This document shows, piece by piece, positions 1 through 64,000 of a DNA stretch of 64,000 nt (position 1 is its first letter; every line of letters starts with the position of its first letter). The notes under the pieces are model-generated. The model searched no databases and was not told the origin of the DNA. It saw nothing but the letters and a program-made list of their open reading frames with translations. Location of the stretch: assembly GCA_002898015.1 (NCBI GenBank), contig BDTM01000016.1, forward strand, positions 38,535-102,534. Reading direction: 5' to 3'. The translations under genes and the position numbers were made by a program. Source of the stretch: a bacterium BMS3Bbin03 (GTDB lineage Bacteria > Zhuqueibacterota > JdFR-76 > BMS3Abin05).

Positions 1-1
1 T

Positions 2-343
2 ATCTACCTGCGAGCCCCCGGAATCGAAGGTTCGTTCGGCGTGTTGAAAAATCATATCCCATTTTTAACCGCATTGGATATTGGCGAGATTGAAGTTGAA
101 ACAAGCGATCAAAAGTATTTTTTTGCCGCAGGCGGCGGTTTTGCGGAAGTGCTGAACAATGTGGTTTCCATTTTGGCCGAAACCGCCGAAAGGGCAGATG
201 AAATTGATGTTGAACGGGCAAAAAAAGCGAGAGAACGCGCGGAGGCACGTCTGCGTGCACGAACGGAAGGCGTAAATGCTAACCGGGCAAGAGCCGCACT
301 GGTACGCGCCATGACCCGCCTGAAGATTGCTTCAAAAATTTAA
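2..343 (+). CDS. atpC: F0F1 ATP synthase epsilon subunit, 5'-truncated by window edge
   Basis: The frame is open from nt 2 (IYLRAPGIEGSFGVLKNHIPFLTAL...GGGFAEV...ILAETAERADEIDVERAKKARERAE). This fits an epsilon beta-sandwich end plus C-terminal helical hairpin. A terminator follows. Confidence 0.85.
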   Translation: MYLRAPGIEGSFGVLKNHIPFLTALDIGEIEVETSDQKYFFAAGGGFAEVLNNVVSILAETAERADEIDVERAKKARERAEARLRARTEGVNANRARAALVRAMTRLKIASKI

Positions 344-391
344 TGTAATTTCTTGTCGCAACAATCTATTTCATAAAGAAAAATCGAAAAT

Positions 392-427
392 AAGCCGATA
401 ATCGTAAATGAGTTTATCGGCTTTTTT
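392..427 (+). terminator. Rho-independent terminator after atpC
   Basis: 10-bp perfect stem AAGCCGATAA (392-401) / TTATCGGCTT (414-423), 12-nt loop, then a T6 run. Confidence 0.8.
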
Positions 428-501
428 GTCTTTATGCAGATCAAAAATACAGAGATCAATCCCAAAACAGTCGATTCGGCAATGGATTCAAACTCAAACA
501 A

Positions 502-3444
502 ATGGTGCATTCTATGATACGGAAAATCAATTTTAATTCAGCCATTCTTCTCTTCCTTTTGATTGTGTTTGGCGGAAGCTCTCTCTCCCCGGCTTCCGAA
601 AAGACGCGCCTTGAGAAGCAGTACGAAGCACACGTTTGGCAAATGATTAATGAAGAAACCAGCGATTTTTATTACGAGATGGTTTACAAAGAAAAATTCC
701 TGACGCTTCTGATGAATAATCTTATCGATGAGTTGAAAGATAGAAAAAAAAGCGGCGAACCGGTGACCCAAATTTTTGATGCGGTCCTGACCCATTCTTC
801 ACAGACAAAGTCGGACTCGCTCATTCAGGCCTATTCGGGCGAGATTCAACGGGTGTTAAACCTGATGGATCAATTAAGGCGGCTGGAAAAAGAACCCGGG
901 AGCGAGAACGGTATCTCGATCCGGGCGCGGGCCGATAAAATCAAAGAGGAATTAAAAAAGGCACTGGAAGAAAAAACAACGGTCTCGCTTGCGCATTCGA
1001 ATAAGATTTCTAAAAATTTGATTTCGGAATATCGGGAAGAGATCCGGCAGATTTTGGAAATTTCCAAAAAATTGGCGTATTACAAAACCCTGGCGCGGCA
1101 GGAGAACAATCAAGCGGCACTTGCCAAAATCGGTCAGACCAAAAAATATCTGGAGCAGGCGCTGAGCAGCCCGGTGTCGAAATCTGAGAGCAGCTTTGAG
1201 TCACAATACTACTTGGAAATGAGAAATGTGGCGAGCCTGTTGTATCAATTGGATCAATTTCATGCCCGGGTGAGTCCGGATCAGGAAGACATACGGCTTA
1301 AAATCGATGCGCTTAAAGAGGAGGTTTTGGCAAATGTCAATCCGAGACTGCTTCGGGTTCTTGGGTACACGAATTTTCCCCTGCTCTCGTCCGAATCCAA
1401 ATTTGATGAATACCTCGAAGAATGGAAAGCGACCCAAATTCTGAATTACAAGATCCGCCTCACGCGTGTCCGTTTGCTTCGCCGGCGGCTGATTCAGGAT
1501 TCAAACTTAAACCAGCTCAATCGCATGTTTCGGCGGGATCTTGCGGATGCCCTGGTCAGCGCCAACCGGGGAGAGTATCCTCTGGCGGAATTACAATATG
1601 AAGAATTGCTGAAAGAGTATCCTTTTCATGATATGGAAGATATTTATTTTCATCTTTCCGAAATCTACATGGCTCAGGGGAAGTACGAAAAAGCCAAACG
1701 GACCTTCCGGACCGTGATTCACCGGTTTCCGCGTTCGAAATATGTGAATGAATCGTACTTTAAAATATTGTTGATTACGGAAGTTCTGCACCAGGACACA
1801 CAATATTTCGACGCGTACCGGCAGTTGCAAAAGAGATACAACACTTTGCCGAAAGATGCCGTGTACGAGAAAGCCCACTATTTAACCGGCTACATCTATT
1901 TTAAGAAAGAAAAATATGACCGCGCCATTGCGACGCTGAAAGCCATCCCGGAGACGTCGGAATATGCGCTGGCTTCTCGATTTCTGCTGGCCAGCAGTTA
2001 TGCCGGGGAACAGCGGTACCGTTCGGCAGCCAAAATTTTCAAGAAGCTAATTCATCAATCCGAGACACAAACGTCAAATCCGACGGCTGTTCTGATTAAA
2101 AATAATGCGCTGGTGAAATTGGGGATGATTTACTACGAGAATAACGAACCCAAATTGGCATTGAAATATTTTAACCGGGTTTCGGCCGGTGCCGATGCCT
2201 ATCAAAGCGCCTTGCTCGGGAAGGCATGGACGGAATTTCGAGAGGGGCAGATTAAATATACTGTGGAAGATATGGACAAGCTGTTCTGGAATTTTATGAG
2301 TTCGGATTACGTTTACGAGGCCAAAACGCTTTCGGCTCACAGCTATAAAATGATGGGGAAACCGGCTCAGGCGGTTCGTGATTTGCGCTACGTCGAAAAT
2401 GCCAAAAAGGCTTTGTCCATTTTGACCGGAAAAAACAAAGAACGGAAATTGCTGGCCCAGCGCCTTCAGGAGCTGGATAACCTTCAGGAGGATGCCCTGA
2501 AACGGGGCGACCGGCTGCGATTTCAGGAAGTCTTGTACCTGAAGCGGAAGATCAAACGAATCATGGAAAAGACCTATCCCTCCGGAAAGCCCGGCCTGTA
2601 CCTGGTGGATGAATTTGCGCAGGAGCGTCAGCGTTTGGAATATCTGGTCAACGATCTGGAGACGTATGAAAAAATTGTTCAAAAACTGGGGTACCGGAAT
2701 TTAACGAAAAGCATCGGCAAAACAAAAGGCCGGCTTCTGGCTATTTTGGGGAGTTACACATCGAACAAATGGGTGGGCGAAACGGATTTTCTGGCAAATT
2801 ATCCCTTTCTTCAGAGACAAAGCATGGTGCGGTACAAACGGCAAATATTGTCTGAAATGTTAACCGAAATCAAGTCGGAATTAAAACAGATCCAGGCGGA
2901 TCAGAAAGAGGCTGAAACGCTGGCCAAAAAAGCCCGCCAAAAAAAGGACATCGGAACACTGGTTCGCCTGGACTTTCACAGTGAAAATCTTGACAACCTG
3001 TCCGACCGGCTCGAGGAATATGTGGTGTATTTGAATGAAGAATTAGATGACTCGCCTGAAGAGGATGTCAAGTACTACGCCGATTTCAGCGGATTCGGTG
3101 TCAGCGATATCGATTTTGTTCGTCTGCAAAATATCGACACGAAAATCAGCACTTACTATAACTACATCGGGCTGATTAACCGGGCATTGAATATTCAGCA
3201 ATTGGCGCTTAAAGACCGCATTTACAACATGAGTGACAGCCTCCGGCAGGTGCAGAGCCGGCTGAGGCAAAAACGATTGGAAGACTATCACAAAACGCTG
3301 AACACGTTTTTCAATTATCAGTATTTTGTAAGCCAAAAGGGTGAAAAAACGGCTCGGCAGGAACCCGTGCAAAAAACGCAGGATCGCGGGATACGGAAAC
3401 TATTGGACAAACGGTATCCATCGAAAAAAAAGAAATCCGAATAA
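502..3444 (+). CDS. Exported coiled-coil + TPR-repeat protein (980 aa)
   Basis: N-terminal hydrophobic signal-like segment (ILLFLLIVFGGSSLS). A long heptad-rich region is followed by TPR-like repeats (YFHLSEIYMAQGKYEKAKRTF; AHYLTGYIYFKKEKYDRAIATL). It is the first gene of the TPR/Tol-like cluster. Confidence 0.8.
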   Translation: MVHSMIRKINFNSAILLFLLIVFGGSSLSPASEKTRLEKQYEAHVWQMINEETSDFYYEMVYKEKFLTLLMNNLIDELKDRKKSGEPVTQIFDAVLTHSSQTKSDSLIQAYSGEIQRVLNLMDQLRRLEKEPGSENGISIRARADKIKEELKKALEEKTTVSLAHSNKISKNLISEYREEIRQILEISKKLAYYKTLARQENNQAALAKIGQTKKYLEQALSSPVSKSESSFESQYYLEMRNVASLLYQLDQFHARVSPDQEDIRLKIDALKEEVLANVNPRLLRVLGYTNFPLLSSESKFDEYLEEWKATQILNYKIRLTRVRLLRRRLIQDSNLNQLNRMFRRDLADALVSANRGEYPLAELQYEELLKEYPFHDMEDIYFHLSEIYMAQGKYEKAKRTFRTVIHRFPRSKYVNESYFKILLITEVLHQDTQYFDAYRQLQKRYNTLPKDAVYEKAHYLTGYIYFKKEKYDRAIATLKAIPETSEYALASRFLLASSYAGEQRYRSAAKIFKKLIHQSETQTSNPTAVLIKNNALVKLGMIYYENNEPKLALKYFNRVSAGADAYQSALLGKAWTEFREGQIKYTVEDMDKLFWNFMSSDYVYEAKTLSAHSYKMMGKPAQAVRDLRYVENAKKALSILTGKNKERKLLAQRLQELDNLQEDALKRGDRLRFQEVLYLKRKIKRIMEKTYPSGKPGLYLVDEFAQERQRLEYLVNDLETYEKIVQKLGYRNLTKSIGKTKGRLLAILGSYTSNKWVGETDFLANYPFLQRQSMVRYKRQILSEMLTEIKSELKQIQADQKEAETLAKKARQKKDIGTLVRLDFHSENLDNLSDRLEEYVVYLNEELDDSPEEDVKYYADFSGFGVSDIDFVRLQNIDTKISTYYNYIGLINRALNIQQLALKDRIYNMSDSLRQVQSRLRQKRLEDYHKTLNTFFNYQYFVSQKGEKTARQEPVQKTQDRGIRKLLDKRYPSKKKKSE

Positions 3445-3601
3445 AGGCAGGCGGGGCCGAATCAACCGGCAAAACGCCTCCCCTTCTCCTGCAGCGTCGG
3501 AAGCGACAGGATGATTTCGGAAGGGAAATTGTTTGGGTTTTGATGTGTTCTTTTTAGCGGGTTATTCATATTTGTTAATGATATAAAGCGAGAGTAATTG
3601 C

Positions 3602-6600
3602 ATGGAAAAGCGTAAATTCCAGGGATGGAAAAAAGTCATTGTGCTTTTTATTGTGAGCCTTGTATTTATGGGGAGCGGGAAAAGTTTTGCCCAGGAACCA
3701 TTGATTGAAAAAGGAGAGAAATCGTCCAACCAGGTCTTATTGGATTCGCTTATCAATACTTTTTCCGCCGAGGATCTGATTAAATTTCGAGAGTTCTACG
3801 GGAATGAAATCAATCGTCTTAAGCGTGAAAAAAAACTCCTTCGCGAAAAAAATATTCAAAATGTGAAGCAGTTACTGGTTGAAAATCCCAATAGCCATTT
3901 TATTGACAAAATTCTGCTCCGGCTGGGCGAGTTTTATTACCAGGAAGCCGAAGAGACATTCCTCAAAAAAATGGACGCCTATGAAAAAGCCTATTCCGAA
4001 TATGAGAAAGGCCTTCGCCCAAATCCGCCCGAGGAACCGAAAGTGGATTACTCAAAAGCGCTTGAAAAATACCGGCTCATCGTGGATAATTTTCCAAAGA
4101 GCAGCCTTTACGATGATGCACTTTACGACCTGGCGTATATTCTTGCCAAGCAGGGGAAAACAGTTGAAGCACTGGGTTATTATCGGGAGGTGGCCACAAA
4201 ATATCCGGAGAGTAAATATGCGCCCGACGCACTGATGCAAATCGGGGAGTACTATTTTGGCCTTTCTGTCAGAAACTACGACGAAGCCATCAAATATTAC
4301 AAATCGGTTTTAAAGTATAAGGATACGCCCCGTTACGACGAGGCGCTTTATAAAATCGGATGGGCGAATTATTTAAAAGGCGACTACCCGTCCGCCATTG
4401 CATCGTTTACCACACTGGTTCAGGATATCGAAAAGACGAAATCTGTCGATTACCGGAGCGCTTACTCGAATCCGGCTCTGGAGAATGAATCACTGGAATA
4501 CATCGGGATTGGTTTTCACGATTACGGCGGTCTGGATGAAGCAGTAAAGTATTTGAGCCATTTGGGCTATCCGGATTACGGCGTACCCATTCTGATAAAA
4601 TTAGGGGATGTTTACAAGACCAATGAGGAAAAATTCTTAAAGGCAATTGCCGTTTATGATACGATTCTGTATTATTACCCGGATTCACCGGAAGCTCCCA
4701 AGATTCAGAATAAAATTGTGGAATCGTTCAGACGCCTGGAGGATACAAATGGCGTGTACCGGGCACAGCGGGAAATGTTCGAGAAGTACCATCCGGGAAG
4801 TGCCTGGGCAAAAGCGATGAAGAAGAAGATTCCAAATTTGCTTCTTCGCCGAAAAACGATTCGGGACGCCACAGAGCTGGTTAAGAAGACGCTGCGGCAG
4901 AATATCAACACGCTTCTCACAGATGCCGGAAAAGACTCCTCTCTGAATTACTACAAACAGGCGGTGGCCAACAGCAGGATCTATTTGAACTATTTCCCGG
5001 ATGATTCTCTGGCATACACGATTCACTGGAATATGGCGGTAGTGCTCGACACAAAATTAAACCGGGACAAAGAAGCGTATCGGGAGTATGAAAAAATTGC
5101 GTTCGATTATTCAAAAGACAAATATCGAAAAGACGCCGCCCAAAATGCCATTGCAGTCGCCAATGAAATTCTGAAAAAGCACCATGGCAAACCGGTTAAG
5201 TCTGCCGTCAACGATACCAGTAAAATCAGCAGTTTTCAAAAAATGGCGGAGAGCGGAAAAGAGATAGCCGGATTAAAGCCAGTGAAGCCGGACACCTTAA
5301 ATGCGGATGAAATGAGGCTTGTTCAGGCGTATAACAATTTTATCAAGCTTTTCCCGGGGGATAAAGATGCGGCGGTGGCTCTGGCAAATGCGGGCATTTT
5401 ATATTACAACAAAAAACAGTTTGAGGATGCACTGAAATATTTTAATACCCTGATCGCCCGCTTCCCGGACAGCCCGGAATTGACGCAGGCCCAGTACACC
5501 GCCATGGAAAGTTACTTCGGAAAACAAGATTTTGTCGGCGCGGAAATGATGGCAAAAAAAATCCAATCGGCGGTCCATGCGCCCAAACAGGTTAAAGAAA
5601 AAGCCCGGCGCCGGATGTCTGAATCCATCTTTTTACACGCTCAGAGTCTGGCCGAAAAGGGGGATCATCTGGCGGCGGCCGGTGAGTACCGGCGTGTTGT
5701 GAAGGAGGTGCCGGATGCGAGTTTTGCCGATCTGGCGCTGTTTCAATCGGCGATCGAATACGATAAGGTGAAAGAATTTAATCAGGCGGTGGAGGCGTAC
5801 CAATATTTGATCGACCATTTCGCGTCGTCTAAATATTATCTGGATGCCATGAACAATCTTGCACTGGATTATGGTGAACTTAAGGCATACAAGTACGCCG
5901 CCAGCACATACGAACGGCTGTGGAAAGCCACTCCGGATTCCGCCAAAGCTCAGGATGCCCTGTACAATTCCAGTTTTTTCTTTGTGAAGGCAAAAGACTG
6001 GCGCAATGCCATTCGCATTAATCAGCGCTATGTGGGAAAGTATCCGAAATCGGCAGATGCGGAGGACATGTTCTACAACATGGCCGGGTACTATCTGAAA
6101 TTGGATGATCTGGAACAGGCCAATCAAATCTGGGATGAGTTTGGAAATAAATATCCGAATTCTCCCCGCGGTGTGGAAACCTTTTTTAAGCGCGGCGAAT
6201 ATTTCATGAATAAGGGACTGCACGATCAAGCCATTGCCGAGTTCGACCGGGCGCTTCAGCGGAATAATGAGTTGAAAACCAAAAAATTAAAAACAAATGA
6301 TTTTTACGCGGCGGAGGCTCTTTTCTCGAAATCGGGACTCATGTACAACGATTATAAAAACATCCGTTTCACACTGAACAATATGAACGCGCAGAAGGAA
6401 CGGAAGAAAGACCTGCTGAAACAATTGGTTTCGCAATATGAGCAGGTGGCGGGATACGGGACCATTCGCCTGTATGAGGCGACCTACGATATCGGAAAAG
6501 TGTACGAAGAATTTGCCAACACCTGGAATTCTCAGGGAATCCCGGAAATGAGCAAGACGCGAAGAATTGTTTATCTGAATAAAATTCATCAGACCTCCAC

Positions 6601-8275
6601 TCAATTGTATGAAAAAGCGCATAATTCATACCGTTCTGCGGTGGTTCTGTTGTCCAGGCTCGAGAAGGCTTACCGGCCGGCGGCACCGGATTCAACCGCG
6701 CCGGACAGCTCGGCAGAGGATTCAACCCGAAATCAATCCATTCGTGTTTCGGAAAAGGACAGCACGCTGCGGGTGATGCAGCGCTGGGTCAACCGCTCGG
6801 CGGAAAAGACCTCTGAAATGCTTTACCGAATCGCCGATTTGGATTATGCTTCGATTGAACAAATTCTGTCGGCGCCCATTCCCGATGGCCTCGATCCGGT
6901 GGCGACTCTGGAATATCAGAATCAGGTCTATTTGAAGGCGGTGAAGCCTATTGTCGATAAAATTGTTCTGGCGCATCTGCGGACAATCAACGAAGCCGAT
7001 ACGCTTCAGCTTGAAAATAAATGGGTGAATCAGTCCCGTAAGAAGCTGCTGGCAATATTTGAGATTCTGCCGGCGAAGTACTACCAATTGGCGAAACGCA
7101 CCGTCGGGACCTATATAAAAATGAGGCACAGATACTATTACATCATGACAAAGGGGTCGGATACAGAGAAAGAAGACGCCTTATCCTTGGCCGGTGACTT
7201 GCTCAACGTGATTGATCTCGGGAAGAAGTACACCCAGATTATGACCCGGTTTTATCAATGGGAGCTGGACAATTTTCAAAATCACAATTTCCCGGACCGG
7301 TACACGAATCAGGCTTTGAATGAATATCTGTCGAATACGTACCAAATTGCCAATTCATACAAAGTGGAAGCGGATTCGGCCCGAGCCATGAAGGATTACT
7401 TCTCGGTGCTGAATCAGAAGGATCCGATGCCGGAATATGAAGACGCCATTTACACCTATTCGGACAATTTAAGTTCACTTCACGATGCAGCACTTGAAAT
7501 TGCGGCCGATGCGTACGATTACAAAAAATCACACAAATTGCAGAGTCCCGTCATCGGCAGCATCTCCGGTCTTCTGGTGGAACTCGATCCGGTCACCTAC
7601 GCGAAAGAATTCGCGGTTTCCACGGATTCCATTTACATTCCGGCGGACGACAGCTGGCTGGTAAACACATCGGTGGATTCAAATTGGATTCAGATGGATG
7701 ATCCCGATTCTTCCTGGCGTCATGCCGTTAGAATGCCGTGGGATTCCGCAGGACGGGTGCTTTTTCCCGGGGAAACGGCTTACAGCATCAACGTGCCGAT
7801 GGCGATGGACACCGTTTACAATGACACAACAGGCACAGATTCCGCCTCGGCGCCCGCACAGCCCGGCTATCATCTGGTTCCGAAAGAAGCTTATCCGGCC
7901 AATCTGTATTTCCGAAAAACATTTACAATCGACGATATTCCGGTCTCGGCAAACCTGAAAATTCAGGCCGATGATAACATGGAAATTTTTATGAATGGCG
8001 TAAAGGTTTTTCAGGAAAAAGCCGATACATTAGGGTGGAAACAAGCCTTCCCTGTTAATATGAATGATTTTATTCGGCAGGGGGAAAACAGGGTGGCTGT
8101 GCACGTTATAGACACCGATAGTACAAGGAAGGGCATGCGGGCGATCTTTCAAATTCAATTGCTGCGAAAGAAAGCGATAGAGAAGGTCAGCCGGACAGTG
8201 AAACAGGAAGAAGTCAATTATGAGAAGAATCTTGAAAGGCAAGCCTTCTTGCTCAATTATGTGCTGGTACCTTAA
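3602..8275 (+). CDS. Giant exported TPR-repeat protein (1557 aa) with C-terminal beta-sandwich-like domain
   Basis: Signal peptide (VIVLFIVSLVFMGSGKSFAQE) and many TPR-like units (ALYDLAYILAKQGKTVEALGYY; ALYKIGWANYLKGDYPSAIASF). The C-terminus reads LYFRKTFTIDD...IQADDNMEIFMNGVKV...GENRVAVHV, which resembles a galactose-binding-like jelly roll. Confidence 0.85.
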   Translation: MEKRKFQGWKKVIVLFIVSLVFMGSGKSFAQEPLIEKGEKSSNQVLLDSLINTFSAEDLIKFREFYGNEINRLKREKKLLREKNIQNVKQLLVENPNSHFIDKILLRLGEFYYQEAEETFLKKMDAYEKAYSEYEKGLRPNPPEEPKVDYSKALEKYRLIVDNFPKSSLYDDALYDLAYILAKQGKTVEALGYYREVATKYPESKYAPDALMQIGEYYFGLSVRNYDEAIKYYKSVLKYKDTPRYDEALYKIGWANYLKGDYPSAIASFTTLVQDIEKTKSVDYRSAYSNPALENESLEYIGIGFHDYGGLDEAVKYLSHLGYPDYGVPILIKLGDVYKTNEEKFLKAIAVYDTILYYYPDSPEAPKIQNKIVESFRRLEDTNGVYRAQREMFEKYHPGSAWAKAMKKKIPNLLLRRKTIRDATELVKKTLRQNINTLLTDAGKDSSLNYYKQAVANSRIYLNYFPDDSLAYTIHWNMAVVLDTKLNRDKEAYREYEKIAFDYSKDKYRKDAAQNAIAVANEILKKHHGKPVKSAVNDTSKISSFQKMAESGKEIAGLKPVKPDTLNADEMRLVQAYNNFIKLFPGDKDAAVALANAGILYYNKKQFEDALKYFNTLIARFPDSPELTQAQYTAMESYFGKQDFVGAEMMAKKIQSAVHAPKQVKEKARRRMSESIFLHAQSLAEKGDHLAAAGEYRRVVKEVPDASFADLALFQSAIEYDKVKEFNQAVEAYQYLIDHFASSKYYLDAMNNLALDYGELKAYKYAASTYERLWKATPDSAKAQDALYNSSFFFVKAKDWRNAIRINQRYVGKYPKSADAEDMFYNMAGYYLKLDDLEQANQIWDEFGNKYPNSPRGVETFFKRGEYFMNKGLHDQAIAEFDRALQRNNELKTKKLKTNDFYAAEALFSKSGLMYNDYKNIRFTLNNMNAQKERKKDLLKQLVSQYEQVAGYGTIRLYEATYDIGKVYEEFANTWNSQGIPEMSKTRRIVYLNKIHQTSTQLYEKAHNSYRSAVVLLSRLEKAYRPAAPDSTAPDSSAEDSTRNQSIRVSEKDSTLRVMQRWVNRSAEKTSEMLYRIADLDYASIEQILSAPIPDGLDPVATLEYQNQVYLKAVKPIVDKIVLAHLRTINEADTLQLENKWVNQSRKKLLAIFEILPAKYYQLAKRTVGTYIKMRHRYYYIMTKGSDTEKEDALSLAGDLLNVIDLGKKYTQIMTRFYQWELDNFQNHNFPDRYTNQALNEYLSNTYQIANSYKVEADSARAMKDYFSVLNQKDPMPEYEDAIYTYSDNLSSLHDAALEIAADAYDYKKSHKLQSPVIGSISGLLVELDPVTYAKEFAVSTDSIYIPADDSWLVNTSVDSNWIQMDDPDSSWRHAVRMPWDSAGRVLFPGETAYSINVPMAMDTVYNDTTGTDSASAPAQPGYHLVPKEAYPANLYFRKTFTIDDIPVSANLKIQADDNMEIFMNGVKVFQEKADTLGWKQAFPVNMNDFIRQGENRVAVHVIDTDSTRKGMRAIFQIQLLRKKAIEKVSRTVKQEEVNYEKNLERQAFLLNYVLVP

Positions 8276-8290
8276 TGGAAGGATGCAAAG

Positions 8291-8638
8291 ATGAAATGCC
8301 GTACGCTGGCGGGTATTTTTTTGACAACCGGTTTGTTTCTCTTCAGTCAATCGGTGAACGCTCAGGAAAAGCCGAAAGAAGCGAAACCCGTCCGCAAAAC
8401 GGCGTCGAAAGAGACAGTGCTGAAGGCCATGCATGTGGAGGCGCATATTGAAAAACCGAGTGTTTCCATTGTCCCAAAGCGTATCAAGCCTGAATTGAAA
8501 GAAGTCGAATTTATCCGCCGGTCTTTCAGCAAAGAGATCAAAAACGTGCCCAGGCAGCTTCTTTACCTTGAGATGAAAAACTCGAAAAAGAGACAGGTTG
8601 CGGAAGCACGCCGGATGTTGAAGAAAAAACGTAAATAA
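8291..8638 (+). CDS. Small secreted Lys/Glu-rich protein (115 aa), function unknown
   Basis: Signal peptide MKCRTLAGIFLTTGLFLFSQSVNAQE. It is tightly packed between the giant TPR gene and the TolQ-like gene. Confidence 0.6.
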   Translation: MKCRTLAGIFLTTGLFLFSQSVNAQEKPKEAKPVRKTASKETVLKAMHVEAHIEKPSVSIVPKRIKPELKEVEFIRRSFSKEIKNVPRQLLYLEMKNSKKRQVAEARRMLKKKRK

Positions 8639-8672
8639 CTTTATCCCCAAAACTGAAATAGGAGGTATGAAC

Positions 8673-9332
8673 ATGGGAGAATTAGTCCAAATATTCCATG
8701 CATTCAAAATCGGATCACCCGGCTGGCTCTTTATGTGGCTGTTGTTGGTTGCGGCCGTGTTTGTGGTGGCTCTCGCAGTTGAGCGGACTTATTTTATCGG
8801 AATCCGTTCAAATATGAATGCCGACAAATTCATGAAAGACATCCGTCAAATGGTGTCCAAAGGGCAGTATAAAGAGGCCGTTCAGGTTTGTGAAAAACTG
8901 AAAGACAAAGCCCTGCCCTACGTGATTGGAACCGGCCTGCGGGTTCTGGACAGCGAAGGAGAAGTGGATTTCCGGACCGTTCAGAATGCCGTCGACGAAG
9001 GCACACTGGAGATTATTCCAAAATTGCAGCAGCGGACCGGATGGCTGGCAACGCTGGGAAATGTGGCGACCCTGCTGGGTTTAATGGGAACGATTTACGG
9101 TCTGATTCTGGCCTTTAGCTCTGTTTCGGCTCCGGGCGTGGATGCGGCCGAAAAATCCCGTCTGTTGGCGGCCGGTATTTCAACCGCCATGAACACCACG
9201 CTGGTGGGTCTGTCCATTGCCATTCCGGCGGTGTTGGTTTACACGTACATCCACAACAAAACCATGGGAATTATCGACGAAATTGACGAACACACCGTAA
9301 AACTGATTAATTTAATTACAGGGAACAAATAA
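8673..9332 (+). CDS. MotA/TolQ/ExbB-family proton channel
   Basis: Three TM segments and the family-typical C-terminal half (LATLGNVATLLGLMGTIYGLI...AAGISTAMNTTLVGLSIAIPAV). GGAGG at 8661-8665 favours the ATG at 8673 over the track start at 8667. Confidence 0.85.
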   Translation: MGELVQIFHAFKIGSPGWLFMWLLLVAAVFVVALAVERTYFIGIRSNMNADKFMKDIRQMVSKGQYKEAVQVCEKLKDKALPYVIGTGLRVLDSEGEVDFRTVQNAVDEGTLEIIPKLQQRTGWLATLGNVATLLGLMGTIYGLILAFSSVSAPGVDAAEKSRLLAAGISTAMNTTLVGLSIAIPAVLVYTYIHNKTMGIIDEIDEHTVKLINLITGNK

Positions 9333-9871
9333 TGGCTTTCAAACCGTCTAAACGAAAAAGACGTCCGGAAGCGATTGAACCGGAGTTAAATCTGACACCC
9401 ATTATGAATTTAATGGTCGTGCTGATTCCATTGTTGCTGACATCGGCAGAATTTGTCAGATTGGGGGTCATCGAACTGAACCTCCCCCCGGCCGCAGGAT
9501 CCGCCATAACAGCCGTAACGAGACTGCCGCAGGAAATGCAGAAAAAACTGGATCTTACTGTGACGGTGACGGATCAGGGATTTTATATTGCCAGCAGTGC
9601 GGCGGTGGCGATGGGGAAATCGGGTAAGGGGCCGACAATTCCCAAATTGGTCGATCAATATGATTACAAGAAATTGTCCGATTACCTGTACAAAATCAAG
9701 CAAAAAGCCAAAGGCGTCTTTAAAGATTCAGACCACATCATCATTCTGGCGGAGCCGTCCATAAAATACCAGACGGTTGTCAGCACGATGGATGCTTCGA
9801 GGAGTATCCAGATGGATGGAAAACGGAAACCGCTTTTTCCGGATGTTTCCTTAGGCGCTACAGTTTTATAA
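9332..9871 (+). CDS. ExbD/TolR-family biopolymer transport protein
   Basis: N-terminal basic segment plus the LNLTPIMNLMVVLIPLLL TM helix typical of ExbD/TolR. The start overlaps the upstream stop (ATAATG). Confidence 0.8.
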   Translation: MAFKPSKRKRRPEAIEPELNLTPIMNLMVVLIPLLLTSAEFVRLGVIELNLPPAAGSAITAVTRLPQEMQKKLDLTVTVTDQGFYIASSAAVAMGKSGKGPTIPKLVDQYDYKKLSDYLYKIKQKAKGVFKDSDHIIILAEPSIKYQTVVSTMDASRSIQMDGKRKPLFPDVSLGATVL

Positions 9872-9895
9872 TTAATTTAAAGAACGGAGTTACAA

Positions 9896-10390
9896 ATGGC
9901 CTTTGTTCCTTCCCGAATAAAAAGGCACATCACCGGAACCGGTGAAGTAAAACTCAATCTGACATCGATGATGGACATGTTCACCATTATTCTGGTCTTC
10001 TTGTTAAAAGTGTATTCCAGTAACGGGCAGATGATACAGCCGTCTCACGATTTAACCTTGCCGAACTCTTCCGTGCAGAAACATGCGGAACAGGCGCTCA
10101 ATTTAAAGGTGTCGAAAGAATGGGTTGTTCTCAATGACAAACCGGTTGCAAAAATTGCGGATGTTGTGGCAATGAGGAGTCTGATCATTCCGCAACTGGC
10201 CCGCGTATTGAAAAAATATGCCACTGAAGCCCAAAAAATGGAAGAACTGTACGGCACGCCCTTTACGGGAAAAGTTGTGATTCAGGGGGATAAAGATTTG
10301 CCGTACAAAGTTTTGGTAAAAATAATGGCCACCTGCGGACGATCGGAGTATCCCAATATGAGGCTGCTGGTGTACCAGAACCATGGGTAA
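9896..10390 (+). CDS. ExbD/TolR-family biopolymer transport protein (second copy)
   Basis: KLNLTSMMDMFTIILVFLL TM helix and a periplasmic domain (VVIQGDKDLPYKVLVKIMATC). Confidence 0.8.
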   Translation: MAFVPSRIKRHITGTGEVKLNLTSMMDMFTIILVFLLKVYSSNGQMIQPSHDLTLPNSSVQKHAEQALNLKVSKEWVVLNDKPVAKIADVVAMRSLIIPQLARVLKKYATEAQKMEELYGTPFTGKVVIQGDKDLPYKVLVKIMATCGRSEYPNMRLLVYQNHG

Positions 10391-10415
10391 ATAATCGGAT
10401 TAGTCAAACCAAAAG

Positions 10416-11567
10416 ATGAGTCTGAACATGAAGCATAAAAATAAAAAATTATCGCCTTTTGAAGATGGAAGTGATGTAGCCGTTATGGAGAAGGAAAAAA
10501 GCGTCGTACGAAAGAGAGAGCGCGTCCCCGGAGATAACATTTCCTTTGACCCGGAAGTGTACAAAAAGCATGCTTTCCAGAAGCTGGATCGGCGATTCTG
10601 GGGGATTTTCCTGGCGACCTTTATTTTCAATACCCTGTTCATGCTTTACCTGTCAAACCTGCCGTACCAGATTTCTGAAGATTCGGCACGCCGAATGCAG
10701 GAACACTACGCAAATTTTATTTTTAAGAGACAGCCTAAAGCTCCGAAAGCAGCGGAAACGGGCAAAAATACGGAAGAAGCGGCCAAGAAAAAGGAAGCGG
10801 CTAAGAAAGCGGCGGAGGCGGAAATTGCAAAGGCGGAATCTGCCGCTTCCGGCAAAAGCAAGAGTCCAAAGGGATACACAACGGCAAAAGAGCGCGTAGC
10901 CGCAAAATCAAGAAGTACGAGGCAGATTGCGCAGGAAGTGAGCAAAAAGGGATTGTTAGCCTTATTGACCGGCACGGGCGAAACCGCAAAGGGGCAGGCG
11001 ATTGAAGATGTTTTGGGGAACGATGCCAGTCAAACCAATGGAAAAAATCTGGATAAAATTCTATCAAATATTGGGGGGATCAAAACGGCCGGCACTTCCG
11101 AAGATGTTGGAAACGGCGGCGGGGCCCGCGGCAGCCGTGCCACAAGTTCCGGTGCGTCTATTGGTGATATCGTGACAGGATTAGGCCAGGCCAACGCAAA
11201 ATCTGTTCGGAAAAGAACAAAAATGAAGCTGTTTCGGTCATCGAATGTGAAGGCGGAAACCGGTAAATCCGGCGGACGCAGTGCCCAAAGCGTTCTGGCC
11301 GTCATTAATTCTCACAAAGCCGCCATCGAATATTGTTACCAGAGAGCGCTGCGGACAAATCCGAATTTAAAAGGGAAGATTTCTGTGCGGTTTGTCATCC
11401 ATCCCGACGGCAGTGTGGGCAAGGTGACCATTGTGGAATCGACCTTAAACAACGCCGGTGTGGAGCGCTGTATTGTCAGTAAAATCCGGCGCTGGCGGGA
11501 TTTCGGTCCGGTGGATCCGTCCAAGGGCGACGCCGTGTTCAGACAGGATTATATTTTCGGCTATTGA
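10416..11567 (+). CDS. TonB-like protein with AgmX/PglI-type C-terminal domain
   Basis: One TM segment (FWGIFLATFIFNTLFMLYL) and a Lys/Ala/Glu-rich linker. The C-terminus reads AIEYCYQRALRTNPNLKGKISVRFVIHPDGSVGKVTIVESTLNNAGVERCIVSKIRRWRDF, the pattern I associate with the AgmX/PglI (GltJ/GltG) C-terminal domain. Confidence 0.75.
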   Translation: MSLNMKHKNKKLSPFEDGSDVAVMEKEKSVVRKRERVPGDNISFDPEVYKKHAFQKLDRRFWGIFLATFIFNTLFMLYLSNLPYQISEDSARRMQEHYANFIFKRQPKAPKAAETGKNTEEAAKKKEAAKKAAEAEIAKAESAASGKSKSPKGYTTAKERVAAKSRSTRQIAQEVSKKGLLALLTGTGETAKGQAIEDVLGNDASQTNGKNLDKILSNIGGIKTAGTSEDVGNGGGARGSRATSSGASIGDIVTGLGQANAKSVRKRTKMKLFRSSNVKAETGKSGGRSAQSVLAVINSHKAAIEYCYQRALRTNPNLKGKISVRFVIHPDGSVGKVTIVESTLNNAGVERCIVSKIRRWRDFGPVDPSKGDAVFRQDYIFGY

Positions 11568-11594
11568 CCCCCTATTTCACCACCATTCAAAAAA

Positions 11595-11623
11595 AGCCCC
11601 GAACACGCTTCGGAGCTTTTTTA
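11595..11623 (+). terminator. Rho-independent terminator after the TonB-like gene
   Basis: AGCCCCGAA-cacgc-TTCGGAGCT stem with one mismatch, followed by a T6 run. Confidence 0.65.
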
Positions 11624-11645
11624 TTGGGTATTTTTAAAATAATAC

Positions 11646-11675
11646 TTGAATTGTATTTAGCAGATTGTGTATATT
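11646..11675 (+). promoter_or_regulatory. Possible sigma-70-type promoter for aspS
   Basis: TTGAAT (11646-11651), an 18-nt spacer, then TATATT (11670-11675) preceded by TG. Confidence 0.35.
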
Positions 11676-11751
11676 ATAAGCCATTTATTGAGTTTTATTT
11701 TAATCTCCACCGGCAATTCATATTAATACGCGTGTTTGTGACAAAGAGGAT

Positions 11752-13569
11752 GTGTTGAAATTGGAAAAATTGGGAGACTGGAGACGCACGCACACCTGCG
11801 GCGAGCTGCGAAAGGGTCATGTCGGCAAAATGGTGACCCTGATGGGTTGGGTGGATCGCAGACGGGACCACGGCGGACTGATTTTTGTCGATATTCGTGA
11901 CCGCTACGGGAGATCGCAGATTGTCTTCAATCCGAAAACCAATCAGTCGGTTTATGAAAAGGCCAAGGAACTCCGGCCGGAATTTGTGATTGCGGTGCGC
12001 GGAATCGTTTCGGAAAGGCCGCCGGAATCTTTGAATCCGAAATTGGCGACGGGCGAGGTTGAACTGCGCGCCGGTGCATTAAAAATTTTAAATGTGTCCA
12101 AAACACCCCCCTTTCAAATGATTGCGGATTTAGACGTTTCGGAGGAATTGCGCCTGAAATACCGCTATCTGGATCTCAGACGCCCGAAAGTTCAAAAGAA
12201 TATCTTATTGCGGCACAAAGTGGCTCAAATTGTGCGCCGTTATTTTGACGAACAGGATTTTATTGAAATTGAAACGCCTTATCTGATGAAAAGCACACCG
12301 GAGGGCGCCCGGGATTTTCTGGTGCCGAGCCGGCTTCATAAGGGCAAATTTTTCGCCCTGCCGCAGTCGCCGCAAACATACAAGCAGATCCTGATGGTGG
12401 CCGGGTACGACCGCTATTTTCAGATTGTCCGCTGTTTCCGGGATGAAGATTTGCGGGCCGATCGTCAGCCGGAATTTACCCAAATCGATGTGGAAATGTC
12501 TTTCGTGCAGGAGGAAGCCATTTTTTTGATTATAGAGGGTTTGATGGAAGCCGTTTTTAAGGCGATTTTGGGTGAATCCCTTCCGCGGCCCTTTTTAAGA
12601 CTCTCTTACGGGGATGCCCTTCGCCGCTTTGGCGTCGATAAACCGGACCTTCGTTTTGGAATGGAAATTCAAACGGTGACGCACCTGCTCGGGGAAACGG
12701 AATTTGAGGTTTTTAATTCTGTGAGGGCGGCGGGCGGAAATATCGCAGGCATTGCCGTGCCGGACGGTGGTAAATATTCCAGGTCTCAACTAACCGAGTT
12801 CAATAAATATGCATTATCCTTTGGAGCGAAAGGCACGCTGCCGTTAAAAGTCGAAAGGGGTGCATTGAAGGGGCAGGCTGCAAAATTCTTACGGCCGGAA
12901 ATTCAGTCACAGATTATTGAACTCTTTCAGGCGAAGGAGGGAGATTTAATTCTCCTGATCGCCGGTCTGGATGATGTTGTGTATCGCTCGCTTGGCGCAC
13001 TGCGGCTGTATTTCGGCGAAAAATTAAACCTGATTGACACGTCTGTTCATAAACTTGTGTGGGTGGTTGATTTTCCGCTGCTGGAATTTGACCCGGATCA
13101 GGGCCGGTACGTGGCCATGCATCATCCGTTTACATCGCCCAAAGAGGAAGACTTTGAGTTGATGGAGGCGGAGCCTTCAAAGATTCGCGCCAGAGCTTAT
13201 GATCTTGTGCTGGACGGGAATGAGATCGCCGGGGGCAGCATTCGTATTCACCGGAAGGATATCCAGATGAAAATGTTTAGGCTGCTCGGAATATCCCCGG
13301 AAGAGGCTGAGAAGAAGTTCGGATTTTTGCTTCACGCATTCGAGTACGGCGCTCCCCCGCACGGCGGAATTGCATTTGGTTTTGATCGGCTCGTCATGAT
13401 TCTGGCCGGCGAAAAATCCATTCGGGAGGTTATTCCGTTTCCGAAGACGACCAGCGCCATATCCTTAATGGATGGGGCTCCAGCGGAGGTCGACCAGGAG
13501 CAATTAAAAGAGTTGGGGATCCGGGTCGTGGAAACGGAAGATAGTCCGCCGGGGGAGAGAAAAAAATAG
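11752..13569 (+). CDS. aspS: Aspartate--tRNA ligase
   Basis: GWVDRRRDHGGLIFVDIRDRYG OB-fold N-terminus. Class II motifs are present (FFALPQSPQ, FRDEDLRADRQPEFTQID, GGSIRIH, GFDRLVM). The exact start is uncertain (GTG 11752, TTG 11755 or TTG 11761). Confidence 0.95.
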   Translation: MLKLEKLGDWRRTHTCGELRKGHVGKMVTLMGWVDRRRDHGGLIFVDIRDRYGRSQIVFNPKTNQSVYEKAKELRPEFVIAVRGIVSERPPESLNPKLATGEVELRAGALKILNVSKTPPFQMIADLDVSEELRLKYRYLDLRRPKVQKNILLRHKVAQIVRRYFDEQDFIEIETPYLMKSTPEGARDFLVPSRLHKGKFFALPQSPQTYKQILMVAGYDRYFQIVRCFRDEDLRADRQPEFTQIDVEMSFVQEEAIFLIIEGLMEAVFKAILGESLPRPFLRLSYGDALRRFGVDKPDLRFGMEIQTVTHLLGETEFEVFNSVRAAGGNIAGIAVPDGGKYSRSQLTEFNKYALSFGAKGTLPLKVERGALKGQAAKFLRPEIQSQIIELFQAKEGDLILLIAGLDDVVYRSLGALRLYFGEKLNLIDTSVHKLVWVVDFPLLEFDPDQGRYVAMHHPFTSPKEEDFELMEAEPSKIRARAYDLVLDGNEIAGGSIRIHRKDIQMKMFRLLGISPEEAEKKFGFLLHAFEYGAPPHGGIAFGFDRLVMILAGEKSIREVIPFPKTTSAISLMDGAPAEVDQEQLKELGIRVVETEDSPPGERKK

Positions 13570-13631
13570 ACGAACGCCCGTTTTTGATCGTTTAAAAATT
13601 GTGTTATTTTTAGTTTTATTTAATTTTTCCC

Positions 13632-13660
13632 TTGACAATTATTGTTTTTTTTGTTAATAT
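13632..13660 (+). promoter_or_regulatory. Near-consensus sigma-70-type promoter
   Basis: TTGACA (13632-13637), an exact 17-nt spacer, then TAATAT (13655-13660). It lies about 55 nt upstream of the ATG at 13716. Confidence 0.6.
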
Positions 13661-13715
13661 TGACTTAACATTAAACGATTTAATTTTAGTAAACAAAAAA
13701 GGAGGTGTTAGCCCT

Positions 13716-13991
13716 ATGTCGAAATGGTTTAGAAAATTTATACTGCTGGTTCTGGCGGGAATGTTTTTGGCGACAATCGCTTTTACGGGATGTACGCGAT
13801 ATGCGAATGACGAACAGCTAAAGACACTTCAGGAGACCAAGCAGGCCGCAAAAAGTGCCCAGCAAAAAGTGGCCGATTTGAAAAATGAAAAGGCTGATCT
13901 CCAGAAAAAACTGGATGCAAAAAAAGCCGATCTGGAAAAAGTGAAACACGAGAAAGAGGTTGTTAAAGCACGTTTGAGCAAGTCCGAATAG
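13716..13991 (+). CDS. Small coiled-coil lipoprotein (91 aa)
   Basis: GGAGG at 13701-13705 lies 10 nt before the ATG at 13716. The signal peptide ends at a Cys (LATIAFTGC). The rest is heptad-like (KVADLKNEKADLQKKLDAKKADLEKVKHEKE). The track start at 13632 sits on the promoter. Confidence 0.7.
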   Translation: MSKWFRKFILLVLAGMFLATIAFTGCTRYANDEQLKTLQETKQAAKSAQQKVADLKNEKADLQKKLDAKKADLEKVKHEKEVVKARLSKSE

Positions 13992-14029
13992 TGCAGTGAA
14001 TAAATTTGATCAGGAGGTGATGAGATTTT

Positions 14030-14875
14030 ATGAAACTTAAACGCATTTTTATAGCAGCCCTGGTGGCCGTTTTTATGGTGGGTACTTTGTCCAATTTCAC
14101 GTATGCACAATCAAAAGCAAAAATGAAATTAGACGATTATAAACTGGAATTGGCAAAATGGCAAAAGACCGAAGCCGATGCCAGGGTTCAGATCGCAGCC
14201 GAGCAAAAGGAAATTGACGCTTTGAAGGGCGAAATTCAAACCACTCAAAATGAAATCGACAAAACTTGGGGTGAGATTTACGCGCTTTTAGGGACAGACA
14301 AAAGTGGTGTTGAAGCCTACAGTCAGTCTTTAAAAGACCTGGAAAACCAGGTGGATGGTCTGAGTGCTCTTTCTTCTGAAGAACTTTTCCAGAAAAGAAA
14401 TGAGATTGAAGCTCTGGAAAAGAAATTGGAAGAGGAAAAGGCAAACAAAATTTCCAATCTCTCGACAATGCAAGATCTGCTTGCCACAGTCGAAGGTAAA
14501 TTGATGCAGGTAAAAAACAAATTGCCCAAATCAATTTATGACATGTACAAAGTCGTTCGTGGTGATTATCTGTGGAAGATTTCCAAAAAAGCCGATATTT
14601 ACGGTGATCCCTACCAATGGATGAAAATTTACACGTACAACCGTGAAATGATCAAGAATCCTAATTTGATCTATCCGGACTGGAATCTGAAAATTGTGCG
14701 TAAAACCGGCCCCAATGAGTATGTGGTGACAAAGGGTGATTATCTGAAAAAGATTGCCGGAACCACATTGGGTGATCCGACGTTGTGGACCAAAATCTAC
14801 GAAGCGAACAAATCACTCATTAAAAACAAAAACTTGATTTATCCTTACGAGGTTTTTGTGATTCCCAAGCAATAG
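14030..14875 (+). CDS. Secreted coiled-coil protein with two C-terminal LysM domains
   Basis: Signal peptide (FIAALVAVFMVGTLSNFTYAQ), a long coiled coil, and two LysM-like units (YKVVRGDYLWKISKK...IYPDWNLKI; YVVTKGDYLKKIAG...IYPYEVFVIP). Confidence 0.8.
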   Translation: MKLKRIFIAALVAVFMVGTLSNFTYAQSKAKMKLDDYKLELAKWQKTEADARVQIAAEQKEIDALKGEIQTTQNEIDKTWGEIYALLGTDKSGVEAYSQSLKDLENQVDGLSALSSEELFQKRNEIEALEKKLEEEKANKISNLSTMQDLLATVEGKLMQVKNKLPKSIYDMYKVVRGDYLWKISKKADIYGDPYQWMKIYTYNREMIKNPNLIYPDWNLKIVRKTGPNEYVVTKGDYLKKIAGTTLGDPTLWTKIYEANKSLIKNKNLIYPYEVFVIPKQ

Positions 14876-14907
14876 ATCATTTCAAAAATAGGTGACCTGC
14901 TTTACAA

Positions 14908-14937
14908 AACCCGTTTCAATTTTTGGAACGGGTTTTT
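14908..14937 (+). terminator. Rho-independent terminator after the LysM gene
   Basis: AACCCGTT (14908-14915) / AACGGGTT (14927-14934) stem, then a T5 run. Confidence 0.65.
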
Positions 14938-14961
14938 GTAATTTTAGGCGTTAAATAACTA

Positions 14962-14990
14962 TTGCAAAAGAAGTAAATTTATTGTATTAT
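14962..14990 (+). promoter_or_regulatory. Sigma-70-type promoter upstream of phoH
   Basis: TTGCAA (14962-14967), a 17-nt spacer, then TG-TATTAT (extended -10, 14983-14990). Confidence 0.5.
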
Positions 14991-15035
14991 TTTAGTAACA
15001 GGTTAACAATATAAAGGAGTTATTGTCCCCAGAGA

Positions 15036-15986
15036 ATGCAAAAGAGATTTTCAATAAAAGGCGTCGATCAATTACAATTGTTGGGGTTTCAAGATGTAAA
15101 TCTTCGATCAATCCAGCAGCGGTTTTCTACAAAAATAATTATTCGGGGTACGGATGTTCTGCTCGACGGGGCGGCTGCCGAAGTCATTCAGGTGGAGAAA
15201 CTCTTTTCGGAATTGATTTTATTGATCAATAGAAATGGAAAAGTCAGCGAAAGAGATCTGGAAACACTCATTTATCTGGTCAAATCAATTAGTCCTGCCA
15301 CAAAAGAAGAAGACCTGAGTTCCGTTATTTTGGGTACAAAGTCAGATTTTATCCGGCCCAAAACAAAAGGCCAATTGGCGTACTACCAGTCTACGCTGAA
15401 AAATGACATCGTTTTTGTGATTGGCCCGGCGGGAACCGGTAAGACCTATTTGGCGGTAGCCATTGCCGTGGCGCATTTAAAGGCTCACGAAGTAAGCCGG
15501 ATCGTATTGGCCCGGCCGGCCGTGGAAGCCGGCGAAAGCCTCGGGTTTTTACCCGGTGATTTTCGTGAAAAGATCGATCCCTATCTGCGTCCCCTTTACG
15601 ATGCGCTTTATGATATGCTTTCCGGCGATAAACTCCGCCAGATGATTGAAAGGGGTGAAATTGAAATTGTGCCGCTGGCCTACATGCGCGGACGAACATT
15701 GAACAACGCATTTGTCATTCTGGATGAAGCGCAAAATACAACCCCCAACCAGATGAAGATGTTTTTAACAAGATTGGGTGTGAGTTCAAAAGCAATCATT
15801 ACCGGTGATATTACGCAGGTGGATCTGCCCGTAAAGCAAAAGTCCGGACTCATCATCATTCAGGATATTCTGAAAGGGATTGAAGGGATTGATTTCGTTT
15901 ATTTGGATGAGAAAGATGTGGTACGGCATCGTCTGGTGCGCGAAATTATTAAAGCTTATGAAGTGTACAATCAAAATTCCGACTAA
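15036..15986 (+). CDS. phoH: PhoH-family ATPase (YbeZ-like)
   Basis: Walker A GPAGTGKTYLAV and DEAQN Walker B. It has the conserved position upstream of ybeY. Confidence 0.9.
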   Translation: MQKRFSIKGVDQLQLLGFQDVNLRSIQQRFSTKIIIRGTDVLLDGAAAEVIQVEKLFSELILLINRNGKVSERDLETLIYLVKSISPATKEEDLSSVILGTKSDFIRPKTKGQLAYYQSTLKNDIVFVIGPAGTGKTYLAVAIAVAHLKAHEVSRIVLARPAVEAGESLGFLPGDFREKIDPYLRPLYDALYDMLSGDKLRQMIERGEIEIVPLAYMRGRTLNNAFVILDEAQNTTPNQMKMFLTRLGVSSKAIITGDITQVDLPVKQKSGLIIIQDILKGIEGIDFVYLDEKDVVRHRLVREIIKAYEVYNQNSD

Positions 15987-15988
15987 AA

Positions 15989-18328
15989 ATGCGATTTTTT
16001 AAACGAAAGAAAATCTCTCAGCCGTCCGGGAAAAGCGGTTCGGTTAAAAATAAATCTTCGGATGAGGAGGGTTCGTGGTTTTCAAAAAACAGAGCCAGAT
16101 TAATCATTCTTCTGGTCTTTGTTATTCTGGTCACACTTTTTTTTCCGTCTCTTGAATTTAAACAATATCTGAATTTCCGTCCCGGAACGATCGCCTACCG
16201 CGATGTGATTGCGCCTTTCACCTTTTACATTTACAAGAGCAAACAGGAACTGAATCGAGATCGCGAAGAAGCCCGCCGGCGGGTTCTTCCGATTTTTCAG
16301 GTTGATCCCTCGGTTGCAGAAAAAGAGCTGGACCGTCTCAATCGCTTTTTTGATGAACTGCGCCTGCTGCGGAAATCCGGTGTATCGGACACCATCCGGA
16401 TTATAGAAATTTTGAGCTTTTGCCGTCGTGAAAATATTATCTTAACGGAAAAAGACGCCCACTTCTTCAATAAATTAGAATTGGCCGTTAACCAAAAATC
16501 ATTTTCCAGTTTTGAAAATGAAATGCAGCAAATCCTTCAGGATATTTACGCCATCGGTGTCATTAATCGATCAAAGTCGGAAATCCGGAAAATCAACCCC
16601 AGAATTTACATCAAGGATAAGGATCAGCATTTCGAAAAGGATTTGAATTATATTTACGACATGAAAGATGCCCGGGAGCGTATCCTTGAAAGGTTTAAGG
16701 CGCGATACCGGACGGCTTCGGATTCCATCCATGCGGCTTACGCATTGACCTCTTCATTATTAAAGCCGAACGTTATTTACGATGCAAAAGAGACGAACCG
16801 CCTGATTCACGAGGCAATTGCCGGTGTTCCGCTTGTGAAGGGGCAGGTCTTGAAGGGTGAAATAATCCTTCAAAAACATCAGCGAATCACGCCGGAACAG
16901 ATCGACGCCCTCCGTTCACTGGAAAAAGCACAAGCCGATAAAAATGCCGAAAGCATCTACTGGGAGTTATTCTCTTTTTACGTGGGCACACTCTTTTTCA
17001 TCTTAATTGCGCTTTTCCCGCTACTGAGTTTCATCTATGTCTATCGCCCCAAAATTTTCAATAATAACAACCATTTGATCATAATTCTGGGTTCGATGCT
17101 CCTGGTGGTGGCGCTTGCATTTTTTGTCCAGCATTATGGAATTACCCGGTACGTGGTGCCCGTGGCGGTCGTCCCGATGATGATTACCTATTATTTTGAC
17201 AATCGTGTGAGCCTGCTTTCCGGAGTCAGCTTGAGCATTCTGGTGGCCGGAATATTCGCAAATGACTTTACGCTGTTGGTGATCTCAATTTTTGTTTCTG
17301 CCGTGGGTGTGGTGGCGGTCGGTGTTTTGAGAGGCCGAAAACGGTTGACCAATTCTGTCTTTTTGATCGGCAGCGCTTATTTTTTTAGCCTTCTGTTTCT
17401 CGGAATCGCGCAGCAGATCCCCATACCGGAGATGGCACGCGATTGGATCGGCGGCCTCCTGAATGGCGTCATTTCGGCTGTTTTGGTGTACGGGCTGCTT
17501 TTGTTGTTTGATTACATCTTCAATGTGTGTTCGGAATATAAGCTTATCGAGTTAAGTGACCTTAGCCATCCGTTATTGAAGATGCTTGCCGTAAGAGCGC
17601 CAGGAACTTACAATCACAGTATTGTGATCAGCAATCTGGTGGAAGCCGCCGGCGAAGCCATTCGAGCCAACAGTCTTTTGGCAAAAGTGGGCGCCTACTA
17701 CCACGACATCGGCAAAATGTACATGCCCGAGTATTTTATTGAAAACCAGCGTTTCGGGAAAAATCCGCATGAAAGTCTGGCGCCGAGGCTCAGCAGTTTA
17801 ATCCTGCAAAATCATGTTAAAAAAGGCCTGGAATTTGCTAATCAGTATCACCTGCCGGCGGCCATTAAGGATTTTATTGCCCAGCACCACGGGACATCGT
17901 TAATGAAATTTTTTTACGAAAAGGCTCTCACGCTGAGCAAGGGGGTTCCGGTTAATGAGGCGGACTTCCGCTACCAGGGGGTCAAACCCCGGACGAGAGA
18001 GACGGGAATTCTGATGTTGGCGGATAATATAGAGGCGTTAACCCGCTCCGTTCACGACATAAATGTGAGTAAAATCAGAAATGCCATTCATTCCGTGGTG
18101 GAAGAAAAACTTCAAGAGGGGCAATTGGATGAGTGTCCCCTCACGATGCGGGAACTTCAGATTATTAGCAAAGCGTTTGAACAGAACTTAATAGGCGTCC
18201 ATCATGCCAGAATTGAATATCCCGGACAGGAGAAAATGATTTCGGGCAAAAAGGCGGCAAAATCCCCGCAGAAGGCGAAAAAATCGCCTGAAAAGAAAGT
18301 TCAAGAGCTTGAAGATAAAGGTATTTAA
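15989..18328 (+). CDS. 7TM-receptor HD-domain phosphohydrolase (PgpH/YqfF-like)
   Basis: Extracellular N-domain, about 7 TM helices, then an HD domain (NHSIVISNL...AYYHDIGKM). Confidence 0.85.
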   Translation: MRFFKRKKISQPSGKSGSVKNKSSDEEGSWFSKNRARLIILLVFVILVTLFFPSLEFKQYLNFRPGTIAYRDVIAPFTFYIYKSKQELNRDREEARRRVLPIFQVDPSVAEKELDRLNRFFDELRLLRKSGVSDTIRIIEILSFCRRENIILTEKDAHFFNKLELAVNQKSFSSFENEMQQILQDIYAIGVINRSKSEIRKINPRIYIKDKDQHFEKDLNYIYDMKDARERILERFKARYRTASDSIHAAYALTSSLLKPNVIYDAKETNRLIHEAIAGVPLVKGQVLKGEIILQKHQRITPEQIDALRSLEKAQADKNAESIYWELFSFYVGTLFFILIALFPLLSFIYVYRPKIFNNNNHLIIILGSMLLVVALAFFVQHYGITRYVVPVAVVPMMITYYFDNRVSLLSGVSLSILVAGIFANDFTLLVISIFVSAVGVVAVGVLRGRKRLTNSVFLIGSAYFFSLLFLGIAQQIPIPEMARDWIGGLLNGVISAVLVYGLLLLFDYIFNVCSEYKLIELSDLSHPLLKMLAVRAPGTYNHSIVISNLVEAAGEAIRANSLLAKVGAYYHDIGKMYMPEYFIENQRFGKNPHESLAPRLSSLILQNHVKKGLEFANQYHLPAAIKDFIAQHHGTSLMKFFYEKALTLSKGVPVNEADFRYQGVKPRTRETGILMLADNIEALTRSVHDINVSKIRNAIHSVVEEKLQEGQLDECPLTMRELQIISKAFEQNLIGVHHARIEYPGQEKMISGKKAAKSPQKAKKSPEKKVQELEDKGI

Positions 18329-18734
18329 AAATAGGTACCGGATTCCTGTAAAACGGATTGAAGTCGTGACAATTGTAAACCAGGTGGTTCGCGAAGAAGC
18401 CGGCGACAAAGAAGGCGAAATATCCGTCGTATTTCTTCCGGATGAAGCAATTCAGGGGATCAATCGCTCGTTTTTAAAGCATGATTATCCCACGGATGTC
18501 ATCGCTTTTAATCTGGAAGATAATCCGGGCGAAGTTTTGGATGGGGAAGTGTACATCGGGTTTGAACAGGCACGGATGCACGCAAAGGAGTATGGGGTCT
18601 CTTATCGGGAGGAGATACATCGCCTCATTATTCACGGTGTTTTACATTTGTGCGGGTGGGAGGATGATACCCCCCCGAAGAAGCGAAAAATGGCGGTGAG
18701 AGAAAATTATTTTCTCACAAAAATATTGAATTAA
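18309..18734 (+). CDS. ybeY: rRNA maturation endoribonuclease YbeY
   Basis: Zn-binding motif HGVLHLCGWEDD. It overlaps the upstream gene by 20 nt. Confidence 0.9.
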   Translation: MKIKVFKNRYRIPVKRIEVVTIVNQVVREEAGDKEGEISVVFLPDEAIQGINRSFLKHDYPTDVIAFNLEDNPGEVLDGEVYIGFEQARMHAKEYGVSYREEIHRLIIHGVLHLCGWEDDTPPKKRKMAVRENYFLTKILN

Positions 18735-18754
18735 ATCGAAGGGTAGTTTATTTA

Positions 18755-20035
18755 TTGGATTCATTTTATTTGATTTATGGCGGAATTTTTATCGTACTGC
18801 TCTTTTTATCGGCGTTTTTCTCCGGCACAGAGATAGCTTTTTTTTCGATTAGCAAAATTGATCTGTCCAATCTGAAAGAAGAACGCACCGGCAGTGCCAG
18901 AAAAATTGTAAAGCTGCTTAGCGATCAGCGGAAATTATTAATTACAATTCTAACCGGCAACACACTGGTGAATATTAGTGCGGCCATTATTGCCACTTTA
19001 TTGACGGTTCGATTGATCCGGCGTTATCAGTTCAGCGAAACTTGGGGAATGATCATCGAAGTGGTTAGTGTGACCTTTTTAATTTTAATTTTCGGTGAAA
19101 TCATTCCGAAGGTTTTCGCCGTTAAACGGCCGGTCGCTTTTGCCCGAAAAGTTGTGTTTTGGATCGATCTTGTCTGCCTGATTTTTTACCCTGTTTCATC
19201 TTTTTTGGAACGTCTGACCGAACTATTTTCAAAAGTGTTTCATCTCAAAAAAAGCGAGCGTCTTTTATCCGAAGACGAGCTGAGAACACTGATTGAATTG
19301 GGGGAAGAAAAAGGCATGATTCAGGAAGAAGAAAAGGATATGATCGATTCTATTTTTGAATTCGGGGAGACGACTGTGCGGGAGATTATGGTTCCCCGGA
19401 TCGATATGGTCTGTCTGGAAGTGAACACTCCCATTGAGAAACTCGCAGAGCTGATTCAGGAAGCCGGGCATTCCCGCATTCCAATTTATAAAGGGCGGAT
19501 CGACAATATTATCGGCATTATCCATGCTAAAGATCTCATTCCTTTTTCGGTTAATACGAAGAAAATTGTCGGTCTGGACAAATTGGCGCGTGCCGCTTAT
19601 TTCGTGCCGGAGAGCAAGAAAATCGATGAACTACTCCGCGAATTTCAGCGGGAGAAAACACACATGGCCATTGTTGTGGATGAATACGGCGGTACGGCAG
19701 GGCTGGTCACTCTGGAAGATGTGATTGAAGAAATCGTGGGCGAAATCCAGGATGAGTACGATCGGGAGCAGCCGCTGTTTCGGAAAATTGCCGAGAACAT
19801 CTGGCTGGTCGATGCGAAAATAGACATTCCGGAATTCAATGAAAACTTCCCGGAGCCTCTCCCTGAGAGAGAGGACTACGAATCCTTGGGAGGACTTATT
19901 TTCAGCATTACGGGGAGTGTCCCGGAAGAAAAAGAAATTATTTCGTATAATCATTACAAATTTCAAATTGAGAAATTGGAAGGCCAGCGAATTGCAAAGG
20001 TGAAAGTCATTTACACGCCGCGGGGGACTAAGTAG
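18755..20035 (+). CDS. CNNM/CorC-HlyC family membrane protein (DUF21 + CBS pair + CorC_HlyC)
   Basis: The N-terminal 4-TM DUF21 pattern is followed by VREIMVPRIDM, the CBS pair, MAIVVDEYGGTAGLVTLEDVIEEIVGEI and the C-terminal transporter-associated domain. TTG start. Confidence 0.85.
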   Translation: MDSFYLIYGGIFIVLLFLSAFFSGTEIAFFSISKIDLSNLKEERTGSARKIVKLLSDQRKLLITILTGNTLVNISAAIIATLLTVRLIRRYQFSETWGMIIEVVSVTFLILIFGEIIPKVFAVKRPVAFARKVVFWIDLVCLIFYPVSSFLERLTELFSKVFHLKKSERLLSEDELRTLIELGEEKGMIQEEEKDMIDSIFEFGETTVREIMVPRIDMVCLEVNTPIEKLAELIQEAGHSRIPIYKGRIDNIIGIIHAKDLIPFSVNTKKIVGLDKLARAAYFVPESKKIDELLREFQREKTHMAIVVDEYGGTAGLVTLEDVIEEIVGEIQDEYDREQPLFRKIAENIWLVDAKIDIPEFNENFPEPLPEREDYESLGGLIFSITGSVPEEKEIISYNHYKFQIEKLEGQRIAKVKVIYTPRGTK

Positions 20036-20090
20036 CAAAAGGCCGGCAAAACTCAGGTCCCTTCGGGATATTTAAACGATTCTCAAATTC

Positions 20091-20112
20091 GGGTGCACAC
20101 GGCACCCTTTTT
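20091..20112 (+). terminator. Rho-independent terminator
   Basis: GGGTGC / GCACCC stem, 5-nt loop, then TTTTT. Confidence 0.6.
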
Positions 20113-20209
20113 ATTATCGCCGGGTAATCCGGAATAAAGGCAAATTTTTATTGGAATTTCTTAAAAAATCTTTTAAATTATAGTCCATAAGAAATTGGAG
20201 GACTAATTC

Positions 20210-20680
20210 ATGAAATTGACAGACCTACTCTCACCGGAATTGATCAAAATCCCGATAGAATCGACGGAAAAAAAAGGTGTTATAAAAGAGCTTGTTGACC
20301 TTTTGGTGAAAAATAATAAGGTTTCAGGCAAGCAAGCCGTTTTAGATGCTGTTTTGGAACGAGAAAAAGTGATGAGCACCGGGGTTGGGCAGGGAATTGC
20401 TATTCCCCACGGCAAAACAGATGGGGTCGATACGGTCGTGGCGTCTCTCGGCATTTCCAAAAAGGATATTGATTTTCAAGCCATCGACGAAAAACCCGTA
20501 CATATTGTCTTTCTGCTGGTAGCGCCGCCTTACGAAACCGGTTTGCATTTAAAGGCGCTCAGCCGGGTTTCACGTTTATTGAGCAAGGAAGAATTTCGTA
20601 AAAAGCTCATGAACGCAAAGGATGCCCGCACGGCCATGAAGTTCATTCAGGAAGAAGAAAAAAAGTATTTCGAGATTTAA
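20210..20680 (+). CDS. PTS EIIA type-2 domain protein (PtsN / EIIA-Ntr-like)
   Basis: GVGQGIAIPHGK active-site His context, about 155 aa, stand-alone. Confidence 0.75.
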   Translation: MKLTDLLSPELIKIPIESTEKKGVIKELVDLLVKNNKVSGKQAVLDAVLEREKVMSTGVGQGIAIPHGKTDGVDTVVASLGISKKDIDFQAIDEKPVHIVFLLVAPPYETGLHLKALSRVSRLLSKEEFRKKLMNAKDARTAMKFIQEEEKKYFEI

Positions 20681-20694
20681 AACGGATCTATTGA

Positions 20695-21036
20695 ATGAGA
20701 CTATTTGTCATGGTTTTGAATAAAGAGGAGTACCTGGATGAAATTTTGGAGGCTTTTCTGGAATTGGATGTCCACGGTGCGACGGTGATTGACAGCGTGG
20801 GGATGGGACATCTTCTCTCCTTTGAGATTCCGATTTTTGCAGGATTAAGAAGTGTGCTGCCGGGCAATCGTCCTTACAATAAAACCATTTTTTCCGTTGT
20901 GGAAGACGAGCAAGTGCCCAAAATTGTCGATGCCATCGAGCAAATCATCGGGGGCCTGGAACAGCCGGGGGTGGGAATTGTGTTTACGATGCCGGTGGAT
21001 TTTGCAAAAGGATTGGCATCCGAACTGAATGTTTAA
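20695..21036 (+). CDS. Hypothetical protein, possibly PII-like (beta-alpha-beta) fold
   Basis: 113 aa (MRLFVMVLNKEEYLDEILEAFLELDVHGATVIDSVGMG...). The size and alternating pattern resemble PII-like signalling proteins. This is a weak call. Confidence 0.5.
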   Translation: MRLFVMVLNKEEYLDEILEAFLELDVHGATVIDSVGMGHLLSFEIPIFAGLRSVLPGNRPYNKTIFSVVEDEQVPKIVDAIEQIIGGLEQPGVGIVFTMPVDFAKGLASELNV

Positions 21037-21054
21037 AGGATTTTTGCTTTTACG

Positions 21055-21312
21055 ATGAGTTCTAAAAAAAATAAAATTCCGGAAGATCAATGGATTCCGC
21101 TAAAGTCATTTCCAAGCCGGCTGTATGCTGAAATGGTGAAAGAGGTGCTGGACGGCAAAGATATTCCTTCTATTATTAAAGGGGAAGATGTGGGAATTCT
21201 GGGCACCGGCAGCTACGGCACATCCTCTCCCGGTAGAATTGTCCTCTGGGTGCTGGAAAGAGATTTCGATCGTTGTCAGGAGATTTCAACGGACATGTTG
21301 GACCATATTTAA
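21055..21312 (+). CDS. DUF2007-like putative signal-transducing protein
   Basis: 85 aa. The LYAEMVKEVLDGKDIPSIIKGEDVG pattern is typical of DUF2007 family members. Confidence 0.55.
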   Translation: MSSKKNKIPEDQWIPLKSFPSRLYAEMVKEVLDGKDIPSIIKGEDVGILGTGSYGTSSPGRIVLWVLERDFDRCQEISTDMLDHI

Positions 21313-21327
21313 ATAAGTTGGCGGTGA

Positions 21328-22593
21328 ATGGCAAAAAAAATACAAACGCCCCGCGGAACCCAGGATATTCTTCCTGAAGAATCGTACCAGTGGCTGTATC
21401 TGGAAAATGAAATTCGAAAAATATTTAACCGGTTTGATTTTTTTGAAATCCGAACGCCTGTTTTTGAAGAAACCGAGTTGTTTGCCCGCGGGGTAGGGGA
21501 AACCACCGATATCGTTCAAAAAGAGATGTACACGTTTGAAGATCGCGGCGGGAAAAGCATGACGCTGAGGCCTGAAATGACGGCTTCCGTTGTGCGGGCT
21601 TACATCCAGCATGCGCTCTGGAATCAGGGTGCGGTGCAGAAATTGTCGTACATTTCGCCCATGTTTCGGCAGGAACGTCCGCAGGCCGGACGATTGCGGC
21701 AATTTTACCAATTTGGTGTTGAGATTTTGGGGACCCCCGGCCCTGTTGCCGATGTGGAGGCGATTGCCCTTGCCATGGAGATTTTTAATCACCTTGGGTT
21801 GAGGAATCTCACATTAAGAATGAATAGCGTGGGATGTCCCAAATGTCGTCCAAACTACAGGGCAGTTTTGCGCGAATCGTTGAAAAATGTCAAAGGCCGG
21901 CTTTGCCCGGACTGCCAGGTGCGTTACGACACCAATCCCCTGCGCATTTTGGATTGCAAAAAGGAAATCTGTCGAAAGCTCACGGAAGATGTGCCGGGAA
22001 TCGAAGACTATCTCTGTGAAGAATGCCGCGGCCATTTTAATGCCGTGAAAAATGGCTTGAAGGTTCTGGAAATTCCTTACACGAGCGATAAGCGCCTGGT
22101 TCGGGGATTGGATTACTACACGCGCACGGCTTTTGAAATTGTGAGTACGGAACTTGGCTCACAGGATGCCGTTTGCGGCGGCGGCCGGTATGATCGCCTT
22201 GTATTTGAATTAGGCGGGCCGGATGTCTCCGGTGTCGGCTTTGCCGCGGGCATGGAACGGCTTCTGGTCATCATGAGAAAGAATGGGCTCCCTTTGGGTG
22301 AGCCGCCGCGCCCGGAAGTCTATTTTGTGTCATTGGGGGAAAACGCCAAAACGGCTGTTTTAAAGTTGGCGCAGCAGCTCCGCCGGAGCGGATTCAGGTG
22401 CGAATTGGATCTGGCCGGCAGAAGTGTGAAAGCGCAGATGCGCGAAGCCAACCGCATCGGGGCACTGTTTGCCGTGATTGTGGGCGAAGATGAGCTTTCC
22501 AAAAATGAGGCACAGGTCAAAAATCTTGAAAATGGCACCCAAACGGGTGTGCCTTTTGGGAAACTTCCCGAATTTATTCGCCGGGACCAATGA
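21328..22593 (+). CDS. hisS: Histidine--tRNA ligase
   Basis: TPRGTQDILPEE, MYTFEDRGGKSMTLRPEMT, FRQERPQAGRLRQFYQFG, and the GGGRYD motif. Confidence 0.95.
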   Translation: MAKKIQTPRGTQDILPEESYQWLYLENEIRKIFNRFDFFEIRTPVFEETELFARGVGETTDIVQKEMYTFEDRGGKSMTLRPEMTASVVRAYIQHALWNQGAVQKLSYISPMFRQERPQAGRLRQFYQFGVEILGTPGPVADVEAIALAMEIFNHLGLRNLTLRMNSVGCPKCRPNYRAVLRESLKNVKGRLCPDCQVRYDTNPLRILDCKKEICRKLTEDVPGIEDYLCEECRGHFNAVKNGLKVLEIPYTSDKRLVRGLDYYTRTAFEIVSTELGSQDAVCGGGRYDRLVFELGGPDVSGVGFAAGMERLLVIMRKNGLPLGEPPRPEVYFVSLGENAKTAVLKLAQQLRRSGFRCELDLAGRSVKAQMREANRIGALFAVIVGEDELSKNEAQVKNLENGTQTGVPFGKLPEFIRRDQ

Positions 22594-22599
22594 TTCCCC

Positions 22600-23394
22600 A
22601 TGGCTTCCCGGGAGCTTTTAAAATGGGTGAGGAAGCTTCACCTAAAAAAATATCGTGAACAGGAAAGCTGTTTTGTAATCGAAGGGCCGAATCTGGTTCT
22701 GGAAGCCCTTCGGTCCGATTTTCAAATCGCAAATGTCTTTGTAATTCCCGAATTTAAGACTTCGGGCCGTTTTAAACAGATGGAACCGTTCTTTGAAAAG
22801 CGTTCGCTCCCCGTTCAGCAAATTTCGGTCCCGGAGATGAAAATGATTTCCGAAACATGTTTACCTCAGGGAATTTTGGGTGTCGTTCGAAAAAAGCCCC
22901 GGAGCTTCAGGAAACACGACGTGTCCCGCTGGACGAAGGTGATTCTTTTAGACCATCTTCAGGAGCCGGGCAATCTGGGTACGATTATCCGGGCAGCCGA
23001 TTGGTTTGGGTTTCAGGCGGTGCTGACCAGTGAAGGCAGTGTGGAAAGTACGAACGGAAAAGTTCTGCGTTCAACGGCGGGTTCGTATTTTCATTTACCT
23101 GTTTTTGAAGCCATTTCTCTTCGCGGGGCAATCAAAACGCTGCTGCAGGAGCGCTTCCGGGTATTTGCGGCCCAAAGCGACGGCGATGTCATCCATTTTA
23201 AAGCACAATTCGGGGAGAAAACAGCGCTTGTGATCGGCAATGAACGGCACGGCGTAAAATCAGATTTATCCGGCCTTCCTGTTCAAACCGTGCGGATTTC
23301 GCGGTCGGGGCGCGGAGAATCGTTGAATGCAGCGATGGCCGCTACTGTCTTGATGGATCGAATCACTTTTTCAGAAGCCGGAAACGGTGCCTGA
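22600..23394 (+). CDS. TrmH/SpoU-family RNA 2'-O-methyltransferase
   Basis: QEPGNLGTIIRAADWFG, VIGNERHGV and ESLNAAMAATVLM motifs. Confidence 0.85.
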   Translation: MASRELLKWVRKLHLKKYREQESCFVIEGPNLVLEALRSDFQIANVFVIPEFKTSGRFKQMEPFFEKRSLPVQQISVPEMKMISETCLPQGILGVVRKKPRSFRKHDVSRWTKVILLDHLQEPGNLGTIIRAADWFGFQAVLTSEGSVESTNGKVLRSTAGSYFHLPVFEAISLRGAIKTLLQERFRVFAAQSDGDVIHFKAQFGEKTALVIGNERHGVKSDLSGLPVQTVRISRSGRGESLNAAMAATVLMDRITFSEAGNGA

Positions 23395-24226
23395 TTCGGA
23401 ATTTGAAATTGAAACGCCGGCGGGGCGGGATCAAAACCCAACGCCCTTTGCCACTCTCGTTCTGGTCGTTTTATCGATTATTCTCATTTTTTCTGTCGGG
23501 CTTCTGCTGTCTTTTTGGGTTCAGCGGCGGTTTTCAAATCCCGATTTAAAAGCCGTTGTGCTTTCGGCAGAATTGCTGTTGTTAATTCCGGAGCTTCTTT
23601 ACATCGGGTGGAAGAAGCTGTCTTTTAGAAAAGTATTTCGATTGCGCCCGGTTTCCCTGCAGCTCCTGGCGGCCAGCGTTGTGGTCACAATCGGATTGGT
23701 GCCGCTCACAGACACGCTGGATCGAGTGCTTCAAAACTGGATCCGCATGCCTGCGGAGATGGAAAATCTCATAAAAGCATCTTTTCAATTTAACAACCCG
23801 CTTTTTTTCTGGATCGCATTTCTCTCGGTGACCCTTTTTGCGGGAATTTTTGAGGAGATGCTGTTCCGTGGGTTTTTTCAACAGGTGTGGGAGAGAGCCT
23901 TTTCACCCCTGTCGGCAATCGGGATCTCGGCAATTTTATTTGCCGTGGTTCATTTCAATCCATGGTGGCTTATTCAGATTCTGCTGCTCGGAATTTTGCT
24001 GGGGTATATTGCTTATCGAAGTGATTCCGTGGTGCCGGGAATTTTTATTCACGTGCTGAACAATGCCATCGCGTTCTATTTTTTAAGGATTCCCGATCAG
24101 AAAATGGGATGGTATTTAAACAATCAGGCGGTGCGCTGGTATTGGCTCGTCTTCGGTCTCATCTTATTTGTGACGGGTTTCCGTTGGATGCTGAATCTAT
24201 TTGGAGAAGTTAGGGAATGGAAGTAA
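23387..24226 (+). CDS. CPBP-family intramembrane glutamic endopeptidase (CAAX protease family)
   Basis: Multi-TM protein with EEMLFRGF and FAVVHF...HVLNN motifs. Confidence 0.8.
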   Translation: MPDSEFEIETPAGRDQNPTPFATLVLVVLSIILIFSVGLLLSFWVQRRFSNPDLKAVVLSAELLLLIPELLYIGWKKLSFRKVFRLRPVSLQLLAASVVVTIGLVPLTDTLDRVLQNWIRMPAEMENLIKASFQFNNPLFFWIAFLSVTLFAGIFEEMLFRGFFQQVWERAFSPLSAIGISAILFAVVHFNPWWLIQILLLGILLGYIAYRSDSVVPGIFIHVLNNAIAFYFLRIPDQKMGWYLNNQAVRWYWLVFGLILFVTGFRWMLNLFGEVREWK

Positions 24227-24242
24227 AGAGTCGGATCGTTTG

Positions 24243-25835
24243 ATGGAATTCAATCAGGTGACAGATTCTCCGCGTGTTCGGATCGGAGTTCTCCAGCACG
24301 AAGACGAAATGACTTTCAGAGCCACAGGCGGGTTTGTGGGATTCGATCTGAACGGCAAGAAAGTATTTGAAGGCAAGAAAGAATACGCTTATAAAATTAC
24401 ACACGACACATCGGATGCAGGAGAAATCCGCTATGCGGTCCGGATGCACATCAGGGGATCGGAGCGCGAAGCGAATGAACGCATCGGGGAATGGAAATCA
24501 TCCGGTGTTGAAACGACAAAATTGCAGGTCGGGCAGAAAATTCCATTAGGGGGCGGGAAAGTTTACGACAATCGCGAATTCTGGATTTTGTCCGGGACAT
24601 TTTTTTCTGAAGATGAAGCGGAGGCGCACAGAAGAAGCCTGCCGGATTTCGGAGGCATGAAAGTGGTTCCGGTGATTACACGTCCTGCCCGGGGCGACCT
24701 GCATCTGGAGGGTCTTGTGGTTAAAGGGGGGATTCGCCTGGTTCCGGCGAACAAGAGCGGACGGTTTATTCTTGACAACATCCGTGTGGGCATTGGATTT
24801 CACTGGGATCATCGCGAGAGTCAGGAATATGAAGAAGATCTGGCGTTTTATATAGACCGGTACGGCAAAATTACGGCCGTCAATATTATTGATCTGGAAA
24901 CCTACCTTTCGGCCGTCAATTCTTCAGAGATGGTACCCGATTGTTCGGCGGAGTTCTTGAAGAGCCAGACCATTGTGGCGCGCAGCACCGTTTTTGCGAC
25001 GGCCGGAAAACACCATTTTGGCGATCCGTTTGATCTGTGTGCCGACGACCACTGCCAATGTTTTCACGGCTCTGCGGCCATCGAGGCACGCTCTGCCAAG
25101 GCCGGGAAACTCACCCGGGGAGAGGTTCTTATTTATGAAGACCGGGTTTGCGATGCCCGTTACGCCAAGGTTTGCGGCGGGGTGGGGGAATCTTATCGAA
25201 ACGTCTGGGATGATCAAGACATTCCCTATCTCACAAAGTTTTATGACGGCCCCGAAACACCGGAAAGCCTGCCGGATTTAACGGAGGAAACAAATGTCCG
25301 GGCGTTTCTTGAAGCCCCCCCGGGCGTGTTTTGTAATCCTAAAGAGTACCCGCTGCCGGATTATTTGCGCGAGGCACACCGGCATTTTGACTGGCAGGTG
25401 GGGTACATGCCTGAGGAATCCGGTTTTCGATGGGAGGTTCGCTACACATCTGAAGAATTGGAAGCCGTTGTCGAAGAAAAGGCGCATTTAGGATTGGGGG
25501 TTATCAAGGATATTGTTCCGCTGGAGCGAGGCGAATCCGGCCGCCTGATTTATGCAAAATTAATCGGTGAAAACGGTGAGAAAATTATCGGGAAAGAGCT
25601 GGAAATTCGGCGTGTTCTATCAAAATCGCATCTCTACAGCTCCCTCTTTGTGGTGGATAAAGAAATGAATGCGCAGGGCGAACTTCAGGCGTTTGTATTA
25701 AAAGGCGGAGGTTGGGGCCATGGTGTCGGTCTCTGCCAGGTCGGTGCCGAAATTATGGGAGAGCAGGGTTACCCGTATGATCAGATTTTGTATCATTACT
25801 ACCCCGGTTCCAGATTGAAACATCTCTATAAATGA
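24243..25835 (+). CDS. SpoIID/LytB-domain protein
   Basis: C-terminal GGGWGHGVGLCQVGA motif and CADDHCQCFHG segment. The ATG at 24243 avoids overlap with the upstream gene (track start 24201). Confidence 0.75.
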   Translation: MEFNQVTDSPRVRIGVLQHEDEMTFRATGGFVGFDLNGKKVFEGKKEYAYKITHDTSDAGEIRYAVRMHIRGSEREANERIGEWKSSGVETTKLQVGQKIPLGGGKVYDNREFWILSGTFFSEDEAEAHRRSLPDFGGMKVVPVITRPARGDLHLEGLVVKGGIRLVPANKSGRFILDNIRVGIGFHWDHRESQEYEEDLAFYIDRYGKITAVNIIDLETYLSAVNSSEMVPDCSAEFLKSQTIVARSTVFATAGKHHFGDPFDLCADDHCQCFHGSAAIEARSAKAGKLTRGEVLIYEDRVCDARYAKVCGGVGESYRNVWDDQDIPYLTKFYDGPETPESLPDLTEETNVRAFLEAPPGVFCNPKEYPLPDYLREAHRHFDWQVGYMPEESGFRWEVRYTSEELEAVVEEKAHLGLGVIKDIVPLERGESGRLIYAKLIGENGEKIIGKELEIRRVLSKSHLYSSLFVVDKEMNAQGELQAFVLKGGGWGHGVGLCQVGAEIMGEQGYPYDQILYHYYPGSRLKHLYK

Positions 25836-25884
25836 GTCAGTTAATAGTTTGTGCTGAATTGAAGGATAAAACAGTTTTTGTTTT

Positions 25885-25900
25885 TGGCTTTATTTTTGCA
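25885..25900 (+). promoter_or_regulatory. Candidate sigma-54 (-24/-12) promoter
   Basis: TGGCTTTATTTTTGCA. GG (25886-7) and GC (25898-9) are 12 nt apart, as in TGGCAC-N5-TTGCA. It lies 61 nt upstream of the receiver-PATAN gene. Confidence 0.5.
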
Positions 25901-25960
25901 GTATTAATAGGCTTATGCGAATTCAGGGGAAAATTCTAATCAAACAAGTAAGGTAGAAAA

Positions 25961-27550
25961 ATGGCAAATACGAAAACAATTTTAATTGTGGACGACGATG
26001 CACAAAATATTGAAATTCTTGTCCATGAACTGGTGCGTAAGCGGTTTCAGGTGAGCACGGCCGAGAACGGATATGACACCCTGGAAAAGGCTAAAAAGTA
26101 TCAGCCGGATTTAATCATTACCGATGCGGATTTGCCCGATTTAAGCGGCGTCGCTTTATTGCAGCGGCTCAGGCAGGATGAAAAAACCGTTTCCATTCCG
26201 GTTATTTTTCTCACCGCCCAGGATGGATTGCAGGACCGGCTGCGTGCTTTTGAATTAGGCGTGCGCGACTATATGATCAAACCCCTGCACGTGTCGGAAA
26301 TCGGAGCCCGTGTGAAAATGATTTTCAACCGTCTTCAACGATTGGAAACGGCGGCGTCCGGCATGGATTCCAGATATCAGGGGAAATTGGACGAGAAGTG
26401 TCTGGCAGAACTGATTACTCAGCTCGGTGCCAAACGCTGGACGGGAATTTTGAATCTTACCAACGAATTTAAAAAAAGCGGCCAGGTTTTTTTCAAAAAG
26501 GGAATGATCGTCAACGCAATCCTCGGGGGGTTTCGGGCCGAACGCGCCATTTACCAAATGATGCCCTGGGCAAAAGGACTTTTTTCGATTGTGCCTCAAC
26601 AGGTTGAAGTGGAAGACGAAGTCTCGATCAGCAATCTCGGAATCCTTCTGCATGGGTATGAATGTTTGAAACAACGGCAGGAGCTTTTAAACAAATTGCC
26701 GTCGCCTTACGCCATTTTTTCCGTCAAATCTCATTTTTTAAAACTGCTGGAAGAACGGCCGGTAACGCCCGATGTGACAAAATTTGTCGATTTATTTGAC
26801 GGTCAGCATTCGGTTCTGAAAATTCTGGATGACAGCCATTATGACGACCTGACGACACTTACCCGCATCGTAAAAATGTACAGGCAGGGGTTTCTGGAAG
26901 AATTAATCGTTTCTGAACCGGAGGAGGAACCTGCCGGCGAAGAAGATTTGGAAGCCGTGTTGAGTGAAGAGGAATTTGATACCTTCCAAAAACGCGTGTT
27001 CAGACCGGTTGCCGCAATGGAACCGTTTCTTCTGATTCTTGGAACGGCGAACAGCGGCAAGGGTGAATTTGTGCAAACGCTTGTTGGAAAGCACTATCGG
27101 ACACGGTCCGTGAAAAAAGTCTTTCCGCACGCCCTGGATATTGGGAAATTAAGGCTTTACGAAGAAAATGACATCCTGATTGTTGGAATTCCTGTTGAGA
27201 AACAGGTTCGGACGATCGTTCAATCCGTTTCGGATAACTTGCTGGGGTACATTTTTATTGTAAATGCAACAGAACCTGAAAGCCTCGACTATCTGAATTA
27301 TTTAATCAAATCTTTTAGAGGCCGTTTTCAGCTTCCCTACGTGGTGGCGGTAACCCATCTTCGTCATCCCAAGGCGCTTGGGATTGAAGAGATCTCACAA
27401 AAGTTGGGACTGGAAAGCTATGAAGAATTGATTCCCTGCGATCCGAAAGACAAAGAAAATGTGAAGGTGATTTTACTCAATATGTATTCTCCTTATCCCG
27501 AAAAGAAAAAACTGACTTTTAGCTTAAGCGAAAAACTGGTAACAAACTAA
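25961..27550 (+). CDS. Response-regulator receiver + PATAN (DUF4388) + C-terminal degenerate MglA-like GTPase domain
   Basis: Intact REC (IVDDD, IITDADLPD, FLTAQ, IKPL). The PATAN-like core is LAELITQLGAKRWTGILNL...GQVFFKKGMIVNA. The C-terminal P-loop is GTANSGKG (27041-27064), with GIPVE in place of DxxGQ and THLR in place of NKxD. Confidence 0.7.
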   Translation: MANTKTILIVDDDAQNIEILVHELVRKRFQVSTAENGYDTLEKAKKYQPDLIITDADLPDLSGVALLQRLRQDEKTVSIPVIFLTAQDGLQDRLRAFELGVRDYMIKPLHVSEIGARVKMIFNRLQRLETAASGMDSRYQGKLDEKCLAELITQLGAKRWTGILNLTNEFKKSGQVFFKKGMIVNAILGGFRAERAIYQMMPWAKGLFSIVPQQVEVEDEVSISNLGILLHGYECLKQRQELLNKLPSPYAIFSVKSHFLKLLEERPVTPDVTKFVDLFDGQHSVLKILDDSHYDDLTTLTRIVKMYRQGFLEELIVSEPEEEPAGEEDLEAVLSEEEFDTFQKRVFRPVAAMEPFLLILGTANSGKGEFVQTLVGKHYRTRSVKKVFPHALDIGKLRLYEENDILIVGIPVEKQVRTIVQSVSDNLLGYIFIVNATEPESLDYLNYLIKSFRGRFQLPYVVAVTHLRHPKALGIEEISQKLGLESYEELIPCDPKDKENVKVILLNMYSPYPEKKKLTFSLSEKLVTN

Positions 27551-27566
27551 TTCAGGAGACCCGTCG

Positions 27567-28748
27567 TTGAACAAAATTCTGTTCATTGAGCCAGATGAAA
27601 AACTTGCTGCCGAATTTCAAAATATAATGGAGCCGGAAGAATTCGAAGTTAATTCGGCCGATTCTATGGAAGAGGCTCAGAACCTTTTGGAATCCTATTC
27701 GCCGCAAGGCGTCATTTTTGAGGCGCGTTTGCCTGAAAGCGGCTCAATCTCCCGGCTGAAGCAGCTTCGTGAAAGTTCTCCTGCCCAGGATATATTTTTT
27801 ATCGCTTTAAGTGAAGAGAGCGACGTGAATAAACGCGTTAACTTGATTGAAAGCGGCGTGGATGACTATATTCAGAAACCTTTTGAAGTGGAAGAGCTGC
27901 TGTTCCGTATTCGGATGCTTTTGCGTGAAAGAAAAAATTTTATTGAAAACGGCCCCGTTAAATTTTACGGCTTCAATGGGCTGCTTTCCGAAATGAATGT
28001 GATCGACCTGATTCAAACGCTTGAGTTGGGGAAAAAATCCGGTGTCATTGTACTCAATCGCGGCGCGATAGAAGGCAAAATATTCATCAAAGACGGCGTT
28101 GTCTGGGATGCGGCAGTAGGCCCGTTTAAGGGCGAACCGGCGCTGTATCAATTGGTCCTCTGGATGGATGGGAATTTCTCCGTGACATTTCAAAAGATTC
28201 ATCAAGAGCAGGGTATTTTTAGCCCGGTACAGGAAGTCATTCAGCGGAGTATCCAATTAATTGATGAAAAGGAACGGCTGCTCGCACATTTGCCGTCGAT
28301 ATATACGATTTTTGAACAGGTGCGGGATCTATTTCCGGATGAATTATATGAAGTTACGAATGAAATTTTATCTCATGTGGATGATGTACACACCCTCCAG
28401 GATATTCTGGATGAAACCACACTCGATGAGTTAGATGCCCTGCGGGAAATCATTCGCCTTTATCAATTGGGGGTTCTCCGGGAATCTGTGTCCTATCGTC
28501 TTTCCGTGCAGCAGGAACCGTCTTCGGCGGAGCAGAACCCGGAAGTCGAGCAGGATTTGGAAAGTACCCTTATTTCGAGGACATTCGACGCCATTCAGAA
28601 CTTTTTTAATCAAATGGCCGCCTCAGAGATAAGACAGTCTGATAAAGATGAATATGAGACTGTTTCGAAAGAGAACGGAATTGTTTTTAGCAGGAAGCTT
28701 GCTTTGAGCCGCAGCGAACTGCAATTTATTAAGCACAAACTTTTGTAA
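27567..28748 (+). CDS. Pseudo-receiver (Glu at phospho-acceptor position) + PATAN (DUF4388) protein
   Basis: REC-like N-terminus with VIFEARLPE (E52, nt 27720-27722) where the upstream paralogue has IITDADLPD. PATAN core VIDLIQTLELGKKSGVIVLN...GKIFIKDGVVWDA. TTG start 8 nt after AGGAG. Confidence 0.7.
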   Translation: MNKILFIEPDEKLAAEFQNIMEPEEFEVNSADSMEEAQNLLESYSPQGVIFEARLPESGSISRLKQLRESSPAQDIFFIALSEESDVNKRVNLIESGVDDYIQKPFEVEELLFRIRMLLRERKNFIENGPVKFYGFNGLLSEMNVIDLIQTLELGKKSGVIVLNRGAIEGKIFIKDGVVWDAAVGPFKGEPALYQLVLWMDGNFSVTFQKIHQEQGIFSPVQEVIQRSIQLIDEKERLLAHLPSIYTIFEQVRDLFPDELYEVTNEILSHVDDVHTLQDILDETTLDELDALREIIRLYQLGVLRESVSYRLSVQQEPSSAEQNPEVEQDLESTLISRTFDAIQNFFNQMAASEIRQSDKDEYETVSKENGIVFSRKLALSRSELQFIKHKLL

Positions 28749-28777
28749 CACCCAGGCGTTTTGGAAAGGAATACTGT

Positions 28778-29266
28778 ATGCGGATTGGTGAGATTTTAAT
28801 TATTGGGCCAAAAAGTGTCGGCAAAGAGGCACTTTTACAAAAGCTCTGCACACAGATTGAGACTCATGAGAAGGGATTTGAACTTGGGCTGCTGCCGCTC
28901 GACAATGAAATACTTTTACATTTTTATGGGATTCCCTGGTCCCACTACGCCAGAAGCACCGCCTGGGATTTAATTGCATCAAAAGCACTTGGGGCCATTA
29001 TTTTGTTTGATTGGGCCCGCCCCGAAACGGTTAAAACGGCCGAAGAAATTGTTGAATTTTTCCAGATGAACGCTACGCTGCCGATTCTTGTGGCTTCGAA
29101 GATCGAGGGCGATGAAGCATCCAAAATTGCGATTCATGCCTACAGCGGCGGTTTGCAGCTTTCCAGATCCTGTAAATTCACTTTTTACCATCCGGAACAA
29201 ACAGATTCTTTGCGCCAACTCATTGTAGATCTTGTGAATATTAATCTGGAACAATTAGCCGTTTAA
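28778..29266 (+). CDS. Small MglA/Ras-like protein with degenerate nucleotide-binding motifs (162 aa)
   Basis: G1 is GPKSVGKE (28805-28828; Glu where Ser/Thr is expected). Switch II is FYGIPWS (no Gln). G4 is ASKIE instead of NKxD. Confidence 0.6.
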   Translation: MRIGEILIIGPKSVGKEALLQKLCTQIETHEKGFELGLLPLDNEILLHFYGIPWSHYARSTAWDLIASKALGAIILFDWARPETVKTAEEIVEFFQMNATLPILVASKIEGDEASKIAIHAYSGGLQLSRSCKFTFYHPEQTDSLRQLIVDLVNINLEQLAV

Positions 29267-29280
29267 ACGATGAGGTTATC

Positions 29281-29682
29281 ATGACATACACAGAAGTGGC
29301 TCGAAAAGAACTCTCGCTGGCTCAAAAAGTAGAAGCAATTTATCGTTTATTAAAAGGTATTTCATTCGATGACCTCATCGATTCCTATAAAAATGAAGAT
29401 GCCGTCGCGCTGCAGAAATTTGTGTGGGATAAAACCGTCGAAATCGGATTGCGGATGAGAGGGAAAGATTTTAGTCGAAAAGAGATTACCGGACGAATGA
29501 TTCCCACACCGGTTTACCAGCGGCAGCAGGGCTGTTCGGAACGGATTTATTACTGCAAGGCCACCCTGTGCATTCTTTCCAACCCCAAATGTGCCCGGAA
29601 AAAATTAAAAGGGCAATTTCGGATCTTGCAGGATTCGGTTCAGGAATGGATTTATGCCTCCGGCCGGGAATTGAATGTTTGA
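29281..29682 (+). CDS. Hypothetical Cys-rich protein (133 aa)
   Basis: Last ORF of the cluster, with a C-x7-C-x4-C-x6-C cluster (CSERIYYCKATLCILSNPKC). I recognise no family. Confidence 0.5.
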   Translation: MTYTEVARKELSLAQKVEAIYRLLKGISFDDLIDSYKNEDAVALQKFVWDKTVEIGLRMRGKDFSRKEITGRMIPTPVYQRQQGCSERIYYCKATLCILSNPKCARKKLKGQFRILQDSVQEWIYASGRELNV

Positions 29683-29800
29683 AAAATGACCGCCTGAGAT
29701 CCCTCGAATTTTACCGGAATTAAAAGCAAATGCACTTAATTTTTTGGGGAATTATTCTTTTTGCCGCCGCGGCGATGAATTATTTGGGATTGAAAAAATA

Positions 29801-29829
29801 TTGACATTACTTTAAAAAGTTTTTATATT
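29801..29829 (+). promoter_or_regulatory. Near-consensus sigma-70-type promoter for tRNA-Leu / tig operon
   Basis: TTGACA (29801-29806), an exact 17-nt spacer, then TATATT (29824-29829). It lies about 68 nt upstream of the tRNA. Confidence 0.6.
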
Positions 29830-29897
29830 TAAACGTTTGAAAAACGGGTAATTTTAAAAGACTCTCCGGCTTTTCGGAGAGCTTTTTGCATATACCT

Positions 29898-29980
<83 letters not shown>

Positions 29981-30030
29981 TTGCGCCAATACCGTTAAAA
30001 ATTTTAGTGAAAATAAAAGAAGAGGAAACA

Positions 30031-31299
30031 TTGGATTATTCGGTTAACGAAGTTCAGGCGTGGTTAAGAGAAATCAAACTGCATGTGCCTGCGGAAGAAA
30101 TTCAGCAGAAAACAGACGAAAAAATAAAAGAGCTTCGGCAGAAAATCAGCATCCCCGGTTTTCGAAAAGGGAAAGCACCGGTTGATATGATTCGTTTGCG
30201 CTTTGGGAAAGCTATTTTAGAAGAAATGCTTGAAGATGTCATTCAGGATTCTTTTCGGGAAATCGTCGAAAAAGAGAATCTGGAGATTATTCGTTCTCCG
30301 GAAGTAAGAGAACAGAATTGGGATGACCATAAAGGTCTGGATGTCACGTTCGAAGTGGAGATTGAACCGGATATTGAATTGAAGAAGTACACCGGTTTGT
30401 ATTTAACAAAGGAAATTCACCAAATTGCCGATGATGAAATAGATAAGGCCATCGAACGCCTGCGTGAAAAAAATGCAGTCGTTCAGCCGGTTGAAGAGGG
30501 CGCTGAATTAGGCGACTATGTCCATGCTGATTTACAAGAGGTAGATGCCGGGGGGCTTCCGATCTTAGGACATAAAGCCGAAGATATTGAATTCCCGCTT
30601 GGCGAGGGCGCTTTTGACAAAGAATTCGGAGAGCAGTTACTCGGCGTTAAAAAAGACGAAGAGCGCAGAATTGTCGATCCCGAAGAAGGCAAAGAGGACA
30701 GATATTACGCTGTAAAAGTTAAAGACGTGACGCGGCACATTTTGCCGGAAATCAATGACGATTTCGCAAAAGATTTGGGCGACTATGAATCGATTGAAGA
30801 TTTGCGGCAGAAAATTCTGGGCTATTTGGAGGAGGAAAACAAACGCCGTTCGCAAGAGAATCTTATCGACAGTTTGATCAGTGCATTAATTTCCGAAAAT
30901 CCTTTTGAAGTGCCGCCTCAAATGATTGATAATCTCCTCGATGTCTATGTTGAGGATATCAAGAAGCAGGCAAAATCAGATTTTGATGTGGATGGTTTTA
31001 AAGAATCTGAGAAACCGACTGCAATTCGTTCCATAAAGTGGTATCTTATTCAAAAGAAACTGGCGGAATTGGAAAACCTCCAGGTGACCGATGCAGATGT
31101 AGAGGCTTACATAGAAAAATTGGCAGAAGAGAAAAATCAAAGCCTTAAAAAATTGAAAGCAAAATACAGTTTGAAAAACAGACGTGAAAAACTTAAGGAC
31201 AGGCTCCAGGAAGAAAAAATCATTGATTTTCTGTTGAAAAATTCAGAGATTGAAGAAGTGGAGATTAAATCGACAGAACAAAAAATTTTGACGGATTAG
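30031..31299 (+). CDS. tig: Trigger factor
   Basis: IPGFRKGKAP motif and conserved position before clpP-clpX. The track start (29941) lies inside the tRNA. TTG 30031 (after AGAGGA) or GTG 30007 is more plausible. Confidence 0.9.
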   Translation: MDYSVNEVQAWLREIKLHVPAEEIQQKTDEKIKELRQKISIPGFRKGKAPVDMIRLRFGKAILEEMLEDVIQDSFREIVEKENLEIIRSPEVREQNWDDHKGLDVTFEVEIEPDIELKKYTGLYLTKEIHQIADDEIDKAIERLREKNAVVQPVEEGAELGDYVHADLQEVDAGGLPILGHKAEDIEFPLGEGAFDKEFGEQLLGVKKDEERRIVDPEEGKEDRYYAVKVKDVTRHILPEINDDFAKDLGDYESIEDLRQKILGYLEEENKRRSQENLIDSLISALISENPFEVPPQMIDNLLDVYVEDIKKQAKSDFDVDGFKESEKPTAIRSIKWYLIQKKLAELENLQVTDADVEAYIEKLAEEKNQSLKKLKAKYSLKNRREKLKDRLQEEKIIDFLLKNSEIEEVEIKSTEQKILTD

Positions 31300-31318
31300 T
31301 TAAAAAAAAGGATAGTTT

Positions 31319-31924
31319 ATGGGATTGGTTCCAATCGTTATTGAGCAAACGGGACGGGGTGAACGTGCCTTTGACATATTTTCGAGACTTTTAAAAGAGC
31401 GCATTATTTTTATCGGCTCACCCATTGATGATGTGGTGGCCAGTTTAACCATCGCTCAATTGCTCTTTCTGGAGGCGGAAGATCCGGAAAAGGACATTTT
31501 CCTGTACTTAAATACGCCGGGCGGGTACATCTCGGCCGGACTGGCAATTTACGACACGATTCAGTACATCAAGCCGGATGTGGCCACGATTTGCATGGGA
31601 CAGGCGGCCAGTATGGGTGCTGTTCTTCTGGCATCCGGTGCTCCGGGAAAACGTTCTGCGCTGCCTCATTCCAGAATCATGATTCACCAGCCGATGGGGG
31701 GCGCCCAGGGTCAGGCATCGGATATTGAAATCCATGCGAGGGAAATCTTGACGCTGCGCCAAAAATTGAATGAAATCCTTTCATTGCATACCGGTCAGTC
31801 CATGGAAAAAATCGAGAAGGATACGGACCGGAATTACTTTATGTCTTCTCAAGAAGCAAAGGACTACGGGCTTATTGATGAAATTCTCATGAAGAAAGAA
31901 AAGAGCAAGAAGAAGAAAAAATAG
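31319..31924 (+). CDS. clpP: ATP-dependent Clp protease proteolytic subunit
   Basis: [27 protein letters not shown] (Ser) and IMIHQP (His). Confidence 0.95.
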
Positions 31925-31938
31925 TGGAGCGAATTATT

Positions 31939-33183
31939 ATGGCCAATACCAGGCGGGAAAAGATTTATATTTGTTCTTTTTGTGGAAAAAATTCCAATCA
32001 GGTAGATGCGATTATCACCGGGCCTGGGGTGTACATCTGCAATGAATGCGTGTATAATGCCATGGAGATTCTGAAGAACGATCTCATGCGCCGTACGGTA
32101 ACCGATCACAAAAATATGCCGACGCCCGCCGAAATTAAAGCGGAATTGGACAATTATGTGATCGGCCAGGATCAGGCGAAGAAAACCCTTTCCGTGGCTA
32201 TTTATAACCATTACAAACGGGTTGCATCGCAGGAGTTTTATGATGACGATGAACTGGAAAAGAGCAATATTTTATTAATCGGCCCCACAGGCACGGGGAA
32301 AACACTGCTGGCTCAAACTTTGGCTCGATTTCTTCAGGTTCCCTTTACGATTGCAGATGCCACCACGCTCACCGAAGCGGGCTACGTGGGCGAAGATGTG
32401 GAGAATATTTTGGTTCGGCTGCTTCAGGCGGCGGACTACGACATTGAGCGGGCGGAGCAGGGCATTATTTATATCGATGAAATCGATAAAATTGCGCGTA
32501 AGGGCGGAAACCCTTCAATTACACGAGACGTCTCCGGGGAAGGTGTTCAGCAGGCTTTATTAAAGATTTTAGAGGGCACGATTGCTTCGGTCCCGCCCAA
32601 AGGAGGGCGGAAACATCCGGAACAGAGTTTAATCAATATCAATACGAAAAATATTCTTTTTATTGTGGGCGGGGCTTTCGAAGGCATCGATAAAATTATC
32701 GAGTCCCGTCTCAACAAGATGTCCATCGGCTTCGGCGTCGATATTAAAAGGAAATCCGAGCGTAAAATAGGCGAAATATTGCGGCGTGTGGAACCGGAGG
32801 ATTTGCTTTGCTTCGGACTAATTCCTGAACTGATCGGCCGGCTGCCGATCATCAGTGCGCTGGACGAACTGAATGCAGATGCATTGCTGACCATTCTCAG
32901 GAAGCCGAAAAATGCAATTACCAAGCAGTATAAACGCCTGTTTGAGATGGAGGGAGTTGTGCTGCACTTTGATGAAGATGCCCTGAAAGCGGTGGTTGAT
33001 ATTGCCCAGAAACGCGGGACAGGAGCCCGCGCACTCCGTACCGTTATGGAAGATGCCATGCTGGACATCATGTTCGAATTGCCGACGATCCAGAGTGTAA
33101 AAGAATGTCTTGTCACAAAAGAAGTGATTACGAAAAAGAAAGAACCCATTTTAAAAATTAAAGAAGTCAAGAAACGCGCTTAG
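31939..33183 (+). CDS. clpX: ATP-dependent Clp protease ATP-binding subunit ClpX
   Basis: Zn finger CSFCGK...CNEC, Walker A GPTGTGKT, and IIYIDEIDK. The ATG at 31939 follows GGAG (track start 31924). Confidence 0.95.
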
Positions 33184-33216
33184 GGGGAGAGGCTAAAAGA
33201 ACCGAGAAAACTATTT

Positions 33217-35574
33217 ATGCAAAAAATCGAAAGAGACGATGTAACCATCGAAATCAATAACAAGCTACCGGTGCTTCCGCTCAAGGAAACGGTAGTTTTT
33301 CCATATATGATCTATCCGCTTCTGGTTGGTCGCGAATCTTCGACCCATGCCCTTCAAGAGGCCTTGATGAGCGATAAACTCATTTTTCTGGTCGCCCAAA
33401 AGGATGTTCAGGAAGAAAGTCCGTTGGCCAGAGATCTGTACCGCGTGGGTGTTGTGGCCAGAGTTTTGCAGATTTTAAAATTGCCCAACGGCCTTGTGAA
33501 GGTTCTGGTTGAAGGAATTGTGCGGGCACGGGTAAGGCGTTACTGGAAAATTGAGGATTTTTATCGCAGTACAATTGAGATCGTCCCGGAAACGCTGAAG
33601 GCCAACACAAAAATTGAAGCCGGACTTCGGCATGTGCTGACGTTATTCAAAGAATACATTCTTCTGAACCGGGATGTACCTGACGAACTGATTCTAACGG
33701 TCGGAAGTCTCGAGAATCCCCATCGGATCACGGATTTTATCGCGGCTCATGTCACCCAAAAAATGTCTGATAAACAGCGGCTGCTTGAGGTGAAATCGCT
33801 TCTGCAGGAATTACTTGAACTTTCCCGTATTTTAGAATCTGAAAAAGAGATTTTGCAAATTGAGCGAAATATCGATGACCAGGTTCGCGACCGGATGCAG
33901 AAATCCCAGAGGAATTACTATTTGCAGGAACAGCTTCGTGTGATTAAGCAGGAATTGGGCGAAGAAGATGAAGTTGTCGGCGATGTTCAGCTTTTAATGC
34001 AGAAGATTAAAAAAGCCGGCATGCCGGAGAACGTGAAGGAGAAAGCTTACGAAGAAATTGACAAACTGAAATTCACGCCGACGATGTCACCCGAATACAC
34101 GGTCACCCGGAATTATCTCGATTGGCTGCTGGCCATGCCCTGGAAAAAACGGACCAAGGATAATTTGGATCTAAAAAATGTCCAGAAAGCGCTTGATTCT
34201 GACCATTACGGCCTGCAGAAAGCCAAGGAAAGAATTCTGGAGCATCTGGCTGTTATGAAGCTGGTAAAACGGGTGAAGGGTCCCATCCTTTGCCTGGTCG
34301 GCCCGCCCGGTGTCGGGAAAACCTCGCTGGGCCGTTCCATCGCGCGGGCAATGAAGCGGAATTTTATCCGTGTGTCTCTGGGGGGTGTTCGCGATGAAGC
34401 CGAAATTCGGGGTCACCGGAAGACGTATATTGGTTCCATGCCGGGGCGTATTATTCAATCCATTAAAAAAGCGGGCACACGAAATCCCGTGTTTCTATTG
34501 GATGAAATTGACAAAATGAGTGTCGATTTCCGGGGTGATCCTTCAGCCGCCCTGTTGGAAGTACTCGATCCCGAACAAAACAGAAATTTCAGCGATCACT
34601 ATCTGGAAGTTGAGTTCGATCTTTCGGAAGTCATGTTCATCACAACGGCCAATGTCCGGTATAATATTCCGCTGCCTTTAATCGATCGTATGGAGATCAT
34701 CGAACTTCCCGGGTACATGGAATTCGACAAGTTGGAAATTGCCAAAAAGTTTTTGCTGCCGAAACAAATGAAGGAGACCGGTCTCACCCCCGAGAATATT
34801 CGCATTTCCGATCAGGCGATCATGATGATTATTCGGGAATACACCCGTGAAGCCGGCGTTCGAAATATAGAGCGAAGTCTTTCAACGATTTGCCGAAAAG
34901 TGGCGCGAAAAATCGTTTCAAACCCCAATAAGATGTTTTATTCCATTACAGCCAAAAGTCTGGAAGATTATTTGGGTGTGCCCAAAGTACCCGAAAAGAC
35001 CATCGAGGAAGAAGAACTCATCGGTGCCGCCATTGGATTGGCCTGGACGGAGTTCGGGGGAGACATTTTGACGATCGAAGCCACGCCGATGGAGGGGAAG
35101 GCGGGATTGATACTGACGGGGAAACTGGGCGATGTGATGAAAGAGTCCGGACAGGCGGCGTTGAGCTTTGTGCGTTCAAATGCGAAGCGTTTTGGGATCG
35201 ATCCGAAATATTTTCAAAACCATGAAATTCACATTCATGTGCCGGAGGGGGCCATTCCAAAAGACGGCCCGTCGGCCGGGATTACAATGGCTCTCGCAAT
35301 GGTTTCGGCCATTATGAAGAAGGCCGTTTACCGGAATATTGCCATGACCGGTGAGATTACACTGCGCGGGCACGTGCTGCCGATCGGCGGTTTGAACGAA
35401 AAATTACTGGCTGCCCGCCGGGCAGGCATAAAAACGGTTCTTATCCCGGCAAAAAATGAGAAGGATCTGACGGAAGTTCCGCAAAAAATTAAAAAGGGCC
35501 TGGACATAAAATTGATTAATCACATGGATGATGTGCTGCGGCTGGCGATGAGGGACGGTTTTTCCATCTCTTAA
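33217..35574 (+). CDS. lon: Lon protease (LonA)
   Basis: LON N-domain, GPPGVGKTS Walker A, and protease Ser in [10 protein letters not shown]. Confidence 0.95.
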
Positions 35575-35684
35575 ACGGCAGGTACATCTTGAGAATGGAA
35601 GGAAATCAGGCTCCTGTTCGAATTGTAAAAATGCTCCCTCCGATTTTTATCCTGTCCATTTTATCAAAAAATTAATAAAAGACG

Positions 35685-36275
35685 ATGAAAAATCACCGGA
35701 CAAAATTTATTAAAAGTGTGCTTAATCTACATGATTTACCGAAAGACCGGTTTCCGCAGATTGCTTTTTCCGGACGGTCGAACGTGGGGAAATCGTCGCT
35801 GATCAATGTCATTTTAAATCAAAAAAGCCTGGTCAAAATAAGTTCAACGCCCGGTAAAACGAGGAGTCTCAATTTCTTTTTAATCGACGATCAATTTTAT
35901 CTGGTGGATTTACCGGGGTACGGATTTGCAAAAGTGTCAAAAAATGAGAAACTTCGGTGGCGGCGGCTCATTGAAGGTTATCTATCCGCCTCCGAGAATC
36001 TTAAAGGCACAATTCTTATTATTGACGCGAGGATCGGCTTTACAGAACTGGATCGAATGATGGTTTCCTGGCTGAGAGAAATTGAACGGCCATTCCGGGT
36101 CGTTGCCACTAAAATTGACAAACTCTCCCGGAATGAACAGACAAAACAGTTGAAAAAAATAAACCGATGGCTTGATGAAATTAAAACGGAGTCCGCCATT
36201 CCGTTTTCAGCAAAAACAAAAGAGGGAAAAACGGCCGTCTGGAAAGTGTTGAATGCGTTTATGCAGCATCCGTAA
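35685..36275 (+). CDS. engB: Ribosome biogenesis GTP-binding protein YihA/YsxC
   Basis: GRSNVGKSSLIN, DLPGYGFA and ATKIDK motifs. Confidence 0.9.
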   Translation: MKNHRTKFIKSVLNLHDLPKDRFPQIAFSGRSNVGKSSLINVILNQKSLVKISSTPGKTRSLNFFLIDDQFYLVDLPGYGFAKVSKNEKLRWRRLIEGYLSASENLKGTILIIDARIGFTELDRMMVSWLREIERPFRVVATKIDKLSRNEQTKQLKKINRWLDEIKTESAIPFSAKTKEGKTAVWKVLNAFMQHP

Positions 36276-36305
36276 ACAGGTTTTTAAAGCGAAAGGGCAA
36301 ATGTA

Positions 36306-37448
36306 ATGAAAATACGATTGTTTACACCCGGTCCGACACCGGTTCCGGAGAAGGTCATGACTCGCATGGCCGACCCTATTCTTCATCATCGCACGAAAGA
36401 ATTTTCAAATATTTTTACGGAAGTTTCCGAAATATTAAAAGAACTTTTTCAGACGAAGGAAGACGTGATTATTTTAACCTCTTCCGGGACGGGAGCCATG
36501 GAGGCGGCTGTGGCAAACCATCTGAATCCGGGTGACGAGGTGTTGACGATTGAAGGGGGAAAATTCGGTGAACGTTGGGGAGAATTGTGCGAAGCTTATG
36601 GCGTGAAAGCGGTCCGAAAAGCCGTTCCCTGGGGCAGGGCTTTTACGCCGGATGAGATGAGAGAAACGTTGGAGAAAAAATCCGATTACAAGGCGGTTTT
36701 TCTCACACACAGCGAAACGTCCACCGGTGCGGCTATTGATCTCAGAAAAATATCGGAAGTGATCCACGCTAAAAGTGATGCCTTAATTATTGTGGATGGG
36801 ATCACATCGATTGGGGCGATGCCTTTAAAAATGGATGCCTGGGGGCTGGATGTCGTTATTACCGGCTCACAAAAGGGGCTGATGATTCCGCCGGGTCTGG
36901 CCTTTATCGCCCTGAGCAGACGGGCGTTGAAAGCGATGGAAGCCTGCCGGCAGCCGCGTTACTATTTTGATTTGCGCAAAGCCGTAAAATCCCTGCAAAG
37001 CCGGACAACCCCTTTCACACCCGCCGTCACATTGATTACAGGCCTGTTGGAAGCCCTGCGCATGATTCAGACGGAGGGTTTGGAAAATGTCTGGAAACGC
37101 CACGCTATTCTGGCGGATTCTACACGAAAGGCGGTTCGTGCCCTGGGTTTGGAATTGCTGGCGGATTCTCCGTCCAATGCGTTGACCGCTGTAAAAATTC
37201 CTGAACTGCTTTTATCCGCCGGAATTGACGGGCGTATGAAAGCGAAAGGTGTGATTGTGGCCGGCGGACAGAGTAAGTTGAAAGGCAAAATATTCCGCAT
37301 TTCTCATCTCGGTTATTATGATATTCAAGACATGTTTGCCGCGATCGGCACGCTGGAAGAAGTTTTGCAGGAAGAAAATTGGAATTTCGAGCCGGGAACC
37401 GGTGTTAAAATCTTGCAAACAAATTATTTACGTCTTATTCGAAAATGA
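36306..37448 (+). CDS. Class V aminotransferase (serine-glyoxylate / phosphoserine aminotransferase-like)
   Basis: FTPGPTPVPEKV N-terminus and the PLP-Lys context GSQKGL. It sits directly upstream of serA. Confidence 0.8.
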   Translation: MKIRLFTPGPTPVPEKVMTRMADPILHHRTKEFSNIFTEVSEILKELFQTKEDVIILTSSGTGAMEAAVANHLNPGDEVLTIEGGKFGERWGELCEAYGVKAVRKAVPWGRAFTPDEMRETLEKKSDYKAVFLTHSETSTGAAIDLRKISEVIHAKSDALIIVDGITSIGAMPLKMDAWGLDVVITGSQKGLMIPPGLAFIALSRRALKAMEACRQPRYYFDLRKAVKSLQSRTTPFTPAVTLITGLLEALRMIQTEGLENVWKRHAILADSTRKAVRALGLELLADSPSNALTAVKIPELLLSAGIDGRMKAKGVIVAGGQSKLKGKIFRISHLGYYDIQDMFAAIGTLEEVLQEENWNFEPGTGVKILQTNYLRLIRK

Positions 37449-37465
37449 GTCTGGAAGGAGATAAG

Positions 37466-38431
37466 ATGGAAGAAACAATTAAAATTTTAATCCCGGATGA
37501 TCTGCCCAAAGCCTGTATGGATACCTTTGAATCGGCAGGATTTGCGGTTACTTTTGAACCCGACCTTTCTCCGGAGGCGCTTTTGGCGAAGGTGAAAGAC
37601 TACGATGGAATGGTGGTTCGGAGTCGAGTCAAAGTGACCCGCGAAATAATTGAAAGCTCGGATCGCTTAAAATTAATCGGCAGGGCCGGCGTTGGCTACG
37701 ATAATATCGATGTGGAGGCGGCCACAGAAAGAGGCGTGGCGGTTATGAATGTTCCGGGCGCAAATGCAGTCTCTGTGGCGGAGCTTACGATGGTTATGAT
37801 GCTCAGTTTGGCCCGAAATCTGATCGAGGCCAACGAATCTACAAAGGCCGGGAAGTGGGAGAAAAAGCGCTTTAAAGGAAATGAAATCATGGGAAAGACC
37901 CTGGGGTTGATTGGTCTTGGCAAAGTCGGTGTCGAGGTGGCCAAACGCGGCATCGGGTTCGGCATGAAAGTGATCGCGAACGATCCCCGCTTCACATCTG
38001 ATTCGGCTGTTCCTTTCGGTGCAAAAATTATTGATCTGGACCAATTGCTGGGACAATCGGATTACATCTCGCTGCATTTACCTTTAACCGAAAATACGTA
38101 TCACATGCTGAATGAACAGACACTCAACCGCTGTAAGCGAGGTGTGCGGATTGTCAATTGTGCAAGGGGCGAAATTATCGATGAGCAGGCACTTTACGAA
38201 GCCATTCAATCGGGACAGGTGGCCGGAGCGGCGCTGGATGTTTATGAAAAAGAACCTCCTAAAGACAGCCCGCTGCGGGAATTGACGAATGTAATCATGA
38301 CGCCGCATATTGGGGCTTCTACTGTGGAAGCGCAAATTCGGGTGGCGATAAATGTGGCCCGCCAGATGGTCAATTTCTTTAAAGAAGAAAAAATTGAAAA
38401 TGTGGTGAATCCGGAGGCCATTTTAAAATAG
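37466..38431 (+). CDS. serA: D-3-phosphoglycerate dehydrogenase (short form, no ACT domain)
   Basis: GLIGLGKVGVEVA NAD fold, NCARGEIID, and TPHIGAST. The ATG at 37466 follows GGAAGGAGA (track start 37445). Confidence 0.85.
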   Translation: MEETIKILIPDDLPKACMDTFESAGFAVTFEPDLSPEALLAKVKDYDGMVVRSRVKVTREIIESSDRLKLIGRAGVGYDNIDVEAATERGVAVMNVPGANAVSVAELTMVMMLSLARNLIEANESTKAGKWEKKRFKGNEIMGKTLGLIGLGKVGVEVAKRGIGFGMKVIANDPRFTSDSAVPFGAKIIDLDQLLGQSDYISLHLPLTENTYHMLNEQTLNRCKRGVRIVNCARGEIIDEQALYEAIQSGQVAGAALDVYEKEPPKDSPLRELTNVIMTPHIGASTVEAQIRVAINVARQMVNFFKEEKIENVVNPEAILK

Positions 38432-38440
38432 AGAAAGACC

Positions 38441-38851
38441 ATGAAAATTCTCATGCTTTATGTGAATCGATTTTCATATAAAACCGCTTCGAAAGGTCTT
38501 GAAGGCGTTCCTGATCTTGATGAAGAAAATGAATTTAAAAATGCGGTTGTCGGGTTTGTACATCTGGAAGAAAAGGACGAAGAATCTGTCGCCGGCGCCA
38601 TCACAAAGTTAATCAAAAACCTGAAATGGCTGGCCGGAAAATGGAACACAAAAACGGTTGTACTGCACTCTTTTGCACATCTGGCGGAGAGCAAGGCATC
38701 TGCGGAGACTGTGGGGGAAGTGTTTGCCCGGGCGCGGGCGCGTCTGGAGGCCTCCGGCTACACGGTTGGCGAAACCCCTATCGGCTATTTCCTGGATCTT
38801 CATGTGGATGCGCCCGGTAAATCTCTGGCCCGCGTGTGGAAATCGTTTTGA
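38441..38851 (+). CDS. Free-standing archaeal-type threonyl-tRNA synthetase editing domain homologue (tRNA-Thr-ED-like)
   Basis: 136 aa, colinear with my memory of the Pyrococcus ThrRS N-terminal editing domain. MKILMLYVNRFSYKT matches MRVLLIHSDYIEYEV. VVLHSFAHLAES matches VFVYPFAHLSSE. GETPIGYFLDLHVDAPGKSLA matches [21 protein letters not shown]. Confidence 0.65.
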   Translation: MKILMLYVNRFSYKTASKGLEGVPDLDEENEFKNAVVGFVHLEEKDEESVAGAITKLIKNLKWLAGKWNTKTVVLHSFAHLAESKASAETVGEVFARARARLEASGYTVGETPIGYFLDLHVDAPGKSLARVWKSF

Positions 38852-38944
38852 AAAGAAAAATTAGTGAAATGGAATGCGGATGGCACTGGGATTACGGATT
38901 TTCGCTGATGTGACAATTTGAAGAAAAAGAGATAATCCAAACAC

Positions 38945-39772
38945 ATGCCGCTTGTTTCCGTTATTATTCCGACTTATAACCGGAGTCGATGGATCGGAAA
39001 GGCTGTTGAATCTGTCCTGAATCAGACGTTTCAGGATTTTGAGCTCATTGTGGTGGATGATGGCTCTACAGACGACACCGGTGAGAAATTAAGCCCCTAT
39101 TTAAATCGGATTGTGCTTTTATCGCAGCCGAACCGGGGGGTGAGCGCCGCCCGAAATCTGGGAGTTCGGCGCGCGTCGGGGAAGTACTTCTGTTTTCTGG
39201 ATTCGGATGACTTGTGGCGATCGCGGAAGCTTGAGATTCAGTTGGCCAAAATGCACGAGAAACCGGAATACAAGGTGAGTTACACAGATGAAATCTGGAT
39301 CCGAAACGGCAAATGGGCCAATCCTAAAAAACGCCACCAAAAATATTCCGGTTGGATTTTCCGGAAATTGCTGCCCCTGTGTATCATCAGCCCCTCTTCA
39401 ATTATGATTAAACAAACGGTTTTTGAGGCAGCCGGTCTTTTTGACGAATCGCTTCCGGCGGGTGAAGATTATGATCTCTGGCTTCGAATCGGCAGCCGGT
39501 ATCCGATTTTATTCATTCCGCAGAAATTAATTATCAAGCACGGGGGGCACTCCGATCAACTCTCACAAAAATACTGGGGCCTGGATCGATTTCGGGTGCG
39601 ATCTATTGTGAAGGTGCTGGGGAAAGGCAATCTTTCGGCAGAAGACGAACGGGCAGCCTGTGAAATGCTTGTGCAAAAATGCGGTATTTTGGCGGCGGGG
39701 TGCGCCAAACGCGGCAAATTGAAAGAGGCAGCTTACTATCAAAAGATTGCAGAGAAATATTCTGTCGATTAA
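38945..39772 (+). CDS. Family 2 glycosyltransferase
   Basis: VSVIIPTYNR, VVDDGSTDDT and FLDSDD motifs. Confidence 0.85.
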   Translation: MPLVSVIIPTYNRSRWIGKAVESVLNQTFQDFELIVVDDGSTDDTGEKLSPYLNRIVLLSQPNRGVSAARNLGVRRASGKYFCFLDSDDLWRSRKLEIQLAKMHEKPEYKVSYTDEIWIRNGKWANPKKRHQKYSGWIFRKLLPLCIISPSSIMIKQTVFEAAGLFDESLPAGEDYDLWLRIGSRYPILFIPQKLIIKHGGHSDQLSQKYWGLDRFRVRSIVKVLGKGNLSAEDERAACEMLVQKCGILAAGCAKRGKLKEAAYYQKIAEKYSVD

Positions 39773-39847
39773 ATCAATGGCTGTTGGATCGATGGGACAG
39801 CTCGTTGGTTTTAAGTTATTTAATGCAATAGTGATGGGAAAAATGAA

Positions 39848-40816
39848 ATGCTGACCATTCCTTTGAATCAGATAATCGATCAGGATGATTTTTACCGGAT
39901 CACTTTTTTGCCGGATTTGCGGCCCCTTGTGGAATCGATGAAGCGAATCGGACAGAGTCAGCCGATTTTGGTGCAGCCTGTTTCAGGGGTTTTTTACAGA
40001 ATCGTATCCGGGTTTAAGCGTTTTTGGGCGGCAAAGGAATTAAATTGGTCCGATATCCGGGCTGAAACGGCAGAGGTTGATTCGGAACAGCCCTTTTCTC
40101 TTTTTCAAAAATCTCTTTTTGAAAATCTGGCAATTCGCCAATTGAATTGGGTTGAAAAGGCTTTTGTGCTGCAGAAATTAGTGCAACAATTTCAAATACC
40201 CCGGGAAAAAATAATATCGGAATGGCTGCCGATTTTAAACATCGGGAAAAATCAAAAATGGCTGGTATGGCTGTCAAAAATCCCGGACTACGAACTTATT
40301 GTGAAGGAAGCGATTGCGAAAGACGAAATCACCTTTGACTTATTTGAGTTTTTTCCTGCGCTTTCTGCAGATGATCGCGTGGCTCTTGTTCAATTTTACC
40401 GCGAGTTGAAATTGGGAAAAAATCGCCAGAAGGAATTCTTCTACTTGTTACGCGATGTGATGCAGCGCGATAATACTTCAATGACTCATCTTTTGGAAAA
40501 TCAGGATGTTCAACAGATTGTAAAAGCCGAAGACCTTGCACTTGGAAATAAAGTTCAAAAGATCAGGGGGATTTTACGCCGGTGGCGCTACTCGTCTATG
40601 AATGAGATGGAAAAGAGATTTCGCGAAATTGTTCACAGCCTGCGCCTGCCGCCGGGCATTCAACTCCTGCCGCCGCAGAATTTTGAAGGAGATAAATTCC
40701 GAATGACGTTTACATTTCGGACGCCGGAGGATTTTTCCGGAGTAGTCGCAAAACTTCAGGAGATCACGGCTTCCGGTGACCTCACGGCGCTCACCTCATT
40801 GTGGGAAGCTGACTGA
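39848..40816 (+). CDS. ParB N-terminal (ParB/Srx-fold) domain protein
   Basis: The N-terminal ~80 aa (LRPLVESMKRIGQSQPILVQP...YRIVSGFKRFWAAKEL) fit the ParB-like nuclease/CTPase domain. The remainder is unrecognised. The stop overlaps the next start (TGATG). Confidence 0.65.
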   Translation: MLTIPLNQIIDQDDFYRITFLPDLRPLVESMKRIGQSQPILVQPVSGVFYRIVSGFKRFWAAKELNWSDIRAETAEVDSEQPFSLFQKSLFENLAIRQLNWVEKAFVLQKLVQQFQIPREKIISEWLPILNIGKNQKWLVWLSKIPDYELIVKEAIAKDEITFDLFEFFPALSADDRVALVQFYRELKLGKNRQKEFFYLLRDVMQRDNTSMTHLLENQDVQQIVKAEDLALGNKVQKIRGILRRWRYSSMNEMEKRFREIVHSLRLPPGIQLLPPQNFEGDKFRMTFTFRTPEDFSGVVAKLQEITASGDLTALTSLWEAD

Positions 40817-41928
40817 TGCCTTACCGGAAATATATCCCGGAAAAAATCATTGTGGAAAAGCGGGTCTGGGAGCTTCCCTGGACACAGGAAATACTGTCGC
40901 GTATGAAGGGCCTGCCGGTCCGGAAAATTTCCACAATTGAGGAAGAAGCTCTGGCCTGTCAAAAAGCCGTAATTTCCCCGGAGGAATCGCTTAAAACGCT
41001 GGCATTGGCGCAGCAGTCCGGTAAGTTTTTAAAACCCTGTCCCGGCACGTCCAACTACGTGTGCTGCGGATATTATTTTCTAAACATTGCCACCAATTGC
41101 GATGTGAATTGCACCTACTGCATTTTGCAAAGTTACCTGAATATTCCATTCATGGTCGTGTACACAAATATCGAAGATGCATTTCGTGAAACGGATGGTG
41201 TGCTGGGTGCGCATAAATTTCCGCTCTACCGAATCGGGACCGGTGAGTTGACGGACAGTTTAACCCTTGAACACATAACACACATGAGTGAAAAGCTCAT
41301 TCCCTATTTTGCGCAAAAAAAGAATGCCATTCTGGAACTCAAGACCAAAACCACACAAATTGAAAACCTGCTTCATCTGGAGCACAACCGGAAAATTGTT
41401 GTTTCCTGGTCCTTGAATCCGGATGAAATCATTCGAACGGAAGAAAAAAATGCCCCGTCACTGAAGGAACGTCTGGACGCAGCCCGGAAAGTGGATGCGG
41501 CCGGGTATCGGCTGGGCTTTCACTTCGATCCGATGATCGATTACCCCAATTGGGAAAGCGGCTATAAGGATGTGATTGGCAGATTGTTTGCCGCCGTTCA
41601 TTCCGGAAACATTGCCTGGATCAGCCTGGGAGCACTTCGTTATCCGGCACAAATGGATCGGCTGATTCGTGAACGGCATCCGGAAAGCAAGATTGTGTTG
41701 GGTGAATTGCTGCCCGGAAAGGACGGAAAATTGCGTTATTTCAGGATGCTGCGCCAGAGAATGTTTCGGAAGATGGTCGACTGGATTCATTCTCATGATC
41801 CGAATGTAACGGTCTACTTCTGCATGGAAAGCCCGGAGGTATGGAAATATGCTTTCCGGGAGCAGGTGCTTCAAAAATGCCCTTTACCCGGAATGCTCGA
41901 CAGATCTGTGTTTGAGTGGGCCAAATAA
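40816..41928 (+). CDS. Spore-photoproduct-lyase-family radical SAM enzyme
   Basis: CDVNCTYC (CX3CX2C) cluster. It is colinear with B. subtilis SplB as I recall it (N-terminal YIPEKIIVEKRVWELP; AARKVDAAGYRLGFHFDPM). Confidence 0.7.
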   Translation: MPYRKYIPEKIIVEKRVWELPWTQEILSRMKGLPVRKISTIEEEALACQKAVISPEESLKTLALAQQSGKFLKPCPGTSNYVCCGYYFLNIATNCDVNCTYCILQSYLNIPFMVVYTNIEDAFRETDGVLGAHKFPLYRIGTGELTDSLTLEHITHMSEKLIPYFAQKKNAILELKTKTTQIENLLHLEHNRKIVVSWSLNPDEIIRTEEKNAPSLKERLDAARKVDAAGYRLGFHFDPMIDYPNWESGYKDVIGRLFAAVHSGNIAWISLGALRYPAQMDRLIRERHPESKIVLGELLPGKDGKLRYFRMLRQRMFRKMVDWIHSHDPNVTVYFCMESPEVWKYAFREQVLQKCPLPGMLDRSVFEWAK

Positions 41929-41945
41929 CTTGGCGGAACAGCCGC

Positions 41946-42338
41946 TTACTTAAAAAATGCGAATAAAATCCCGATCATAACTCCGACCTGTCCCACCCAG
42001 AAAATGAACATCCATTTTATGAGATTGGCATTATTTTCAGCCACACGCTTATCTAATAGTGCGATTTCTTCCCGTAAGGCAGCGGTATTTTGGGTAATTT
42101 TTCCCTCTAAAGAAGCATTATTTTGGGAGATTTCTTCCCGTAGTTTTGATAGATCCGTTTTGAATTCTATTCGTAATTTGCCAATTTCTCTGGAGAGTAG
42201 GTGTTCGAATCTTAGTTCAACGTGTTCAATCGAAAGCCTCTGCTTGGTGATAATCTGGTTGATAAGCCAAATTAAATCATTTGCTCCCTTGCTGCCCAAT
42301 TTCTCTTGAATAGTTTCCGGAACGGCCACAACATCCAT
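41946..42338 (-). CDS. Tail-anchored coiled-coil membrane protein (130 aa), function unknown
   Basis: Heptad-rich body and a single C-terminal TM helix (WMFIFWVGQVGVMIGILFAFF). It is one of only two minus-strand genes in the window. Confidence 0.6.
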   Translation of the reverse strand: MDVVAVPETIQEKLGSKGANDLIWLINQIITKQRLSIEHVELRFEHLLSREIGKLRIEFKTDLSKLREEISQNNASLEGKITQNTAALREEIALLDKRVAENNANLIKWMFIFWVGQVGVMIGILFAFFK

Positions 42339-42391
42339 AGTCTGTTTCTCTTATTTTTTTCTTTTCTTAAAAATATATTTTTTGAGCGATA

Positions 42392-42412
42392 AAATCAAAT
42401 AATATTTGATTT
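42392..42412. promoter_or_regulatory. Perfect 21-bp palindrome (operator-like)
   Basis: AAATCAAATA-A-TATTTGATTT in the divergent intergenic region between 41946-42338(-) and 42565(+). Confidence 0.4.
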
Positions 42413-42564
42413 AAAAACGGATTTTCCCGGAAGCACAGAGCTTCCGAGGAGGCCGGAATTAGGGCGGCATCTTTAATTTCATTTGAAAATTCCATTCAAA
42501 AATGATATTTTAAAAAAGAGAATTCATTTTTAAAAGAATTTTCTATTCATTACAGGAGGGTATC

Positions 42565-43506
42565 GTGGATTATCGCCAATTGGGAACATCGAATTTAAAA
42601 CTATCGGTTATTGGATTTGGTTGTTGGGCAGCCGGTGCTTACGGTTGGGGAGATGTCCGGGACAACGAATCCATTGCGGCTATCCGGCAGGCAATGGATC
42701 TGGGAATCAATTTTTTTGATACGGCCGATGTGTACGGACGGGGCCATTCGGAAGAGGTGCTGGCACGGGCACTTGGCAATCGACGCAAGGAAGTCATTAT
42801 AGCCACAAAAGTCGGAAACCGCTGGTCAGCCGATGGGACTCGAATATGGGCAGATTTAAGTCCGAAATACATTCGCCGGGCGGTTGAGGACAGCCTCCGG
42901 CGTTTAAAAACCGATGTGATTGACCTGTATCAGATCCATCGGCCGGATCCCCAGACGCCTGTTGTAGAAACGATGGCTACCCTGCTGGATCTGGTTAAAG
43001 AAGGGAAAATCCGATACATCGGTACTTCCAACCTCAGTCCGGATCAGCTTCGTGAGTATATATCGTACGGACAGGTGGTTTCGCTCCAACCGGTTCTGAA
43101 TTTGTTTACCCGGTATTCGGAAGTGCAGCTCCTTCCCCTGTGTCGGGAAAAGACTGTGGGTGTGGTCGTGTACAGTCCGATGGCAATGGGACTTTTGACC
43201 GGAAAATACAACAAACCCGTTTCATTTAAGCCCGGTGATTTTCGGACGATGAATGTTCTTTTTCAGGGGAAAAATTTTGAACGAAATATTACCGTTGTAA
43301 AAGCTCTGAAAAAATTTGCCAATGAGCGGGGATATTCGGTTGCACAATTGGCCGTGGCCTGGGTGATTGCGCATCCGGCGGTGACTTCGGCCATTTGCGG
43401 TGCTAAACGCCCCGGGCAAATTAAAGAAACGGCCGGTTCATTTGCCTGGAAATTGACACACGACGAACTGATTGAAATTGACCGAATAGTGGCCAGTGCC
43501 GCCTGA
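42565..43506 (+). CDS. Aldo/keto reductase
   Basis: GTSNLKLSVIGFGCW, FFDTADVYG and the AKR-typical C-terminus. GTG start after GGAGGG. Confidence 0.85.
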   Translation: MDYRQLGTSNLKLSVIGFGCWAAGAYGWGDVRDNESIAAIRQAMDLGINFFDTADVYGRGHSEEVLARALGNRRKEVIIATKVGNRWSADGTRIWADLSPKYIRRAVEDSLRRLKTDVIDLYQIHRPDPQTPVVETMATLLDLVKEGKIRYIGTSNLSPDQLREYISYGQVVSLQPVLNLFTRYSEVQLLPLCREKTVGVVVYSPMAMGLLTGKYNKPVSFKPGDFRTMNVLFQGKNFERNITVVKALKKFANERGYSVAQLAVAWVIAHPAVTSAICGAKRPGQIKETAGSFAWKLTHDELIEIDRIVASAA

Positions 43507-43605
43507 TGTTTGAGACTAATTTACCGCCGGAAACGAAGGAATTACAAGCTGACACGCCCGGCTGACGTGCGGGCTGTAAAAAAGTCCGGAAAACAATCGT
43601 ATTTT

Positions 43606-44808
43606 ATGTCCAGAGAAAAAACTACCATTTATCGAAAAGGCCTGGGTGTTCAGGATAAAATCAAGAATCGGCTCGAGCAGGATTACTTCAGCGGGATTGT
43701 CTCGTATCTGAAAGCCCATGATTTTACGCTTTCATCCGGCGGATTAACCATCTACCTTGCGCGGGAATTTGGCTTTTGTTATGGTGTGGAACGTGCCGTG
43801 AACTATGCCTACCAGACCCGTGAAAAATTCCCCGATCGCCGAATTTTTTTGATCGGCGATATGATTCACAATCCATTTGTGAACCGGCAGCTCCGGGAAA
43901 TGCAGATTGAGATTTTACCCGTTCCGGAAACAGGAAAAGAGGATTATTCGTTTCTAAAAAAAGAAGACGTGGTCGTGCTGCCCGCTTTCGGAATCCCTGT
44001 TAGTACATTGGAATTGCTGAAACAACCGGGGTGCATATTGGTCGATACGACATGCGGGTCGGTGATGTCCGTCTGGAAGCGGGTGGAGAGTTACGCAAAG
44101 GAGGGTTACACGGTTCTTGTGCATGGGAAATATTGGCACGAAGAAACCCGTGCGACCGTTTCTCATGCCTTAAAAGCTCCGGGCGGAAAGTATCTGGTGG
44201 TACTTAATAAGCAGGAAGCACAATTCGTCTGCGACTTCATCCGGCGCGGCGGCCCCCGGGAAGGTTTCATGGAGAAATTCCGGCAAGCATTGTCTTCGGA
44301 TTTTGATCCGGATCGAGATCTCCAAAAAATCGGACTTGCAAACCAGACCACCATGCTGCGCGGCGAATCTATGGAAATTGCGGAAATGATTAAAACAGCA
44401 TTAGCGGCCCGTTTCGGCGCTAAAAATCTTACGAAACATTTTCGCAATTTTGATACCGTCTGCAGCGCCACGCAGGATCGCCAGGACGCTGTTGTTGAAC
44501 TGTTGACGCAGAAGAAGGTCGATTTGATGCTTGTAGTCGGAGGATTTAACAGCAGCAACACGGGACATCTCGCGGAAATCTCTTCCAAATATGTGCCCAC
44601 ATTTCACATCGAGAATGCCGGTTGTATTTTAAACGATAAAGCCATTCGCTGCCGCGACGCGGCGGATGGCCGGGAGAAAATTAAAAGAGACTGGCTGCCA
44701 ATCGGCCCCGTTAAAATCGCGCTGACGGCCGGCGCATCCACCCCGAGCAGCATTATTGGAGAGGTGGTGACTCAGCTCCTTGCCTTTCACCGTAAGCAGA
44801 TTGAATAA
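43606..44808 (+). CDS. ispH: 4-hydroxy-3-methylbut-2-enyl diphosphate reductase (long form)
   Basis: GFCYGVERAV, VDTTCGSV, ANQTT and VVGGFNSSNT motifs. ATG 43606 is preferred over the basic 32-aa extension from 43510. Confidence 0.85.
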   Translation: MSREKTTIYRKGLGVQDKIKNRLEQDYFSGIVSYLKAHDFTLSSGGLTIYLAREFGFCYGVERAVNYAYQTREKFPDRRIFLIGDMIHNPFVNRQLREMQIEILPVPETGKEDYSFLKKEDVVVLPAFGIPVSTLELLKQPGCILVDTTCGSVMSVWKRVESYAKEGYTVLVHGKYWHEETRATVSHALKAPGGKYLVVLNKQEAQFVCDFIRRGGPREGFMEKFRQALSSDFDPDRDLQKIGLANQTTMLRGESMEIAEMIKTALAARFGAKNLTKHFRNFDTVCSATQDRQDAVVELLTQKKVDLMLVVGGFNSSNTGHLAEISSKYVPTFHIENAGCILNDKAIRCRDAADGREKIKRDWLPIGPVKIALTAGASTPSSIIGEVVTQLLAFHRKQIE

Positions 44809-44837
44809 AATAAACGCTGTTTTAAGACAGGCCCCTC

Positions 44838-44858
44838 TTGCGAAAATAATTATCGCAA
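44838..44858. promoter_or_regulatory. Dyad TTGCGA-N9-TCGCAA (candidate enhancer-binding-protein site 1)
   Basis: Perfect 6-bp arms, about 165 bp upstream of the -24 element at 45011. Confidence 0.4.
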
Positions 44859-44907
44859 TTTAAATTCTTGATTTTTAACTGAATTTGACCCATTTCTCAA
44901 TTATTGC

Positions 44908-44926
44908 TGCGACAAATTCATTCGCA
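44908..44926. promoter_or_regulatory. Dyad TGCGA-N9-TCGCA (candidate enhancer-binding-protein site 2)
   Basis: Same half-sites and spacing as site 1. The centres are 69 bp apart, and this site lies about 95 bp upstream of the -24 GG. Confidence 0.4.
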
Positions 44927-45010
44927 TATCTATTCCGTCTTCACCTTGGACCTATCCGCTATCTTCTTGAATATATAGATTTTATAAAATAATGAAATGG
45001 GATAAAACTA

Positions 45011-45026
45011 TGGCACACAGATTGCT
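45011..45026 (+). promoter_or_regulatory. Sigma-54 (-24/-12) promoter
   Basis: TGGCACACAGATTGCT is an exact match to TGGCAC-N5-TTGCW. It lies 120 nt upstream of the ATG at 45146. Confidence 0.7.
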
Positions 45027-45145
45027 TTAGGTAGGGGTGATATGCGTATTTTAAAAATCTTTATAAATTTCGGAGAGATGTTTAAATGCGGGTCAGGTTT
45101 TCTGAACAATTTTTAATGAAGTTTTGCGGAGGGAGGTGAAAAAAC

Positions 45146-45436
45146 ATGGGTGCTCAATTGGTATATTTGCCGTTTTTATCCTGGCTATGGTTAACCATCA
45201 TTGCTGTTGTAATCTCTTTGATATGGTGGTTTGCGCTGAACGTTAAAACCGCGGGAGGATATTGGTTTGAATTAGTAATAGCCTGGATCGGTGCCTGGCT
45301 GGGTACGCCTGTTTTTGGGAATTGGGTATGGACACCTAACCATATTTCAATTATTCCGGCCGTTTTAGGTGCAATTGCAGCCATATTTCTTATTGATGGA
45401 TACACCAAAATTATGGCAGCTTGTCACAAAGAATAA
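45146..45436 (+). CDS. GlsB/YeaQ/YmgE-family small membrane protein
   Basis: 96 aa, 3-4 TM segments, Gly-rich helices (VIAWIGAWLGTPVFG; AVLGAIAAIFLIDGY). Strong SD GGGAGGTGA. Confidence 0.65.
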   Translation: MGAQLVYLPFLSWLWLTIIAVVISLIWWFALNVKTAGGYWFELVIAWIGAWLGTPVFGNWVWTPNHISIIPAVLGAIAAIFLIDGYTKIMAACHKE

Positions 45437-45714
45437 AATTTTGATAGGGGAACGATCACGTTATCGCAGTAAGTAAACTTATGTGAAGGAAAACCTGGCC
45501 TTCTCCGAAATTTGTGAATGAATAAAACGGCTCATTCCAGCAGTAAAACCTCAGTGAAAGGTAATTAAGACTAGAATACCAACCTCACGAAAAAAGAATC
45601 CTGCCAAATAGTAATGCAATCGCCATTTTCAATTTGCTTTTTTCTTTTAAAATCACTAAATTTTCCTCAATTAAATTGGTTGGATAATATTGGAATCAAT
45701 TTCTGGAGGAAAAT

Positions 45715-47802
45715 ATGAAACGTGCTGCATTCTTGGTAGTTTTGCTTCTGATGTTCGTCCCTTCTATTTTTTCCGCACAAAAACGTGCTATGACAGTGGA
45801 GGATATGTGGAGCATGGGCCGGGTGAGCCAGCCGGTGCTTTCACCCGATGGGAAACGGATTGTCTACGCCGTCACGACCTATTCCATGAAAGAGAACAAG
45901 GGGAATTCGGACCTGTACATGATACCGTCCGGCGGTGGTAAAGCCATTCAATTGACCGCTTACTCCGGTTATGATGGCATGCCCCGCTGGCGGCCGGACG
46001 GCAAAGCAATCGATTTTATTTCAGCACGGGACGGAAGCCTGCAAATTTACGAGCTTTCCCTTTCGGGCGGAGATGCCCGCATGCTTGCCAGTGTTCCGAC
46101 AGGTGTGACTCAATTTGTGTGGTCGCCGGACGGGAAATTTCTGGCTTTCAGCACGCGCCTGTATGTGAACGCCAAAAATCTCAGCGCATCGGTGAAACGG
46201 GACCGGGAGAAGCAAACCTCAAAAGTAAAGGCTCGATTGATTGATCACCTCTTTTACCGCTACTGGAACCACTGGCTCAATGGAAAACGCAGCCATGTAT
46301 TTGTGATGCCGGCTTCGATGGATACTTCCTGGGATGTCACGCCGGGAGATTACGACACGCCTCCTCTGGATCTGGGAAGCGGCCGCGATTTTGTGTTTTC
46401 TCCGGACGGACGGAAAATTGCCTTTGTCCGAAATACAGACTCTGTGGTGGCTCTTTCCACAAATAACGACGTCTTTACAGCACCGGTTTCGGGAAGAAGT
46501 GTCACACGGCTTACCCAAAACAAAGCCTGCGACAACGAGCCTGTTTATTCGCCAAATGGCACCTATCTGGCCTATCGTGCGATGAAACGCCCCGGGTTTG
46601 AAGCGGACCAGTATGATTTAATTCTGTACAATCGAAAAACCGGCGAGCGGCAAAATCTTACGGAAGCCTTTGATCTGGATGTGGGTGAGATGGTTTGGGC
46701 GCCTAAAAGTGATCGGATTTATTTCACAACCGAGCACCAGGGACGCGTAAAAATTGTGGCGATCGATATTCATTCGGGCAAAATGGCGCCCGTGGTCACA
46801 CAGCATTACAATCGCAGTTTGCAGATTTCTCCGGACGGCAAGTGGCTGTATTTTATCCAGCAGGCCGCTTATCAACCTTTCGAAATCTTCCGGGTCTCGT
46901 TAAAAAAACTGAAATTCGTGGATCAATCAAAAATTAAGGCCGTTTTGACCGAAAAAACCAATTCCGTCAATGTGAAGCAGCTCACATTTACCAACCGTGC
47001 TCGATTGACGAAGCTTAAATTGAATCCTCTCGAAGATTTTTGGTTTTCTTCCTTCGATGGTACAAAAGTCCATGGTCTCTTGCTCAAACCGCCTTTTTTT
47101 GATCCTGCCAAAAAGTACCCTCTTGTGTTTTTGATTCATGGCGGGCCGCAGGGAATGTGGTCCGATGATTTTCACTACCGCTGGAATTCCGAATTATTTT
47201 CTTCGCCCGGGTATGTGGTGGCGATGATTAATTTCCGGGGCTCAAAGGGGTACGGACAGAAATTCTGCGATGCCGTCTCAAAGGACTGGGGCGGTGGCCC
47301 GTATAAAGATTTAATGACCGGTCTGGACTATATTTTAAAGAAGTACGATTTTATCGATACCACAAAAGTGGCTGCTGCCGGAGCCTCGTACGGTGGATTT
47401 ATGATTGATTGGATTGCCGGACACACCAATCGTTTTAAAGGTTTGGTCACGCACGATGGTGTGTTTGATCAGGTATCCATGTACGGCGCCACGGAGGAAC
47501 TCTGGTTTCCAGAATGGGAATTCGGCGGCGATCCCTACCGGCATCCTGAGCTGTACCACAAATGGTCCCCCTCCGCGTTTGCCAAATATTTCAAAACCCC
47601 TACGCTGGTCATTCACAGTCAGAAAGATTTTCGTGTGCCGGTGACTCAGGGATTCCAGATGTTTACGGCGCTTCAGCGAATGGGTGTACCGTCCAAACTG
47701 CTCTATTTCCCGGATGAAGGTCATTTTATCACCAAACCTCAGAATGCACGTCTCTGGTGGAACACGGTTTTGGGCTGGATCGCGGAGTGGATTAATAAAT
47801 AA
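45715..47802 (+). CDS. Secreted S9-family serine peptidase (prolyl oligopeptidase / acylaminoacyl peptidase type)
   Basis: Signal peptide, beta-propeller repeats (SPDGK x several), catalytic GASYGGF, then D and H in SQKDFRVP and DEGHF. Confidence 0.9.
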   Translation: MKRAAFLVVLLLMFVPSIFSAQKRAMTVEDMWSMGRVSQPVLSPDGKRIVYAVTTYSMKENKGNSDLYMIPSGGGKAIQLTAYSGYDGMPRWRPDGKAIDFISARDGSLQIYELSLSGGDARMLASVPTGVTQFVWSPDGKFLAFSTRLYVNAKNLSASVKRDREKQTSKVKARLIDHLFYRYWNHWLNGKRSHVFVMPASMDTSWDVTPGDYDTPPLDLGSGRDFVFSPDGRKIAFVRNTDSVVALSTNNDVFTAPVSGRSVTRLTQNKACDNEPVYSPNGTYLAYRAMKRPGFEADQYDLILYNRKTGERQNLTEAFDLDVGEMVWAPKSDRIYFTTEHQGRVKIVAIDIHSGKMAPVVTQHYNRSLQISPDGKWLYFIQQAAYQPFEIFRVSLKKLKFVDQSKIKAVLTEKTNSVNVKQLTFTNRARLTKLKLNPLEDFWFSSFDGTKVHGLLLKPPFFDPAKKYPLVFLIHGGPQGMWSDDFHYRWNSELFSSPGYVVAMINFRGSKGYGQKFCDAVSKDWGGGPYKDLMTGLDYILKKYDFIDTTKVAAAGASYGGFMIDWIAGHTNRFKGLVTHDGVFDQVSMYGATEELWFPEWEFGGDPYRHPELYHKWSPSAFAKYFKTPTLVIHSQKDFRVPVTQGFQMFTALQRMGVPSKLLYFPDEGHFITKPQNARLWWNTVLGWIAEWINK

Positions 47803-48047
47803 GGAAATTTCCCGGATGGGCGTCACAAACCGGAAGTGTACAGAATTTATATCTAAAAGAATAACCGATATTTTAAATCCGGCCATGGCTTAAATACATT
47901 TTTGTTAATGTCGAAAAAAACTTGATAAATGTGTTGTGAAATTTTAAATTTTAGGCAATTTTCAAGAAACTTCATCTTTGGTTTAAGTTGAAGTCAGGTT
48001 TCTTGCACACAATCCGATTTACAAATCCAAATAAATGAAAGAATGCA

Positions 48048-49568
48048 ATGCTTTTTACGCATTCAAAATCAGGGCGTAAACCATTCAAACGACTGATTTC
48101 CGGCATACAATTTAAAATTGTGATTAGTACCACTTTGGTTGTGGCCGTAGCCGTAGGCGTATCCACCTGGTTTGCAATCAAACTATTAGAACGTCAATTA
48201 ATAGAAAGTACCAAACACAAAGTAAAAACAGCCTGTGAAAGAATTTCCGGTAATATTTCAATGGCGATGGGAAACGGCCATGTCCCAAGTATCCGACATA
48301 CTTTTGCACTGATTCGCTCTTATCCGCATTATAGAGTCCAGATGTATATTACCGACTCGCTGGGCACTGTTCTGATTGCCACTGATAGTCTTCTGGTCGG
48401 CAAAAAGGTCAACATCGGTAAAATAACCCCCAATAGCTCCGGGGTCACGGTTTCCACAGAACGTGTTCAAAGATCAGATGTTGTGGTGGCCCGCCAGCTA
48501 ATTTTAAATAAGCCGGCATGTTATCACTGCCACGATCGCAGGAAAAAGATTAACGGAATCCTGCAAGTAAGGGTTGCACTTTCGGAATTCATGCAGGAAT
48601 TTTCACTATTTCGAAAACTCATGATCGGAAACGGGATTGTTATTTTTTTAGTGATGACTGTGACGCTGAGTTTGCTTCTTGGATTAATCGTCGGCCGGCC
48701 CTTAAAGAAAATGTCGCAGGCGATGGGAAAAGTCGAAGCGGGTGATTTGAGCGTACGGGTAAAGTTTAATCGCCGGGATGAAATTGGTCTCCTCGGAAAG
48801 AGTTTTAATGCAATGGTACAACGACTCGCCAATTCAATACATCAGATCACAAGCAGCCATCAGAATGAGCTGCAGCACGCGGACCGGCTGGCGGCATTGG
48901 GTGAACTGGCAGCCGGCATTGCCCATGAAATTCGTAATCCTCTCGCCGGAATTTCAGGTGCCGTTCAGGTGCTGGCAAGCGAGTTGGACAAGGACGACCC
49001 GCACCGCGAAGTGATGGACGAGATTCAGAAGGAGATTAAACGCCTCGATAATTCCCTGAAGAATTTTCTTGCTTATGCCCGGCCCAGCGAACCGAAGTTT
49101 CAGCCGTTTGATATTCACGATGTCATTGAACGTGCCTTGACGCTTTGTCTTCGCAGCGGGCAGTTTTCGGGCATTAAATTAATCCGGGATTTCCGGATTC
49201 ATCAGAAAAAACTCATCTTTGACCCTGCCCTGATGCAGCAGGTATTCATGAACATTATTTTAAACTCACTGCAGGCCATGAACCACTCCGGCCAATTAAG
49301 CATAATCACCCGGCTTCGAACGGATGTTCCCAATATGAATAAAGCCATTGAAATCGTTATTGCCGATACCGGCCCCGGGATTCCGTCGGAAGATTTAAAT
49401 AAAATATTTCGGCCTTTTTTCACGTCGAAGCATCAGGGTACCGGTTTGGGGTTAACCATCGCCTGGCGGATTGTGGCGCAGCACGGGGGTTCCGTATCGG
49501 TTGAAAGTGAGTTGGGAAAAGGGACCCGGTTTATCATTATTTTCCCATATGCGGAATCTTCAAATTAG
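48048..49568 (+). CDS. Sensor histidine kinase (periplasmic loop with CXXCH, HAMP, HisKA, HATPase_c)
   Basis: Two TM segments flank a ~150-aa loop containing CYHCH (48519-48533). HAMP follows, then H-box AHEIRNPL, N-box NIILNSLQAM, G1 DTGPGI and G2 GTGLGL. Confidence 0.9.
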   Translation: MLFTHSKSGRKPFKRLISGIQFKIVISTTLVVAVAVGVSTWFAIKLLERQLIESTKHKVKTACERISGNISMAMGNGHVPSIRHTFALIRSYPHYRVQMYITDSLGTVLIATDSLLVGKKVNIGKITPNSSGVTVSTERVQRSDVVVARQLILNKPACYHCHDRRKKINGILQVRVALSEFMQEFSLFRKLMIGNGIVIFLVMTVTLSLLLGLIVGRPLKKMSQAMGKVEAGDLSVRVKFNRRDEIGLLGKSFNAMVQRLANSIHQITSSHQNELQHADRLAALGELAAGIAHEIRNPLAGISGAVQVLASELDKDDPHREVMDEIQKEIKRLDNSLKNFLAYARPSEPKFQPFDIHDVIERALTLCLRSGQFSGIKLIRDFRIHQKKLIFDPALMQQVFMNIILNSLQAMNHSGQLSIITRLRTDVPNMNKAIEIVIADTGPGIPSEDLNKIFRPFFTSKHQGTGLGLTIAWRIVAQHGGSVSVESELGKGTRFIIIFPYAESSN

Positions 49569-49578
49569 AGTAAATCGT

Positions 49579-50949
49579 ATGACGAAGGGCAAAGTACTTA
49601 TTGTCGATGACGACAAGCTGATCTGTTGGTCTTTGGAGCAGGTTTTAAACAAAGAGGGCTATGATGTCACATTTGTTCACCTTGCCAATGATGCCTTATC
49701 GGAGATTTTTAAGGAGCCTCCGGATATTCTCCTGCTGGATCTTTTGCTTCCGGATTTGTCCGGGGTAGAGGTTTTAAAACGCCTCAAAAAAAAGGACTAT
49801 CACATCCCCGTGCTGGTAATTTCCGCGATGGCCACCGTTGATTCTGCCGTTCAGGCCATGAAACTGGGAGCCTATGATTACATTAGCAAGCCTTTTAATA
49901 TGGATGCGGTAAAGCTTGCCATTCAAAAGGCATTGGAAGTTGACCATCTGCGCAGTGAAGTGGATTATCATCGGACCAGGGAAAGCCGAATTTATGGTTT
50001 TAATAATTTTGTGAGCGGTCATTCTTCTATCCGTGAACTTCTTCGGATGGCAAGAAGGGTGGCCTCCAGCGAAGCTCCAACCATACTGATTCAGGGCGAA
50101 AGCGGAACGGGCAAAGATCTTCTGGCCCGGGTGATACACTATCAGAGCAAGCGGGCAAATTCACCGTTGGTAGAGCTGAATTGTACGGCTGTACCTGAAA
50201 CGCTGTTGGAAAGCGAACTGTTCGGACATGAGCAGGGTGCCTTTACAGATGCCAAGAAGATGAAACGCGGTTTATTTGAAATTGCAAACAAGGGGACAAT
50301 CCTGCTCGAAGAAATTGGTGAAATACCCCAACCCATTCAGGTAAAACTGCTCAAGGTTTTGGAAGACCGGCGTCTGCGCCGGGTCGGAGGCCTGAAAAAC
50401 ATTGCGATCGATGTTAGAGTTATTGCCACCACGAACCGGGACCTGATTGCAGAAACAAAAGCCGGAAATTTCAGGACAGATCTTTTTTATCGTTTGAATG
50501 TCATTACGCTTTTAATTCCGCCGTTACGAGAGCGCAAAGGAGATATCTTACTGCTTACCAAATATTTTCTCAACCGGTATAATCATCAATTTCACCGGAA
50601 TATTAAAAGTCTCTCAAAGGAGGCTGAAAAGCTTTTAATCAACTACAATTGGCCTGGAAATATTCGCCAATTAAAAAATGTTTTGGAACGGATTATGATT
50701 TTGGAGGATACGGAAGAATTACTGCCGGATCATCTTCCTTATGAAATTCAATCCTACACGGGAGATGAAGCCCATGCTCAGGCATTCATAAAACTCCCGC
50801 ACATTGGCTTAAAACTTGGCGAGGTAGAAAAAAATCTAATCAACCAGGCGCTGGATTATACTGAAGGGAATCAGGTGCAGGCGGCCAAATTACTGGGAAT
50901 CAGCCGGGATGCCCTGCGTCGAAAAATGATAAAATTCAAGTTGATGTAA
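49579..50949 (+). CDS. Sigma-54-dependent response regulator (NtrC family: REC + AAA+ + Fis-type HTH)
   Basis: REC (IVDDD, LLLDLLLPD), GESGTGKDLLA Walker A, GAFTDA (GAFTGA variant), and the C-terminal HTH QVQAAKLLGISRDALRRKM. The track start 49471 overlaps the kinase. Confidence 0.9.
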   Translation: MTKGKVLIVDDDKLICWSLEQVLNKEGYDVTFVHLANDALSEIFKEPPDILLLDLLLPDLSGVEVLKRLKKKDYHIPVLVISAMATVDSAVQAMKLGAYDYISKPFNMDAVKLAIQKALEVDHLRSEVDYHRTRESRIYGFNNFVSGHSSIRELLRMARRVASSEAPTILIQGESGTGKDLLARVIHYQSKRANSPLVELNCTAVPETLLESELFGHEQGAFTDAKKMKRGLFEIANKGTILLEEIGEIPQPIQVKLLKVLEDRRLRRVGGLKNIAIDVRVIATTNRDLIAETKAGNFRTDLFYRLNVITLLIPPLRERKGDILLLTKYFLNRYNHQFHRNIKSLSKEAEKLLINYNWPGNIRQLKNVLERIMILEDTEELLPDHLPYEIQSYTGDEAHAQAFIKLPHIGLKLGEVEKNLINQALDYTEGNQVQAAKLLGISRDALRRKMIKFKLM

Positions 50950-50998
50950 AAATGGCATATTTGTTGCACTTTTCGCTGTAAAAAAAGCCGTTTTTAAA

Positions 50999-51418
50999 AT
51001 GAAAATTTTACTCATTGAAGACGAAAAATTACTGCTTTGGTCTTTAAAGAGATCCTTAGCCAGGGAGGGCTTCGAGGTCATTGCTGAGGATAGCGGGGAA
51101 AAAGCATTCGGATGGCTTCCTAAATGTACGTTTGACTGGGTTATCACGGATTACCGGCTGCCGGGGATCAACGGCCTGGAAGTATTGCGTGAGGTGAAGC
51201 AGTGCCAGCCTAATGTGAAGACAATGATGCTTTCGGCTTTCGGCTCTCCTGAACTTCTAAAAGATTTAGAACAGGACGGAATCCTTTGTTTTTTGCCAAA
51301 GCCATTTAGTATTGATGAGCTCATTAAGACTCTTCGGGAAACATCATTGAACACGGTCAAAAAGAATCGTTTTTCGCTGCCGCTTTTATTGGTTCTCGGC
51401 TTCGCTTTTATTGGATGA
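50999..51418 (+). CDS. Single-domain response regulator (receiver only)
   Basis: LIEDE, VITDYRLPGINGLE, MLSAFG and LPKPF. The last ~25 aa are hydrophobic. Confidence 0.8.
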   Translation: MKILLIEDEKLLLWSLKRSLAREGFEVIAEDSGEKAFGWLPKCTFDWVITDYRLPGINGLEVLREVKQCQPNVKTMMLSAFGSPELLKDLEQDGILCFLPKPFSIDELIKTLRETSLNTVKKNRFSLPLLLVLGFAFIG

Positions 51419-51424
51419 CAATTG

Positions 51425-51462
51425 TGTGCGAATTGACACAGTGTCCTGTGCGGATACACACA
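51425..51462. promoter_or_regulatory. Tandem 16-mers TGTGCGAATTGACACA / TGTGCGGATACACACA (candidate upstream activator sites)
   Basis: 13/16 identical, offset 22 nt, and each is a TGTG-N8-CACA dyad. They lie about 130-165 bp upstream of the -24/-12 element at 51589. Confidence 0.45.
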
Positions 51463-51588
51463 TTTGGCGGACATTTGTTTTTATAATTACCGGTTCGGGC
51501 CGGCCGGAAATGAAAATTAAATCGTAAACTAATAAAATAACAATTGTTTTATTATTGATAATTGTGTATCTTAAAATAAGCTATTTCA

Positions 51589-51604
51589 TGGCATTACTTT
51601 TGCG
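51589..51604 (+). promoter_or_regulatory. Sigma-54 (-24/-12) promoter of the NHL/cytochrome cluster
   Basis: TGGCATTACTTTTGCG. GG (51590-1) and GC (51602-3) have canonical 12-nt spacing. Confidence 0.6.
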
Positions 51605-51720
51605 ATATTGAGATGAAAATGGGAAGTATCGGCGTTACATTTGGAATTCAGGAATGATCAGGAATAAAACAAAAGGTCACTGTTTTGGTGAAAAATCCAT
51701 TCGATATTTCGGTTAATAAA

Positions 51721-52821
51721 ATGATACGGGGGTCTGTATTTTTCATCTTAATGGCTACACTGATTACGATGACTCTGGGCTGCGCCGGGACACGTCCTTC
51801 GGGGACTAAAAATCCGGCGGATTTTGTATGGCCGCTCCCTCCGGACCAACCCAGAATACGTTTTGTCCGAAGCATTCATTCCGAAATGGCTTTGGGACAA
51901 CGAAAACGGTCCCTTGCGAGGAAGATATTTGAAAGCTTATTTGGCCGGCCCCGTTTGATCGCTCTGAGAAAACCATTGTCCGTGCATGTCGACAAACGCG
52001 GCCGCCTTTTGGTGGTGGATACCGGCTGGCATAAAGTTCTGATTTTTGACTTTGCCAACAAAAAAATGAGTTTTTTGGGAAATAGCGGAAGGGGCATGCT
52101 GCTGAATCCGTTGGGGGTGACTTCCGATGAAGAAGGTAATATCTATGTGACCGATGCCGACGGCAAGCGGGTCATTGTTTACAATTCCGAAGGCGCCTAT
52201 TTGAGTGCATTTGGGGGGCAAAATATCCTGGTTCGTCCTTCCGGAATTGCGGTCAATTCAAAACTTGGCTATATTTACGTGGTCGATACGTGGGCCCATC
52301 AAGTAAAAGTGTTTGATCGGAAACGGGACAATCTGCTGTTCACCATCGGCAAACAGGGTAAAAAGTTTAAAGAAGTAATCAAAGGCAGTCTCGATGAAAT
52401 CTGGAACCGGGGCAGTGAGCCGGGGGAATTTCGTTTTCCCACAAATATTGCGATTGGACCCCAGGGTCATATCTATGTAGTCGACACCATGAATTTTCGC
52501 GTTCAAGTTTTTGATTCGCAGGGGAAATTTATCAGGAGTTTTGGTCAAATTGGAAATACTCCCGGGACGTTTTCCCGGCCCAAAGGAATTGGACTGGACA
52601 GCGAAGGCCATATTTATGTAGCCGACGCTGCTTTTAATAATGTGCAGATCTTTAACCAGGATGGAAAGATTCTGCTTGCTTTCGGTAACTTCGGCTCCGG
52701 TCTGGCTGATCTGCGACTTCCTGCAGGCCTTTGTGTCGACATTCGCCAACGGATTTATGTAGTTGATCAGCTTAATCATAGGGTACAGGTCTATCAATAT
52801 CTGGCTAAGAAGGGATCTTAA
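51721..52821 (+). CDS. NHL-repeat six-bladed beta-propeller protein, probable lipoprotein
   Basis: Signal peptide ending LITMTLGC. Six repeats of the form P.G[IV]A.D..G.IYV.D..N.R[VI]QVF. An alternative GTG start lies at 51685. Confidence 0.85.
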   Translation: MIRGSVFFILMATLITMTLGCAGTRPSGTKNPADFVWPLPPDQPRIRFVRSIHSEMALGQRKRSLARKIFESLFGRPRLIALRKPLSVHVDKRGRLLVVDTGWHKVLIFDFANKKMSFLGNSGRGMLLNPLGVTSDEEGNIYVTDADGKRVIVYNSEGAYLSAFGGQNILVRPSGIAVNSKLGYIYVVDTWAHQVKVFDRKRDNLLFTIGKQGKKFKEVIKGSLDEIWNRGSEPGEFRFPTNIAIGPQGHIYVVDTMNFRVQVFDSQGKFIRSFGQIGNTPGTFSRPKGIGLDSEGHIYVADAAFNNVQIFNQDGKILLAFGNFGSGLADLRLPAGLCVDIRQRIYVVDQLNHRVQVYQYLAKKGS

Positions 52822-52875
52822 AGATGATGTTGATGGACACTTATAATAATAATTCTACCAAAGGGAGGTGAAAAA

Positions 52876-53580
52876 ATGAAGAAAATTTTTGTTCTATTTG
52901 GCGCCCTTGTTCTTACGTTCAGTCTTGTATGGCAAGGGAATAGTTATGCCCAATTTGGAAACAAAGTTATGGACACGCCGCATAATTTACGTAAAGCTTC
53001 ATCAATGGGCATGCCTCTTACGGATTGGGGCGGAATTTGTGTATACTGTCACACCCCCCATAATAACAATACGGCAATTGAGGCGCCTTTATGGAACCGC
53101 AGCACACCGACGGGTCCATATACCATGTACAGCAGTCCATCGATTGATATGACAATCGCCAGCTCGCCGCAGGGTGTTTCCCTGGCGTGTTTATCATGTC
53201 ATGACAATACCATTGGACTTGATCAGATCATTAATGTGCCTGTTTCTAGTTCGAGCAGTGCTTCAGGGACAACCATTAATGCCTGTTCTCAGAGTTGTCA
53301 TACCAGTTCAAATCACGTGGCTGGTTTGAATTTTGAGGGCACAAACATTGGTACGGATTTAAGGAACGATCATCCGATTTCGGTTACTTATGATCCAAGC
53401 GTTGATCCGAAATTTCATCCCGCCTCAAACGGTAAAGTTGGGAATTTGCCCCTGTATGGATCGAATCATGACCAGGTGGAATGTGCAACCTGTCATAATC
53501 CGCATGACGAAACGAATCGTCCGTTTTTGAGGATAAGTAATGCCAATAGTGCCCTATGTTTAACCTGCCACGATATTTAA
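52876..53580 (+). CDS. Secreted multihaem c-type cytochrome (234 aa; 4 CXXCH + 1 CX3CH)
   Basis: Signal peptide ...GNSYA/QF. Haem motifs are CVYCH, CLSCH, CSQSCH, CATCH and CLTCH, with seven additional His. Strong SD AGGGAGGTGA. Confidence 0.9.
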   Translation: MKKIFVLFGALVLTFSLVWQGNSYAQFGNKVMDTPHNLRKASSMGMPLTDWGGICVYCHTPHNNNTAIEAPLWNRSTPTGPYTMYSSPSIDMTIASSPQGVSLACLSCHDNTIGLDQIINVPVSSSSSASGTTINACSQSCHTSSNHVAGLNFEGTNIGTDLRNDHPISVTYDPSVDPKFHPASNGKVGNLPLYGSNHDQVECATCHNPHDETNRPFLRISNANSALCLTCHDI

Positions 53581-53663
53581 TTTTCTTGGCAGATTTACGT
53601 TTGAATAAATTCTACGTCGGAACATTAACCCGTAAATGGGTATTGAACCGGAGCAAAAGTACT

Positions 53664-53700
53664 AAAGGGGTGAGGTTTCGCCTCACCCCTTTTAATTTTT
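53664..53700 (+). terminator. Strong rho-independent terminator inside the cluster
   Basis: GGGGTGAGG (53667-75) / CCTCACCCC (53681-89), loop TTTCG, flanked by AAA...TTTTAATTTTTT. Confidence 0.8.
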
Positions 53701-53716
53701 TAAAAAGGTTTTACGG

Positions 53717-54694
53717 ATGGGAAAACAAAAGTTAAGATTCACTTTGGTGCTGCCCTGGATCGGCTTATTTCTATTGATTCTGTCAACCGGCGCGCAGGCC
53801 GCAAAAAAGGTCGTGGCGACGGTTAATGGTGCAGACATCACGAATGATGCGCTTCTGGCCGGGATTAATCAAAAACTCCCGCTGATTTCCATTCACAAAA
53901 GTGTGTCCGAGCAGAAATATAAAGAAATCCGCCGCCAGGTGCTGAATCAATTAATTGATGAAGAGCTTTTGTATCAGGAGGCGAAGAGACAAAAATTCAA
54001 GGCGGACAAGACTGAATTAAATCGACATATTGCGTATATGAAAAAGGCTTATCCGACTAAAAAGACTTTTCGGGAGCAATTGGCCAAAACCGGCCTCAGT
54101 TACAGGCAATGGATCGCCAAATTGAAAAGGCGCTTATTGATCAACCAGGTTCGGCAGCGGGAAATTGTGGACAAGGTTACGATCACCGACCGGGATGTGC
54201 GCCGGTATTACCGGAAAAATAAAAAGAAATTTATTGTACCGCAGCGTTTGAAAATTTTGCATATTCTTATTTCGGTGGAACCGGGTGCAATGGAAGTCGG
54301 CTGGAAAGCAGGATTGAAAAAGGCCCAAATGGTTTATAAAAATATTATGGCGGGGGAAGACTTTTCCAAAGCTGCCAAAGAGTATTCGGCTGACTCTACC
54401 AGCCGCGCACGCGGGGGAGATATTGGGTGGGTTCATCTTGGACAACTGCTTCCTGAATTGGATCAAGTTGCCCGCCGGATGAAAATTGGGGAAGTAAGCC
54501 ATCCCATTCGTACCATATACGGCTATCATATTATTAAATTGGTGGATCACAAACCACGCAAACAATTGTCGTTTAGTGAAATTGATATAAAAGAATTAAA
54601 AGAGAAGTTGCGCAGGAAACGGATTGAAGAGCGCAGGAATGAATTACTCACAAAGCTTCGGGCACAGGCCAAGATCCGTATTATGAATCCCTGA
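53717..54694 (+). CDS. Periplasmic parvulin-type peptidyl-prolyl isomerase (SurA/PrsA-like)
   Basis: Signal peptide (...STGAQAAKK), an N-terminal chaperone-like region, and a parvulin core (ILHILI...FSKAAKEYSADSTSRARGGDIGWV...GYHIIKL). Confidence 0.85.
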   Translation: MGKQKLRFTLVLPWIGLFLLILSTGAQAAKKVVATVNGADITNDALLAGINQKLPLISIHKSVSEQKYKEIRRQVLNQLIDEELLYQEAKRQKFKADKTELNRHIAYMKKAYPTKKTFREQLAKTGLSYRQWIAKLKRRLLINQVRQREIVDKVTITDRDVRRYYRKNKKKFIVPQRLKILHILISVEPGAMEVGWKAGLKKAQMVYKNIMAGEDFSKAAKEYSADSTSRARGGDIGWVHLGQLLPELDQVARRMKIGEVSHPIRTIYGYHIIKLVDHKPRKQLSFSEIDIKELKEKLRRKRIEERRNELLTKLRAQAKIRIMNP

Positions 54695-54735
54695 ATTTGT
54701 GATTTGCGAGATTCGCCGCGCGCAGGTAATTGAAA

Positions 54736-55323
54736 ATGAAATTTTTTTTTTCGAAATTCCGGTTCTCGAACGGCTTATTTTTTGTCTTATTTTTCAGCGG
54801 CCTGTTTTTAGTGCAGTGCAGTCCCGCTGCCCGGCACCGGGTGTTAAGCTTTTTTTTTGACGGCGTTCCGCCATTAAAACAATCGCCCGCACTGGCCCGT
54901 AAAAATAATGCGGGACAGTCGGCATTATCGCTTAATACGGCAAATGCCGGAAGCCTTTCTACAGCGCAGCCTGTTATGTATTATCACCCGCAAACGGGTG
55001 AAAACCGGTGTGATGCTTGCCATAATGTAAGCCAGTCTTATCATCTTCTGGCGCCTCCGGACAGCCTTTGTCTGATATGTCATGACGACAAAACGGATGC
55101 GAAATATGTTCATCCTCCGGTAGAAGAGGGGGAGTGCCTGGATTGTCATAATCCCCATGGAACTAAAAATAAATATCTATTATTAAAAACCGGACAGGCA
55201 CTCTGTTTTCAGTGTCATGATGAATCGGAAATCAAGAATACGGAACACAGAGTGATCGGAAAAGAGGCCTGTACGGTATGCCATAATCCTCATAATTCAG
55301 ATAATCAGTATTTTTTGAGGTAA
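54736..55323 (+). CDS. Membrane-anchored or lipoprotein pentahaem c-type cytochrome
   Basis: Hydrophobic N-terminus ending LFLVQC. Haem motifs are CDACH, CLICH, CLDCH, CFQCH and CTVCH, with repeated H-x(n)-CxxCHNPH pattern. An alternative TTG start lies at 54730. Confidence 0.85.
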   Translation: MKFFFSKFRFSNGLFFVLFFSGLFLVQCSPAARHRVLSFFFDGVPPLKQSPALARKNNAGQSALSLNTANAGSLSTAQPVMYYHPQTGENRCDACHNVSQSYHLLAPPDSLCLICHDDKTDAKYVHPPVEEGECLDCHNPHGTKNKYLLLKTGQALCFQCHDESEIKNTEHRVIGKEACTVCHNPHNSDNQYFLR

Positions 55324-55327
55324 CGTG

Positions 55328-57292
55328 ATGCGGGGTCTGACCTTAAAAAAAATAATCGGTTGTACACTGCTCTTTGTTCTGATCGCCGGCACGTCCGCCC
55401 CGTTGTCTGCCCAGCAGGTGGCGATGTTTCGCATGACCAAATTAACAGGCTCATTGAAGCTGAGATTTATGGACGAGCGCCGAATAAAACCCCAATATTC
55501 AAAAAGACCCTTCTTTAAAGAAACCCTGGAGTTACGCAATAAAGGATTTATTATTAGTCCGAACGTTTTCCTTTTTCAATGGGTCGGCAATCTGAGTCTC
55601 TCCCAGGAACACTATGTTTACACGAATTTTGAGCAGTATTCGAAAGCACGATTTCTAAATCATTATCTCTCAGGTTCATTTTTTAACAGAAGTGCTTATC
55701 CAACCTCATTTGTGTGGAGTAAACTTAACAATGTATTAAATACGGATTATGGCGTGCGTACTTCGTATGATATTAACCGGTATCAAGCGAGCACTATCTT
55801 CAATAAAAAGTTTTTGCCTTCAACCCTCAGGATAGGCATAGAAGAAATGCGCGAGGAATGGTCGAGGGAAGGCTGGGCAACCCGGCTGAATCAATTGCGA
55901 AGAACGATTCAATATGACGCCCATCGAGGGAATAAATCGAATATTAGTCTCAGTTATGACTTGCTGGATATCCGGGACCGCATTTACGCAGATCGAAGCT
56001 ACGTATCCCATAACGCCCATTTAAATTTTATTCGTTACTTTGGCCGTGATTCAAGTCAGACCTGGAATGGTGTCTTTCGCTTTTATCGCCGAAAAGGACT
56101 TCGAAATTATCAGAATATCAGGACAATTCAGACCATGCAACTGAAACACAACTATGGATTTTCCAGTCGATATCGATACAGTGTTTCCAGCATACATTTA
56201 AAAAATTATTCGTCTTTATTGCAAACGGCGTTTTTTACCCTAAATCATCAACTCTTTTCCAGTCTAAACACTACGGTTGGGGCCGGGGGGACCTACGGCA
56301 AATTAACGGACGGCAAGGAATCCTCATACGCATTTAACGGGGGTGTGAATTACATTAAACATGTGCCGCTTTCCGGGAATCTGCGTATTGTGTACAACCG
56401 CGCCTATTCCATAGAAGATCGCCACCTGAAGGGCACGTTACAAACAGTTGTACGAGAACGCCATCTGTTAGGAACCGACCTTCCCATATTTTTGGATGAA
56501 CGAAACATCCTTATTTCCACAATTGTGGTCTATGATGAACGGGGAGAGATCATTTATGAAGAAGGCGAAAACAAAGATTACATTGTTCGTGTTATCGATG
56601 ATTTAGTTGAGATTTATCGCAATCCTTTGGGACGAATACAGGGGAATCAAAGCATATTGGTTGATTATCAGTTTCGAACGCTGCCTTCTATGAGGTATTC
56701 AACAAACACGACTATTTTTAATATAGGCCTCAGTTTTAAATGGATATCGTTTTACTATCGAGTCAATCATCATTATCAGAATTTATTGAGGGGTTCATTG
56801 GAGAAGGAATCTCTTCTTCAAAACATGCTTATTAAAACAATCGGTTTGAAAATGTCCCGGCGCGGGAATACCTGGGGCACTTCGCTTTTTGTTGAACAGA
56901 AGATTCGGGAATCAAATTTAGTGGCTTACCGTTTATTGGAAGTGCGCAATATTTCTTTTCTGCAACTGAACCGGGTGATGACGCTCTCCTCCAAATTTAC
57001 GCTGTCTCTGTTTGATTACACTCATGTAAATCGAAATATCAATATTTACAGTTATCGTCCGGAGCTCCAATGGTATCCAACAAACCTGTTTTCAATAAAA
57101 GTTTATGGGGAACTGCGCATTCGGCGGGATTCTGCAAGTTATGAACAATTTATTCTCGATTTGGCCGGATTTGCTCAGTGGTATTGGAGAGTGATGAAAT
57201 TGCGATTATCGTATCATCGCCAGACGTGGAGAATAGGCCCTCGCCAGCTAAAAGTCAATCGTTTCACTGTGGACTTTGAACGGTACTTTTAA
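55328..57292 (+). CDS. Large outer-membrane beta-barrel protein (about 654 aa)
   Basis: Signal peptide (LLFVLIAGTSAPLSAQQ). Alternating hydrophobic/aromatic beta-strand pattern is rich in Y/R/N/S, and the C-terminus ...VDFERYF ends in Phe, as typical of OMPs. Confidence 0.75.
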   Translation: MRGLTLKKIIGCTLLFVLIAGTSAPLSAQQVAMFRMTKLTGSLKLRFMDERRIKPQYSKRPFFKETLELRNKGFIISPNVFLFQWVGNLSLSQEHYVYTNFEQYSKARFLNHYLSGSFFNRSAYPTSFVWSKLNNVLNTDYGVRTSYDINRYQASTIFNKKFLPSTLRIGIEEMREEWSREGWATRLNQLRRTIQYDAHRGNKSNISLSYDLLDIRDRIYADRSYVSHNAHLNFIRYFGRDSSQTWNGVFRFYRRKGLRNYQNIRTIQTMQLKHNYGFSSRYRYSVSSIHLKNYSSLLQTAFFTLNHQLFSSLNTTVGAGGTYGKLTDGKESSYAFNGGVNYIKHVPLSGNLRIVYNRAYSIEDRHLKGTLQTVVRERHLLGTDLPIFLDERNILISTIVVYDERGEIIYEEGENKDYIVRVIDDLVEIYRNPLGRIQGNQSILVDYQFRTLPSMRYSTNTTIFNIGLSFKWISFYYRVNHHYQNLLRGSLEKESLLQNMLIKTIGLKMSRRGNTWGTSLFVEQKIRESNLVAYRLLEVRNISFLQLNRVMTLSSKFTLSLFDYTHVNRNINIYSYRPELQWYPTNLFSIKVYGELRIRRDSASYEQFILDLAGFAQWYWRVMKLRLSYHRQTWRIGPRQLKVNRFTVDFERYF

Positions 57293-57351
57293 AGAATTAT
57301 CCGCCTTAAGATTCTCTTGCTTTTCCCAAAAATTAATCGTATTTTTTCATA

Positions 57352-57582
57352 ATGTTAAAGAATATTTGGAGACTGTGGAAGAAATTCGCACACGCATGGG
57401 GTGTGGTGAATACCTTCGTGCTTTTGTCGGTTACCTACATCGTCCTCATCGGACCTGTGGGTCTTGTCTTAAAGCTTTTCGGACGAGACATTCTCAATAA
57501 AAAAGGGTCTTTAGAGAAGAGTCCCTGGGTTATCCGAAAACCGGAAGACGATTCGTACAATACCTACAAGCATCCTTTTTAG
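57352..57582 (+). CDS. SxtJ-like small membrane protein
   Basis: 76 aa (WKKFAHAWGVVNTFVLLSVTYIVLIGPVGLVLKLFGRDIL). This pattern and position before a carbamoyltransferase match my recollection of the SxtJ family. Confidence 0.5.
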   Translation: MLKNIWRLWKKFAHAWGVVNTFVLLSVTYIVLIGPVGLVLKLFGRDILNKKGSLEKSPWVIRKPEDDSYNTYKHPF

Positions 57583-57589
57583 GAGTTTT

Positions 57590-59329
57590 ATGACGATACT
57601 TGGAATTTCTGCTTTTTACCACGATTCTACTGCGGCGCTTGTGCAGGACGGGATGTTAATTGCCGCTGCCCAGGAAGAACGGTTTACACGTAAAAAGCAC
57701 GATTCTTCCTTTCCGGTCAACGCCATTCGTTTTTGCCTGAATGAAGCCGGTGTCTCTCCGAATGAATTGGATGCCGTGACGTATTATGAAAAACCATTTA
57801 TCAAATTTGAGCGGATTTTGCTCACCTATTTGGGCACGTTCCCGAAGAGTATGCATTCTTATTTAAAGGCTCTTCCTCTCTGGCTCAAGCAAAAACTCTG
57901 GATTTCACATCTCATTCGGAAGGAATTAGATTACGACGGGGAGATTTTGTTTACGGAACATCACCAGTCACATGCCGGAGCAGCCTTTCTGTCGTCTCCT
58001 TTTGAAGAGGCGGCAATTCTTACGCTGGACGGTGTCGGCGAATGGGCCACGGCCACGATGGGAATCGGGAAGGGGAACCGGATTGAGATTTTAAAAGAGA
58101 TTCATTTCCCGCATTCACTTGGGCTGTTTTACAGCGCGCTGACTTACTATTTGGGATTTCGGGTAAACAGTGCCGAGTATAAGGTGATGGGATTGGCTCC
58201 GTATGGAAAACCCCGTCTTATGGACAAAATGCGGGAATTGATTCACTATTTTCCGGATGGCGCTTTCTCCCTTAATATGAAGTATTTTGCCTTCGATTAC
58301 GGCCTCACCATGACCAACCGGCGGTTCGAAAAGCTGTTTGGTCAGCCCAGACGCCGACCGGATCTCGAATTAACCGGTTTTCACAGGGATGTGGCGGCCT
58401 CGGGACAGAAAATGCTGGAAGAGATTGTTTTAAATGCCGCAAGGATTTTGCGGGAAGAAACGGGACAAAAAAATCTCTGTTTGTCCGGCGGTGTGGCGCT
58501 GAACAGCGTGGCCAATGGGCGCCTGCTGCGGGAAAAGATTTTCGATAATATTTTTATCCAGCCGGCAGCGAGTGACGCAGGAAGCGCTCTCGGAGCAGCA
58601 CTTTTGGCCGCAAATCAATTAAAAAAAGAGAAGCGCCGTTTTGTGATGACACACGCTTACTGGGGAAGTCTTGCAAAGAATGCGGAGATTGAACGCTTTT
58701 TGAATCACTATAAAATTCCTTTTCAAAAATATTCCGAAGAAAAATTGACCCGCAAAACCGCCGCACTGCTGGCAGAGGGGATGATCGTGGGTTGGTTTCA
58801 GGGGCGATCCGAATTTGGGCCGAGAGCCCTGGGCAATCGCTCTATTCTGGCCGATCCCAGGCGGCCCGACATGAAAGACAGGATCAACGCCCGGGTAAAA
58901 TTCCGGGAGGCATTTCGACCCTTTGCCCCGTCCGTGATTCTTGAGAAAATGCCAGACTATTTTGATCTGGATTGCCCCAGTCCGTTCATGCTTTTTGTGG
59001 CGCCGGTGAAACAGCCGGATAAAATCCCCGCCGTCACACACATTGACGGCACCGCCCGCGTGCAGACCGTGACGCAGGAGACGAATCCACGCTTCTACCG
59101 GTTACTGGAAGCATTCGAAGAAAAAACGGGGATACCGGCACTTTTGAATACATCCTTTAATGTGCGCGGCGAACCGATAGTGGAGACACCCGAAGAGGCC
59201 TTCACCTGTTTCATGCGAACCGGAATGGATGCTCTATCCATGGGAGATTATTTATTGGATAAATTGGAAATGCCGCCCATTGACTTTTTCGATTTTTTAG
59301 ATAAACCGTTTAAATTCGAGGAGGACTAA
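57590..59329 (+). CDS. NodU/CmcH-family carbamoyltransferase
   Basis: ILGISAFYHDSTAALV, EERFTRKKHD, HHQSHAGAAF, and the C-terminal NTSFNVRGEPIV. Confidence 0.9.
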   Translation: MTILGISAFYHDSTAALVQDGMLIAAAQEERFTRKKHDSSFPVNAIRFCLNEAGVSPNELDAVTYYEKPFIKFERILLTYLGTFPKSMHSYLKALPLWLKQKLWISHLIRKELDYDGEILFTEHHQSHAGAAFLSSPFEEAAILTLDGVGEWATATMGIGKGNRIEILKEIHFPHSLGLFYSALTYYLGFRVNSAEYKVMGLAPYGKPRLMDKMRELIHYFPDGAFSLNMKYFAFDYGLTMTNRRFEKLFGQPRRRPDLELTGFHRDVAASGQKMLEEIVLNAARILREETGQKNLCLSGGVALNSVANGRLLREKIFDNIFIQPAASDAGSALGAALLAANQLKKEKRRFVMTHAYWGSLAKNAEIERFLNHYKIPFQKYSEEKLTRKTAALLAEGMIVGWFQGRSEFGPRALGNRSILADPRRPDMKDRINARVKFREAFRPFAPSVILEKMPDYFDLDCPSPFMLFVAPVKQPDKIPAVTHIDGTARVQTVTQETNPRFYRLLEAFEEKTGIPALLNTSFNVRGEPIVETPEEAFTCFMRTGMDALSMGDYLLDKLEMPPIDFFDFLDKPFKFEED

Positions 59330-59511
59330 TGAGAAAACGAATCAAGTATGCCAAACAGCGCCTCTCGATTTTCAGCGAATTCTGGCAATTTATGAAAGTG
59401 CGTAAAAAATGGTGGCTGGGGCCAATCATTTTGGTTTTGGTCATTTTGGGTTTTTTCATTGTTTTTGTGGAAGGCTCCGCTCTGGCACCGTTTATTTATG
59501 CCCTGTTTTAA
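59329..59511 (+). CDS. DUF5989-like small membrane protein
   Basis: 60 aa (FMKVRKKWWLGPIILVLVILGFFIVFVEGSALAPFIYALF). The start overlaps the carbamoyltransferase stop. Confidence 0.6.
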   Translation: MRKRIKYAKQRLSIFSEFWQFMKVRKKWWLGPIILVLVILGFFIVFVEGSALAPFIYALF

Positions 59512-59515
59512 ACAA

Positions 59516-59547
59516 AATCTCCCCGGGCGTCCGGTCCCGGAGAGATT
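59516..59547 (+). terminator. Hairpin (terminator-like, no U-tract)
   Basis: AATCTCCCCGGG / CCCGGAGAGATT gives a 12-bp stem with one mismatch and an 8-nt loop. It lies between the DUF5989 gene and pfkA. Confidence 0.35.
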
Positions 59548-59584
59548 CGGGCCTCTGTTAAAAGTGATTAAAGGATAATTTCCA

Positions 59585-60682
59585 ATGAACACCATTTCCA
59601 AAATTGGCATTCTGACCGGCGGCGGAGATGCACCCGGATTGAATGCGGTGATTCGTGCAGTCACCAAAACAGCCATTCTGGACTACGGCTGGAAAGTGAT
59701 CGGCATCCGGGACGGCTTCCAGGGACTCATCGAGCCGGAACGAACCATTCTGCTGACACTCAAATCGGTGCGCGGCCTCCTGCCCAGCGGAGGCACTATT
59801 TTGGGTACCACAAATCGCGGGAATCCTTTTCATTATCCGGAAGAAAACGGAGATGAAATACGCTATGTCGACAGATCCGGCACGGTGTTGGATCGTCTAA
59901 ACGAATTGGGAATCGATGTTCTTGTTGTGATTGGCGGGGACGGTTCGCTTGCGATTGCCAGAGATTTTATCCGGAAAGGCGTTAAAATTGTCGGCGTTCC
60001 CAAAACGATTGATAATGACATCCTTGCCACAGATTTAACGTTCGGTTACTCCACGGCAATTACAACCGCCACGGAAGCCATCGATAAATTGCACACCACG
60101 GCAGAGAGCCACCACCGCGTGATGGTGCTGGAGGTGATGGGGCGGGAAGCCGGCTGGATTGCGCTGGAATCCGGGATTTCCGGCGGAGCCGATGTGATTT
60201 TAATTCCCGAAATCCCATTTGACTATGACGCGATTTGCGGCAAAATTTGCGGACGGCGGGAAAAGGAAATTATGTTCAGCATTGTGGTGGTGTCCGAAGG
60301 GGCGTTTCCCCGGGGCGGCAAGCCAAGCTACCAGCAGATTCCTGCCGGAAAAAAAGAGGTTGTTAAACGATTAGGCGGCGTGGGAGAACGGGTGGGGGCG
60401 GAGATCTCCCGGCGCTTGAATGTGGAAACCCGTGTTACCGTGCTGGGACATCTGCAGCGGGGCGGAGGGCCCATCCCGTTCGACCGGTTTCTGGCAACCC
60501 GTTTCGGTAAAGCGGCGGTTCAACTCATCGCAGAGAATAAGATGGGCCAAATGGTCTGTCTGCACGGCCGAAGGGTTGAATCGATTCCCATCGAAAAAGC
60601 CGCGGGCGCCAACAAGTTGGTCGATCCGGACGGCCAGGTAGTTAAAATGGCCGAATCGCTGGGCATCTGCCTGGGAAGATAG
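59585..60682 (+). CDS. pfkA: ATP-dependent 6-phosphofructokinase
   Basis: GGGDAPGLNA, IGGDGSL (Gly, ATP-type) and PKTIDND. Confidence 0.85.
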   Translation: MNTISKIGILTGGGDAPGLNAVIRAVTKTAILDYGWKVIGIRDGFQGLIEPERTILLTLKSVRGLLPSGGTILGTTNRGNPFHYPEENGDEIRYVDRSGTVLDRLNELGIDVLVVIGGDGSLAIARDFIRKGVKIVGVPKTIDNDILATDLTFGYSTAITTATEAIDKLHTTAESHHRVMVLEVMGREAGWIALESGISGGADVILIPEIPFDYDAICGKICGRREKEIMFSIVVVSEGAFPRGGKPSYQQIPAGKKEVVKRLGGVGERVGAEISRRLNVETRVTVLGHLQRGGGPIPFDRFLATRFGKAAVQLIAENKMGQMVCLHGRRVESIPIEKAAGANKLVDPDGQVVKMAESLGICLGR

Positions 60683-60698
60683 GAGGAATATCAGGTTC

Positions 60699-61481
60699 GT
60701 GATCACGTATGCGATCGAGGCGGCAAAGATCGGCGGAAAAATTTTACGGGACTCTTTCAGGAAAATTGATCCGGCGCTGGCTGAAGAAAAGTCACCCAGA
60801 GATTTTGTGACGGAAGTGGACAAACGCTCGGAAGACGCCATTCTGAATTATTTAAGCAGGCACTTTCCGGAGGATGCCGTGGTGGCCGAAGAGTCCGGCA
60901 CCCATTTCGGGAAAAGCGATTACCGCTGGTATATCGATCCGTTGGACGGAACGAAAAATTACATGCACGGATTTTCCATGTTTTGTGTGTCGATTGGTCT
61001 TGCCCGAAGAGGAGAGCTGGTGGCAGGCGTGGTGTACGATCCCATGCTGGATGAGTTGTTCACCGCCGAGAAGGGAAAGGGTGCCTTTCTGAATGGATCC
61101 CCGATTCGCGTCTCACCGATCTCGGATTGGAATCGCACATTGCTGGCAACCGGATTTCCCCACCGTTCGAAGGAGGTGCTGGATCTGTATTTAGAGTCGT
61201 TCCGTAAATTGTTCGTACAGGTTTCTGCCGTTCGGCGGTCCGGCTCGGCCGCATTGGATCTGGCGTATGTGGCCGCCGGCCGATTCGAGGGTTTCTGGGA
61301 ATTGAAGCTGAATCCTTATGACATTGCCGCCGGAATTTTGCTGGTGCAGGAAGCCGGCGGAGTCGTTTCGGACCTGGCGGGCGGCAATTCATTTCTGGAG
61401 ACGGGAAATATTCTGACGGCCAATCCGCACATCTACCCCGGAATGCTGTCGGTTACAAAACAGGTGTTTGGGAATCGATAA
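60699..61481 (+). CDS. Inositol monophosphatase family protein (SuhB-like)
   Basis: VAEESG, WYIDPLDGTKNY and the C-terminal WDIAAG-like YDIAAG. GTG start. Confidence 0.85.
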   Translation: MITYAIEAAKIGGKILRDSFRKIDPALAEEKSPRDFVTEVDKRSEDAILNYLSRHFPEDAVVAEESGTHFGKSDYRWYIDPLDGTKNYMHGFSMFCVSIGLARRGELVAGVVYDPMLDELFTAEKGKGAFLNGSPIRVSPISDWNRTLLATGFPHRSKEVLDLYLESFRKLFVQVSAVRRSGSAALDLAYVAAGRFEGFWELKLNPYDIAAGILLVQEAGGVVSDLAGGNSFLETGNILTANPHIYPGMLSVTKQVFGNR

Positions 61482-61580
61482 TAGCCATCGATTGTCTTTA
61501 TTCGGCTGTAATGAGGTATGAAAAATAATTCAAAATTGGGGTTGGTCAATTAGTTTAATTTTTAACCACAGGAGATTAAA

Positions 61581-61886
61581 ATGAATATTTACGTGGGTAA
61601 CCTTCCGAAAACCACAACAGAAGAAGCCGTTCGTCAGATTTTTGAAGAATACGGTGAAGTGGCTGAAGTAAAGCTGATTAAAGATCAGTATTCCGGAGAA
61701 CTTCGTGGGTTTGGATTTGTACAAATGCCTTCGAAAGCAGGCGCACAGATGGCCCTTCAGAAAGTGGATGGGATGGAGTTTGAAGGACGCAAATTAATTG
61801 TGAACGAGGCTCGTCCGCAAAGAGACCGCTCAGGTGGTCGTCAAGGCGGCGGCGGACATCGAGGTTCACGACCGCGTTCCTGGTAA
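61581..61886 (+). CDS. RRM-type RNA-binding protein with C-terminal Arg/Gly tail
   Basis: RNP-2 NIYVGNL, RNP-1 RGFGFVQM, and tail RSGGRQGGGGHRGSRPRSW. Confidence 0.9.
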   Translation: MNIYVGNLPKTTTEEAVRQIFEEYGEVAEVKLIKDQYSGELRGFGFVQMPSKAGAQMALQKVDGMEFEGRKLIVNEARPQRDRSGGRQGGGGHRGSRPRSW

Positions 61887-61928
61887 GACGAATCTTAAAT
61901 CATCCTCTAAATCTGGATTAGTGAATGT

Positions 61929-62089
61929 CTCTGTTGATTAAGGCGATTAAAGAAAATAAGGTTCAATAAATTGAAAAAGTACGCAAAAAGAGAAAGAGCC
62001 AAAAATAAAATCTACACGTAGTGTTGTTTACTGCAGCAATCGGCATGAGATAACAGCGCTTCCGTAAAGACAGGACTTAATCAACAGAG
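61929..62089. repeat. 14-bp perfect inverted repeat enclosing 133 nt
   Basis: CTCTGTTGATTAAG (61929-61942) and its exact complement CTTAATCAACAGAG (62076-62089). The interior is A-rich. Confidence 0.6.
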
Positions 62090-62124
62090 TCATTAATAAC
62101 CGGGGAGATTTTTTGCTATTAAGG

Positions 62125-62147
62125 TTCTTCTCCTGATTTCAGAAGAA
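62125..62147. other. Hairpin TTCTTCT-N9-AGAAGAA
   Basis: 7-bp perfect stem in the convergent intergenic region. Confidence 0.4.
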
Positions 62148-62173
62148 AATACTATCCATGGATTTGAAAATTT

Positions 62174-62300
62174 TGACAAGGTACTTCTGAGCGTAAACGC
62201 TCAGGCTAAAAAGAGCAAGAACGCTAAAGCGTTCTTCAAAGAGGTTACTTCTTTTAGCCTGTTGCTTTCACGCTAGGTGATGCTTGTCATACTGTTTTTT
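62174..62300 (+). ncRNA. Candidate structured small RNA or compound terminator (nested stems + U-tract)
   Basis: Outer stem TGACAAG (62174-80) / CTTGTCA (62283-89). Hairpin CTGAGCG-TAAA-CGCTCAG (62187-62204). Stem GGCTAAAA (62204-11) / TTTTAGCC (62252-59) encloses hairpin AAGAACGC-TAAA-GCGTTCTT (62217-62236). T6 at 62295-62300. I recognise no known family. Confidence 0.3.
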
Positions 62301-62353
62301 AAAGATATGGCAGTGCAGCCTATGGCACCCTTTGTCAGCTTCTGGAGAAGAAT

Positions 62354-63283
62354 CTAATATAATAACGTTTCTTTTTCCCGTTTTACCACCCGTACCATGG
62401 CTTCCAGATTTAGCATAAAGGCTTCCTTGGGCTGGCGGATGTCGCGGGCTTCGTATTCTTCATGGGTCATTTCCTGCACCACTTGTTGAATATCTCCCTC
62501 GAATTTCCGCAACCCTTGCTCGATGCGGTCGTGATAGCGTTGGTTTTCCTCGAGCGTTTTCCGGATGTGAGTCTGAACGGATTTTTTTCCAATGACGACG
62601 CCGCTGTGCGGAAGGGCGAGCACTTCAATTTCCATGTTTTGAATTCGCCTCAAAGAGGTCATCAAACTGTGAAAATTCGATGTAAATTCGGCCATTAAGC
62701 TTCCGTTGTGCGTATAAACGCCGAGCCCGTCGCAGCCAAATAAAACTTGATCCGGCTTCAGGTAGTACCAGATGCCGTCTCTGGTGTGTCCCGGGGAGTA
62801 AATGGCTTGCAGGCTGATGTGATTATCAAGGTCGAAGCTCTCTCCGTCTTCGACCGGATGGTCAATTTTTAACTGATCGATTCTGACTTTTTCCCTGTAG
62901 GCATCCGGCAAGGGGAAAAAGCGTTCGGACTGTGCATTCAGCGTTCGGATTAAGTCAAGCGCTTTGGGATTGGAGAAAATTTTTTGAATTCTCGGGTGGC
63001 CCGCGACCTGCAGCCGGGGATGGACTCTCTTTAAATAAGCCATGCCTCCCACGTGATCATAGTGAGAATGCGTCAGAAACAGGTAGAATAGATTTGTAAC
63101 GGATCCGAGAATAGACGAAATGTCCCGTTCAAGCAGGGGTACCGAAACGGTGTAGCCCGCATCGATGAGCGCCGGTTTGGGTGCCGTAATGAGGTAATTG
63201 CAGACCCTGGGATCATTGATAAAGTGCACATGATCGCTAATTTTTCCTTTTTTTTGCAAGAACATAAAAAGCCTTTCTCTCAA
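62354..63283 (-). CDS. MBL-fold metallo-hydrolase
   Basis: THSHYDHVGG (HxHxDH) plus downstream His/Asp ligands (SPGHT, CDGLG, LPHSG). Confidence 0.85.
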   Translation of the reverse strand: MRERLFMFLQKKGKISDHVHFINDPRVCNYLITAPKPALIDAGYTVSVPLLERDISSILGSVTNLFYLFLTHSHYDHVGGMAYLKRVHPRLQVAGHPRIQKIFSNPKALDLIRTLNAQSERFFPLPDAYREKVRIDQLKIDHPVEDGESFDLDNHISLQAIYSPGHTRDGIWYYLKPDQVLFGCDGLGVYTHNGSLMAEFTSNFHSLMTSLRRIQNMEIEVLALPHSGVVIGKKSVQTHIRKTLEENQRYHDRIEQGLRKFEGDIQQVVQEMTHEEYEARDIRQPKEAFMLNLEAMVRVVKREKETLLY

Positions 63284-63547
63284 TTCATTATTGATATGTT
63301 CTTGAATTATCGCTATATTTTAATAACTATTTTGGGAAAAAACAAGTCTATTTTTGGTTATTTATCCGGGGTTGTCCGGCGCTGCGAAATCGCAAATTTG
63401 TATTTTAAATCTATTCCCTGAATTAAAGGGGATAAATCCGAAAAGGTGTGTTTGTCGTTTTTTACCCCTGCCGTCCTGAATAATTCACCGCAGAGGTCGC
63501 CGGGAACACAGCGGTTATATAAACCTAAATTAAAAGGCCGGTCATTG

Positions 63548-64000
63548 ATGTATTCAAAAGTTGTACGGTTGATTATCCGGAGGATTCTTCCTGTAGTCTT
63601 CGTTTTCATGCTCCTTCAAATTGGCGATTTTGCGCATGCGCAGGAGCCGGGGCCGCTGATTCACAAACTTGAATTGGCCTCTCACGAAGGCGAACCCCCC
63701 ACATACAGAGCATTAAAAAAGCCGGCGGTGATTCTCCCGCTGCTCCAGCGGGCATGGTCTCCTGTAAAACAAATTTATGGTTATTTCCCCTATTGGTCAA
63801 ATGCGGCGTATTTGAATTACAACCTGCTGACAACCATTGCCTATTTCGGCGCCGAATTTGACGGCAGCGGCAATGTGGTTAACCGTCACGGCTGGCCGGT
63901 GTGGTCATTAATTAATACCGCCCACAGCCATGGCGTGCGGGTGGATTTGGTCGCAATTTGTTTTAACAAAGATAAAATCCACAGCATTCTCACAAATCCT
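63548..64000 (+). CDS. Glycoside hydrolase family 18-like protein, 3'-truncated by window edge (absent from ORF track)
   Basis: I translated this by hand. The frame is open from 63422 to the window end. The ATG at 63548 gives MYSKVVRLIIRRILPVVFVFMLLQIGDFAHAQEP (a signal peptide), then IYGYFPYWSNAAYLNYNLLTTIAYFGAEFDGSGN...HGVRVDL, a typical GH18 N-terminus. Confidence 0.65.
   Translation, partial: MYSKVVRLIIRRILPVVFVFMLLQIGDFAHAQEPGPLIHKLELASHEGEPPTYRALKKPAVILPLLQRAWSPVKQIYGYFPYWSNAAYLNYNLLTTIAYFGAEFDGSGNVVNRHGWPVWSLINTAHSHGVRVDLVAICFNKDKIHSILTNP

Follow-up and report, generated by a model that had tools for sequence, protein, structure and literature searches.

The window analyzed here, a 64,000-nucleotide stretch of bacterial DNA, contains four co-directional genes on the + strand, P1 to P4, separated by intergenic gaps of 16, 29, and 14 nt (Table 1). 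The open reading frames and the Pfam domains agree with the architectures assigned to these genes in an earlier, sequence-only reading of the locus.

Table 1. Features of the P1-P4 operon and its flanks (positions within the window)
Feature	Position	Strand	Evidence
Sigma-54-type promoter element (-24 GG / -12 GC), TGGCTTTATTTTTGCA	25885..25900	+	Sequence read, pattern enrichment, conservation
P1: REC-PATAN-linker-G-like, 529 aa	25961..27550	+	ORF + Pfam; 12 full-length ortholog clusters, 48-100% identity
P1 receiver (REC), aa 7-118, active site intact (DD, D, T, K)	25979..26314	+	Pfam PF00072, E 2e-25
P1 PATAN/DUF4388 + helical extension, aa ~140-318	26378..26914	+	PF14332 + local PATAN HMM
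P1 G-like domain, aa ~356-507	27026..27481	+	AF2, Foldseek, profile search
P2: pseudo-REC-PATAN-tail, 393 aa, TTG start	27567..28748	+	ORF + Pfam
P3: stand-alone protein with predicted small-GTPase fold, 162 aa	28778..29266	+	HHalign, HMM, AF2/Foldseek
P4: 133 aa, four-Cys	29281..29682	+	ORF; orthologs 3' of P3 in every type-A locus
P4 motif C85-x6-C92-x4-C97-x6-C104	29533..29592	+	Invariant columns, alignment A5
Terminator-like hairpin 3' of P4	29761..29775	+	Consensus scan, pattern match only
Strong sigma-70-like promoter for tRNA-Leu, beyond the hairpin	29801-29829	+	Pattern match only
tRNA-Leu	29898-29980		

The sigma-54-like element previously proposed ahead of the operon is backed by both enrichment and conservation. 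Its pattern has 5 matches in the window versus 1.3 expected, a number reached in none of 100 shuffles, and the site, ∼74 nt 5' of P1, is nearly invariant in four lineages. TGGC-N2-TATTTTTGCA is kept ∼74 nt upstream of P1 in loci L001, L005, and L012, where the flanking DNA has diverged, and sits at -212/-215 in L004/L013. In more distant lineages, a TTGACA-N17-TATATT promoter replaces the sigma-54 element at the same position.

In an alignment of 12 P1 orthologs, KSB1-type sequences have Glu as the acceptor residue of the receiver where the window's lineage has Asp, so that phosphorylation cannot be the universal input. The PF14332 match covers aa 140 to 234 (E = 6e-9), and the local PATAN HMM spans ∼180 residues. 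The C-terminal G-like domain carries GTANSGKG (GTANSGKGEF) as G1, GIPVE (VGIPVEKQ) as G3, and THLR (VAVTHLRH) at the G4 position. Its AF2 model (pLDDT 77, pTM 0.76; order b1-a1-b2-b3-a2-b4-a3-b5-a4-b6-a5) is matched by Foldseek, at E ∼1e-8, to FeoB (7e-9), Arf/Arl, and MglA (TM 0.62 and rmsd 3.9 against 6h17), and a small-GTPase fold for the P1 C terminus is well supported by this modeling.

P2 has Pfam matches to REC (aa 4 to 115) and PATAN (aa 138 to 235), both with E = 8e-14. Glu indeed occupies its phosphoacceptor position in the window, as had been read from the sequence; among P2 orthologs, E, D, or A is found there, and three have lost the conserved Lys. P1 and P2 align by BLASTP (E = 5e-38) up to aa 354 in both proteins, P2 being collinear with P1 as far as the beginning of the P1 G domain. 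With the alignment extending to that point, P2 plus P3 amount to a split version of the fused protein P1, and the operon thus holds two copies of one three-module unit.

P3 carries the motifs GPKSVGKE, YGIPWS, and VASKIE. Although BLASTP finds no similarity between the P1 G domain and P3, HHalign aligns them with 101 columns in register (probability 92.9%, E = 3.7e-7), which supports the proposed paralogy of the two modules. A broad G-domain HMM matches P3 over its full length (E = 1e-17), and the P3 HMM matches a canonical GTPase, P0206, at 9e-20. The AF2 model of P3 is of low confidence (pLDDT 62); its best Foldseek matches are IRGQ (top), Rab5, Miro, and KRAS, all of the Ras superfamily. 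A small-GTPase fold is therefore predicted for P3 with strong support from the HMMs and weaker support from the structure, and the profile searches and models together place both the P1 C terminus and P3 among small-GTPase folds. The P-loop region of P3 shows no conservation across 13 orthologs, and the protein is predicted to be a pseudo-GTPase without a conserved P-loop.

The operon is a conserved four-gene unit of uncultured Calditrichota/KSB1-type bacteria. The P1-P4 tetrad recurs, with its gene order preserved, in four or more distinct genomic contexts, among Calditrichota-like bacteria, KSB1/Zhuqueibacterota, and a 62% GC MAG: 3' of SpoIID in the window's lineage, 3' of ExbB-ExbD-ExbD in L010 and L017, 3' of PurL in L018, and within a lipopolysaccharide (LPS) cluster in L024. 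The P1-P2-P3 triad is found again in paralogous systems (L019 to L023). These observations support co-conservation of P1-P4 beyond background synteny. All four genes are under strong purifying selection, with dN/dS of 0.04 to 0.11 (P1, 0.05 to 0.09; P2, 0.08; P3, 0.07 to 0.11; P4, 0.04 to 0.06), comparable to that of the adjoining SpoIID. P4, with the lowest dN/dS, is the most conserved of the four. It had been called Cys-rich, which proves to mean four invariant Cys residues, a motif that is intact even in the 62% GC ortholog (L024); its C-terminal half is basic, and it has zero matches in Pfam, NCBIfam, PDB, and PADLOC.

The motifs on which the sequence-only reading had based its diagnosis of catalytic degeneracy (GKG/GKE, VGIPVE/YGIPWS, and THLR/SKIE) are all present in P1 and P3. 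A profile search with the P1 G domain gave 674 representative clusters, and among the best 150 of these, 54 are REC-PATAN-G proteins. None of the 54 has NKxD or the Gly-Gln of PGQ, and 31 have a degenerate P-loop; motif loss is a family-wide trait. The decay of G1, G3, and G4 thus stands, but the loss of the P-loop Ser from P1 is confined to the window's lineage: 10 of the 12 P1 orthologs retain canonical GxxxxGKS, the window P1 having GKG and P0016 GKN, so that GKG is lineage specific.

In the canonical proteins closest to the two G modules, the motifs read GxxxxGKT, FGTPGQ, and NKQD; the P0206 HMM links to Arl8 (5e-10) and MglA (3e-5), and certain relatives score against the Pfam models Arf, ATP_bind_1, and Ras. 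Groups 2 to 5 of the MglA family have GTPGQ as their G3 motif (PMC4316618), and the G-I-P of P1 and P3 is its remnant. These results show that the G modules descend from MglA-family small GTPases of prokaryotes, those with GTPGQ. Both the guanine-specificity motif and the catalytic Gln have disappeared from these modules, and most have lost the P-loop as well, while remaining strongly constrained. The term "MglA-like" used earlier is accordingly apt in a broad sense, but the nearest canonical relatives are of the Groups 2-5/COG2229 type, and the structural matches to Arf, FeoB, and MglA are equally good. Motif loss combined with strong selection points to a bacterial "pseudo-GTPase" scaffold with no working GTP switch.

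A literature search found no published description of the REC-PATAN-G or P1-P4 architecture, in line with the earlier suspicion that this is not a described system; REC-PATAN-G proteins as such, however, are no one-off but a large, uncharacterized family. We rate the P1-P4 architecture as building on a known PATAN/small-GTPase theme. Certain MglA genes of Groups 1 and 5, and MglA/MglB genes, lie close to PATAN genes (PMC4316618). MglA Groups 2 to 5 (including the conservon CvnD/COG2229 type) have the same fold as the P1 and P3 modules but possess GTPGQ where these keep the G-I-P remnant and decayed G1, G3, and G4 motifs. Moreover, the P1-P4 system is without a Roadblock/MglB partner and probably without a GTP cycle, and its P1 G domain is fused to REC-PATAN, whereas the MglA survey covered single-domain proteins only (PMC4316618). 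The actinobacterial conservon (CvnA kinase, CvnB Roadblock, CvnC, and CvnD GTPase) is also a four-gene operon combining two-component-type parts with an MglA-family G protein; unlike P1/P3, CvnD is canonical as a GTPase and comes with a Roadblock partner, and the conservon has no PATAN domain, fused/split duplication, or four-Cys protein.

The cyanobacterial regulators PatA, PixG, PixE, and LsiR combine PATAN/DUF4388 with a CheY-like receiver, as do P1 and P2, and some members are phosphorylation independent. In these PatA-type proteins, PATAN serves as the output domain and binds PilB1/PilC (10.1101/2021.06.11.447907). Their domain order is reversed relative to P1 and P2, whose REC is N-terminal, and they come from a different phylum than the Calditrichota/KSB1 proteins; only the latter include an appended G-like domain (P1) and are encoded in one operon together with a split paralog, a predicted pseudo-GTPase, and a four-Cys protein. 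Eukaryotic pseudoGTPases, such as IRGQ and AAGAB's N-terminal domain, retain the G-fold, have lost G motifs, and serve as protein-interaction modules, class i being those without nucleotide binding (PMC12490416). IRGQ is the best structural match of the P3 model, a relationship no closer than the superfamily, and for P3 and P1, pseudoGTPase status is a prediction from sequence alone.

The reading that we favor, with a probability of roughly one-half, is that the G-folds act as an interaction scaffold, with receiver input and PATAN output onto an envelope machine. The G-folds would have abandoned the GTP cycle and become protein-protein interaction modules. An unlinked kinase would phosphorylate the intact P1 receiver, and the P2 receiver (Glu, Ala, or lost Lys) would be a fixed-state partner. 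P3, as a nucleotide-free pseudo-GTPase, would dock on P2, rebuilding a P1-like unit, and/or pair with the P1 G domain. Output would pass via both PATAN domains, and the complex would bring in or gate an envelope machine associated with the inner membrane; candidates are envelope biogenesis (SpoIID/Rce1; Peptidase_MA-LpxL-MsbA) or ExbBD-type motors, by neighborhood, and type IV pilus motors, from the PATAN literature. Against this reading, no target machine adjoins the tetrad consistently, and the ExbBD, LpxL, and SpoIID neighborhoods, which vary with lineage, could reflect background synteny. P4 would be an obligate partner in the P1-P4 tetrad subfamily, with metal binding or redox sensing as a possible role. 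Transcription in the window's lineage would depend on sigma-54.

Least credible among the other readings is a transcriptional regulator, in which the post-PATAN helical region or P4 would bind DNA and the operon would control expression. P4 is small, basic in its C-terminal half, and unannotated, and an HTH was proposed for PatA when PATAN was first described (cited in 10.1101/2021.06.11.447907), but none of the four proteins gave a match to an HTH or a DNA-binding family, and the cyanobacterial work opposes DNA binding by PatA-type proteins (10.1101/2021.06.11.447907). Very improbable, and already disfavored, is a polarity oscillator of the myxobacterial type, in which a GTP-cycling, receiver-controlled MglA-like protein would steer an Agl/Glt-like motor 14 kb upstream. 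In the Myxococcus xanthus MglA-MglB-RomR/RomX system, a small Ras-like G protein and receiver proteins organize surface-motility machines, and here too MglA-descended G domains stand alongside receiver and pseudo-receiver proteins; PATAN proteins, furthermore, co-occur with SgmX in Myxococcus (PMC11580455). However, the myxobacterial system needs a Roadblock GAP as well as GTP binding and hydrolysis, the motifs for both of which are missing in P1/P3, and a GTP-cycle switch is unlikely for domains without G1, G3, and G4. As had been noted from the sequence, neither the operon nor the ∼45 window ORFs scanned yielded a Roadblock/MglB domain, nor was an MglB, RomX, or RomY-like protein detected. 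There is likewise no support for calling the upstream cluster Agl/Glt-like: it has a generic Ton/Tol-type composition (TPR-TPR-ExbB-ExbD-ExbD-TonB_C-like), 11 housekeeping genes lie between it and the operon, and the linkage is not consistent. In L010 and L017, a different ExbB-ExbD-ExbD cluster sits immediately 5' of the tetrad, a point in favor of the polarity reading, but it is not homologous to the window's cluster at the phmmer level, and ExbBD adjacency is limited to some KSB1-type loci, being absent in L018 and L024.

A noncanonical NTPase switch, although unlikely, deserves more weight. The P1 G domain would bind and hydrolyze a nucleotide (ATP or GTP) with no contacts specific to the base; P3 would coregulate it by G-domain dimerization, in the manner of dimerization-activated GTPases, and the nucleotide state would be part of the signal. 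Since most P1 orthologs, as well as the type-B P1-like proteins of L019/L020, keep GxxxxGKS, P1-type domains may still bind nucleotide; alignment A3 shows an invariant P-loop Lys and, after G-I-P, an invariant Glu/Lys pair, and the Arf, ATP_bind_1, and Ras models recognize some relatives. The GKG and GKN forms and the family-wide losses counted above argue against such a switch. In addition, the tetrad orthologs of KSB1-type bacteria and L024 have S-x-DDDCKD or GSVRAGRR at the P-loop region, the Lys being kept even in the "DDDCKD" forms, so that the conserved function of the module cannot depend on the P-loop.

Tentatively, and with somewhat better prospects, the target may be envelope biogenesis (outer membrane, LPS, or peptidoglycan) rather than motility or polarity, with a two-component signal coupled to lipid A/LPS assembly or wall remodeling. 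Downstream of the tetrad lie Peptidase_MA_2 and an LpxL-type acyltransferase in L017, L018, and L024 and LpxL with an MsbA-like ABC transporter in L010; the L024 tetrad is surrounded by LpxB, LpxK, and heptosyltransferases, and a Rce1-like protease and SpoIID/LytB precede the tetrad in the window's lineage. These neighbors, however, vary with lineage and are housekeeping genes, often syntenic anyway, and type-B triads lie 3' of rRNA/tRNA methylases. The sole experimental knowledge of PATAN, moreover, concerns type IV pilus motors. An envelope target bears on the target only and fits the scaffold mechanism too.

The four genes are co-directional, separated by gaps of 16, 29 and 14 nt (P1/P2, P2/P3 and P3/P4), and encode a receiver-PATAN-G-like protein (P1), a pseudo-receiver-PATAN protein (P2), a stand-alone G-like protein (P3) and a four-cysteine protein (P4). 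Searches against Pfam identified receiver (REC, PF00072; cutoff 30.2 bits) and PATAN/DUF4388 (PF14332; cutoff 25 bits) domains in both P1 (89.5 and 36.5 bits, respectively) and P2 (52.2 bits for each), with no significant match for P3, P4 or the last 200 residues of P1; an NCBIfam scan of the four proteins added nothing beyond Pfam. In P1 and P2, the receiver precedes the PATAN domain, whereas in PatA-type regulators, an N-terminal PATAN domain is followed by a C-terminal receiver. The receiver of the window P1 has the full phosphorylation site (DDD...TD...LT...KP) and is canonical in the window's lineage; the acceptor is Glu in the KSB1-type orthologs and in L024, a locus from a 62% GC metagenome-assembled genome (MAG). 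The window P2 has Glu in the acceptor place and thus lacks a complete phosphorylation site. Across the P2 orthologs, the acceptor is E, D or A, and the conserved Lys is gone in three of them (L007, L009 and L015), so P2 is classed as a pseudo-receiver. A role in anti-phage defence was considered and rejected, the PADLOC matches being limited to the receiver domains.

Coordinates in the window of the operon, its flanking signals and the upstream envelope cluster
Feature	Position	Strand or location	Description
P1	25961-27550	+	ORF, 529 aa
P2	27567-28748	+	ORF, 393 aa
P3	28778-29266	+	ORF, 162 aa
P4	29281-29682	+	ORF, 133 aa
Sigma-54-type element TGGCTTTATTTTTGCA	25885-25900	upstream of P1	-24 GG / -12 GC, canonical spacing
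Terminator-like hairpin	29761-29775	3' of P4	pattern match
TPR-ExbB-ExbD-ExbD-TonB_C-like cluster	502-11567		generic domains

The C-terminal part of P1 and the whole of P3 are both predicted to adopt the small GTPase fold of the Ras superfamily (TRAFAC), as the sequence-only reading had proposed. An AlphaFold2 model of P1 residues 340-529, built from a 12-sequence alignment, reached a pLDDT of 77 (85-95 in the core) and a pTM of 0.76, with the complete order b1-a1-b2-b3-a2-b4-a3-b5-a4-b6-a5 (six strands and five helices); G-I-P ends b3, the position of G3 (the switch-II region), and T-H-L-R follows b5, the position of G4 (NKxD). Foldseek returned 1709 PDB matches to this model at E<=1e-3, and the best 50 of the 1709 are all G-domains (TM of ~0.6); the matches include FeoB (E 7e-9), Arf and Arl, and Myxococcus xanthus MglA (6h17; TM 0.62, rmsd 3.9 Å). 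The P3 model is of low confidence (pLDDT 62, pTM 0.66), and its top Foldseek matches all belong to the Ras superfamily: IRGQ (itself a pseudo-GTPase), Rab5, Miro and KRAS. The sequence evidence for a G-fold in P3 is stronger than this model. The HMM of the wider family covers the window P3 end to end (E 1e-17), and the best matches of the P3 HMM are canonical stand-alone GTPases, for example, the related cluster P0206 (E 9e-20), whose own matches include Arl8/Arf (5e-10) and, over the full length, MglA (3e-5). The link to the MglA family is transitive: the profiles of P3 and of the P1 G-domain reach proteins with GTPGQ and NKQD at E 1e-15 to 1e-20, and these reach MglA, but Arl8/Arf with the lower E value. 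A direct profile search against PDB sequences gave no more than weak P-loop or Rab matches for the P1 G-domain (E 0.01-0.1) and nothing useful for P3. That the two G-like parts are paralogous was borne out by HHalign of the ortholog profiles (92.9% probability, E 3.7e-7, 101 columns), which places P-loop on P-loop, G-I-P on G-I-P, and b4 and b5 likewise; this alignment supersedes a BLASTP comparison of the P1 C-terminus with P3 that gave no in-register similarity and an out-of-register match only.

An exhaustive profile search with the P1 G-domain reached 674 representative clusters at E<=1e-3, 215 of them at E<=1e-10; therefore, the blank returned by a word-index search with P1 residues 301-529, which missed the window's own protein too, is a sensitivity artefact. 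The best 150 of the 674 representatives include 54 REC-PATAN-G, 33 PATAN-G and 42 G-alone architectures, and Pfam, applied to 107 of these 150, detects DUF4388 in 48, REC in 26 and Arf/ATP_bind_1/Ras in 44. Canonical stand-alone relatives carry GxxxxGKT, FGTPGQ, VDS and NKQD. Wuichet and Sogaard-Andersen (PMC4316618) report that MglA-family Groups 2-5 have GTPGQ in common at G3 and that genes of Groups 1 and 5 are in some cases close to PATAN genes. Thus, VGIPVE in P1 and YGIPWS in P3 are read as decayed GTPGQ, with both the Gly of DxxG and the catalytic Gln lost. At G1 (the P-loop), G3 and G4, the window P1 has GTANSGKG, GIPVE and THLR, and P3 has GPKSVGKE, GIPWS and SKIE; neither carries the motifs of an active GTPase.

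Every motif quoted in the sequence-only reading is present as written, and its claim of general motif loss stands for G3 and G4, with NKxD or PGQ found in 0 of the 54 REC-PATAN-G representatives within the best 150. It stands also for the missing P-loop Ser/Thr of P3, where the whole P-loop region is unconserved among 13 orthologs (GPKSVGKE, STGGTGVE, GAKANDNSE or TTNIDLARG), and P3, as a G-fold devoid of nucleotide-binding motifs, is by its sequence a candidate class i pseudoGTPase. The claim does not hold for the P-loop Ser of P1: 10 of 12 P1 ortholog clusters have GxxxxGKS, the exceptions being the window's own cluster (GKG) and P0016 (GKN), and the P-loop Lys is invariant in the alignment of P1-type G-domains (A3). 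Judged from these alignments, motif degeneracy is a trait of the family, the P1 P-loop excepted. The main rival to a nucleotide-free system is that the GKS-type P1 domains still use nucleotide. The P-loops of the 10 clusters speak for it; on the other side, G1 reads S-x-DDDCKD in the KSB1-type orthologs and GSVRAGRR in L024, and of the 54 REC-PATAN-G representatives, 9 have a canonical Walker A motif, 11 a partial one and 31 none (the stretch is missing in 3). A second alternative, that these are simply decaying genes, was rejected because dN/dS is only 0.04-0.11: 0.05 for the REC-PATAN part of P1, 0.08-0.09 for its G-domain, 0.08 for P2, 0.07-0.11 for P3 and 0.04-0.06 for P4, compared with 0.05-0.07 for the neighbouring SpoIID gene.

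P1 and P2 align collinearly (E 5e-38) through the receiver, the PATAN domain, an acidic linker and an F-D-x-x-Q-x-x-F helix, up to residue 354 of both, where P2 terminates and the G-domain of P1 starts; P3, the free G-fold, is the product of the gene that follows P2. One three-module unit is thus present in the operon in two versions, fused (P1) and split (P2 plus P3). This arrangement is old, because paralogous systems (L019-L022 and L023) share a P1-P2-P3 triad that lacks P4. The triads are located at ~8000-12200 in each of L019-L022, always after a TRAM/U5-methyltransferase and SpoU methylase pair, and at L023:10001-15062; their P1-like proteins keep GxxxSGKS in L019 and L020, and their P3-like proteins have no P-loop. 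In the KSB1 MAG 4484_219, a single 779-aa ORF (L014:2838-5177) matches both P1 (3e-180) and P2 (2e-98); it could reflect a natural fusion or deletion of P1-P2, or else an error of assembly.

The four genes, singled out as a set in the sequence-only reading, do travel together. P3 has only 5 close clusters among 5.8 billion proteins, and all contigs with a close P3 cluster carry P1-P2-P3-P4 in order, in broad synteny with the window (HisRS, SpoU, Rce1, SpoIID, the tetrad, tRNA-Leu, Tig, ClpP, ClpX and Lon). At more distant loci, the background synteny is broken and the tetrad is kept. For example, L007-L009 retain it at P1 identities of 58% and 48%, with different downstream genes in L007 and L008 (the L009 contig stops just past P4); in L010 and L016-L018, from KSB1/Zhuqueibacterota and "Cytophagia" MAGs, it follows a long ExbB-ExbD-ExbD cluster or PurL; and in L024, it is found amid LpxB, LpxK, a sigma-54 activator, Peptidase_MA, LpxL and heptosyltransferases. 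Genes for a Peptidase_MA_2 protein and/or an LpxL-type lipid A acyltransferase come after the tetrad at L017:10380-12205, L018:10323-12172, L024:13848-15707 and L010:14485-17347, the last with an MsbA-like ABC transporter also downstream. Three KSB1-type loci share a conserved 213-aa protein, encoded immediately upstream of P1, whose N-terminal domain is cyanophycin-synthase-like (PF18921; L016:1116-1757, L017:5070-5711 and L018:4863-5504). Every member is from an uncultured lineage. Where a source is named, it is Calditrichota (entered as "Deferribacteres" in some MAG records) or KSB1, and 30 representatives of the wider family likewise carry no other label than these two phyla or plain "bacterium"; Calditrichota and KSB1/Zhuqueibacterota both belong to the FCB group.

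In the window's lineage, the operon promoter is predicted to be of the sigma-54 type by its spacing and by its conservation upstream of orthologs, in agreement with the sequence-only reading. TGGC-N2-TATTTTTGCA upstream of P1 is nearly invariant in six window-lineage loci, in which the flanking DNA has diverged; the site is located at -73 to -76 in four window-lineage loci and at -212 and -215 in L004 and L013. The pattern TGGC-N7-TTGCW has 5 matches in the window versus 1.3 expected, the other exact matches being at 7188, 33455 and 45011 (+ strand), plus 50953. In more distant lineages, TTGACA-N17-TATATT occupies this position upstream of P1, and L024 has a sigma-54-like site, along with an activator gene two genes upstream. 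Downstream of the hairpin, pattern matching places a strong sigma-70-like promoter before the tRNA-Leu gene. The same window contains a sigma-54 two-component system (48048-51418) whose three consecutive genes encode a HAMP histidine kinase, an NtrC-type REC-Sigma54_activat-HTH_8 activator and a single-domain receiver; a sigma-54-like site, TGGCATATTTGTTGCA (50953-50968), stands immediately before the gene for this receiver.

The upstream cluster, which the sequence-only reading called Agl/Glt-like, encodes two TPR giants (980 and 1557 aa), ExbB, two ExbD and a 383-aa protein with a weak TonB_C match; the second giant also has YfiO/BamD-like and GH2_N-like stretches. The domains found in a scan with general domain families are generic (MotA_ExbB, 2 x ExbD, weak TonB_C and TPR), and the cluster is treated here as a putative generic Ton/Tol-type envelope system. 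It is separated from the operon by 11 housekeeping genes (14 kb) and was not seen in the stretch of up to 10 kb upstream of the module covered for L001, L005, L007 and L008; phmmer detected no homology between it and the KSB1 ExbB cluster. ExbBD genes adjoin the tetrad in L010, L017 and partly L016 and are absent from L018, L024 and the window's lineage; because of this inconsistent linkage, ExbBD was rejected as part of the system. For the 358-aa and 208-aa proteins that neighbour the tetrad in KSB1, no homologs were detected in L024.

The operon and the other window ORFs scanned gave no match to Robl_LC7, the MglB/Roadblock partner looked for as a mark of the MglA family; the sequence-only reading had likewise stated that no GAP of this type is present. 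P4 has no relatives in Pfam, NCBIfam, PDB or PADLOC, and its profile did not match MglB in PDB.

The architecture, the descent of the G-folds and the loss of motifs under selection are established by these comparisons. The furthest-reaching proposal, to which we assign a probability of roughly 0.28, is a G-protein system without a nucleotide, in which fused and split REC-PATAN-pseudoGTPase units pair via decayed MglA-type G-folds and receiver phosphorylation replaces the GTP cycle; joined by the four-Cys protein, the units would place or gate a machine of the envelope, be it one for LPS/outer-membrane assembly or a PMF/ATP-driven motor. In the favoured mechanism, given about even odds, the G-folds would act as interaction modules, P3 would dock on P2 and/or pair with the P1 G-domain, and the intact P1 receiver would supply the switch. 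Output might run through the PATAN domains to a membrane machine, on the model of PixE/PixG, which bind PilB1 and PilC (10.1101/2021.06.11.447907). P4 would be an obligate partner and may bind metal. As possible targets, gene neighbourhoods suggest envelope biogenesis or ExbBD motors, and published work suggests pili. The fused-versus-split duplication predicts specific complexes, namely, P2 with P3 and the P1 G-domain with P3.

Small Ras-like GTPases with PATAN/receiver partners form the core of bacterial polarity control. To our knowledge, bacterial pseudo-GTPases are almost undescribed, and we know of no tested function of PATAN apart from pilus-motor binding. If the nucleotide-free proposal is correct, no bacterial signalling family based on pseudo-GTPases would precede this one, and its conservation would extend over hundreds of sequence clusters. 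The family is a graded series, from canonical GTPGQ/NKxD to no P-loop, all under strong selection, and is well suited for asking what role the G-fold has once the nucleotide is gone; furthermore, the G-fold is a new, widespread partner for the PATAN domain. Full-text searches showed that the literature covers PATAN-REC regulators and PATAN/MglA/MglB neighbourhoods and found no description of REC-PATAN-G fusions, the tetrad or bacterial pseudo-GTPase partners, and public annotation labels the proteins "response regulator," "DUF4388 domain-containing protein" or "signal recognition particle receptor subunit beta." The system is rated as a variant within the PATAN/small-GTPase signalling theme.

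Several other features were observed in the window. In this bacterial genome, a free-standing 136-aa protein (38441-38851) matches the "archaea-specific" ThrRS editing domain (PF08915, E 2e-34), and syntenic loci L004 and L005 have the gene as well. At 39848-41928, the gene for a ParB_N-domain protein comes directly before one for a spore-photoproduct-lyase-like radical SAM protein, and an NHL-repeat propeller protein, two multihaem cytochromes (Paired_CXXCH) and a SurA-like PPIase are encoded together at 51685-55323. Finally, the long ORFs are nearly all on the + strand and the GC skew stays positive across all 2-kb bins, in keeping with a single leading-strand replichore arm.

Follow-up and report, generated by a model that had tools for sequence, protein, structure and literature searches.

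The window analysed here, 64,000 nucleotides of contig BDTM01000016.1 from the bacterium BMS3Bbin03 (assembly GCA_002898015.1), carries on its forward strand genes in the order EngB–aminotransferase–SerA–ED, as read from its open reading frames. The first of these (35685..36275) encodes an EngB/YsxC-type GTPase (Pfam MMR_HSR1, E 7.7e-21) and is the upstream member of a conserved EngB–aminotransferase–SerA array. It is followed by a class-V aminotransferase of the AGT/SGAT type (36306..37448; Pfam Aminotran_5, E 1.3e-32) and by a short SerA-like D-3-phosphoglycerate dehydrogenase of 328 aa that matches TIGR01327 and has no ACT domain (37445..38431). The last ORF (38441..38851) encodes a free-standing tRNA-Thr_ED protein of 136 aa (hereafter ED), which we assigned from its PF08915 match, its structural model and dN/dS. 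The aminotransferase stop and the SerA start overlap by 4 nt (37445 versus 37448), and this pair is translationally coupled. The layout was as originally predicted, with a gap of 9 nt instead of 10 nt between the serA stop codon and the start of the 136-aa ORF.

Of all genes in the genome, the aminotransferase alone matched the serC model TIGR01364, and its closest solved chains were the P. horikoshii 'serine aminotransferase' 2dr1 and serine-glyoxylate and serine-pyruvate aminotransferases; it probably serves this organism as phosphoserine (or serine) aminotransferase. The SerA-like protein was the top phosphoglycerate dehydrogenase candidate (410 bits over positions 1-312 of the 525 of TIGR01327; runner-up 144 bits), and the two genes are the genome's only SerC/SerA candidates. 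Because a search of the genome for SerB with TIGR00338 gave only weak HAD matches, the phosphorylated serine pathway is probable in this host but not closed. A scan of 35500-40000 for promoters and terminators gave the same counts as shuffled sequences, and Rfam returned a single kind of match in the window, a tRNA, with no riboswitch and no T-box. The ED gene is probably co-transcribed with the serine synthesis genes, since it is appended to a pre-existing EngB–aminotransferase–SerA array.

The 136-aa protein matched Pfam PF08915 (tRNA-Thr_ED) end to end: its residues 1-135 cover positions 1-136 of the 137 in the profile (E 1.9e-34, 119.1 bits, gathering cut-off 30.2). Its AlphaFold model (pLDDT 93.9) has the DTD-like fold seen in the editing domain at the N-terminus (NTD) of threonyl-tRNA synthetase (ThrRS) from archaea, with TM 0.93 and rmsd 1.7-1.9 Å to the P. 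abyssi (Pab) NTD (1Y2Q/2HL1), TM 0.92 to that of M. jannaschii (Mj, 4RRF) and TM 0.83 to that of A. pernix (Ap, 4RR6). The protein is colinear with these domains over ~135 residues with one 3-residue indel and has the elements E..DE, F-A-H-L, P-x-G and G-x-x-L-A in common with them, but the identity reaches only 19-26% in fold alignments. Among family-level orthologues dN/dS was 0.03-0.08, and the ORF is therefore a real gene under selection. The observation of a stand-alone, single-domain protein resembling the archaeal ThrRS editing domain directly after serA is thus confirmed.

The suggested kinship with DTD2 did not hold. PF04414 matched neither the protein (E ≤ 0.01) nor anything else in the genome, and DTD2 was absent from the titles of the top fold matches listed. 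The fold relative beyond the NTD was instead DTD1 (TM 0.6-0.69), which, with its animal paralogue ATD, is likewise free-standing and is a small dimeric deacylase. The protein is not DTD1 itself: PF02580 gave no profile match (PF08915 was the sole Pfam family at E ≤ 0.01), the cross-subunit Gly-cisPro motif of DTD1 is replaced by a P125-G126-K127-S128 loop, and a bona fide DTD1 is encoded by another gene of the genome.

The protein is one of a large group of bacterial proteins, stand-alone and ~136 aa long, that form a clade and occur in the genomes of at least 561 species, many of which come from anaerobic or sediment phyla; the search yielded 809 relatives of near-equal length. The identity of the window protein to proteins of Cloacimonadota, Calditrichota, Bacteroidota and other phyla is 50-61%. 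In a quick tree the clade was separated from archaeal ThrRS by a very long branch with an SH-aLRT of 100%. Longer proteins contained no fused or longer form of the bacterial-type domain, which is weak evidence, and the few long matches were pieces of archaeal ThrRS or chimeric calls. Free-standing bacterial copies are already known: Mukai et al. (2017, mBio, PMC5424206, Text S1 and Fig. S4) present a catalogue of free-standing 'tRNA-Thr-ED' homologues, with aminoacyl- or hydroxyacyl-tRNA hydrolysis suggested in Text S1 as a guess, and NCBI names such proteins 'threonyl-tRNA synthetase editing domain-containing protein'. The main text and the Text S1 discussion of PMC5424206 mention neither a serA-linked arrangement nor the Lys121-to-Leu change described below. 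Passages of that paper and of Mukai 2022 (PMC8762117) describe the tRNA-Thr-ED proteins as likewise ~136 aa long, without an anticodon-binding domain, prokaryote-wide and not conserved at Glu135 (Mj numbering); the cases discussed there are linked to SepCysS or SepRS and keep the serine motif, whereas SepRS was not found in this genome, and we dismissed such a link here. Our literature searches turned up no paper that assays the bacterial clade, this branch is missing from a 2024 review of the free-standing editors known (PMC11295145), and the PDB structures of the family are all archaeal NTDs.

We then compared the substrate pocket with that of the Pab NTD. In the active-site strand (H76-S77-F78-A79-H80-L81, 38666..38683, + strand; archaeal Y-P-[FY]-A-H-L), His80 aligned with Pab His83, as had been predicted for the His of FAHL, and this column was His in 193 of 196 family sequences. 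The scaffold E43/D46/H80/L81/P113/G115 is family-wide and common to archaeal NTDs, and H76, F78, H80, L81 and G115 are near-invariant across phyla. The predicted GK(S/H)L motif is also present, as G126-K127-S128-L129 in the cross-subunit loop (P125-G126-K127-S128-L129-A130-R131-V132, 38813..38836, + strand), where it aligns with G-H-P-L of archaeal K-G-H-P-L-A-E-L; its lysine, however, occupies a variable loop position (K 50, H 35, E 23, R 20 of 177) and is not the key Lys121. The latter lies in the pocket strand (I114-G115-Y116-F117-L118-D119-L120, 38780..38800, + strand; archaeal F-G-[YW]-Y-K-x-F), and its counterpart is Leu118, which also aligned with the Met introduced in the K121M mutant 4rrq. 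At this column 145 of the 196 sequences have Leu and just 5 have Lys. Four further replacements are likewise clade-wide: Phe117 for Tyr120, Ser for Pro80 and His for Tyr79 (Pab numbering), and Arg131 for Glu134, a column that holds Arg or Lys in 185/196 sequences (R 150, K 35, E 5). Overall, ~145-150 of the 196 sequences carry the signature SFAHL..FGYFLDL..R, compared to PYAHL..FG[YW]YKxF..E in archaeal ThrRS; the window protein reads SFAHL/IGYFLDL/R and a paralogue in the same genome SFAHL/FGYFLDL/R. In addition, K59, K62, W63 and K85 are conserved, clade-specific residues on a helix surface, which would suit nucleic-acid binding in a protein without an anticodon-binding domain.

In the archaeal NTD, Lys121 positions the catalytic water and Glu134 holds the substrate α-amino group; a Met in place of Lys121 leaves Ser-tRNA(Thr) deacylation by the Pab, Ap and Mj NTDs severely impaired, whereas Glu134, strictly conserved in archaea, is dispensable in vitro (E134A is still active; Ahmad et al., PMC4491819). 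The loss of the water-positioning lysine could mean that the protein is a non-catalytic relic or a factor that binds or protects tRNA or its CCA end, with the serA neighbourhood being incidental. The variation of ED gene neighbourhoods with lineage fits such a reading, and Ahmad et al. raised the idea that the fold primordially served to protect aminoacyl esters. We nonetheless regard it as highly improbable, given the strong purifying selection and a set of near-invariant residues typical of an enzyme. As for the specificity, DTD is itself active with a Met in place of Lys121, and the 136-aa protein is likewise non-polar in this column. The side-chain changes alone are no proof of a new specificity, given the argument of Ahmad et al. 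(PMC4491819) that NTD specificity lies mainly in the main chain, with Tyr120 and Glu134 dispensable and the Ser β-OH fixed by a main-chain NH.

That last point also bears on the role originally predicted for this gene, namely that of a trans-editing deacylase of Ser-tRNA(Thr) (or, more broadly, of Ser-tRNA with U73) that would be co-expressed with serine synthesis, guard Thr codons and back up the Cys-dependent N2 editing site of ThrRS. Homology and fold relate the protein to a Ser-specific archaeal NTD, the His83 equivalent is kept, and all three tRNA-Thr genes of the host have U73, the discriminator that the archaeal NTD presumably requires. The protein contains no Cys and would not be oxidation-sensitive, unlike the N2 site; the SerA beside it lacks the ACT feedback domain; and BesG (PMC13149037) is a precedent for a deacylase gene next to an amino-acid pathway. 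Against this stand both the Lys121-to-Leu replacement, at the very position where a Met cripples the same activity in three archaeal NTDs, and the Glu134-to-Arg replacement. The host ThrRS, furthermore, is an ordinary ThrRS of the bacterial type, with TGS, tRNA_SAD, core and anticodon-binding domains, in which the N2 residues (E. coli H73, H77, K156, D180, C182 and H186) are all conserved, contrary to the possibility that it lacks the N2 domain; it is thus predicted to edit in cis, and AlaX, also encoded in the genome, covers Ser-tRNA(Ala). Serine-synthesis operons are normally induced under serine scarcity, not when Ser mischarging threatens.

Crenarchaeal free-standing ThrRS-ed proteins, which act in trans, have the same editing fold and are reportedly Ser-tRNA(Thr) hydrolases (Korencic et al. 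2004), co-occur with an editing-less ThrRS-cat. They have retained a domain for anticodon binding (NCBIfam model PRK14938, 387 aa), whereas the 136-aa protein matches positions 1-128 of that model only (34 bits). The archaeal ThrRS NTD itself is part of the synthetase, whereas ED is free-standing.

All five genomes of the window's own family, which probably belongs to Calditrichota, have ED behind serA with the 9-nt gap kept (5/5), but none of 80 loci from other lineages and phyla does. The order EngB–aminotransferase–SerA also occurs in two ED-negative relatives of the same phylum, so that the ED gene is an addition to an older array. These relatives keep U73 in tRNA-Thr as well, and U73 does not discriminate ED carriers, since all tRNA-Thr genes have it in ED-positive and ED-negative relatives alike. 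The predicted link to serine genes is therefore tight and involves the genome's only SerA/SerC-like candidates, but it is confined to one family, where such a tight, selected linkage in five genomes could still reflect a serine-related role. Taken together, we consider Ser-tRNA(Thr) proofreading a rather unlikely function, and the original interpretation partly supported: the domain and its linkage were correct, whereas the replaced Lys121 and Glu134, the intact N2 site, AlaX and DTD1 speak against serine-linked protection from mischarging.

Elsewhere the gene has other neighbours. In Calditrichaceae it lies directly behind the gene for the CCA-adding enzyme (three loci), which acts at the tRNA 3' end. 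The paralogue in this genome (48% identity to the window copy) has a stop codon that overlaps the start of a SIR2 (sirtuin) gene by 4 nt, and ED and SIR2 were adjacent on the same strand in 14 of the 80 loci, at most 134 nt apart in 11 of them; the 14 came from Cloacimonadota, Fidelibacterota, Fermentibacterota, Bacteroidota and Desulfobacteraceae. The ED-linked SIR2 falls into a second, distinct subfamily of sirtuins. Sirtuins produce O-acyl-ADP-ribose, and the clade, including the sirtuin-coupled paralogue, could have a new activity of the DTD-like fold on ribose esters without a free α-amino group (N-acyl- or hydroxyacyl-tRNA, or 2'/3'-O-acyl-ADP-ribose) and not proofread Ser-tRNA(Thr) at all. 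A substrate of this kind is suggested because of the Glu134-to-Arg and Lys121-to-Leu replacements; K-to-L and Y-to-F would also make the pocket more hydrophobic, and hydroxyacyl-tRNA was among the substrates proposed in Text S1 of Mukai 2017. We find this explanation improbable, however. The window copy is not beside a sirtuin gene and the SIR2 link is not obligate, as 4 of 7 relatives with the second sirtuin subfamily have no ED; their genes beside it vary (Dus, PrmC and others) with no consistent substitute, and we dropped gene displacement as an explanation. The genome also encodes a canonical macrodomain protein, a member of the usual O-acyl-ADP-ribose esterase family. Moreover, the acylated ribose of O-acyl-ADP-ribose carries no adenine, unlike A76, and the active archaeal E134A NTD indicates that aminoacyl substrates do not require the Glu.

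On balance, with moderate confidence, we favour the view that the 136-aa protein, as part of the bacterial clade, is functional and acts in trans as an acyl-tRNA deacylase whose specificity is unlike the archaeal Ser-tRNA(Thr) one. By homology it would be a small homodimeric hydrolase, with Arg131 reaching across the subunit interface, that would bind a charged tRNA at its 3'-terminal adenosine and use the tRNA's own 2'-OH to help cleave the acyl ester, as in archaeal NTDs. The scaffold and His80 would have been retained while the substrate pocket was re-wired by the five replacements, which most likely moved the acyl (and perhaps the tRNA) specificity away from the archaeal one for Ser-tRNA(Thr). 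Candidate substrates may be Gly, D-aminoacyl or other mischarged species on tRNAs with U73, which in this host are limited to tRNA-Thr, tRNA-Gly and tRNA-Cys; bacterial DTD requires a purine at position 73 (PMC11295145) and would avoid them. In one bacterial family, an ED copy has joined the pre-existing EngB–aminotransferase–SerA array.

Trans-editing factors set the translation error rate, and here a strongly conserved clade deviates both at the lysine needed for the activity of its characterised relatives and at the glutamate that binds the α-amino group. While the locus leaves the existing knowledge of the family unchanged, it contributes a lineage-specific joining to a serine operon and a sirtuin-coupled paralogue, both of which are handles for the choice of assays. 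Identifying the clade's substrate would give the DTD-like fold a new activity, in quality control or as an ester hydrolase.

The original prediction took the 136-aa ORF at 38441-38851 (+) for a stand-alone archaeal-type ThrRS editing domain, a possible editor of Ser-tRNA(Thr), embedded with serine-biosynthesis genes. Its domain assignment was borne out by profile search: Pfam PF08915 (tRNA-Thr_ED) covers the protein end to end (E 1.9e-34). NCBIfam models of archaeal ThrRS and of the crenarchaeal Ser-tRNA(Thr) hydrolase matched over the first ~130 positions only and far under their cut-offs, as expected for a lone editing domain (ED). An AlphaFold model computed from an alignment of 29 relatives (pLDDT 93.9) resembled the N-terminal editing domain (NTD) of P. 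abyssi ThrRS with a TM score of 0.93 and an rmsd of 1.7-1.9 Å, and structures of the D-aminoacyl-tRNA deacylase DTD1 with TM scores of 0.6-0.69. Among four orthologues from the organism's own taxonomic family dN/dS was 0.03-0.08 (0.035 in the least saturated pair, dS 0.64); therefore the observation is real and the ORF is a gene under selection.

As predicted, the ORF lies directly 3' of serA, which follows a class-V aminotransferase. The aminotransferase (380 aa, 36306-37448, +) is overlapped at its stop by 4 nt by the ATG of the 2-hydroxyacid dehydrogenase (328 aa, 37445-38431, +), and the ED ORF starts 9 nt past the dehydrogenase stop. The dehydrogenase scored 410 bits against the PGDH model TIGR01327 (model positions 1-312 of 525; the C-terminal ACT region was absent in profile searches), which puts it well ahead of any other PGDH candidate in this 97%-complete genome (runner-up, 144 bits). 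The aminotransferase belongs with the AGT/SGAT enzymes, with a P. horikoshii 'serine aminotransferase' and serine-glyoxylate and serine-pyruvate aminotransferases as its nearest solved chains, and is the only sequence genome-wide that the serC model matches. We found no canonical SerC in the 97%-complete genome and, with TIGR00338, no SerB; the AGT-type enzyme is the sole candidate phosphoserine aminotransferase. Given the PGDH score, the serC-model match and the nearest structures, the name serine-biosynthesis genes is reasonable for this pair, whose route may be either the phosphorylated or the hydroxypyruvate one. Further along the window, at 39848-41928 (+), the ORFs of a 322-aa protein with a ParB_N domain and of a 370-aa radical-SAM protein resembling spore photoproduct lyase (PF20903, E 9e-38) share 1 nt; the host is probably non-sporulating, and the two may form a DNA-repair or DNA-modification pair.

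We then compared the active site with that of the archaeal NTD, window residue n corresponding to P. abyssi residue n+3 beyond a single 3-residue indel. The side chains within 6 Å of the scissile bond in the NTD are Pro80, Phe81, Ala82, His83, Tyr120, Lys121 and the cross-subunit Glu134 (Ahmad et al. 2015, PMC4491819); their window counterparts are Ser77, Phe78, Ala79, His80, Phe117, Leu118 and Arg131, respectively. The histidine of the FAHL motif is therefore aligned as predicted, whereas the lysine of 'GK(S/H)L' is not a key residue: its position, 127, varies in the clade (K, H, E, R or Y), and the equivalent of Lys121 is Leu118. In the K121M crystal form 4rrq the engineered Met occupies precisely the alignment column of Leu118, and in all three NTDs a Lys-to-Met change displaced the catalytic water, which left the domain 'severely compromised' on Ser-tRNA(Thr) (PMC4491819). 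Glu134 binds the α-amino group of the substrate, and E134A is still active (PMC4491819). In an alignment of 196 family sequences that included archaeal ThrRS, the dominant signature was S-F-A-H-L / F-G-Y-F-L-D-L / R, with Leu in the Lys121 column in 145 and Arg or Lys in the Glu134 column in 185 of the 196, compared to P-Y-A-H-L / F-G-[YW]-Y-K-x-F / E in archaeal ThrRS. Other changes that the clade has kept throughout are His76 (archaeal Tyr), Lys59, Lys62, Trp63, Lys85 and Thr112. Judged from these alignments, the predicted active site of the window protein is not the archaeal one. A non-catalytic role appears very improbable to us; we lean towards a trans-acting acyl-tRNA deacylase with a DTD-like fold and a specificity unlike that of the archaeal NTD.

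Could the genome's own ThrRS lack the bacterial N2 editing domain, a check that the original prediction proposed? It does not: the only ThrRS, of 640 aa, comprises TGS, tRNA_SAD, catalytic and anticodon-binding domains and keeps H73, H77, K156, D180, C182 and H186 of E. coli ThrRS (1QF6; numbering verified by counting along the alignment). The genome also encodes an AlaX-type protein, DTD1 and one PF04073 (YbaK/INS) domain, within a 614-aa frame that is presumably ProRS; neither DTD2 nor SepRS was found in it. The genome has no need of a Ser-tRNA(Thr) editor acting in trans. Among all its tRNA genes (aragorn), U73 is limited to three tRNA-Thr, four tRNA-Gly and one tRNA-Cys genes, which fits the U73 preference reported for archaeal NTDs and the purine 73 required by bacterial DTD (PMC11295145). 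However, tRNA-Thr, along with tRNA-Gly and tRNA-Cys, carries this archaeal-type discriminator across the phylum, in relatives with and without an ED gene alike (L126-L136), and U73 therefore argues neither for nor against tRNA-Thr as the substrate. Most tRNA genes of the genome do not encode CCA, and contig C136 carries one for tRNA-SeC.

The linkage to serA is real in the organism's family. In a survey of 41 relatives, ED was present in all five family genomes (its own counted), was not found in six same-order genomes of other families, and occurred in 3 of 30 elsewhere in the phylum; in the four other family members it starts 12-16 nt after serA. The order EngB-aminotransferase-SerA is kept, at 44-53% identity, in two same-phylum relatives without ED (G011 and G019); ED is therefore a later addition to an array that already existed. 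By contrast, of 80 loci in other lineages not one had serA or the aminotransferase near ED, and the synteny is thus lineage-specific. Editing of Ser-tRNA(Thr) is unlikely, given the Leu and Arg in place of Lys121 and Glu134, respectively, the intact cis-editing ThrRS and the lack of a serine link elsewhere in the ED family, although the domain call and the serine-gene linkage of the original prediction stand.

An unbiased neighbour census over the same 80 loci found a UbiE/TehB-like SAM methyltransferase at 19, a co-oriented SIR2 deacylase gene a short way 3' of ED at 14, an MFS transporter at 12, a NifX-like protein at 9 and an OYE-type flavoprotein at 5. The 14 SIR2 loci represent at least five phyla; in all of them the two genes lie within 2 kb of each other, and in 11 within 134 nt. 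At three loci, all Calditrichaceae (L025:4619-6408, L061:2488-4292 and L064:4619-6408), the stop of a CCA-adding enzyme (PolyA_pol, HD and tRNA_NucTran2_2 domains) overlaps the ED start, a hint from one family that ED is tied to the tRNA 3' end. A recurrent cassette in Marinimicrobia and Cloacimonadota MAGs (L018:1913-8999, L035:1883-7147) has the order MFS transporter, UbiE/TehB-like SAM methyltransferase, NifX-like (Nitro_FeMo-Co) protein, OYE-type flavin/pyridine-nucleotide oxidoreductase, ED, SIR2; its identity between phyla is high, which suggests that the module moves laterally.

The genome carries a second stand-alone copy on contig C25 (L007:8238-8648, -), 48% identical to the window copy and with the same clade signature, whose stop overlaps a SIR2 start by 4 nt (pair, L007:7477-8648, -). 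In a quick maximum-likelihood tree this paralogue falls in a SIR2-linked subclade, while the window copy clusters with its family orthologues beside Calditrichaceae copies. The linked sirtuin belongs to a second subfamily, apart from the housekeeping sirtuin and 61-80% identical across phyla; it occurs in 7 of the 41 relatives, with ED adjacent in three and varying neighbours where ED is missing. The genome also encodes a macrodomain protein. A substrate without a free α-amino group, sirtuin-made O-acyl-ADP-ribose included, seems to us improbable. Near the paralogue, two adjoining 166-aa ORFs (L007:5737-6734, -; 4-nt overlap) correspond to separate halves of the ArsP_1 'predicted permease' profile, the matches covering positions 4-130 and 170-291 of its 294; they represent a split gene or else the two subunits of a permease. 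Also nearby are genes for TauE, a PEMT-like methyltransferase and an ARMT1-like phosphatase.

Finally, a search of 5.8 billion proteins returned 809 relatives of near-identical length, many named 'threonyl-tRNA synthetase editing domain-containing protein' at NCBI, those with named hosts coming from Cloacimonadota, Marinimicrobia, Zixibacteria, Caldithrix, Chlorobi and Deltaproteobacteria. An exhaustive search of 50%-identity representatives gave 372 clusters, and screening a single genome for each species yielded at least 561 carriers, among them Saccharicrinis aurantiacus, which is cultured, and MAGs that bear the label Caldithrix abyssi. In the tree, the bacterial stand-alone proteins all fall on one side of a fully supported, very long branch and the NTDs of archaeal ThrRS on the other. 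Text S1 of Mukai et al. 2017 (PMC5424206) defines free-standing 'tRNA-Thr-ED' proteins, widespread in prokaryotes and lacking the equivalent of M. jannaschii Glu135, and suggests, as a guess without experiments, that they hydrolyse aminoacyl- or hydroxyacyl-tRNA. The bacterial branch is missing from a 2024 review of editing factors (PMC11295145), and our literature search found no paper that assayed it. The window gene adds a new member to a family that has been catalogued but not characterised; the interest of this locus is moderate to low, and that of the family's biochemistry would be greater if it were assayed.

Follow-up and report, generated by a model that had tools for sequence, protein, structure and literature searches.

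A cluster of five genes on the plus strand (51685–57292) of a 64-kb window, i.e. the whole stretch of DNA analysed here, raises the question of whether two multihaem cytochromes, a propeller lipoprotein, a peptidyl-prolyl isomerase (PPIase) and an outer-membrane barrel form one machinery for exchanging electrons with the cell exterior and, if so, whether one of the cytochromes polymerises into a filament. The host is an uncultured hydrothermal bacterium that is Calditrichota-like.

Gene order and conservation of the cluster

Five co-directional, tightly spaced genes had been described in a sequence-only reading of this DNA, and all five open reading frames lie where that reading had placed them (Table 1), separated by 54, 136, 35 and 1 bp in this order. 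The five-gene arrangement is far beyond chance. It is retained gene for gene in loci of Calditrichota and KSB1, with a gene order identical to that of the window in L001, L002, L005 and L006 (handles of our locus survey), and its core is retained in many phyla; the synteny check proposed earlier thus came out in favour of a genuine unit. In a survey of 47 loci that carry an OmcE-like gene and sufficient flanking sequence, the NHL gene lies beside the latter in 35, the barrel gene lies 3' of it in 26 and the PPIase gene occurs within 4 kb downstream in 19 loci belonging to several phyla; all three are present in 11. The barrel gene is always located downstream and on the same strand, across phyla. 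The window contains three CXXCH-bearing open reading frames in all.

A further recurrent element is the terminator-like hairpin which follows the subunit gene. Of 14 loci examined, the window among them, 11 have a hairpin of −20 to −27 kcal/mol in this position, including L001, L002, L005, L006, L020, L024, L031 and the Geobacter-type locus L086, and the hairpin of L089 has −19.8 kcal/mol; as a background, −20 kcal/mol is reached by 3% of random 130-nt segments of the window. It is the position of the hairpin that is kept, not its sequence.

Table 1. Features of the cluster and of the region upstream of it (window coordinates)
Feature	Position	Strand	Basis and remarks
Sensor histidine kinase	48048..49568	+	Pfam: HAMP, HisKA, HATPase
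NtrC-type sigma-54 activator	49585..50949	+	Receiver, AAA+ Sigma54_activat (Pfam E=2e-63), HTH_8
Exact sigma-54-type -24/-12 motif TGGCATATTTGTTGCA	50953..50968	+	Pattern search
Stand-alone response-regulator receiver	50999..51418	+	Pfam Response_reg E=1e-22; kept in L001
Candidate enhancer (UAS)	51422..51462	+	TGTGCG / CGCACA-type inverted repeats, read from sequence
Sigma-54 -24/-12 promoter element TGGCATTACTTTTGCG	51589..51604	+	Pattern search and conservation across loci
Six-bladed NHL beta-propeller lipoprotein	51685..52821	+	Pfam NHL E=7e-37
Secreted OmcE-family cytochrome, predicted nanowire subunit	52876..53580	+	234 aa, signal peptide
Strong terminator-like hairpin	53664..53692	+	13-bp stem, -22.5 kcal/mol, T-run
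Periplasmic SurA-like chaperone / parvulin PPIase	53717..54694	+	Pfam SurA_N_3 and Rotamase
Five-haem cytochrome with MtrA-like paired-CXXCH modules	54730..55323	+	Pfam Paired_CXXCH_1 E=4e-27
Outer-membrane beta-barrel	55325..57292	+	655 aa, C-terminal ERYF, AF2 model

The OmcE-family cytochrome and its partners

The 234-aa cytochrome carries four CXXCH motifs (C55, C105, C203, C228) and one CX3CH motif (C137–H142). It matches PDB entries 7tfs_A, the OmcE filament of G. sulfurreducens (E=4e-26), and 9yuq_N (E=6e-25), which we take to be the OmcE bundle of D. soudanensis, and is 33–34% identical to Geobacter-type OmcE. The distal histidines H36, H62, H166 and H210 as well as all four CXXCH motifs are invariant in alignments of 20 sequences, both solved OmcEs among them, and of 76 sequences. 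Moreover, 7TFS was the sole PDB match of the AF2 model (pLDDT 81; TM 0.53/0.60). Based on sequence and predicted fold, the protein is a homologue of the OmcE nanowire subunit, which supports the earlier interpretation of the cluster in terms of extracellular electron transfer or cytochrome filaments. The conserved haem ligands fit a monomer equally well, and polymerisation is not a matter that AF2 monomer models can decide.

The fifth motif was found at a single alignment position in 61 homologues, as CX3CH in 48, CXXCH in 12 and CX4CH in one. Counting of CxxCH motifs would therefore score those 48 members as tetrahaem proteins. A methionine corresponding to M46 is present in 97% of the homologues carrying the fifth motif versus 0% of the four-haem ones, and the haem at CX3CH is probably ligated by His142 and Met46 and surface-exposed. 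Five-haem 'OmcE-like' proteins with a predicted exposed extra haem may constitute a new nanowire family, as proposed in the part of a preprint considered here (Petersen et al., bioRxiv 10.1101/2025.10.22.684050). The window cytochrome fits the description given there by its OmcE-like length, its four-haem core plus one extra haem and its origin among uncultured organisms of diverse phyla, except that these authors sought an extra CxxCH whereas the additional site of the window protein is CX3CH. The sections of the preprint covered here make no mention of the co-varying Met46 or of the operon context (PPIase, feeder cytochrome, barrel and regulon).

The NHL open reading frame comprises 378 aa when counted from TTG, and six NHL blades are readable in its sequence; the true start is likely the ATG at 51721, giving MIRGSVFFILMATLITMTLGC with the lipobox LGC. 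Over its full length the protein is 31–35% identical (E=1e-53 to 1e-64) to the NHL lipoproteins that flank omcE in Geobacter-type loci. The 197-aa cytochrome contains five CXXCH motifs and is probably a lipoprotein, judging from a conserved N-terminal cysteine. It is 38% identical (E=7e-26) to cytochrome A of Geobacter-type omcE clusters, and also matches PDB 6r2q_A (E=1e-10), presumably MtrA of the MtrCAB complex, and the DmsE and GSU2203-type decahaem families. Its orthologues have the motif C-x3-RHRVLxFFFDGVP in common and possess 5, 9, 11 or 21 haems. The OmcE-homologous cytochrome together with these two homologues of omcE-cluster proteins substantiates, as far as OmcE is concerned, the resemblance to nanowire neighbourhoods that had been noted from the sequence.

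Sequence searches with the 655-aa barrel yielded no Pfam, NCBIfam or PDB match; it belongs to a family of 2475 clusters (E≤1e-3) that has no Pfam model. The AF2 model (pLDDT 81.3) shows 30 long strands, no plug and an insert of about 60 residues (383–441). Foldseek returned generic barrels only (TM 0.26–0.35), setting the model apart from the solved barrels; MtrB was absent from the top 50 structural matches, and no sequence link to MtrB was detected either. While jackhmmer and BLAST revealed no link to the barrel of the Geobacter omcE cluster, global hhalign of the two families was collinear with a score of 61 versus 0–7 in controls, and local hhalign gave 72% probability. The two barrels are related, albeit remotely and at the level of profiles only. 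Identity with a TonB-dependent receptor, a FadL-type protein or an ordinary porin, each of which would have counted against the earlier reading, was ruled out by the lack of a plug or receptor signature and by the 30 strands, which exceed those of porins and FadL.

Putative sigma-54 control

The cassette preceding the cluster consists of a haem-motif kinase, an NtrC-type activator and a lone receiver, and its Pfam domains agree with what had been read from the sequence. The kinase has two transmembrane segments, and its periplasmic sensor contains a single CXXCH (C158) that is kept in all five complete orthologues (L002, L006, L008, L060, L082). Orthologues of the activator are located 5' of the cluster in L001, L002, L006 and L011.

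Motifs of the -24/-12 type are not enriched in the window (4 observed, 4.6 expected by chance). What makes the element at 51589 credible is its positional conservation: TGGCA-N6-TTGC is found 70–130 bp 5' of the NHL gene in five of five examined orthologous loci carrying the NtrC-type regulator (the window, L001, L002, L006 and L011), in line with the promoter postulated earlier. The repeats at 51422..51462, located approximately 130–170 bp 5' of this element, may represent an enhancer; L001 has a similar element at the same position, and related repeats are present in L002, L006 and L011. The motif at 50953..50968, whose end lies 30 bp 5' of the lone receiver's start codon, could be a functional sigma-54 promoter as well. 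The parts of this predicted haem-sensor/sigma-54 regulon are conserved.

Proposed electron-transfer module and related systems

Taking these data together, we consider it reasonably probable that the cluster encodes a self-contained OmcE-type cytochrome-filament (nanowire) module which moves electrons between the periplasm and the cell exterior. The histidine kinase would sense redox conditions via a c-type haem in its periplasmic domain and phosphorylate the NtrC-type activator, which in turn would promote sigma-54-dependent transcription from the 51589 element. After Sec export and haem loading the subunit would form the four bis-His haem core of OmcE, with the fifth haem probably held by His142/Met46 at the surface. 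For the hairpin, the PPIase and the NHL protein we infer the following roles: by attenuating read-through into the accessory genes or by stabilising the transcript 5' of it, in the manner of pilus operons, the hairpin may cause the subunit to be made in excess; by analogy with OmcE filaments, the SurA-like PPIase may keep the coil-rich subunit assembly-competent in the periplasm, and the NHL lipoprotein may aid assembly or docking at the outer membrane. By analogy with OmcE of Geobacter and Desulfuromonas, a haem wire outside the cell would then arise from subunits that polymerise either through the 30-strand barrel or on it, and to the base of this wire, at the barrel, the five-haem MtrA-like lipoprotein would pass electrons from periplasmic carriers. 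Flow could be directed outward (reduction of minerals or a partner) or inward (uptake from reduced minerals).

The sequence-only reading had found no named system to match this gene set, a statement that has to be revised because the omcE and uet clusters each describe the arrangement in part. The omcE cluster comprises propeller lipoproteins, multihaem cytochromes, OmcE and a large barrel, and a large β-barrel plus a β-propeller lipoprotein nearby mark nanowire-competent OmcE homologues according to Petersen et al., in the sections of the preprint considered (bioRxiv 10.1101/2025.10.22.684050); both are present in the window. Compared with the omcE cluster (GSU0618 region; DSOUD_2954; 7TFS, 9YUQ), the subunit is homologous with its eight haem ligands and predicted fold kept, the homologous NHL lipoprotein is encoded directly upstream of it, the MtrA-like multihaem cytochrome is homologous, and a terminator-like hairpin 3' of the subunit gene and a large downstream barrel with an aromatic C-terminal residue are common to both. 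By contrast, the window has five haem motifs in its subunit instead of four, a single propeller and a single feeder cytochrome where the published minimal omcE cluster has two of each, a barrel of 655 aa versus 746–766 aa, a PPIase, whereas none was detected in L086 and L089, both loci of the Geobacter type, and a dedicated haem-kinase/NtrC/sigma-54 cassette; it lacks resB/ccsB and glycosylation genes alongside, and belongs to a Calditrichota-like organism rather than to the Desulfuromonadia. A five-haem OmcE relative with helper proteins and a giant barrel would extend a recently recognised electron-export system. Even in Geobacter, the physiological need for OmcE and OmcS filaments is disputed, according to the parts of two reports considered here (PMC13194489; PMC11077965).

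Inward flow has been proposed for Uet; here it would mean a wire or conduit that takes up electrons by oxidising a partner or reduced minerals (sulfides, Fe(II)), and it appears unlikely to us, though worth serious consideration. It concerns direction only and is compatible with a filament as well as with a conduit. Near-identical proteins are found in hydrothermal or massive-sulfide-type metagenome-assembled genomes such as 'bacterium BMS3Abin05', many homologous loci reside in lithotrophic lineages (Gallionellaceae, Sulfurimonas, Chromatiales, Nitrospirota), and cox genes adjoin locus L004. Moreover, for a fifth haem with His/Met ligation, haem chemistry predicts a higher potential. On the other hand, no respiratory or carbon-fixation genes pointing to lithoautotrophy were found in the window, the organisms from which OmcE filaments have been characterised are metal reducers, and the cultured Calditrichota known are organoheterotrophs.

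Somewhat less probable still is a porin-cytochrome conduit of the Mtr, Pcc or Uet style, in which the barrel would house the five-haem cytochrome, and the OmcE-like protein would exchange electrons with substrates as a monomeric surface cytochrome. The uet cluster (uetABCDEFGHIJ) of Tenderiales and Gallionella encodes the tetrahaem UetA, the PPIase UetB, the barrel UetC with 28 predicted strands and the NHL proteins UetH/I; its authors favoured a conduit, with UetC as a pore with an inserted cytochrome and UetA outside the cell, and regarded polymers as a mere possibility (bioRxiv 10.1101/2022.05.06.490989). One review mentions both UetA and OmcE. The cytochrome-PPIase-barrel order of the window mirrors uetA-uetB-uetC, the window PPIase being the positional counterpart of UetB in this comparison, for which the Ca. 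Tenderia proteins were represented by their descriptions. The Uet-like loci L047, L050, L054, L058, L059, L063 and L078 likewise encode, in this order, an OmcE-family cytochrome, a PPIase and a barrel with RRF or a similar sequence at its C-terminus, and the barrels of L058 and L063 match the profile of the window barrel (2.5e-12 and 1e-18). A conduit would also accord with the 6r2q chain A and decahaem matches of the second cytochrome, which has paired-CXXCH modules in common with that chain, and with a solvent-exposed fifth haem, suited to a terminal reductase or oxidase. Like MtrCAB and the Geobacter Pcc/Ext systems, the window combines a periplasm-facing multihaem cytochrome with a dedicated large outer-membrane barrel. 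However, it lacks a surface decahaem of the MtrC/OmcB type, its outer component belonging to a filament-forming family, and all members of the OmcE family with solved structures are filaments. Also, the barrel has more strands than the 26-stranded MtrB (bioRxiv 10.1101/2022.05.06.490989), to which no sequence or specific structural relationship was found, and the terminator conserved after the small cytochrome gene suggests a need for far more subunit than barrel. Finally, the undecahaem UetJ that defines Uet is missing, as are the c7 trihaem proteins UetD/E/G and the cupredoxin UetF, and the NHL gene lies upstream instead of downstream.

It is very improbable that the cluster merely unites ordinary periplasmic respiratory or detoxification cytochromes with an unrelated nutrient porin and a housekeeping chaperone: small multihaem cytochromes, SurA-like PPIases and outer-membrane barrels are each common and the barrel has no annotated family, but no catalytic subunit was found in or beside the cluster, whose flanking genes are housekeeping genes, the 234-aa cytochrome is specifically of the OmcE family, the window barrel has no plug and 30 strands in its model, and barrel genes of this family follow OmcE-like genes across phyla.

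The likeness to the omcS-companion (osc) cluster, as compared by summary descriptions, is one of concept: osc is described as comprising a dedicated folding factor (OscH), components for secretion (OscEFG) and a pathway of porin type (PMC13194489; bioRxiv 10.1101/2025.10.22.684050; each considered in part). No OmcS homologue is encoded at this locus. A sigma-54 regulator and a kinase, GSU2506/2507, carry locus numbers that follow GSU2505, beside omcS (GSU2504) (PMC10599522).

Gene cluster and its regulation

The reading best supported by our analysis, and one we hold to be reasonably probable, is that the cluster constitutes an OmcE-type cytochrome-filament module. The sequence-only reading had described five co-directional ORFs as a candidate module for extracellular electron transfer or cytochrome filaments, and these were recovered at exactly the same coordinates, all on the plus strand and separated by 54, 136, 35 and 1 bp, in order. 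Its upstream cassette also stands, consisting of a histidine kinase with one periplasmic CXXCH motif, an NtrC-type sigma-54 activator and a lone receiver. Within the 64-kb window, CXXCH-bearing ORFs are confined to the two cytochromes and the kinase, and the genes flanking the unit are of the housekeeping type (S9 peptidase, LytB, carbamoyltransferase, PFK, inositol monophosphatase); we therefore set the boundaries of the unit at the kinase and the barrel genes. No further CXXCH ORFs are present in the rest of the window, so that an extension of the unit to include another cytochrome module was rejected.

Coordinates of the cluster, its regulators and other features in the window
Feature	Position	Strand	Description
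TPR-repeat protein	502-3444		980 aa, secreted
TPR-repeat protein	3602-8275		1557 aa, secreted
Sigma-54-type motif	45011-45026		TGGCACACAGATTGCT, exact
Hydrophobic ORF	45146-45436		96 aa
Kinase-to-barrel unit	48048-57292
Histidine kinase	48048-49568		haem motif
NtrC-type activator	49585-50949
Sigma-54-type motif	50953-50968		TGGCATATTTGTTGCA, exact
Lone receiver	50999-51418
Sigma-54 -24/-12 element	51589-51604	+	TGGCATTACTTTTGCG, upstream of NHL gene
NHL protein	51685-52821	+	Pfam NHL E=7e-37
OmcE-like cytochrome (subunit)	52876-53580	+	234 aa, signal peptide, four CXXCH and one CX3CH
Hairpin	53664-53692		13-bp GC-rich stem and T-run, -22.5 kcal/mol
PPIase	53717-54694	+	SurA_N and parvulin (Pfam)
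Five-haem cytochrome (feeder)	54730-55323	+	197 aa, five CXXCH
Barrel	55325-57292	+	655 aa, C-terminal ERYF
Barrel insert, residues 383-441	56471-56647

Although sigma-54 motifs are not more frequent within the window alone than expected by chance, the -24/-12 promoter proposed for the cluster is credible because its position is conserved across loci: in each of the five orthologous loci with the activator gene, TGGCA-N6-TTGC precedes the NHL gene by 70-130 bp. Conservation extends from the operon to its regulon, kinase and activator being found upstream of the cluster in close-relative loci wherever the sequence extends. The periplasmic CXXCH of the kinase is kept in five of five orthologues with complete N-termini, which suggests that this protein is a haem-based redox sensor. 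Geobacter offers a precedent, in that GSU2506/2507, a sigma-54 regulator and a kinase, are listed under locus numbers consecutive to GSU2505, beside omcS (GSU2504) (PMC10599522). Another exact sigma-54-type motif precedes the lone receiver gene, with 30 bp between the end of the motif and the start codon; the receiver may itself be under sigma-54/activator control and so form a feedback loop. A third is located about 120 bp upstream of the short hydrophobic ORF, for which Pfam gave zero matches.

The OmcE-family cytochrome and its fifth haem site

Judged by sequence and predicted structure, the 234-aa cytochrome is a member of the OmcE family and, within it, of a five-haem OmcE-like subgroup. 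In a phmmer search of PDB sequences it matched 7tfs_A (E=4e-26) and 9yuq_N (E=6e-25) over nearly its full length, and by BLASTP it is 33-34% identical to Geobacter-type OmcE. The former entry is titled in Foldseek "Cryo-EM of the OmcE nanowires from Geobacter sulfurreducens"; the latter, a record of a 218-aa "putative multiheme cytochrome c" with 16 chains, is presumably the D. soudanensis OmcE bundle of Petersen et al. (bioRxiv 10.1101/2025.10.22.684050). The AlphaFold2 model of the subunit (pLDDT 81, pTM 0.74) had 7TFS as its sole PDB match in Foldseek (E=2e-8, TM 0.53/0.60, 34% identity). The family comprises 6251 clusters at 90% identity, and the closest named relatives come from Calditrichaeota MAGs.

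In alignments that include both solved OmcEs, the CXXCH sites C55/C58/H59, C105/C108/H109, C203/C206/H207 and C228/C231/H232 are invariant, as are the further histidines H36, H62, H166 and H210. Together with the four CXXCH histidines, the latter are the axial ligands, eight in all, of four bis-His haems. The protein departs from the definition of the OmcE family by exactly four haems in that it carries a fifth conserved motif, a CX3CH spanning C137-H142. Among 117 full-length sequences (116 of the top homologues and the window protein), 61 have an extra haem motif at one single alignment position, be it CX3CH (48), CXXCH (12) or CX4CH (1); it is missing from the other 56 and from both solved OmcEs. 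The fact that different spacings replace one another while the position stays constant speaks for a genuine haem site. Methionine M46 occurs in 97% of the proteins with five motifs and in none of the four-haem group, and Q26, G28, I134, F153, G155 and R215 track the five-motif group in the same way. From this pattern we infer that haem 5 is ligated by His142 and Met46.

Five-haem proteins of this type have been noted before. Petersen et al. (bioRxiv 10.1101/2025.10.22.684050) mention "5-heme OmcE-like proteins" from uncultured bacteria, in which the extra haem is predicted to be solvent-accessible and which might represent a new nanowire family with properties intermediate between those of OmcE and OmcZ. 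Since the criterion given there is the presence of additional CxxCH motifs, the CX3CH majority would be counted as tetrahaem. The window protein provides a concrete example of the subgroup, and the CX3CH with its co-varying methionine offers mutational targets (C137, C141, H142, M46) for wire conductivity or surface reactivity.

The outer-membrane barrel and the accessory proteins

Two of the neighbouring proteins are homologous to components of omcE clusters. The NHL protein, in whose sequence six blades are legible, acquires a lipoprotein signal (…TMTLGC) when read from the in-frame ATG at 51721; a six-blade protein with a lipobox thus lies directly upstream of the OmcE-like gene, as does the propeller of omcE clusters. 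By BLASTP it is 31-35% identical to Geobacter-type NHL lipoproteins over the full length (E=1e-53 to 1e-64), and the feeder cytochrome is 38% identical to cytochrome A of the Geobacter-type loci (E=7e-26). Feeder orthologues have in common an N-terminal cysteine followed by RHRVLxFFFDGVP, and their haem number is 5, 9, 11 or 21, a spread in keeping with a periplasmic connector whose length varies.

The hairpin between the subunit and PPIase genes recurs at the same position, with -20 to -27 kcal/mol, in 11 of 14 loci (window counted), among them L001, L002, L005, L006, L020, L024, L031 and the Geobacter-type locus L086, while Geobacter-type L089 reaches -19.8 kcal/mol. The hairpin sequences are unrelated between loci, and only 3% of random 130-nt segments of the window reach -20 kcal/mol. 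A hairpin after the gene of the major subunit is the arrangement of pilus operons, and by this analogy its placement suggests that the cytochrome is required in excess over the accessory proteins; attenuation may occur at this site.

The barrel gene follows 1.7 kb downstream of the OmcE-like gene in the same operon, as the large barrel does in omcE clusters. The protein has zero matches to Pfam or NCBIfam models and to the sequence of any PDB chain. An indexed protein search, with the single sequence and then with a profile, yielded 10 relatives, too few to deepen the alignment, so that an exhaustive profile search was needed for a view of the family. This returned 2475 clusters at 50% identity (E<=1e-3), 1200 of them at E<=1e-30, and nearly all members are 590-730 aa long. 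In the AlphaFold2 model built from the 10-sequence alignment (pLDDT 81.3), 30 long antiparallel strands begin at about residue 35, directly after the signal peptide, and a plug domain is absent. Foldseek retrieved generic large barrels only (TonB-dependent receptors, LptD; TM 0.26-0.35, rmsd >10 A).

TonB-dependent transporters possess a plug, a TonB box and 22 strands, FadL has 14 strands, and porins have 16-18. Because of its plugless 30-strand model and the generic nature of its structural matches, the barrel is not a TonB-dependent receptor, a FadL-type protein or an ordinary porin, any of which, according to the sequence-only reading, would have counted against an electron-transfer role. 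Homology to MtrB was rejected as well: no PDB chain matched in sequence, and MtrB was not one of the top structural matches. MtrB has 26 strands, fewer than the window barrel, and UetC is predicted to have 28, with a pore of about 5 nm (bioRxiv 10.1101/2022.05.06.490989). Neither jackhmmer, started from the window-type or the Geobacter-type barrel, nor BLASTP linked the two. Local hhalign gave 72% probability over the C-terminal 79 columns, and global hhalign gave 97.5% (score 61, 594 columns), with reversed or column-shuffled controls at 0-7. Remote homology between the window barrel and the barrel of Geobacter-type omcE clusters is, on these profile comparisons, probable but unproven.

An insert of about 60 residues and lower model confidence separates strands 18 and 19 and, by strand parity, should be on the periplasmic side. 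Close relatives conserve it more strongly than any other stretch (D418, Y419, R432 and I438 are invariant), and it may serve as a plug or for docking on the periplasmic side; in the wider family only about 55-60% of the members contain it. Over that wide family, conservation is too low for pinpointing functional residues. A family of 2475 clusters with about 30 strands and no Pfam model deserves a name and, with its near-universal NHL partner, marks a widespread outer-membrane machine.

Distribution and relation to omcE, uet and Mtr systems

The order NHL, OmcE-like cytochrome, PPIase, cytochrome, barrel is the same in L001 (a Calditrichaeota contig), in L002, and in L006, which belongs to candidate division KSB1. 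It is also the same in L005 (Calditrichaceae) from the OmcE-like gene on, where the contig begins, leaving the NHL gene outside coverage. With one genome per species, at least 589 loci were found in Calditrichota, KSB1, Schekmanbacteria, Nitrospirota, Gemmatimonadota, Acidobacteriota, Campylobacterota, Zixibacteria, Planctomycetota, Gamma-, Beta- and Alphaproteobacteria and Ignavibacteriota/Bacteroidota. In the 47 loci with adequate flanking sequence, an NHL gene is adjacent to the OmcE-like gene in 35, the barrel family of the window (iterated profile) is encoded downstream in 26, always on the same strand, and a PPIase within 4 kb downstream in 19; all three occur together in 11.

The surroundings of the cluster vary. 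L003 has genes for a molybdopterin oxidoreductase, a 4Fe-4S protein, NrfD and c-type cytochromes beside it (600-8450), and L004 has cox (haem-copper oxidase) genes (5846-8495); these differing respiratory neighbours hint at coupling of the module to more than one electron-transport chain, perhaps in different directions. In the KSB1/Calditrichota-type loci L002 (1-5338) and L006 (1350-4851), an upstream NHL protein is encoded on the opposite strand, divergent from the kinase gene. In L006 it is joined by a 698-aa ORF with weak OmcE-like similarity. In L002 its companions are a VWA protein and a cadherin-repeat protein of 2902 aa that contains paired-CXXCH motifs, and the L002 set could be a surface adhesin-cytochrome.

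Geobacter-type loci from metagenomes served for comparison, with OmcE proteins 81% (L086) or 51% (L088, L089) identical to that of G. sulfurreducens; L043 (Trichloromonas) was dropped as a Desulfuromonadales reference because it is without the typical neighbours. L089 shows the order resB/ccsB, two multihaem cytochromes, NHL lipoprotein, OmcE, second NHL lipoprotein, a 766-aa protein ending in …FRKTF, and glycosyltransferases; L086 has this order except that only one NHL gene is present, and its barrel is 746 aa long. Both layouts agree with the Desulfuromonadia omcE region as described in the literature (bioRxiv 10.1101/2025.10.22.684050). The L089 locus is bracketed, as published, by resB/ccsB-like maturation genes (4294-6523) and glycosyltransferases (14567-17736). 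The window cluster has neither, so that enzymes encoded in the cluster probably do not glycosylate its subunit. Whereas Petersen et al. define the omcE cluster by two multihaem cytochromes and two propeller lipoproteins, the window contains, besides the OmcE-like protein, a single cytochrome and a single NHL protein.

The uet cluster of Tenderiales, which occurs also in Gallionella, encodes in order the tetrahaem UetA, the peptidylprolyl isomerase UetB and the beta-barrel UetC, and further the c7 trihaem cytochromes UetD/E/G, the cupredoxin UetF, the NHL proteins UetH/UetI and the undecahaem UetJ (bioRxiv 10.1101/2022.05.06.490989). The window shares the succession of small multihaem cytochrome, PPIase and large barrel, together with an NHL protein; it differs in that the feeder is inserted before the barrel and that counterparts of UetJ, UetD/E/G and UetF were not found in it. 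Uet-like loci of Gallionellaceae, Chromatiales, Thiohalomonadaceae, Burkholderiales and others consist of an OmcE-family cytochrome, a PPIase and a 570-800-aa protein ending in …RRF or …RQF, with one or two NHL genes and a large cytochrome farther downstream; such large cytochromes have 11 CXXCH in 10 of the 14 checked. Two of the barrels (L058, L063) match the window barrel profile at 2.5e-12 and 1e-18, respectively. It is via such loci of Gallionellaceae, Chromatiales and others that we infer the link between window and uet. Given the shared synteny, the Uet-like loci and the barrel-profile matches, the omcE, uet and window clusters look like variants of one module, the core of which would be an OmcE/UetA-family cytochrome, an NHL lipoprotein and a large barrel; the window version is a minimal form, with PPIase and without undecahaem cytochrome. 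Among the papers searched, UetA and OmcE are named together in a single one, a review.

After the barrel, an NHL protein and a 590-720-aa cytochrome (11 CXXCH, one CX3-4CH) resembling UetI/UetJ recur in many phyla (L007, L019, L020, L024, L028, L032, L046, L064, L075, L092). The pair is missing from the window and its closest relatives.

The main rival to the filament module, which we regard as rather unlikely, is a porin-cytochrome conduit without polymerisation, the model first put forward for Uet. The uet-like gene order is among the points in its favour. The physiological importance of OmcE/OmcS filaments is contested even in Geobacter (PMC13194489; PMC11077965). MtrCAB/Pcc conduits comprise an MtrB/OmbB-type porin and an MtrC/OmcB-type surface cytochrome, neither of which the window has, and a decahaem surface cytochrome was not found in the cluster. 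Of the window proteins, only the feeder has paired-CXXCH modules in common with PDB 6r2q chain A (MtrA). For the filament module we propose, by analogy with OmcE, that the subunit would polymerise into an extracellular filament and that PPIase, NHL protein and barrel would act in its assembly.

It is tempting to go further and speculate, albeit tentatively, that the cluster is a minimal self-regulated kit for a hybrid cytochrome wire with chaperone-usher-like assembly. Such a wire would have an insulated OmcE-type bis-His core, with each subunit bearing a branched, higher-potential His/Met haem that would be solvent-exposed and, like OmcZ, 'leaky'. Assembly might follow a previously unrecognised chaperone-usher-like pathway with the SurA-type PPIase as chaperone, the NHL lipoprotein as adaptor and the 30-strand barrel as usher and anchor, while the haem-binding kinase would read the redox state of the periplasm or the wire and switch the kit on. 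Desulfuromonadia omcE clusters and lithotroph uet clusters would then be two elaborations of one ancient module, and the two systems would be unified.

Systems of this kind are already known, namely the omcE and uet clusters, together with the five-haem OmcE-like proteins to which attention was drawn in 2025. New in the window cluster are the CX3CH/Met fifth haem site, the single propeller, the single five-haem feeder, the integral PPIase, the 30-strand barrel of a large unannotated family, the conserved haem-kinase/sigma-54 regulon, and a phylum not listed by Petersen et al. (bioRxiv 10.1101/2025.10.22.684050). Our literature search found nothing specific on extracellular electron transfer or OmcE in Calditrichota. 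Export, assembly and anchoring of nanowires are an open question of the field (PMC12307469; bioRxiv 10.1101/2025.10.22.684050), and Geobacter omcE genetics are hard to interpret because the omcE genes lie amid dozens of cytochrome and glycosylation genes. The compactness of the window cluster makes nanowire assembly directly testable: a 9-kb unit of five structural genes and a three-gene regulator, conserved gene for gene in a separate phylum, is transplantable to a heterologous host and could show which of its parts filament formation requires and which suffice for it. The apparent continuity of omcE and uet joins the literatures on metal reduction and electron uptake, barely connected so far, and the likely range of such wires is widened to Calditrichota, KSB1, Gemmatimonadota and other phyla.

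Source labels conflict for identical or near-identical proteins, which are attributed to 'Bacteroidetes bacterium' or 'bacterium BMS3Abin05' (the latter on a Lon protease sharing a 90% cluster with the Lon of the window), the nearest named relatives being 'Calditrichaeota bacterium'; the classification of the lineage in public records looks unsettled. From these labels, the DNA appears to come from an uncultured bacterium of hydrothermal origin with affinity to Calditrichota. The two very large TPR-repeat proteins at the start of the window are encoded in tandem, and the second contains a YfiO/BamD-like segment.
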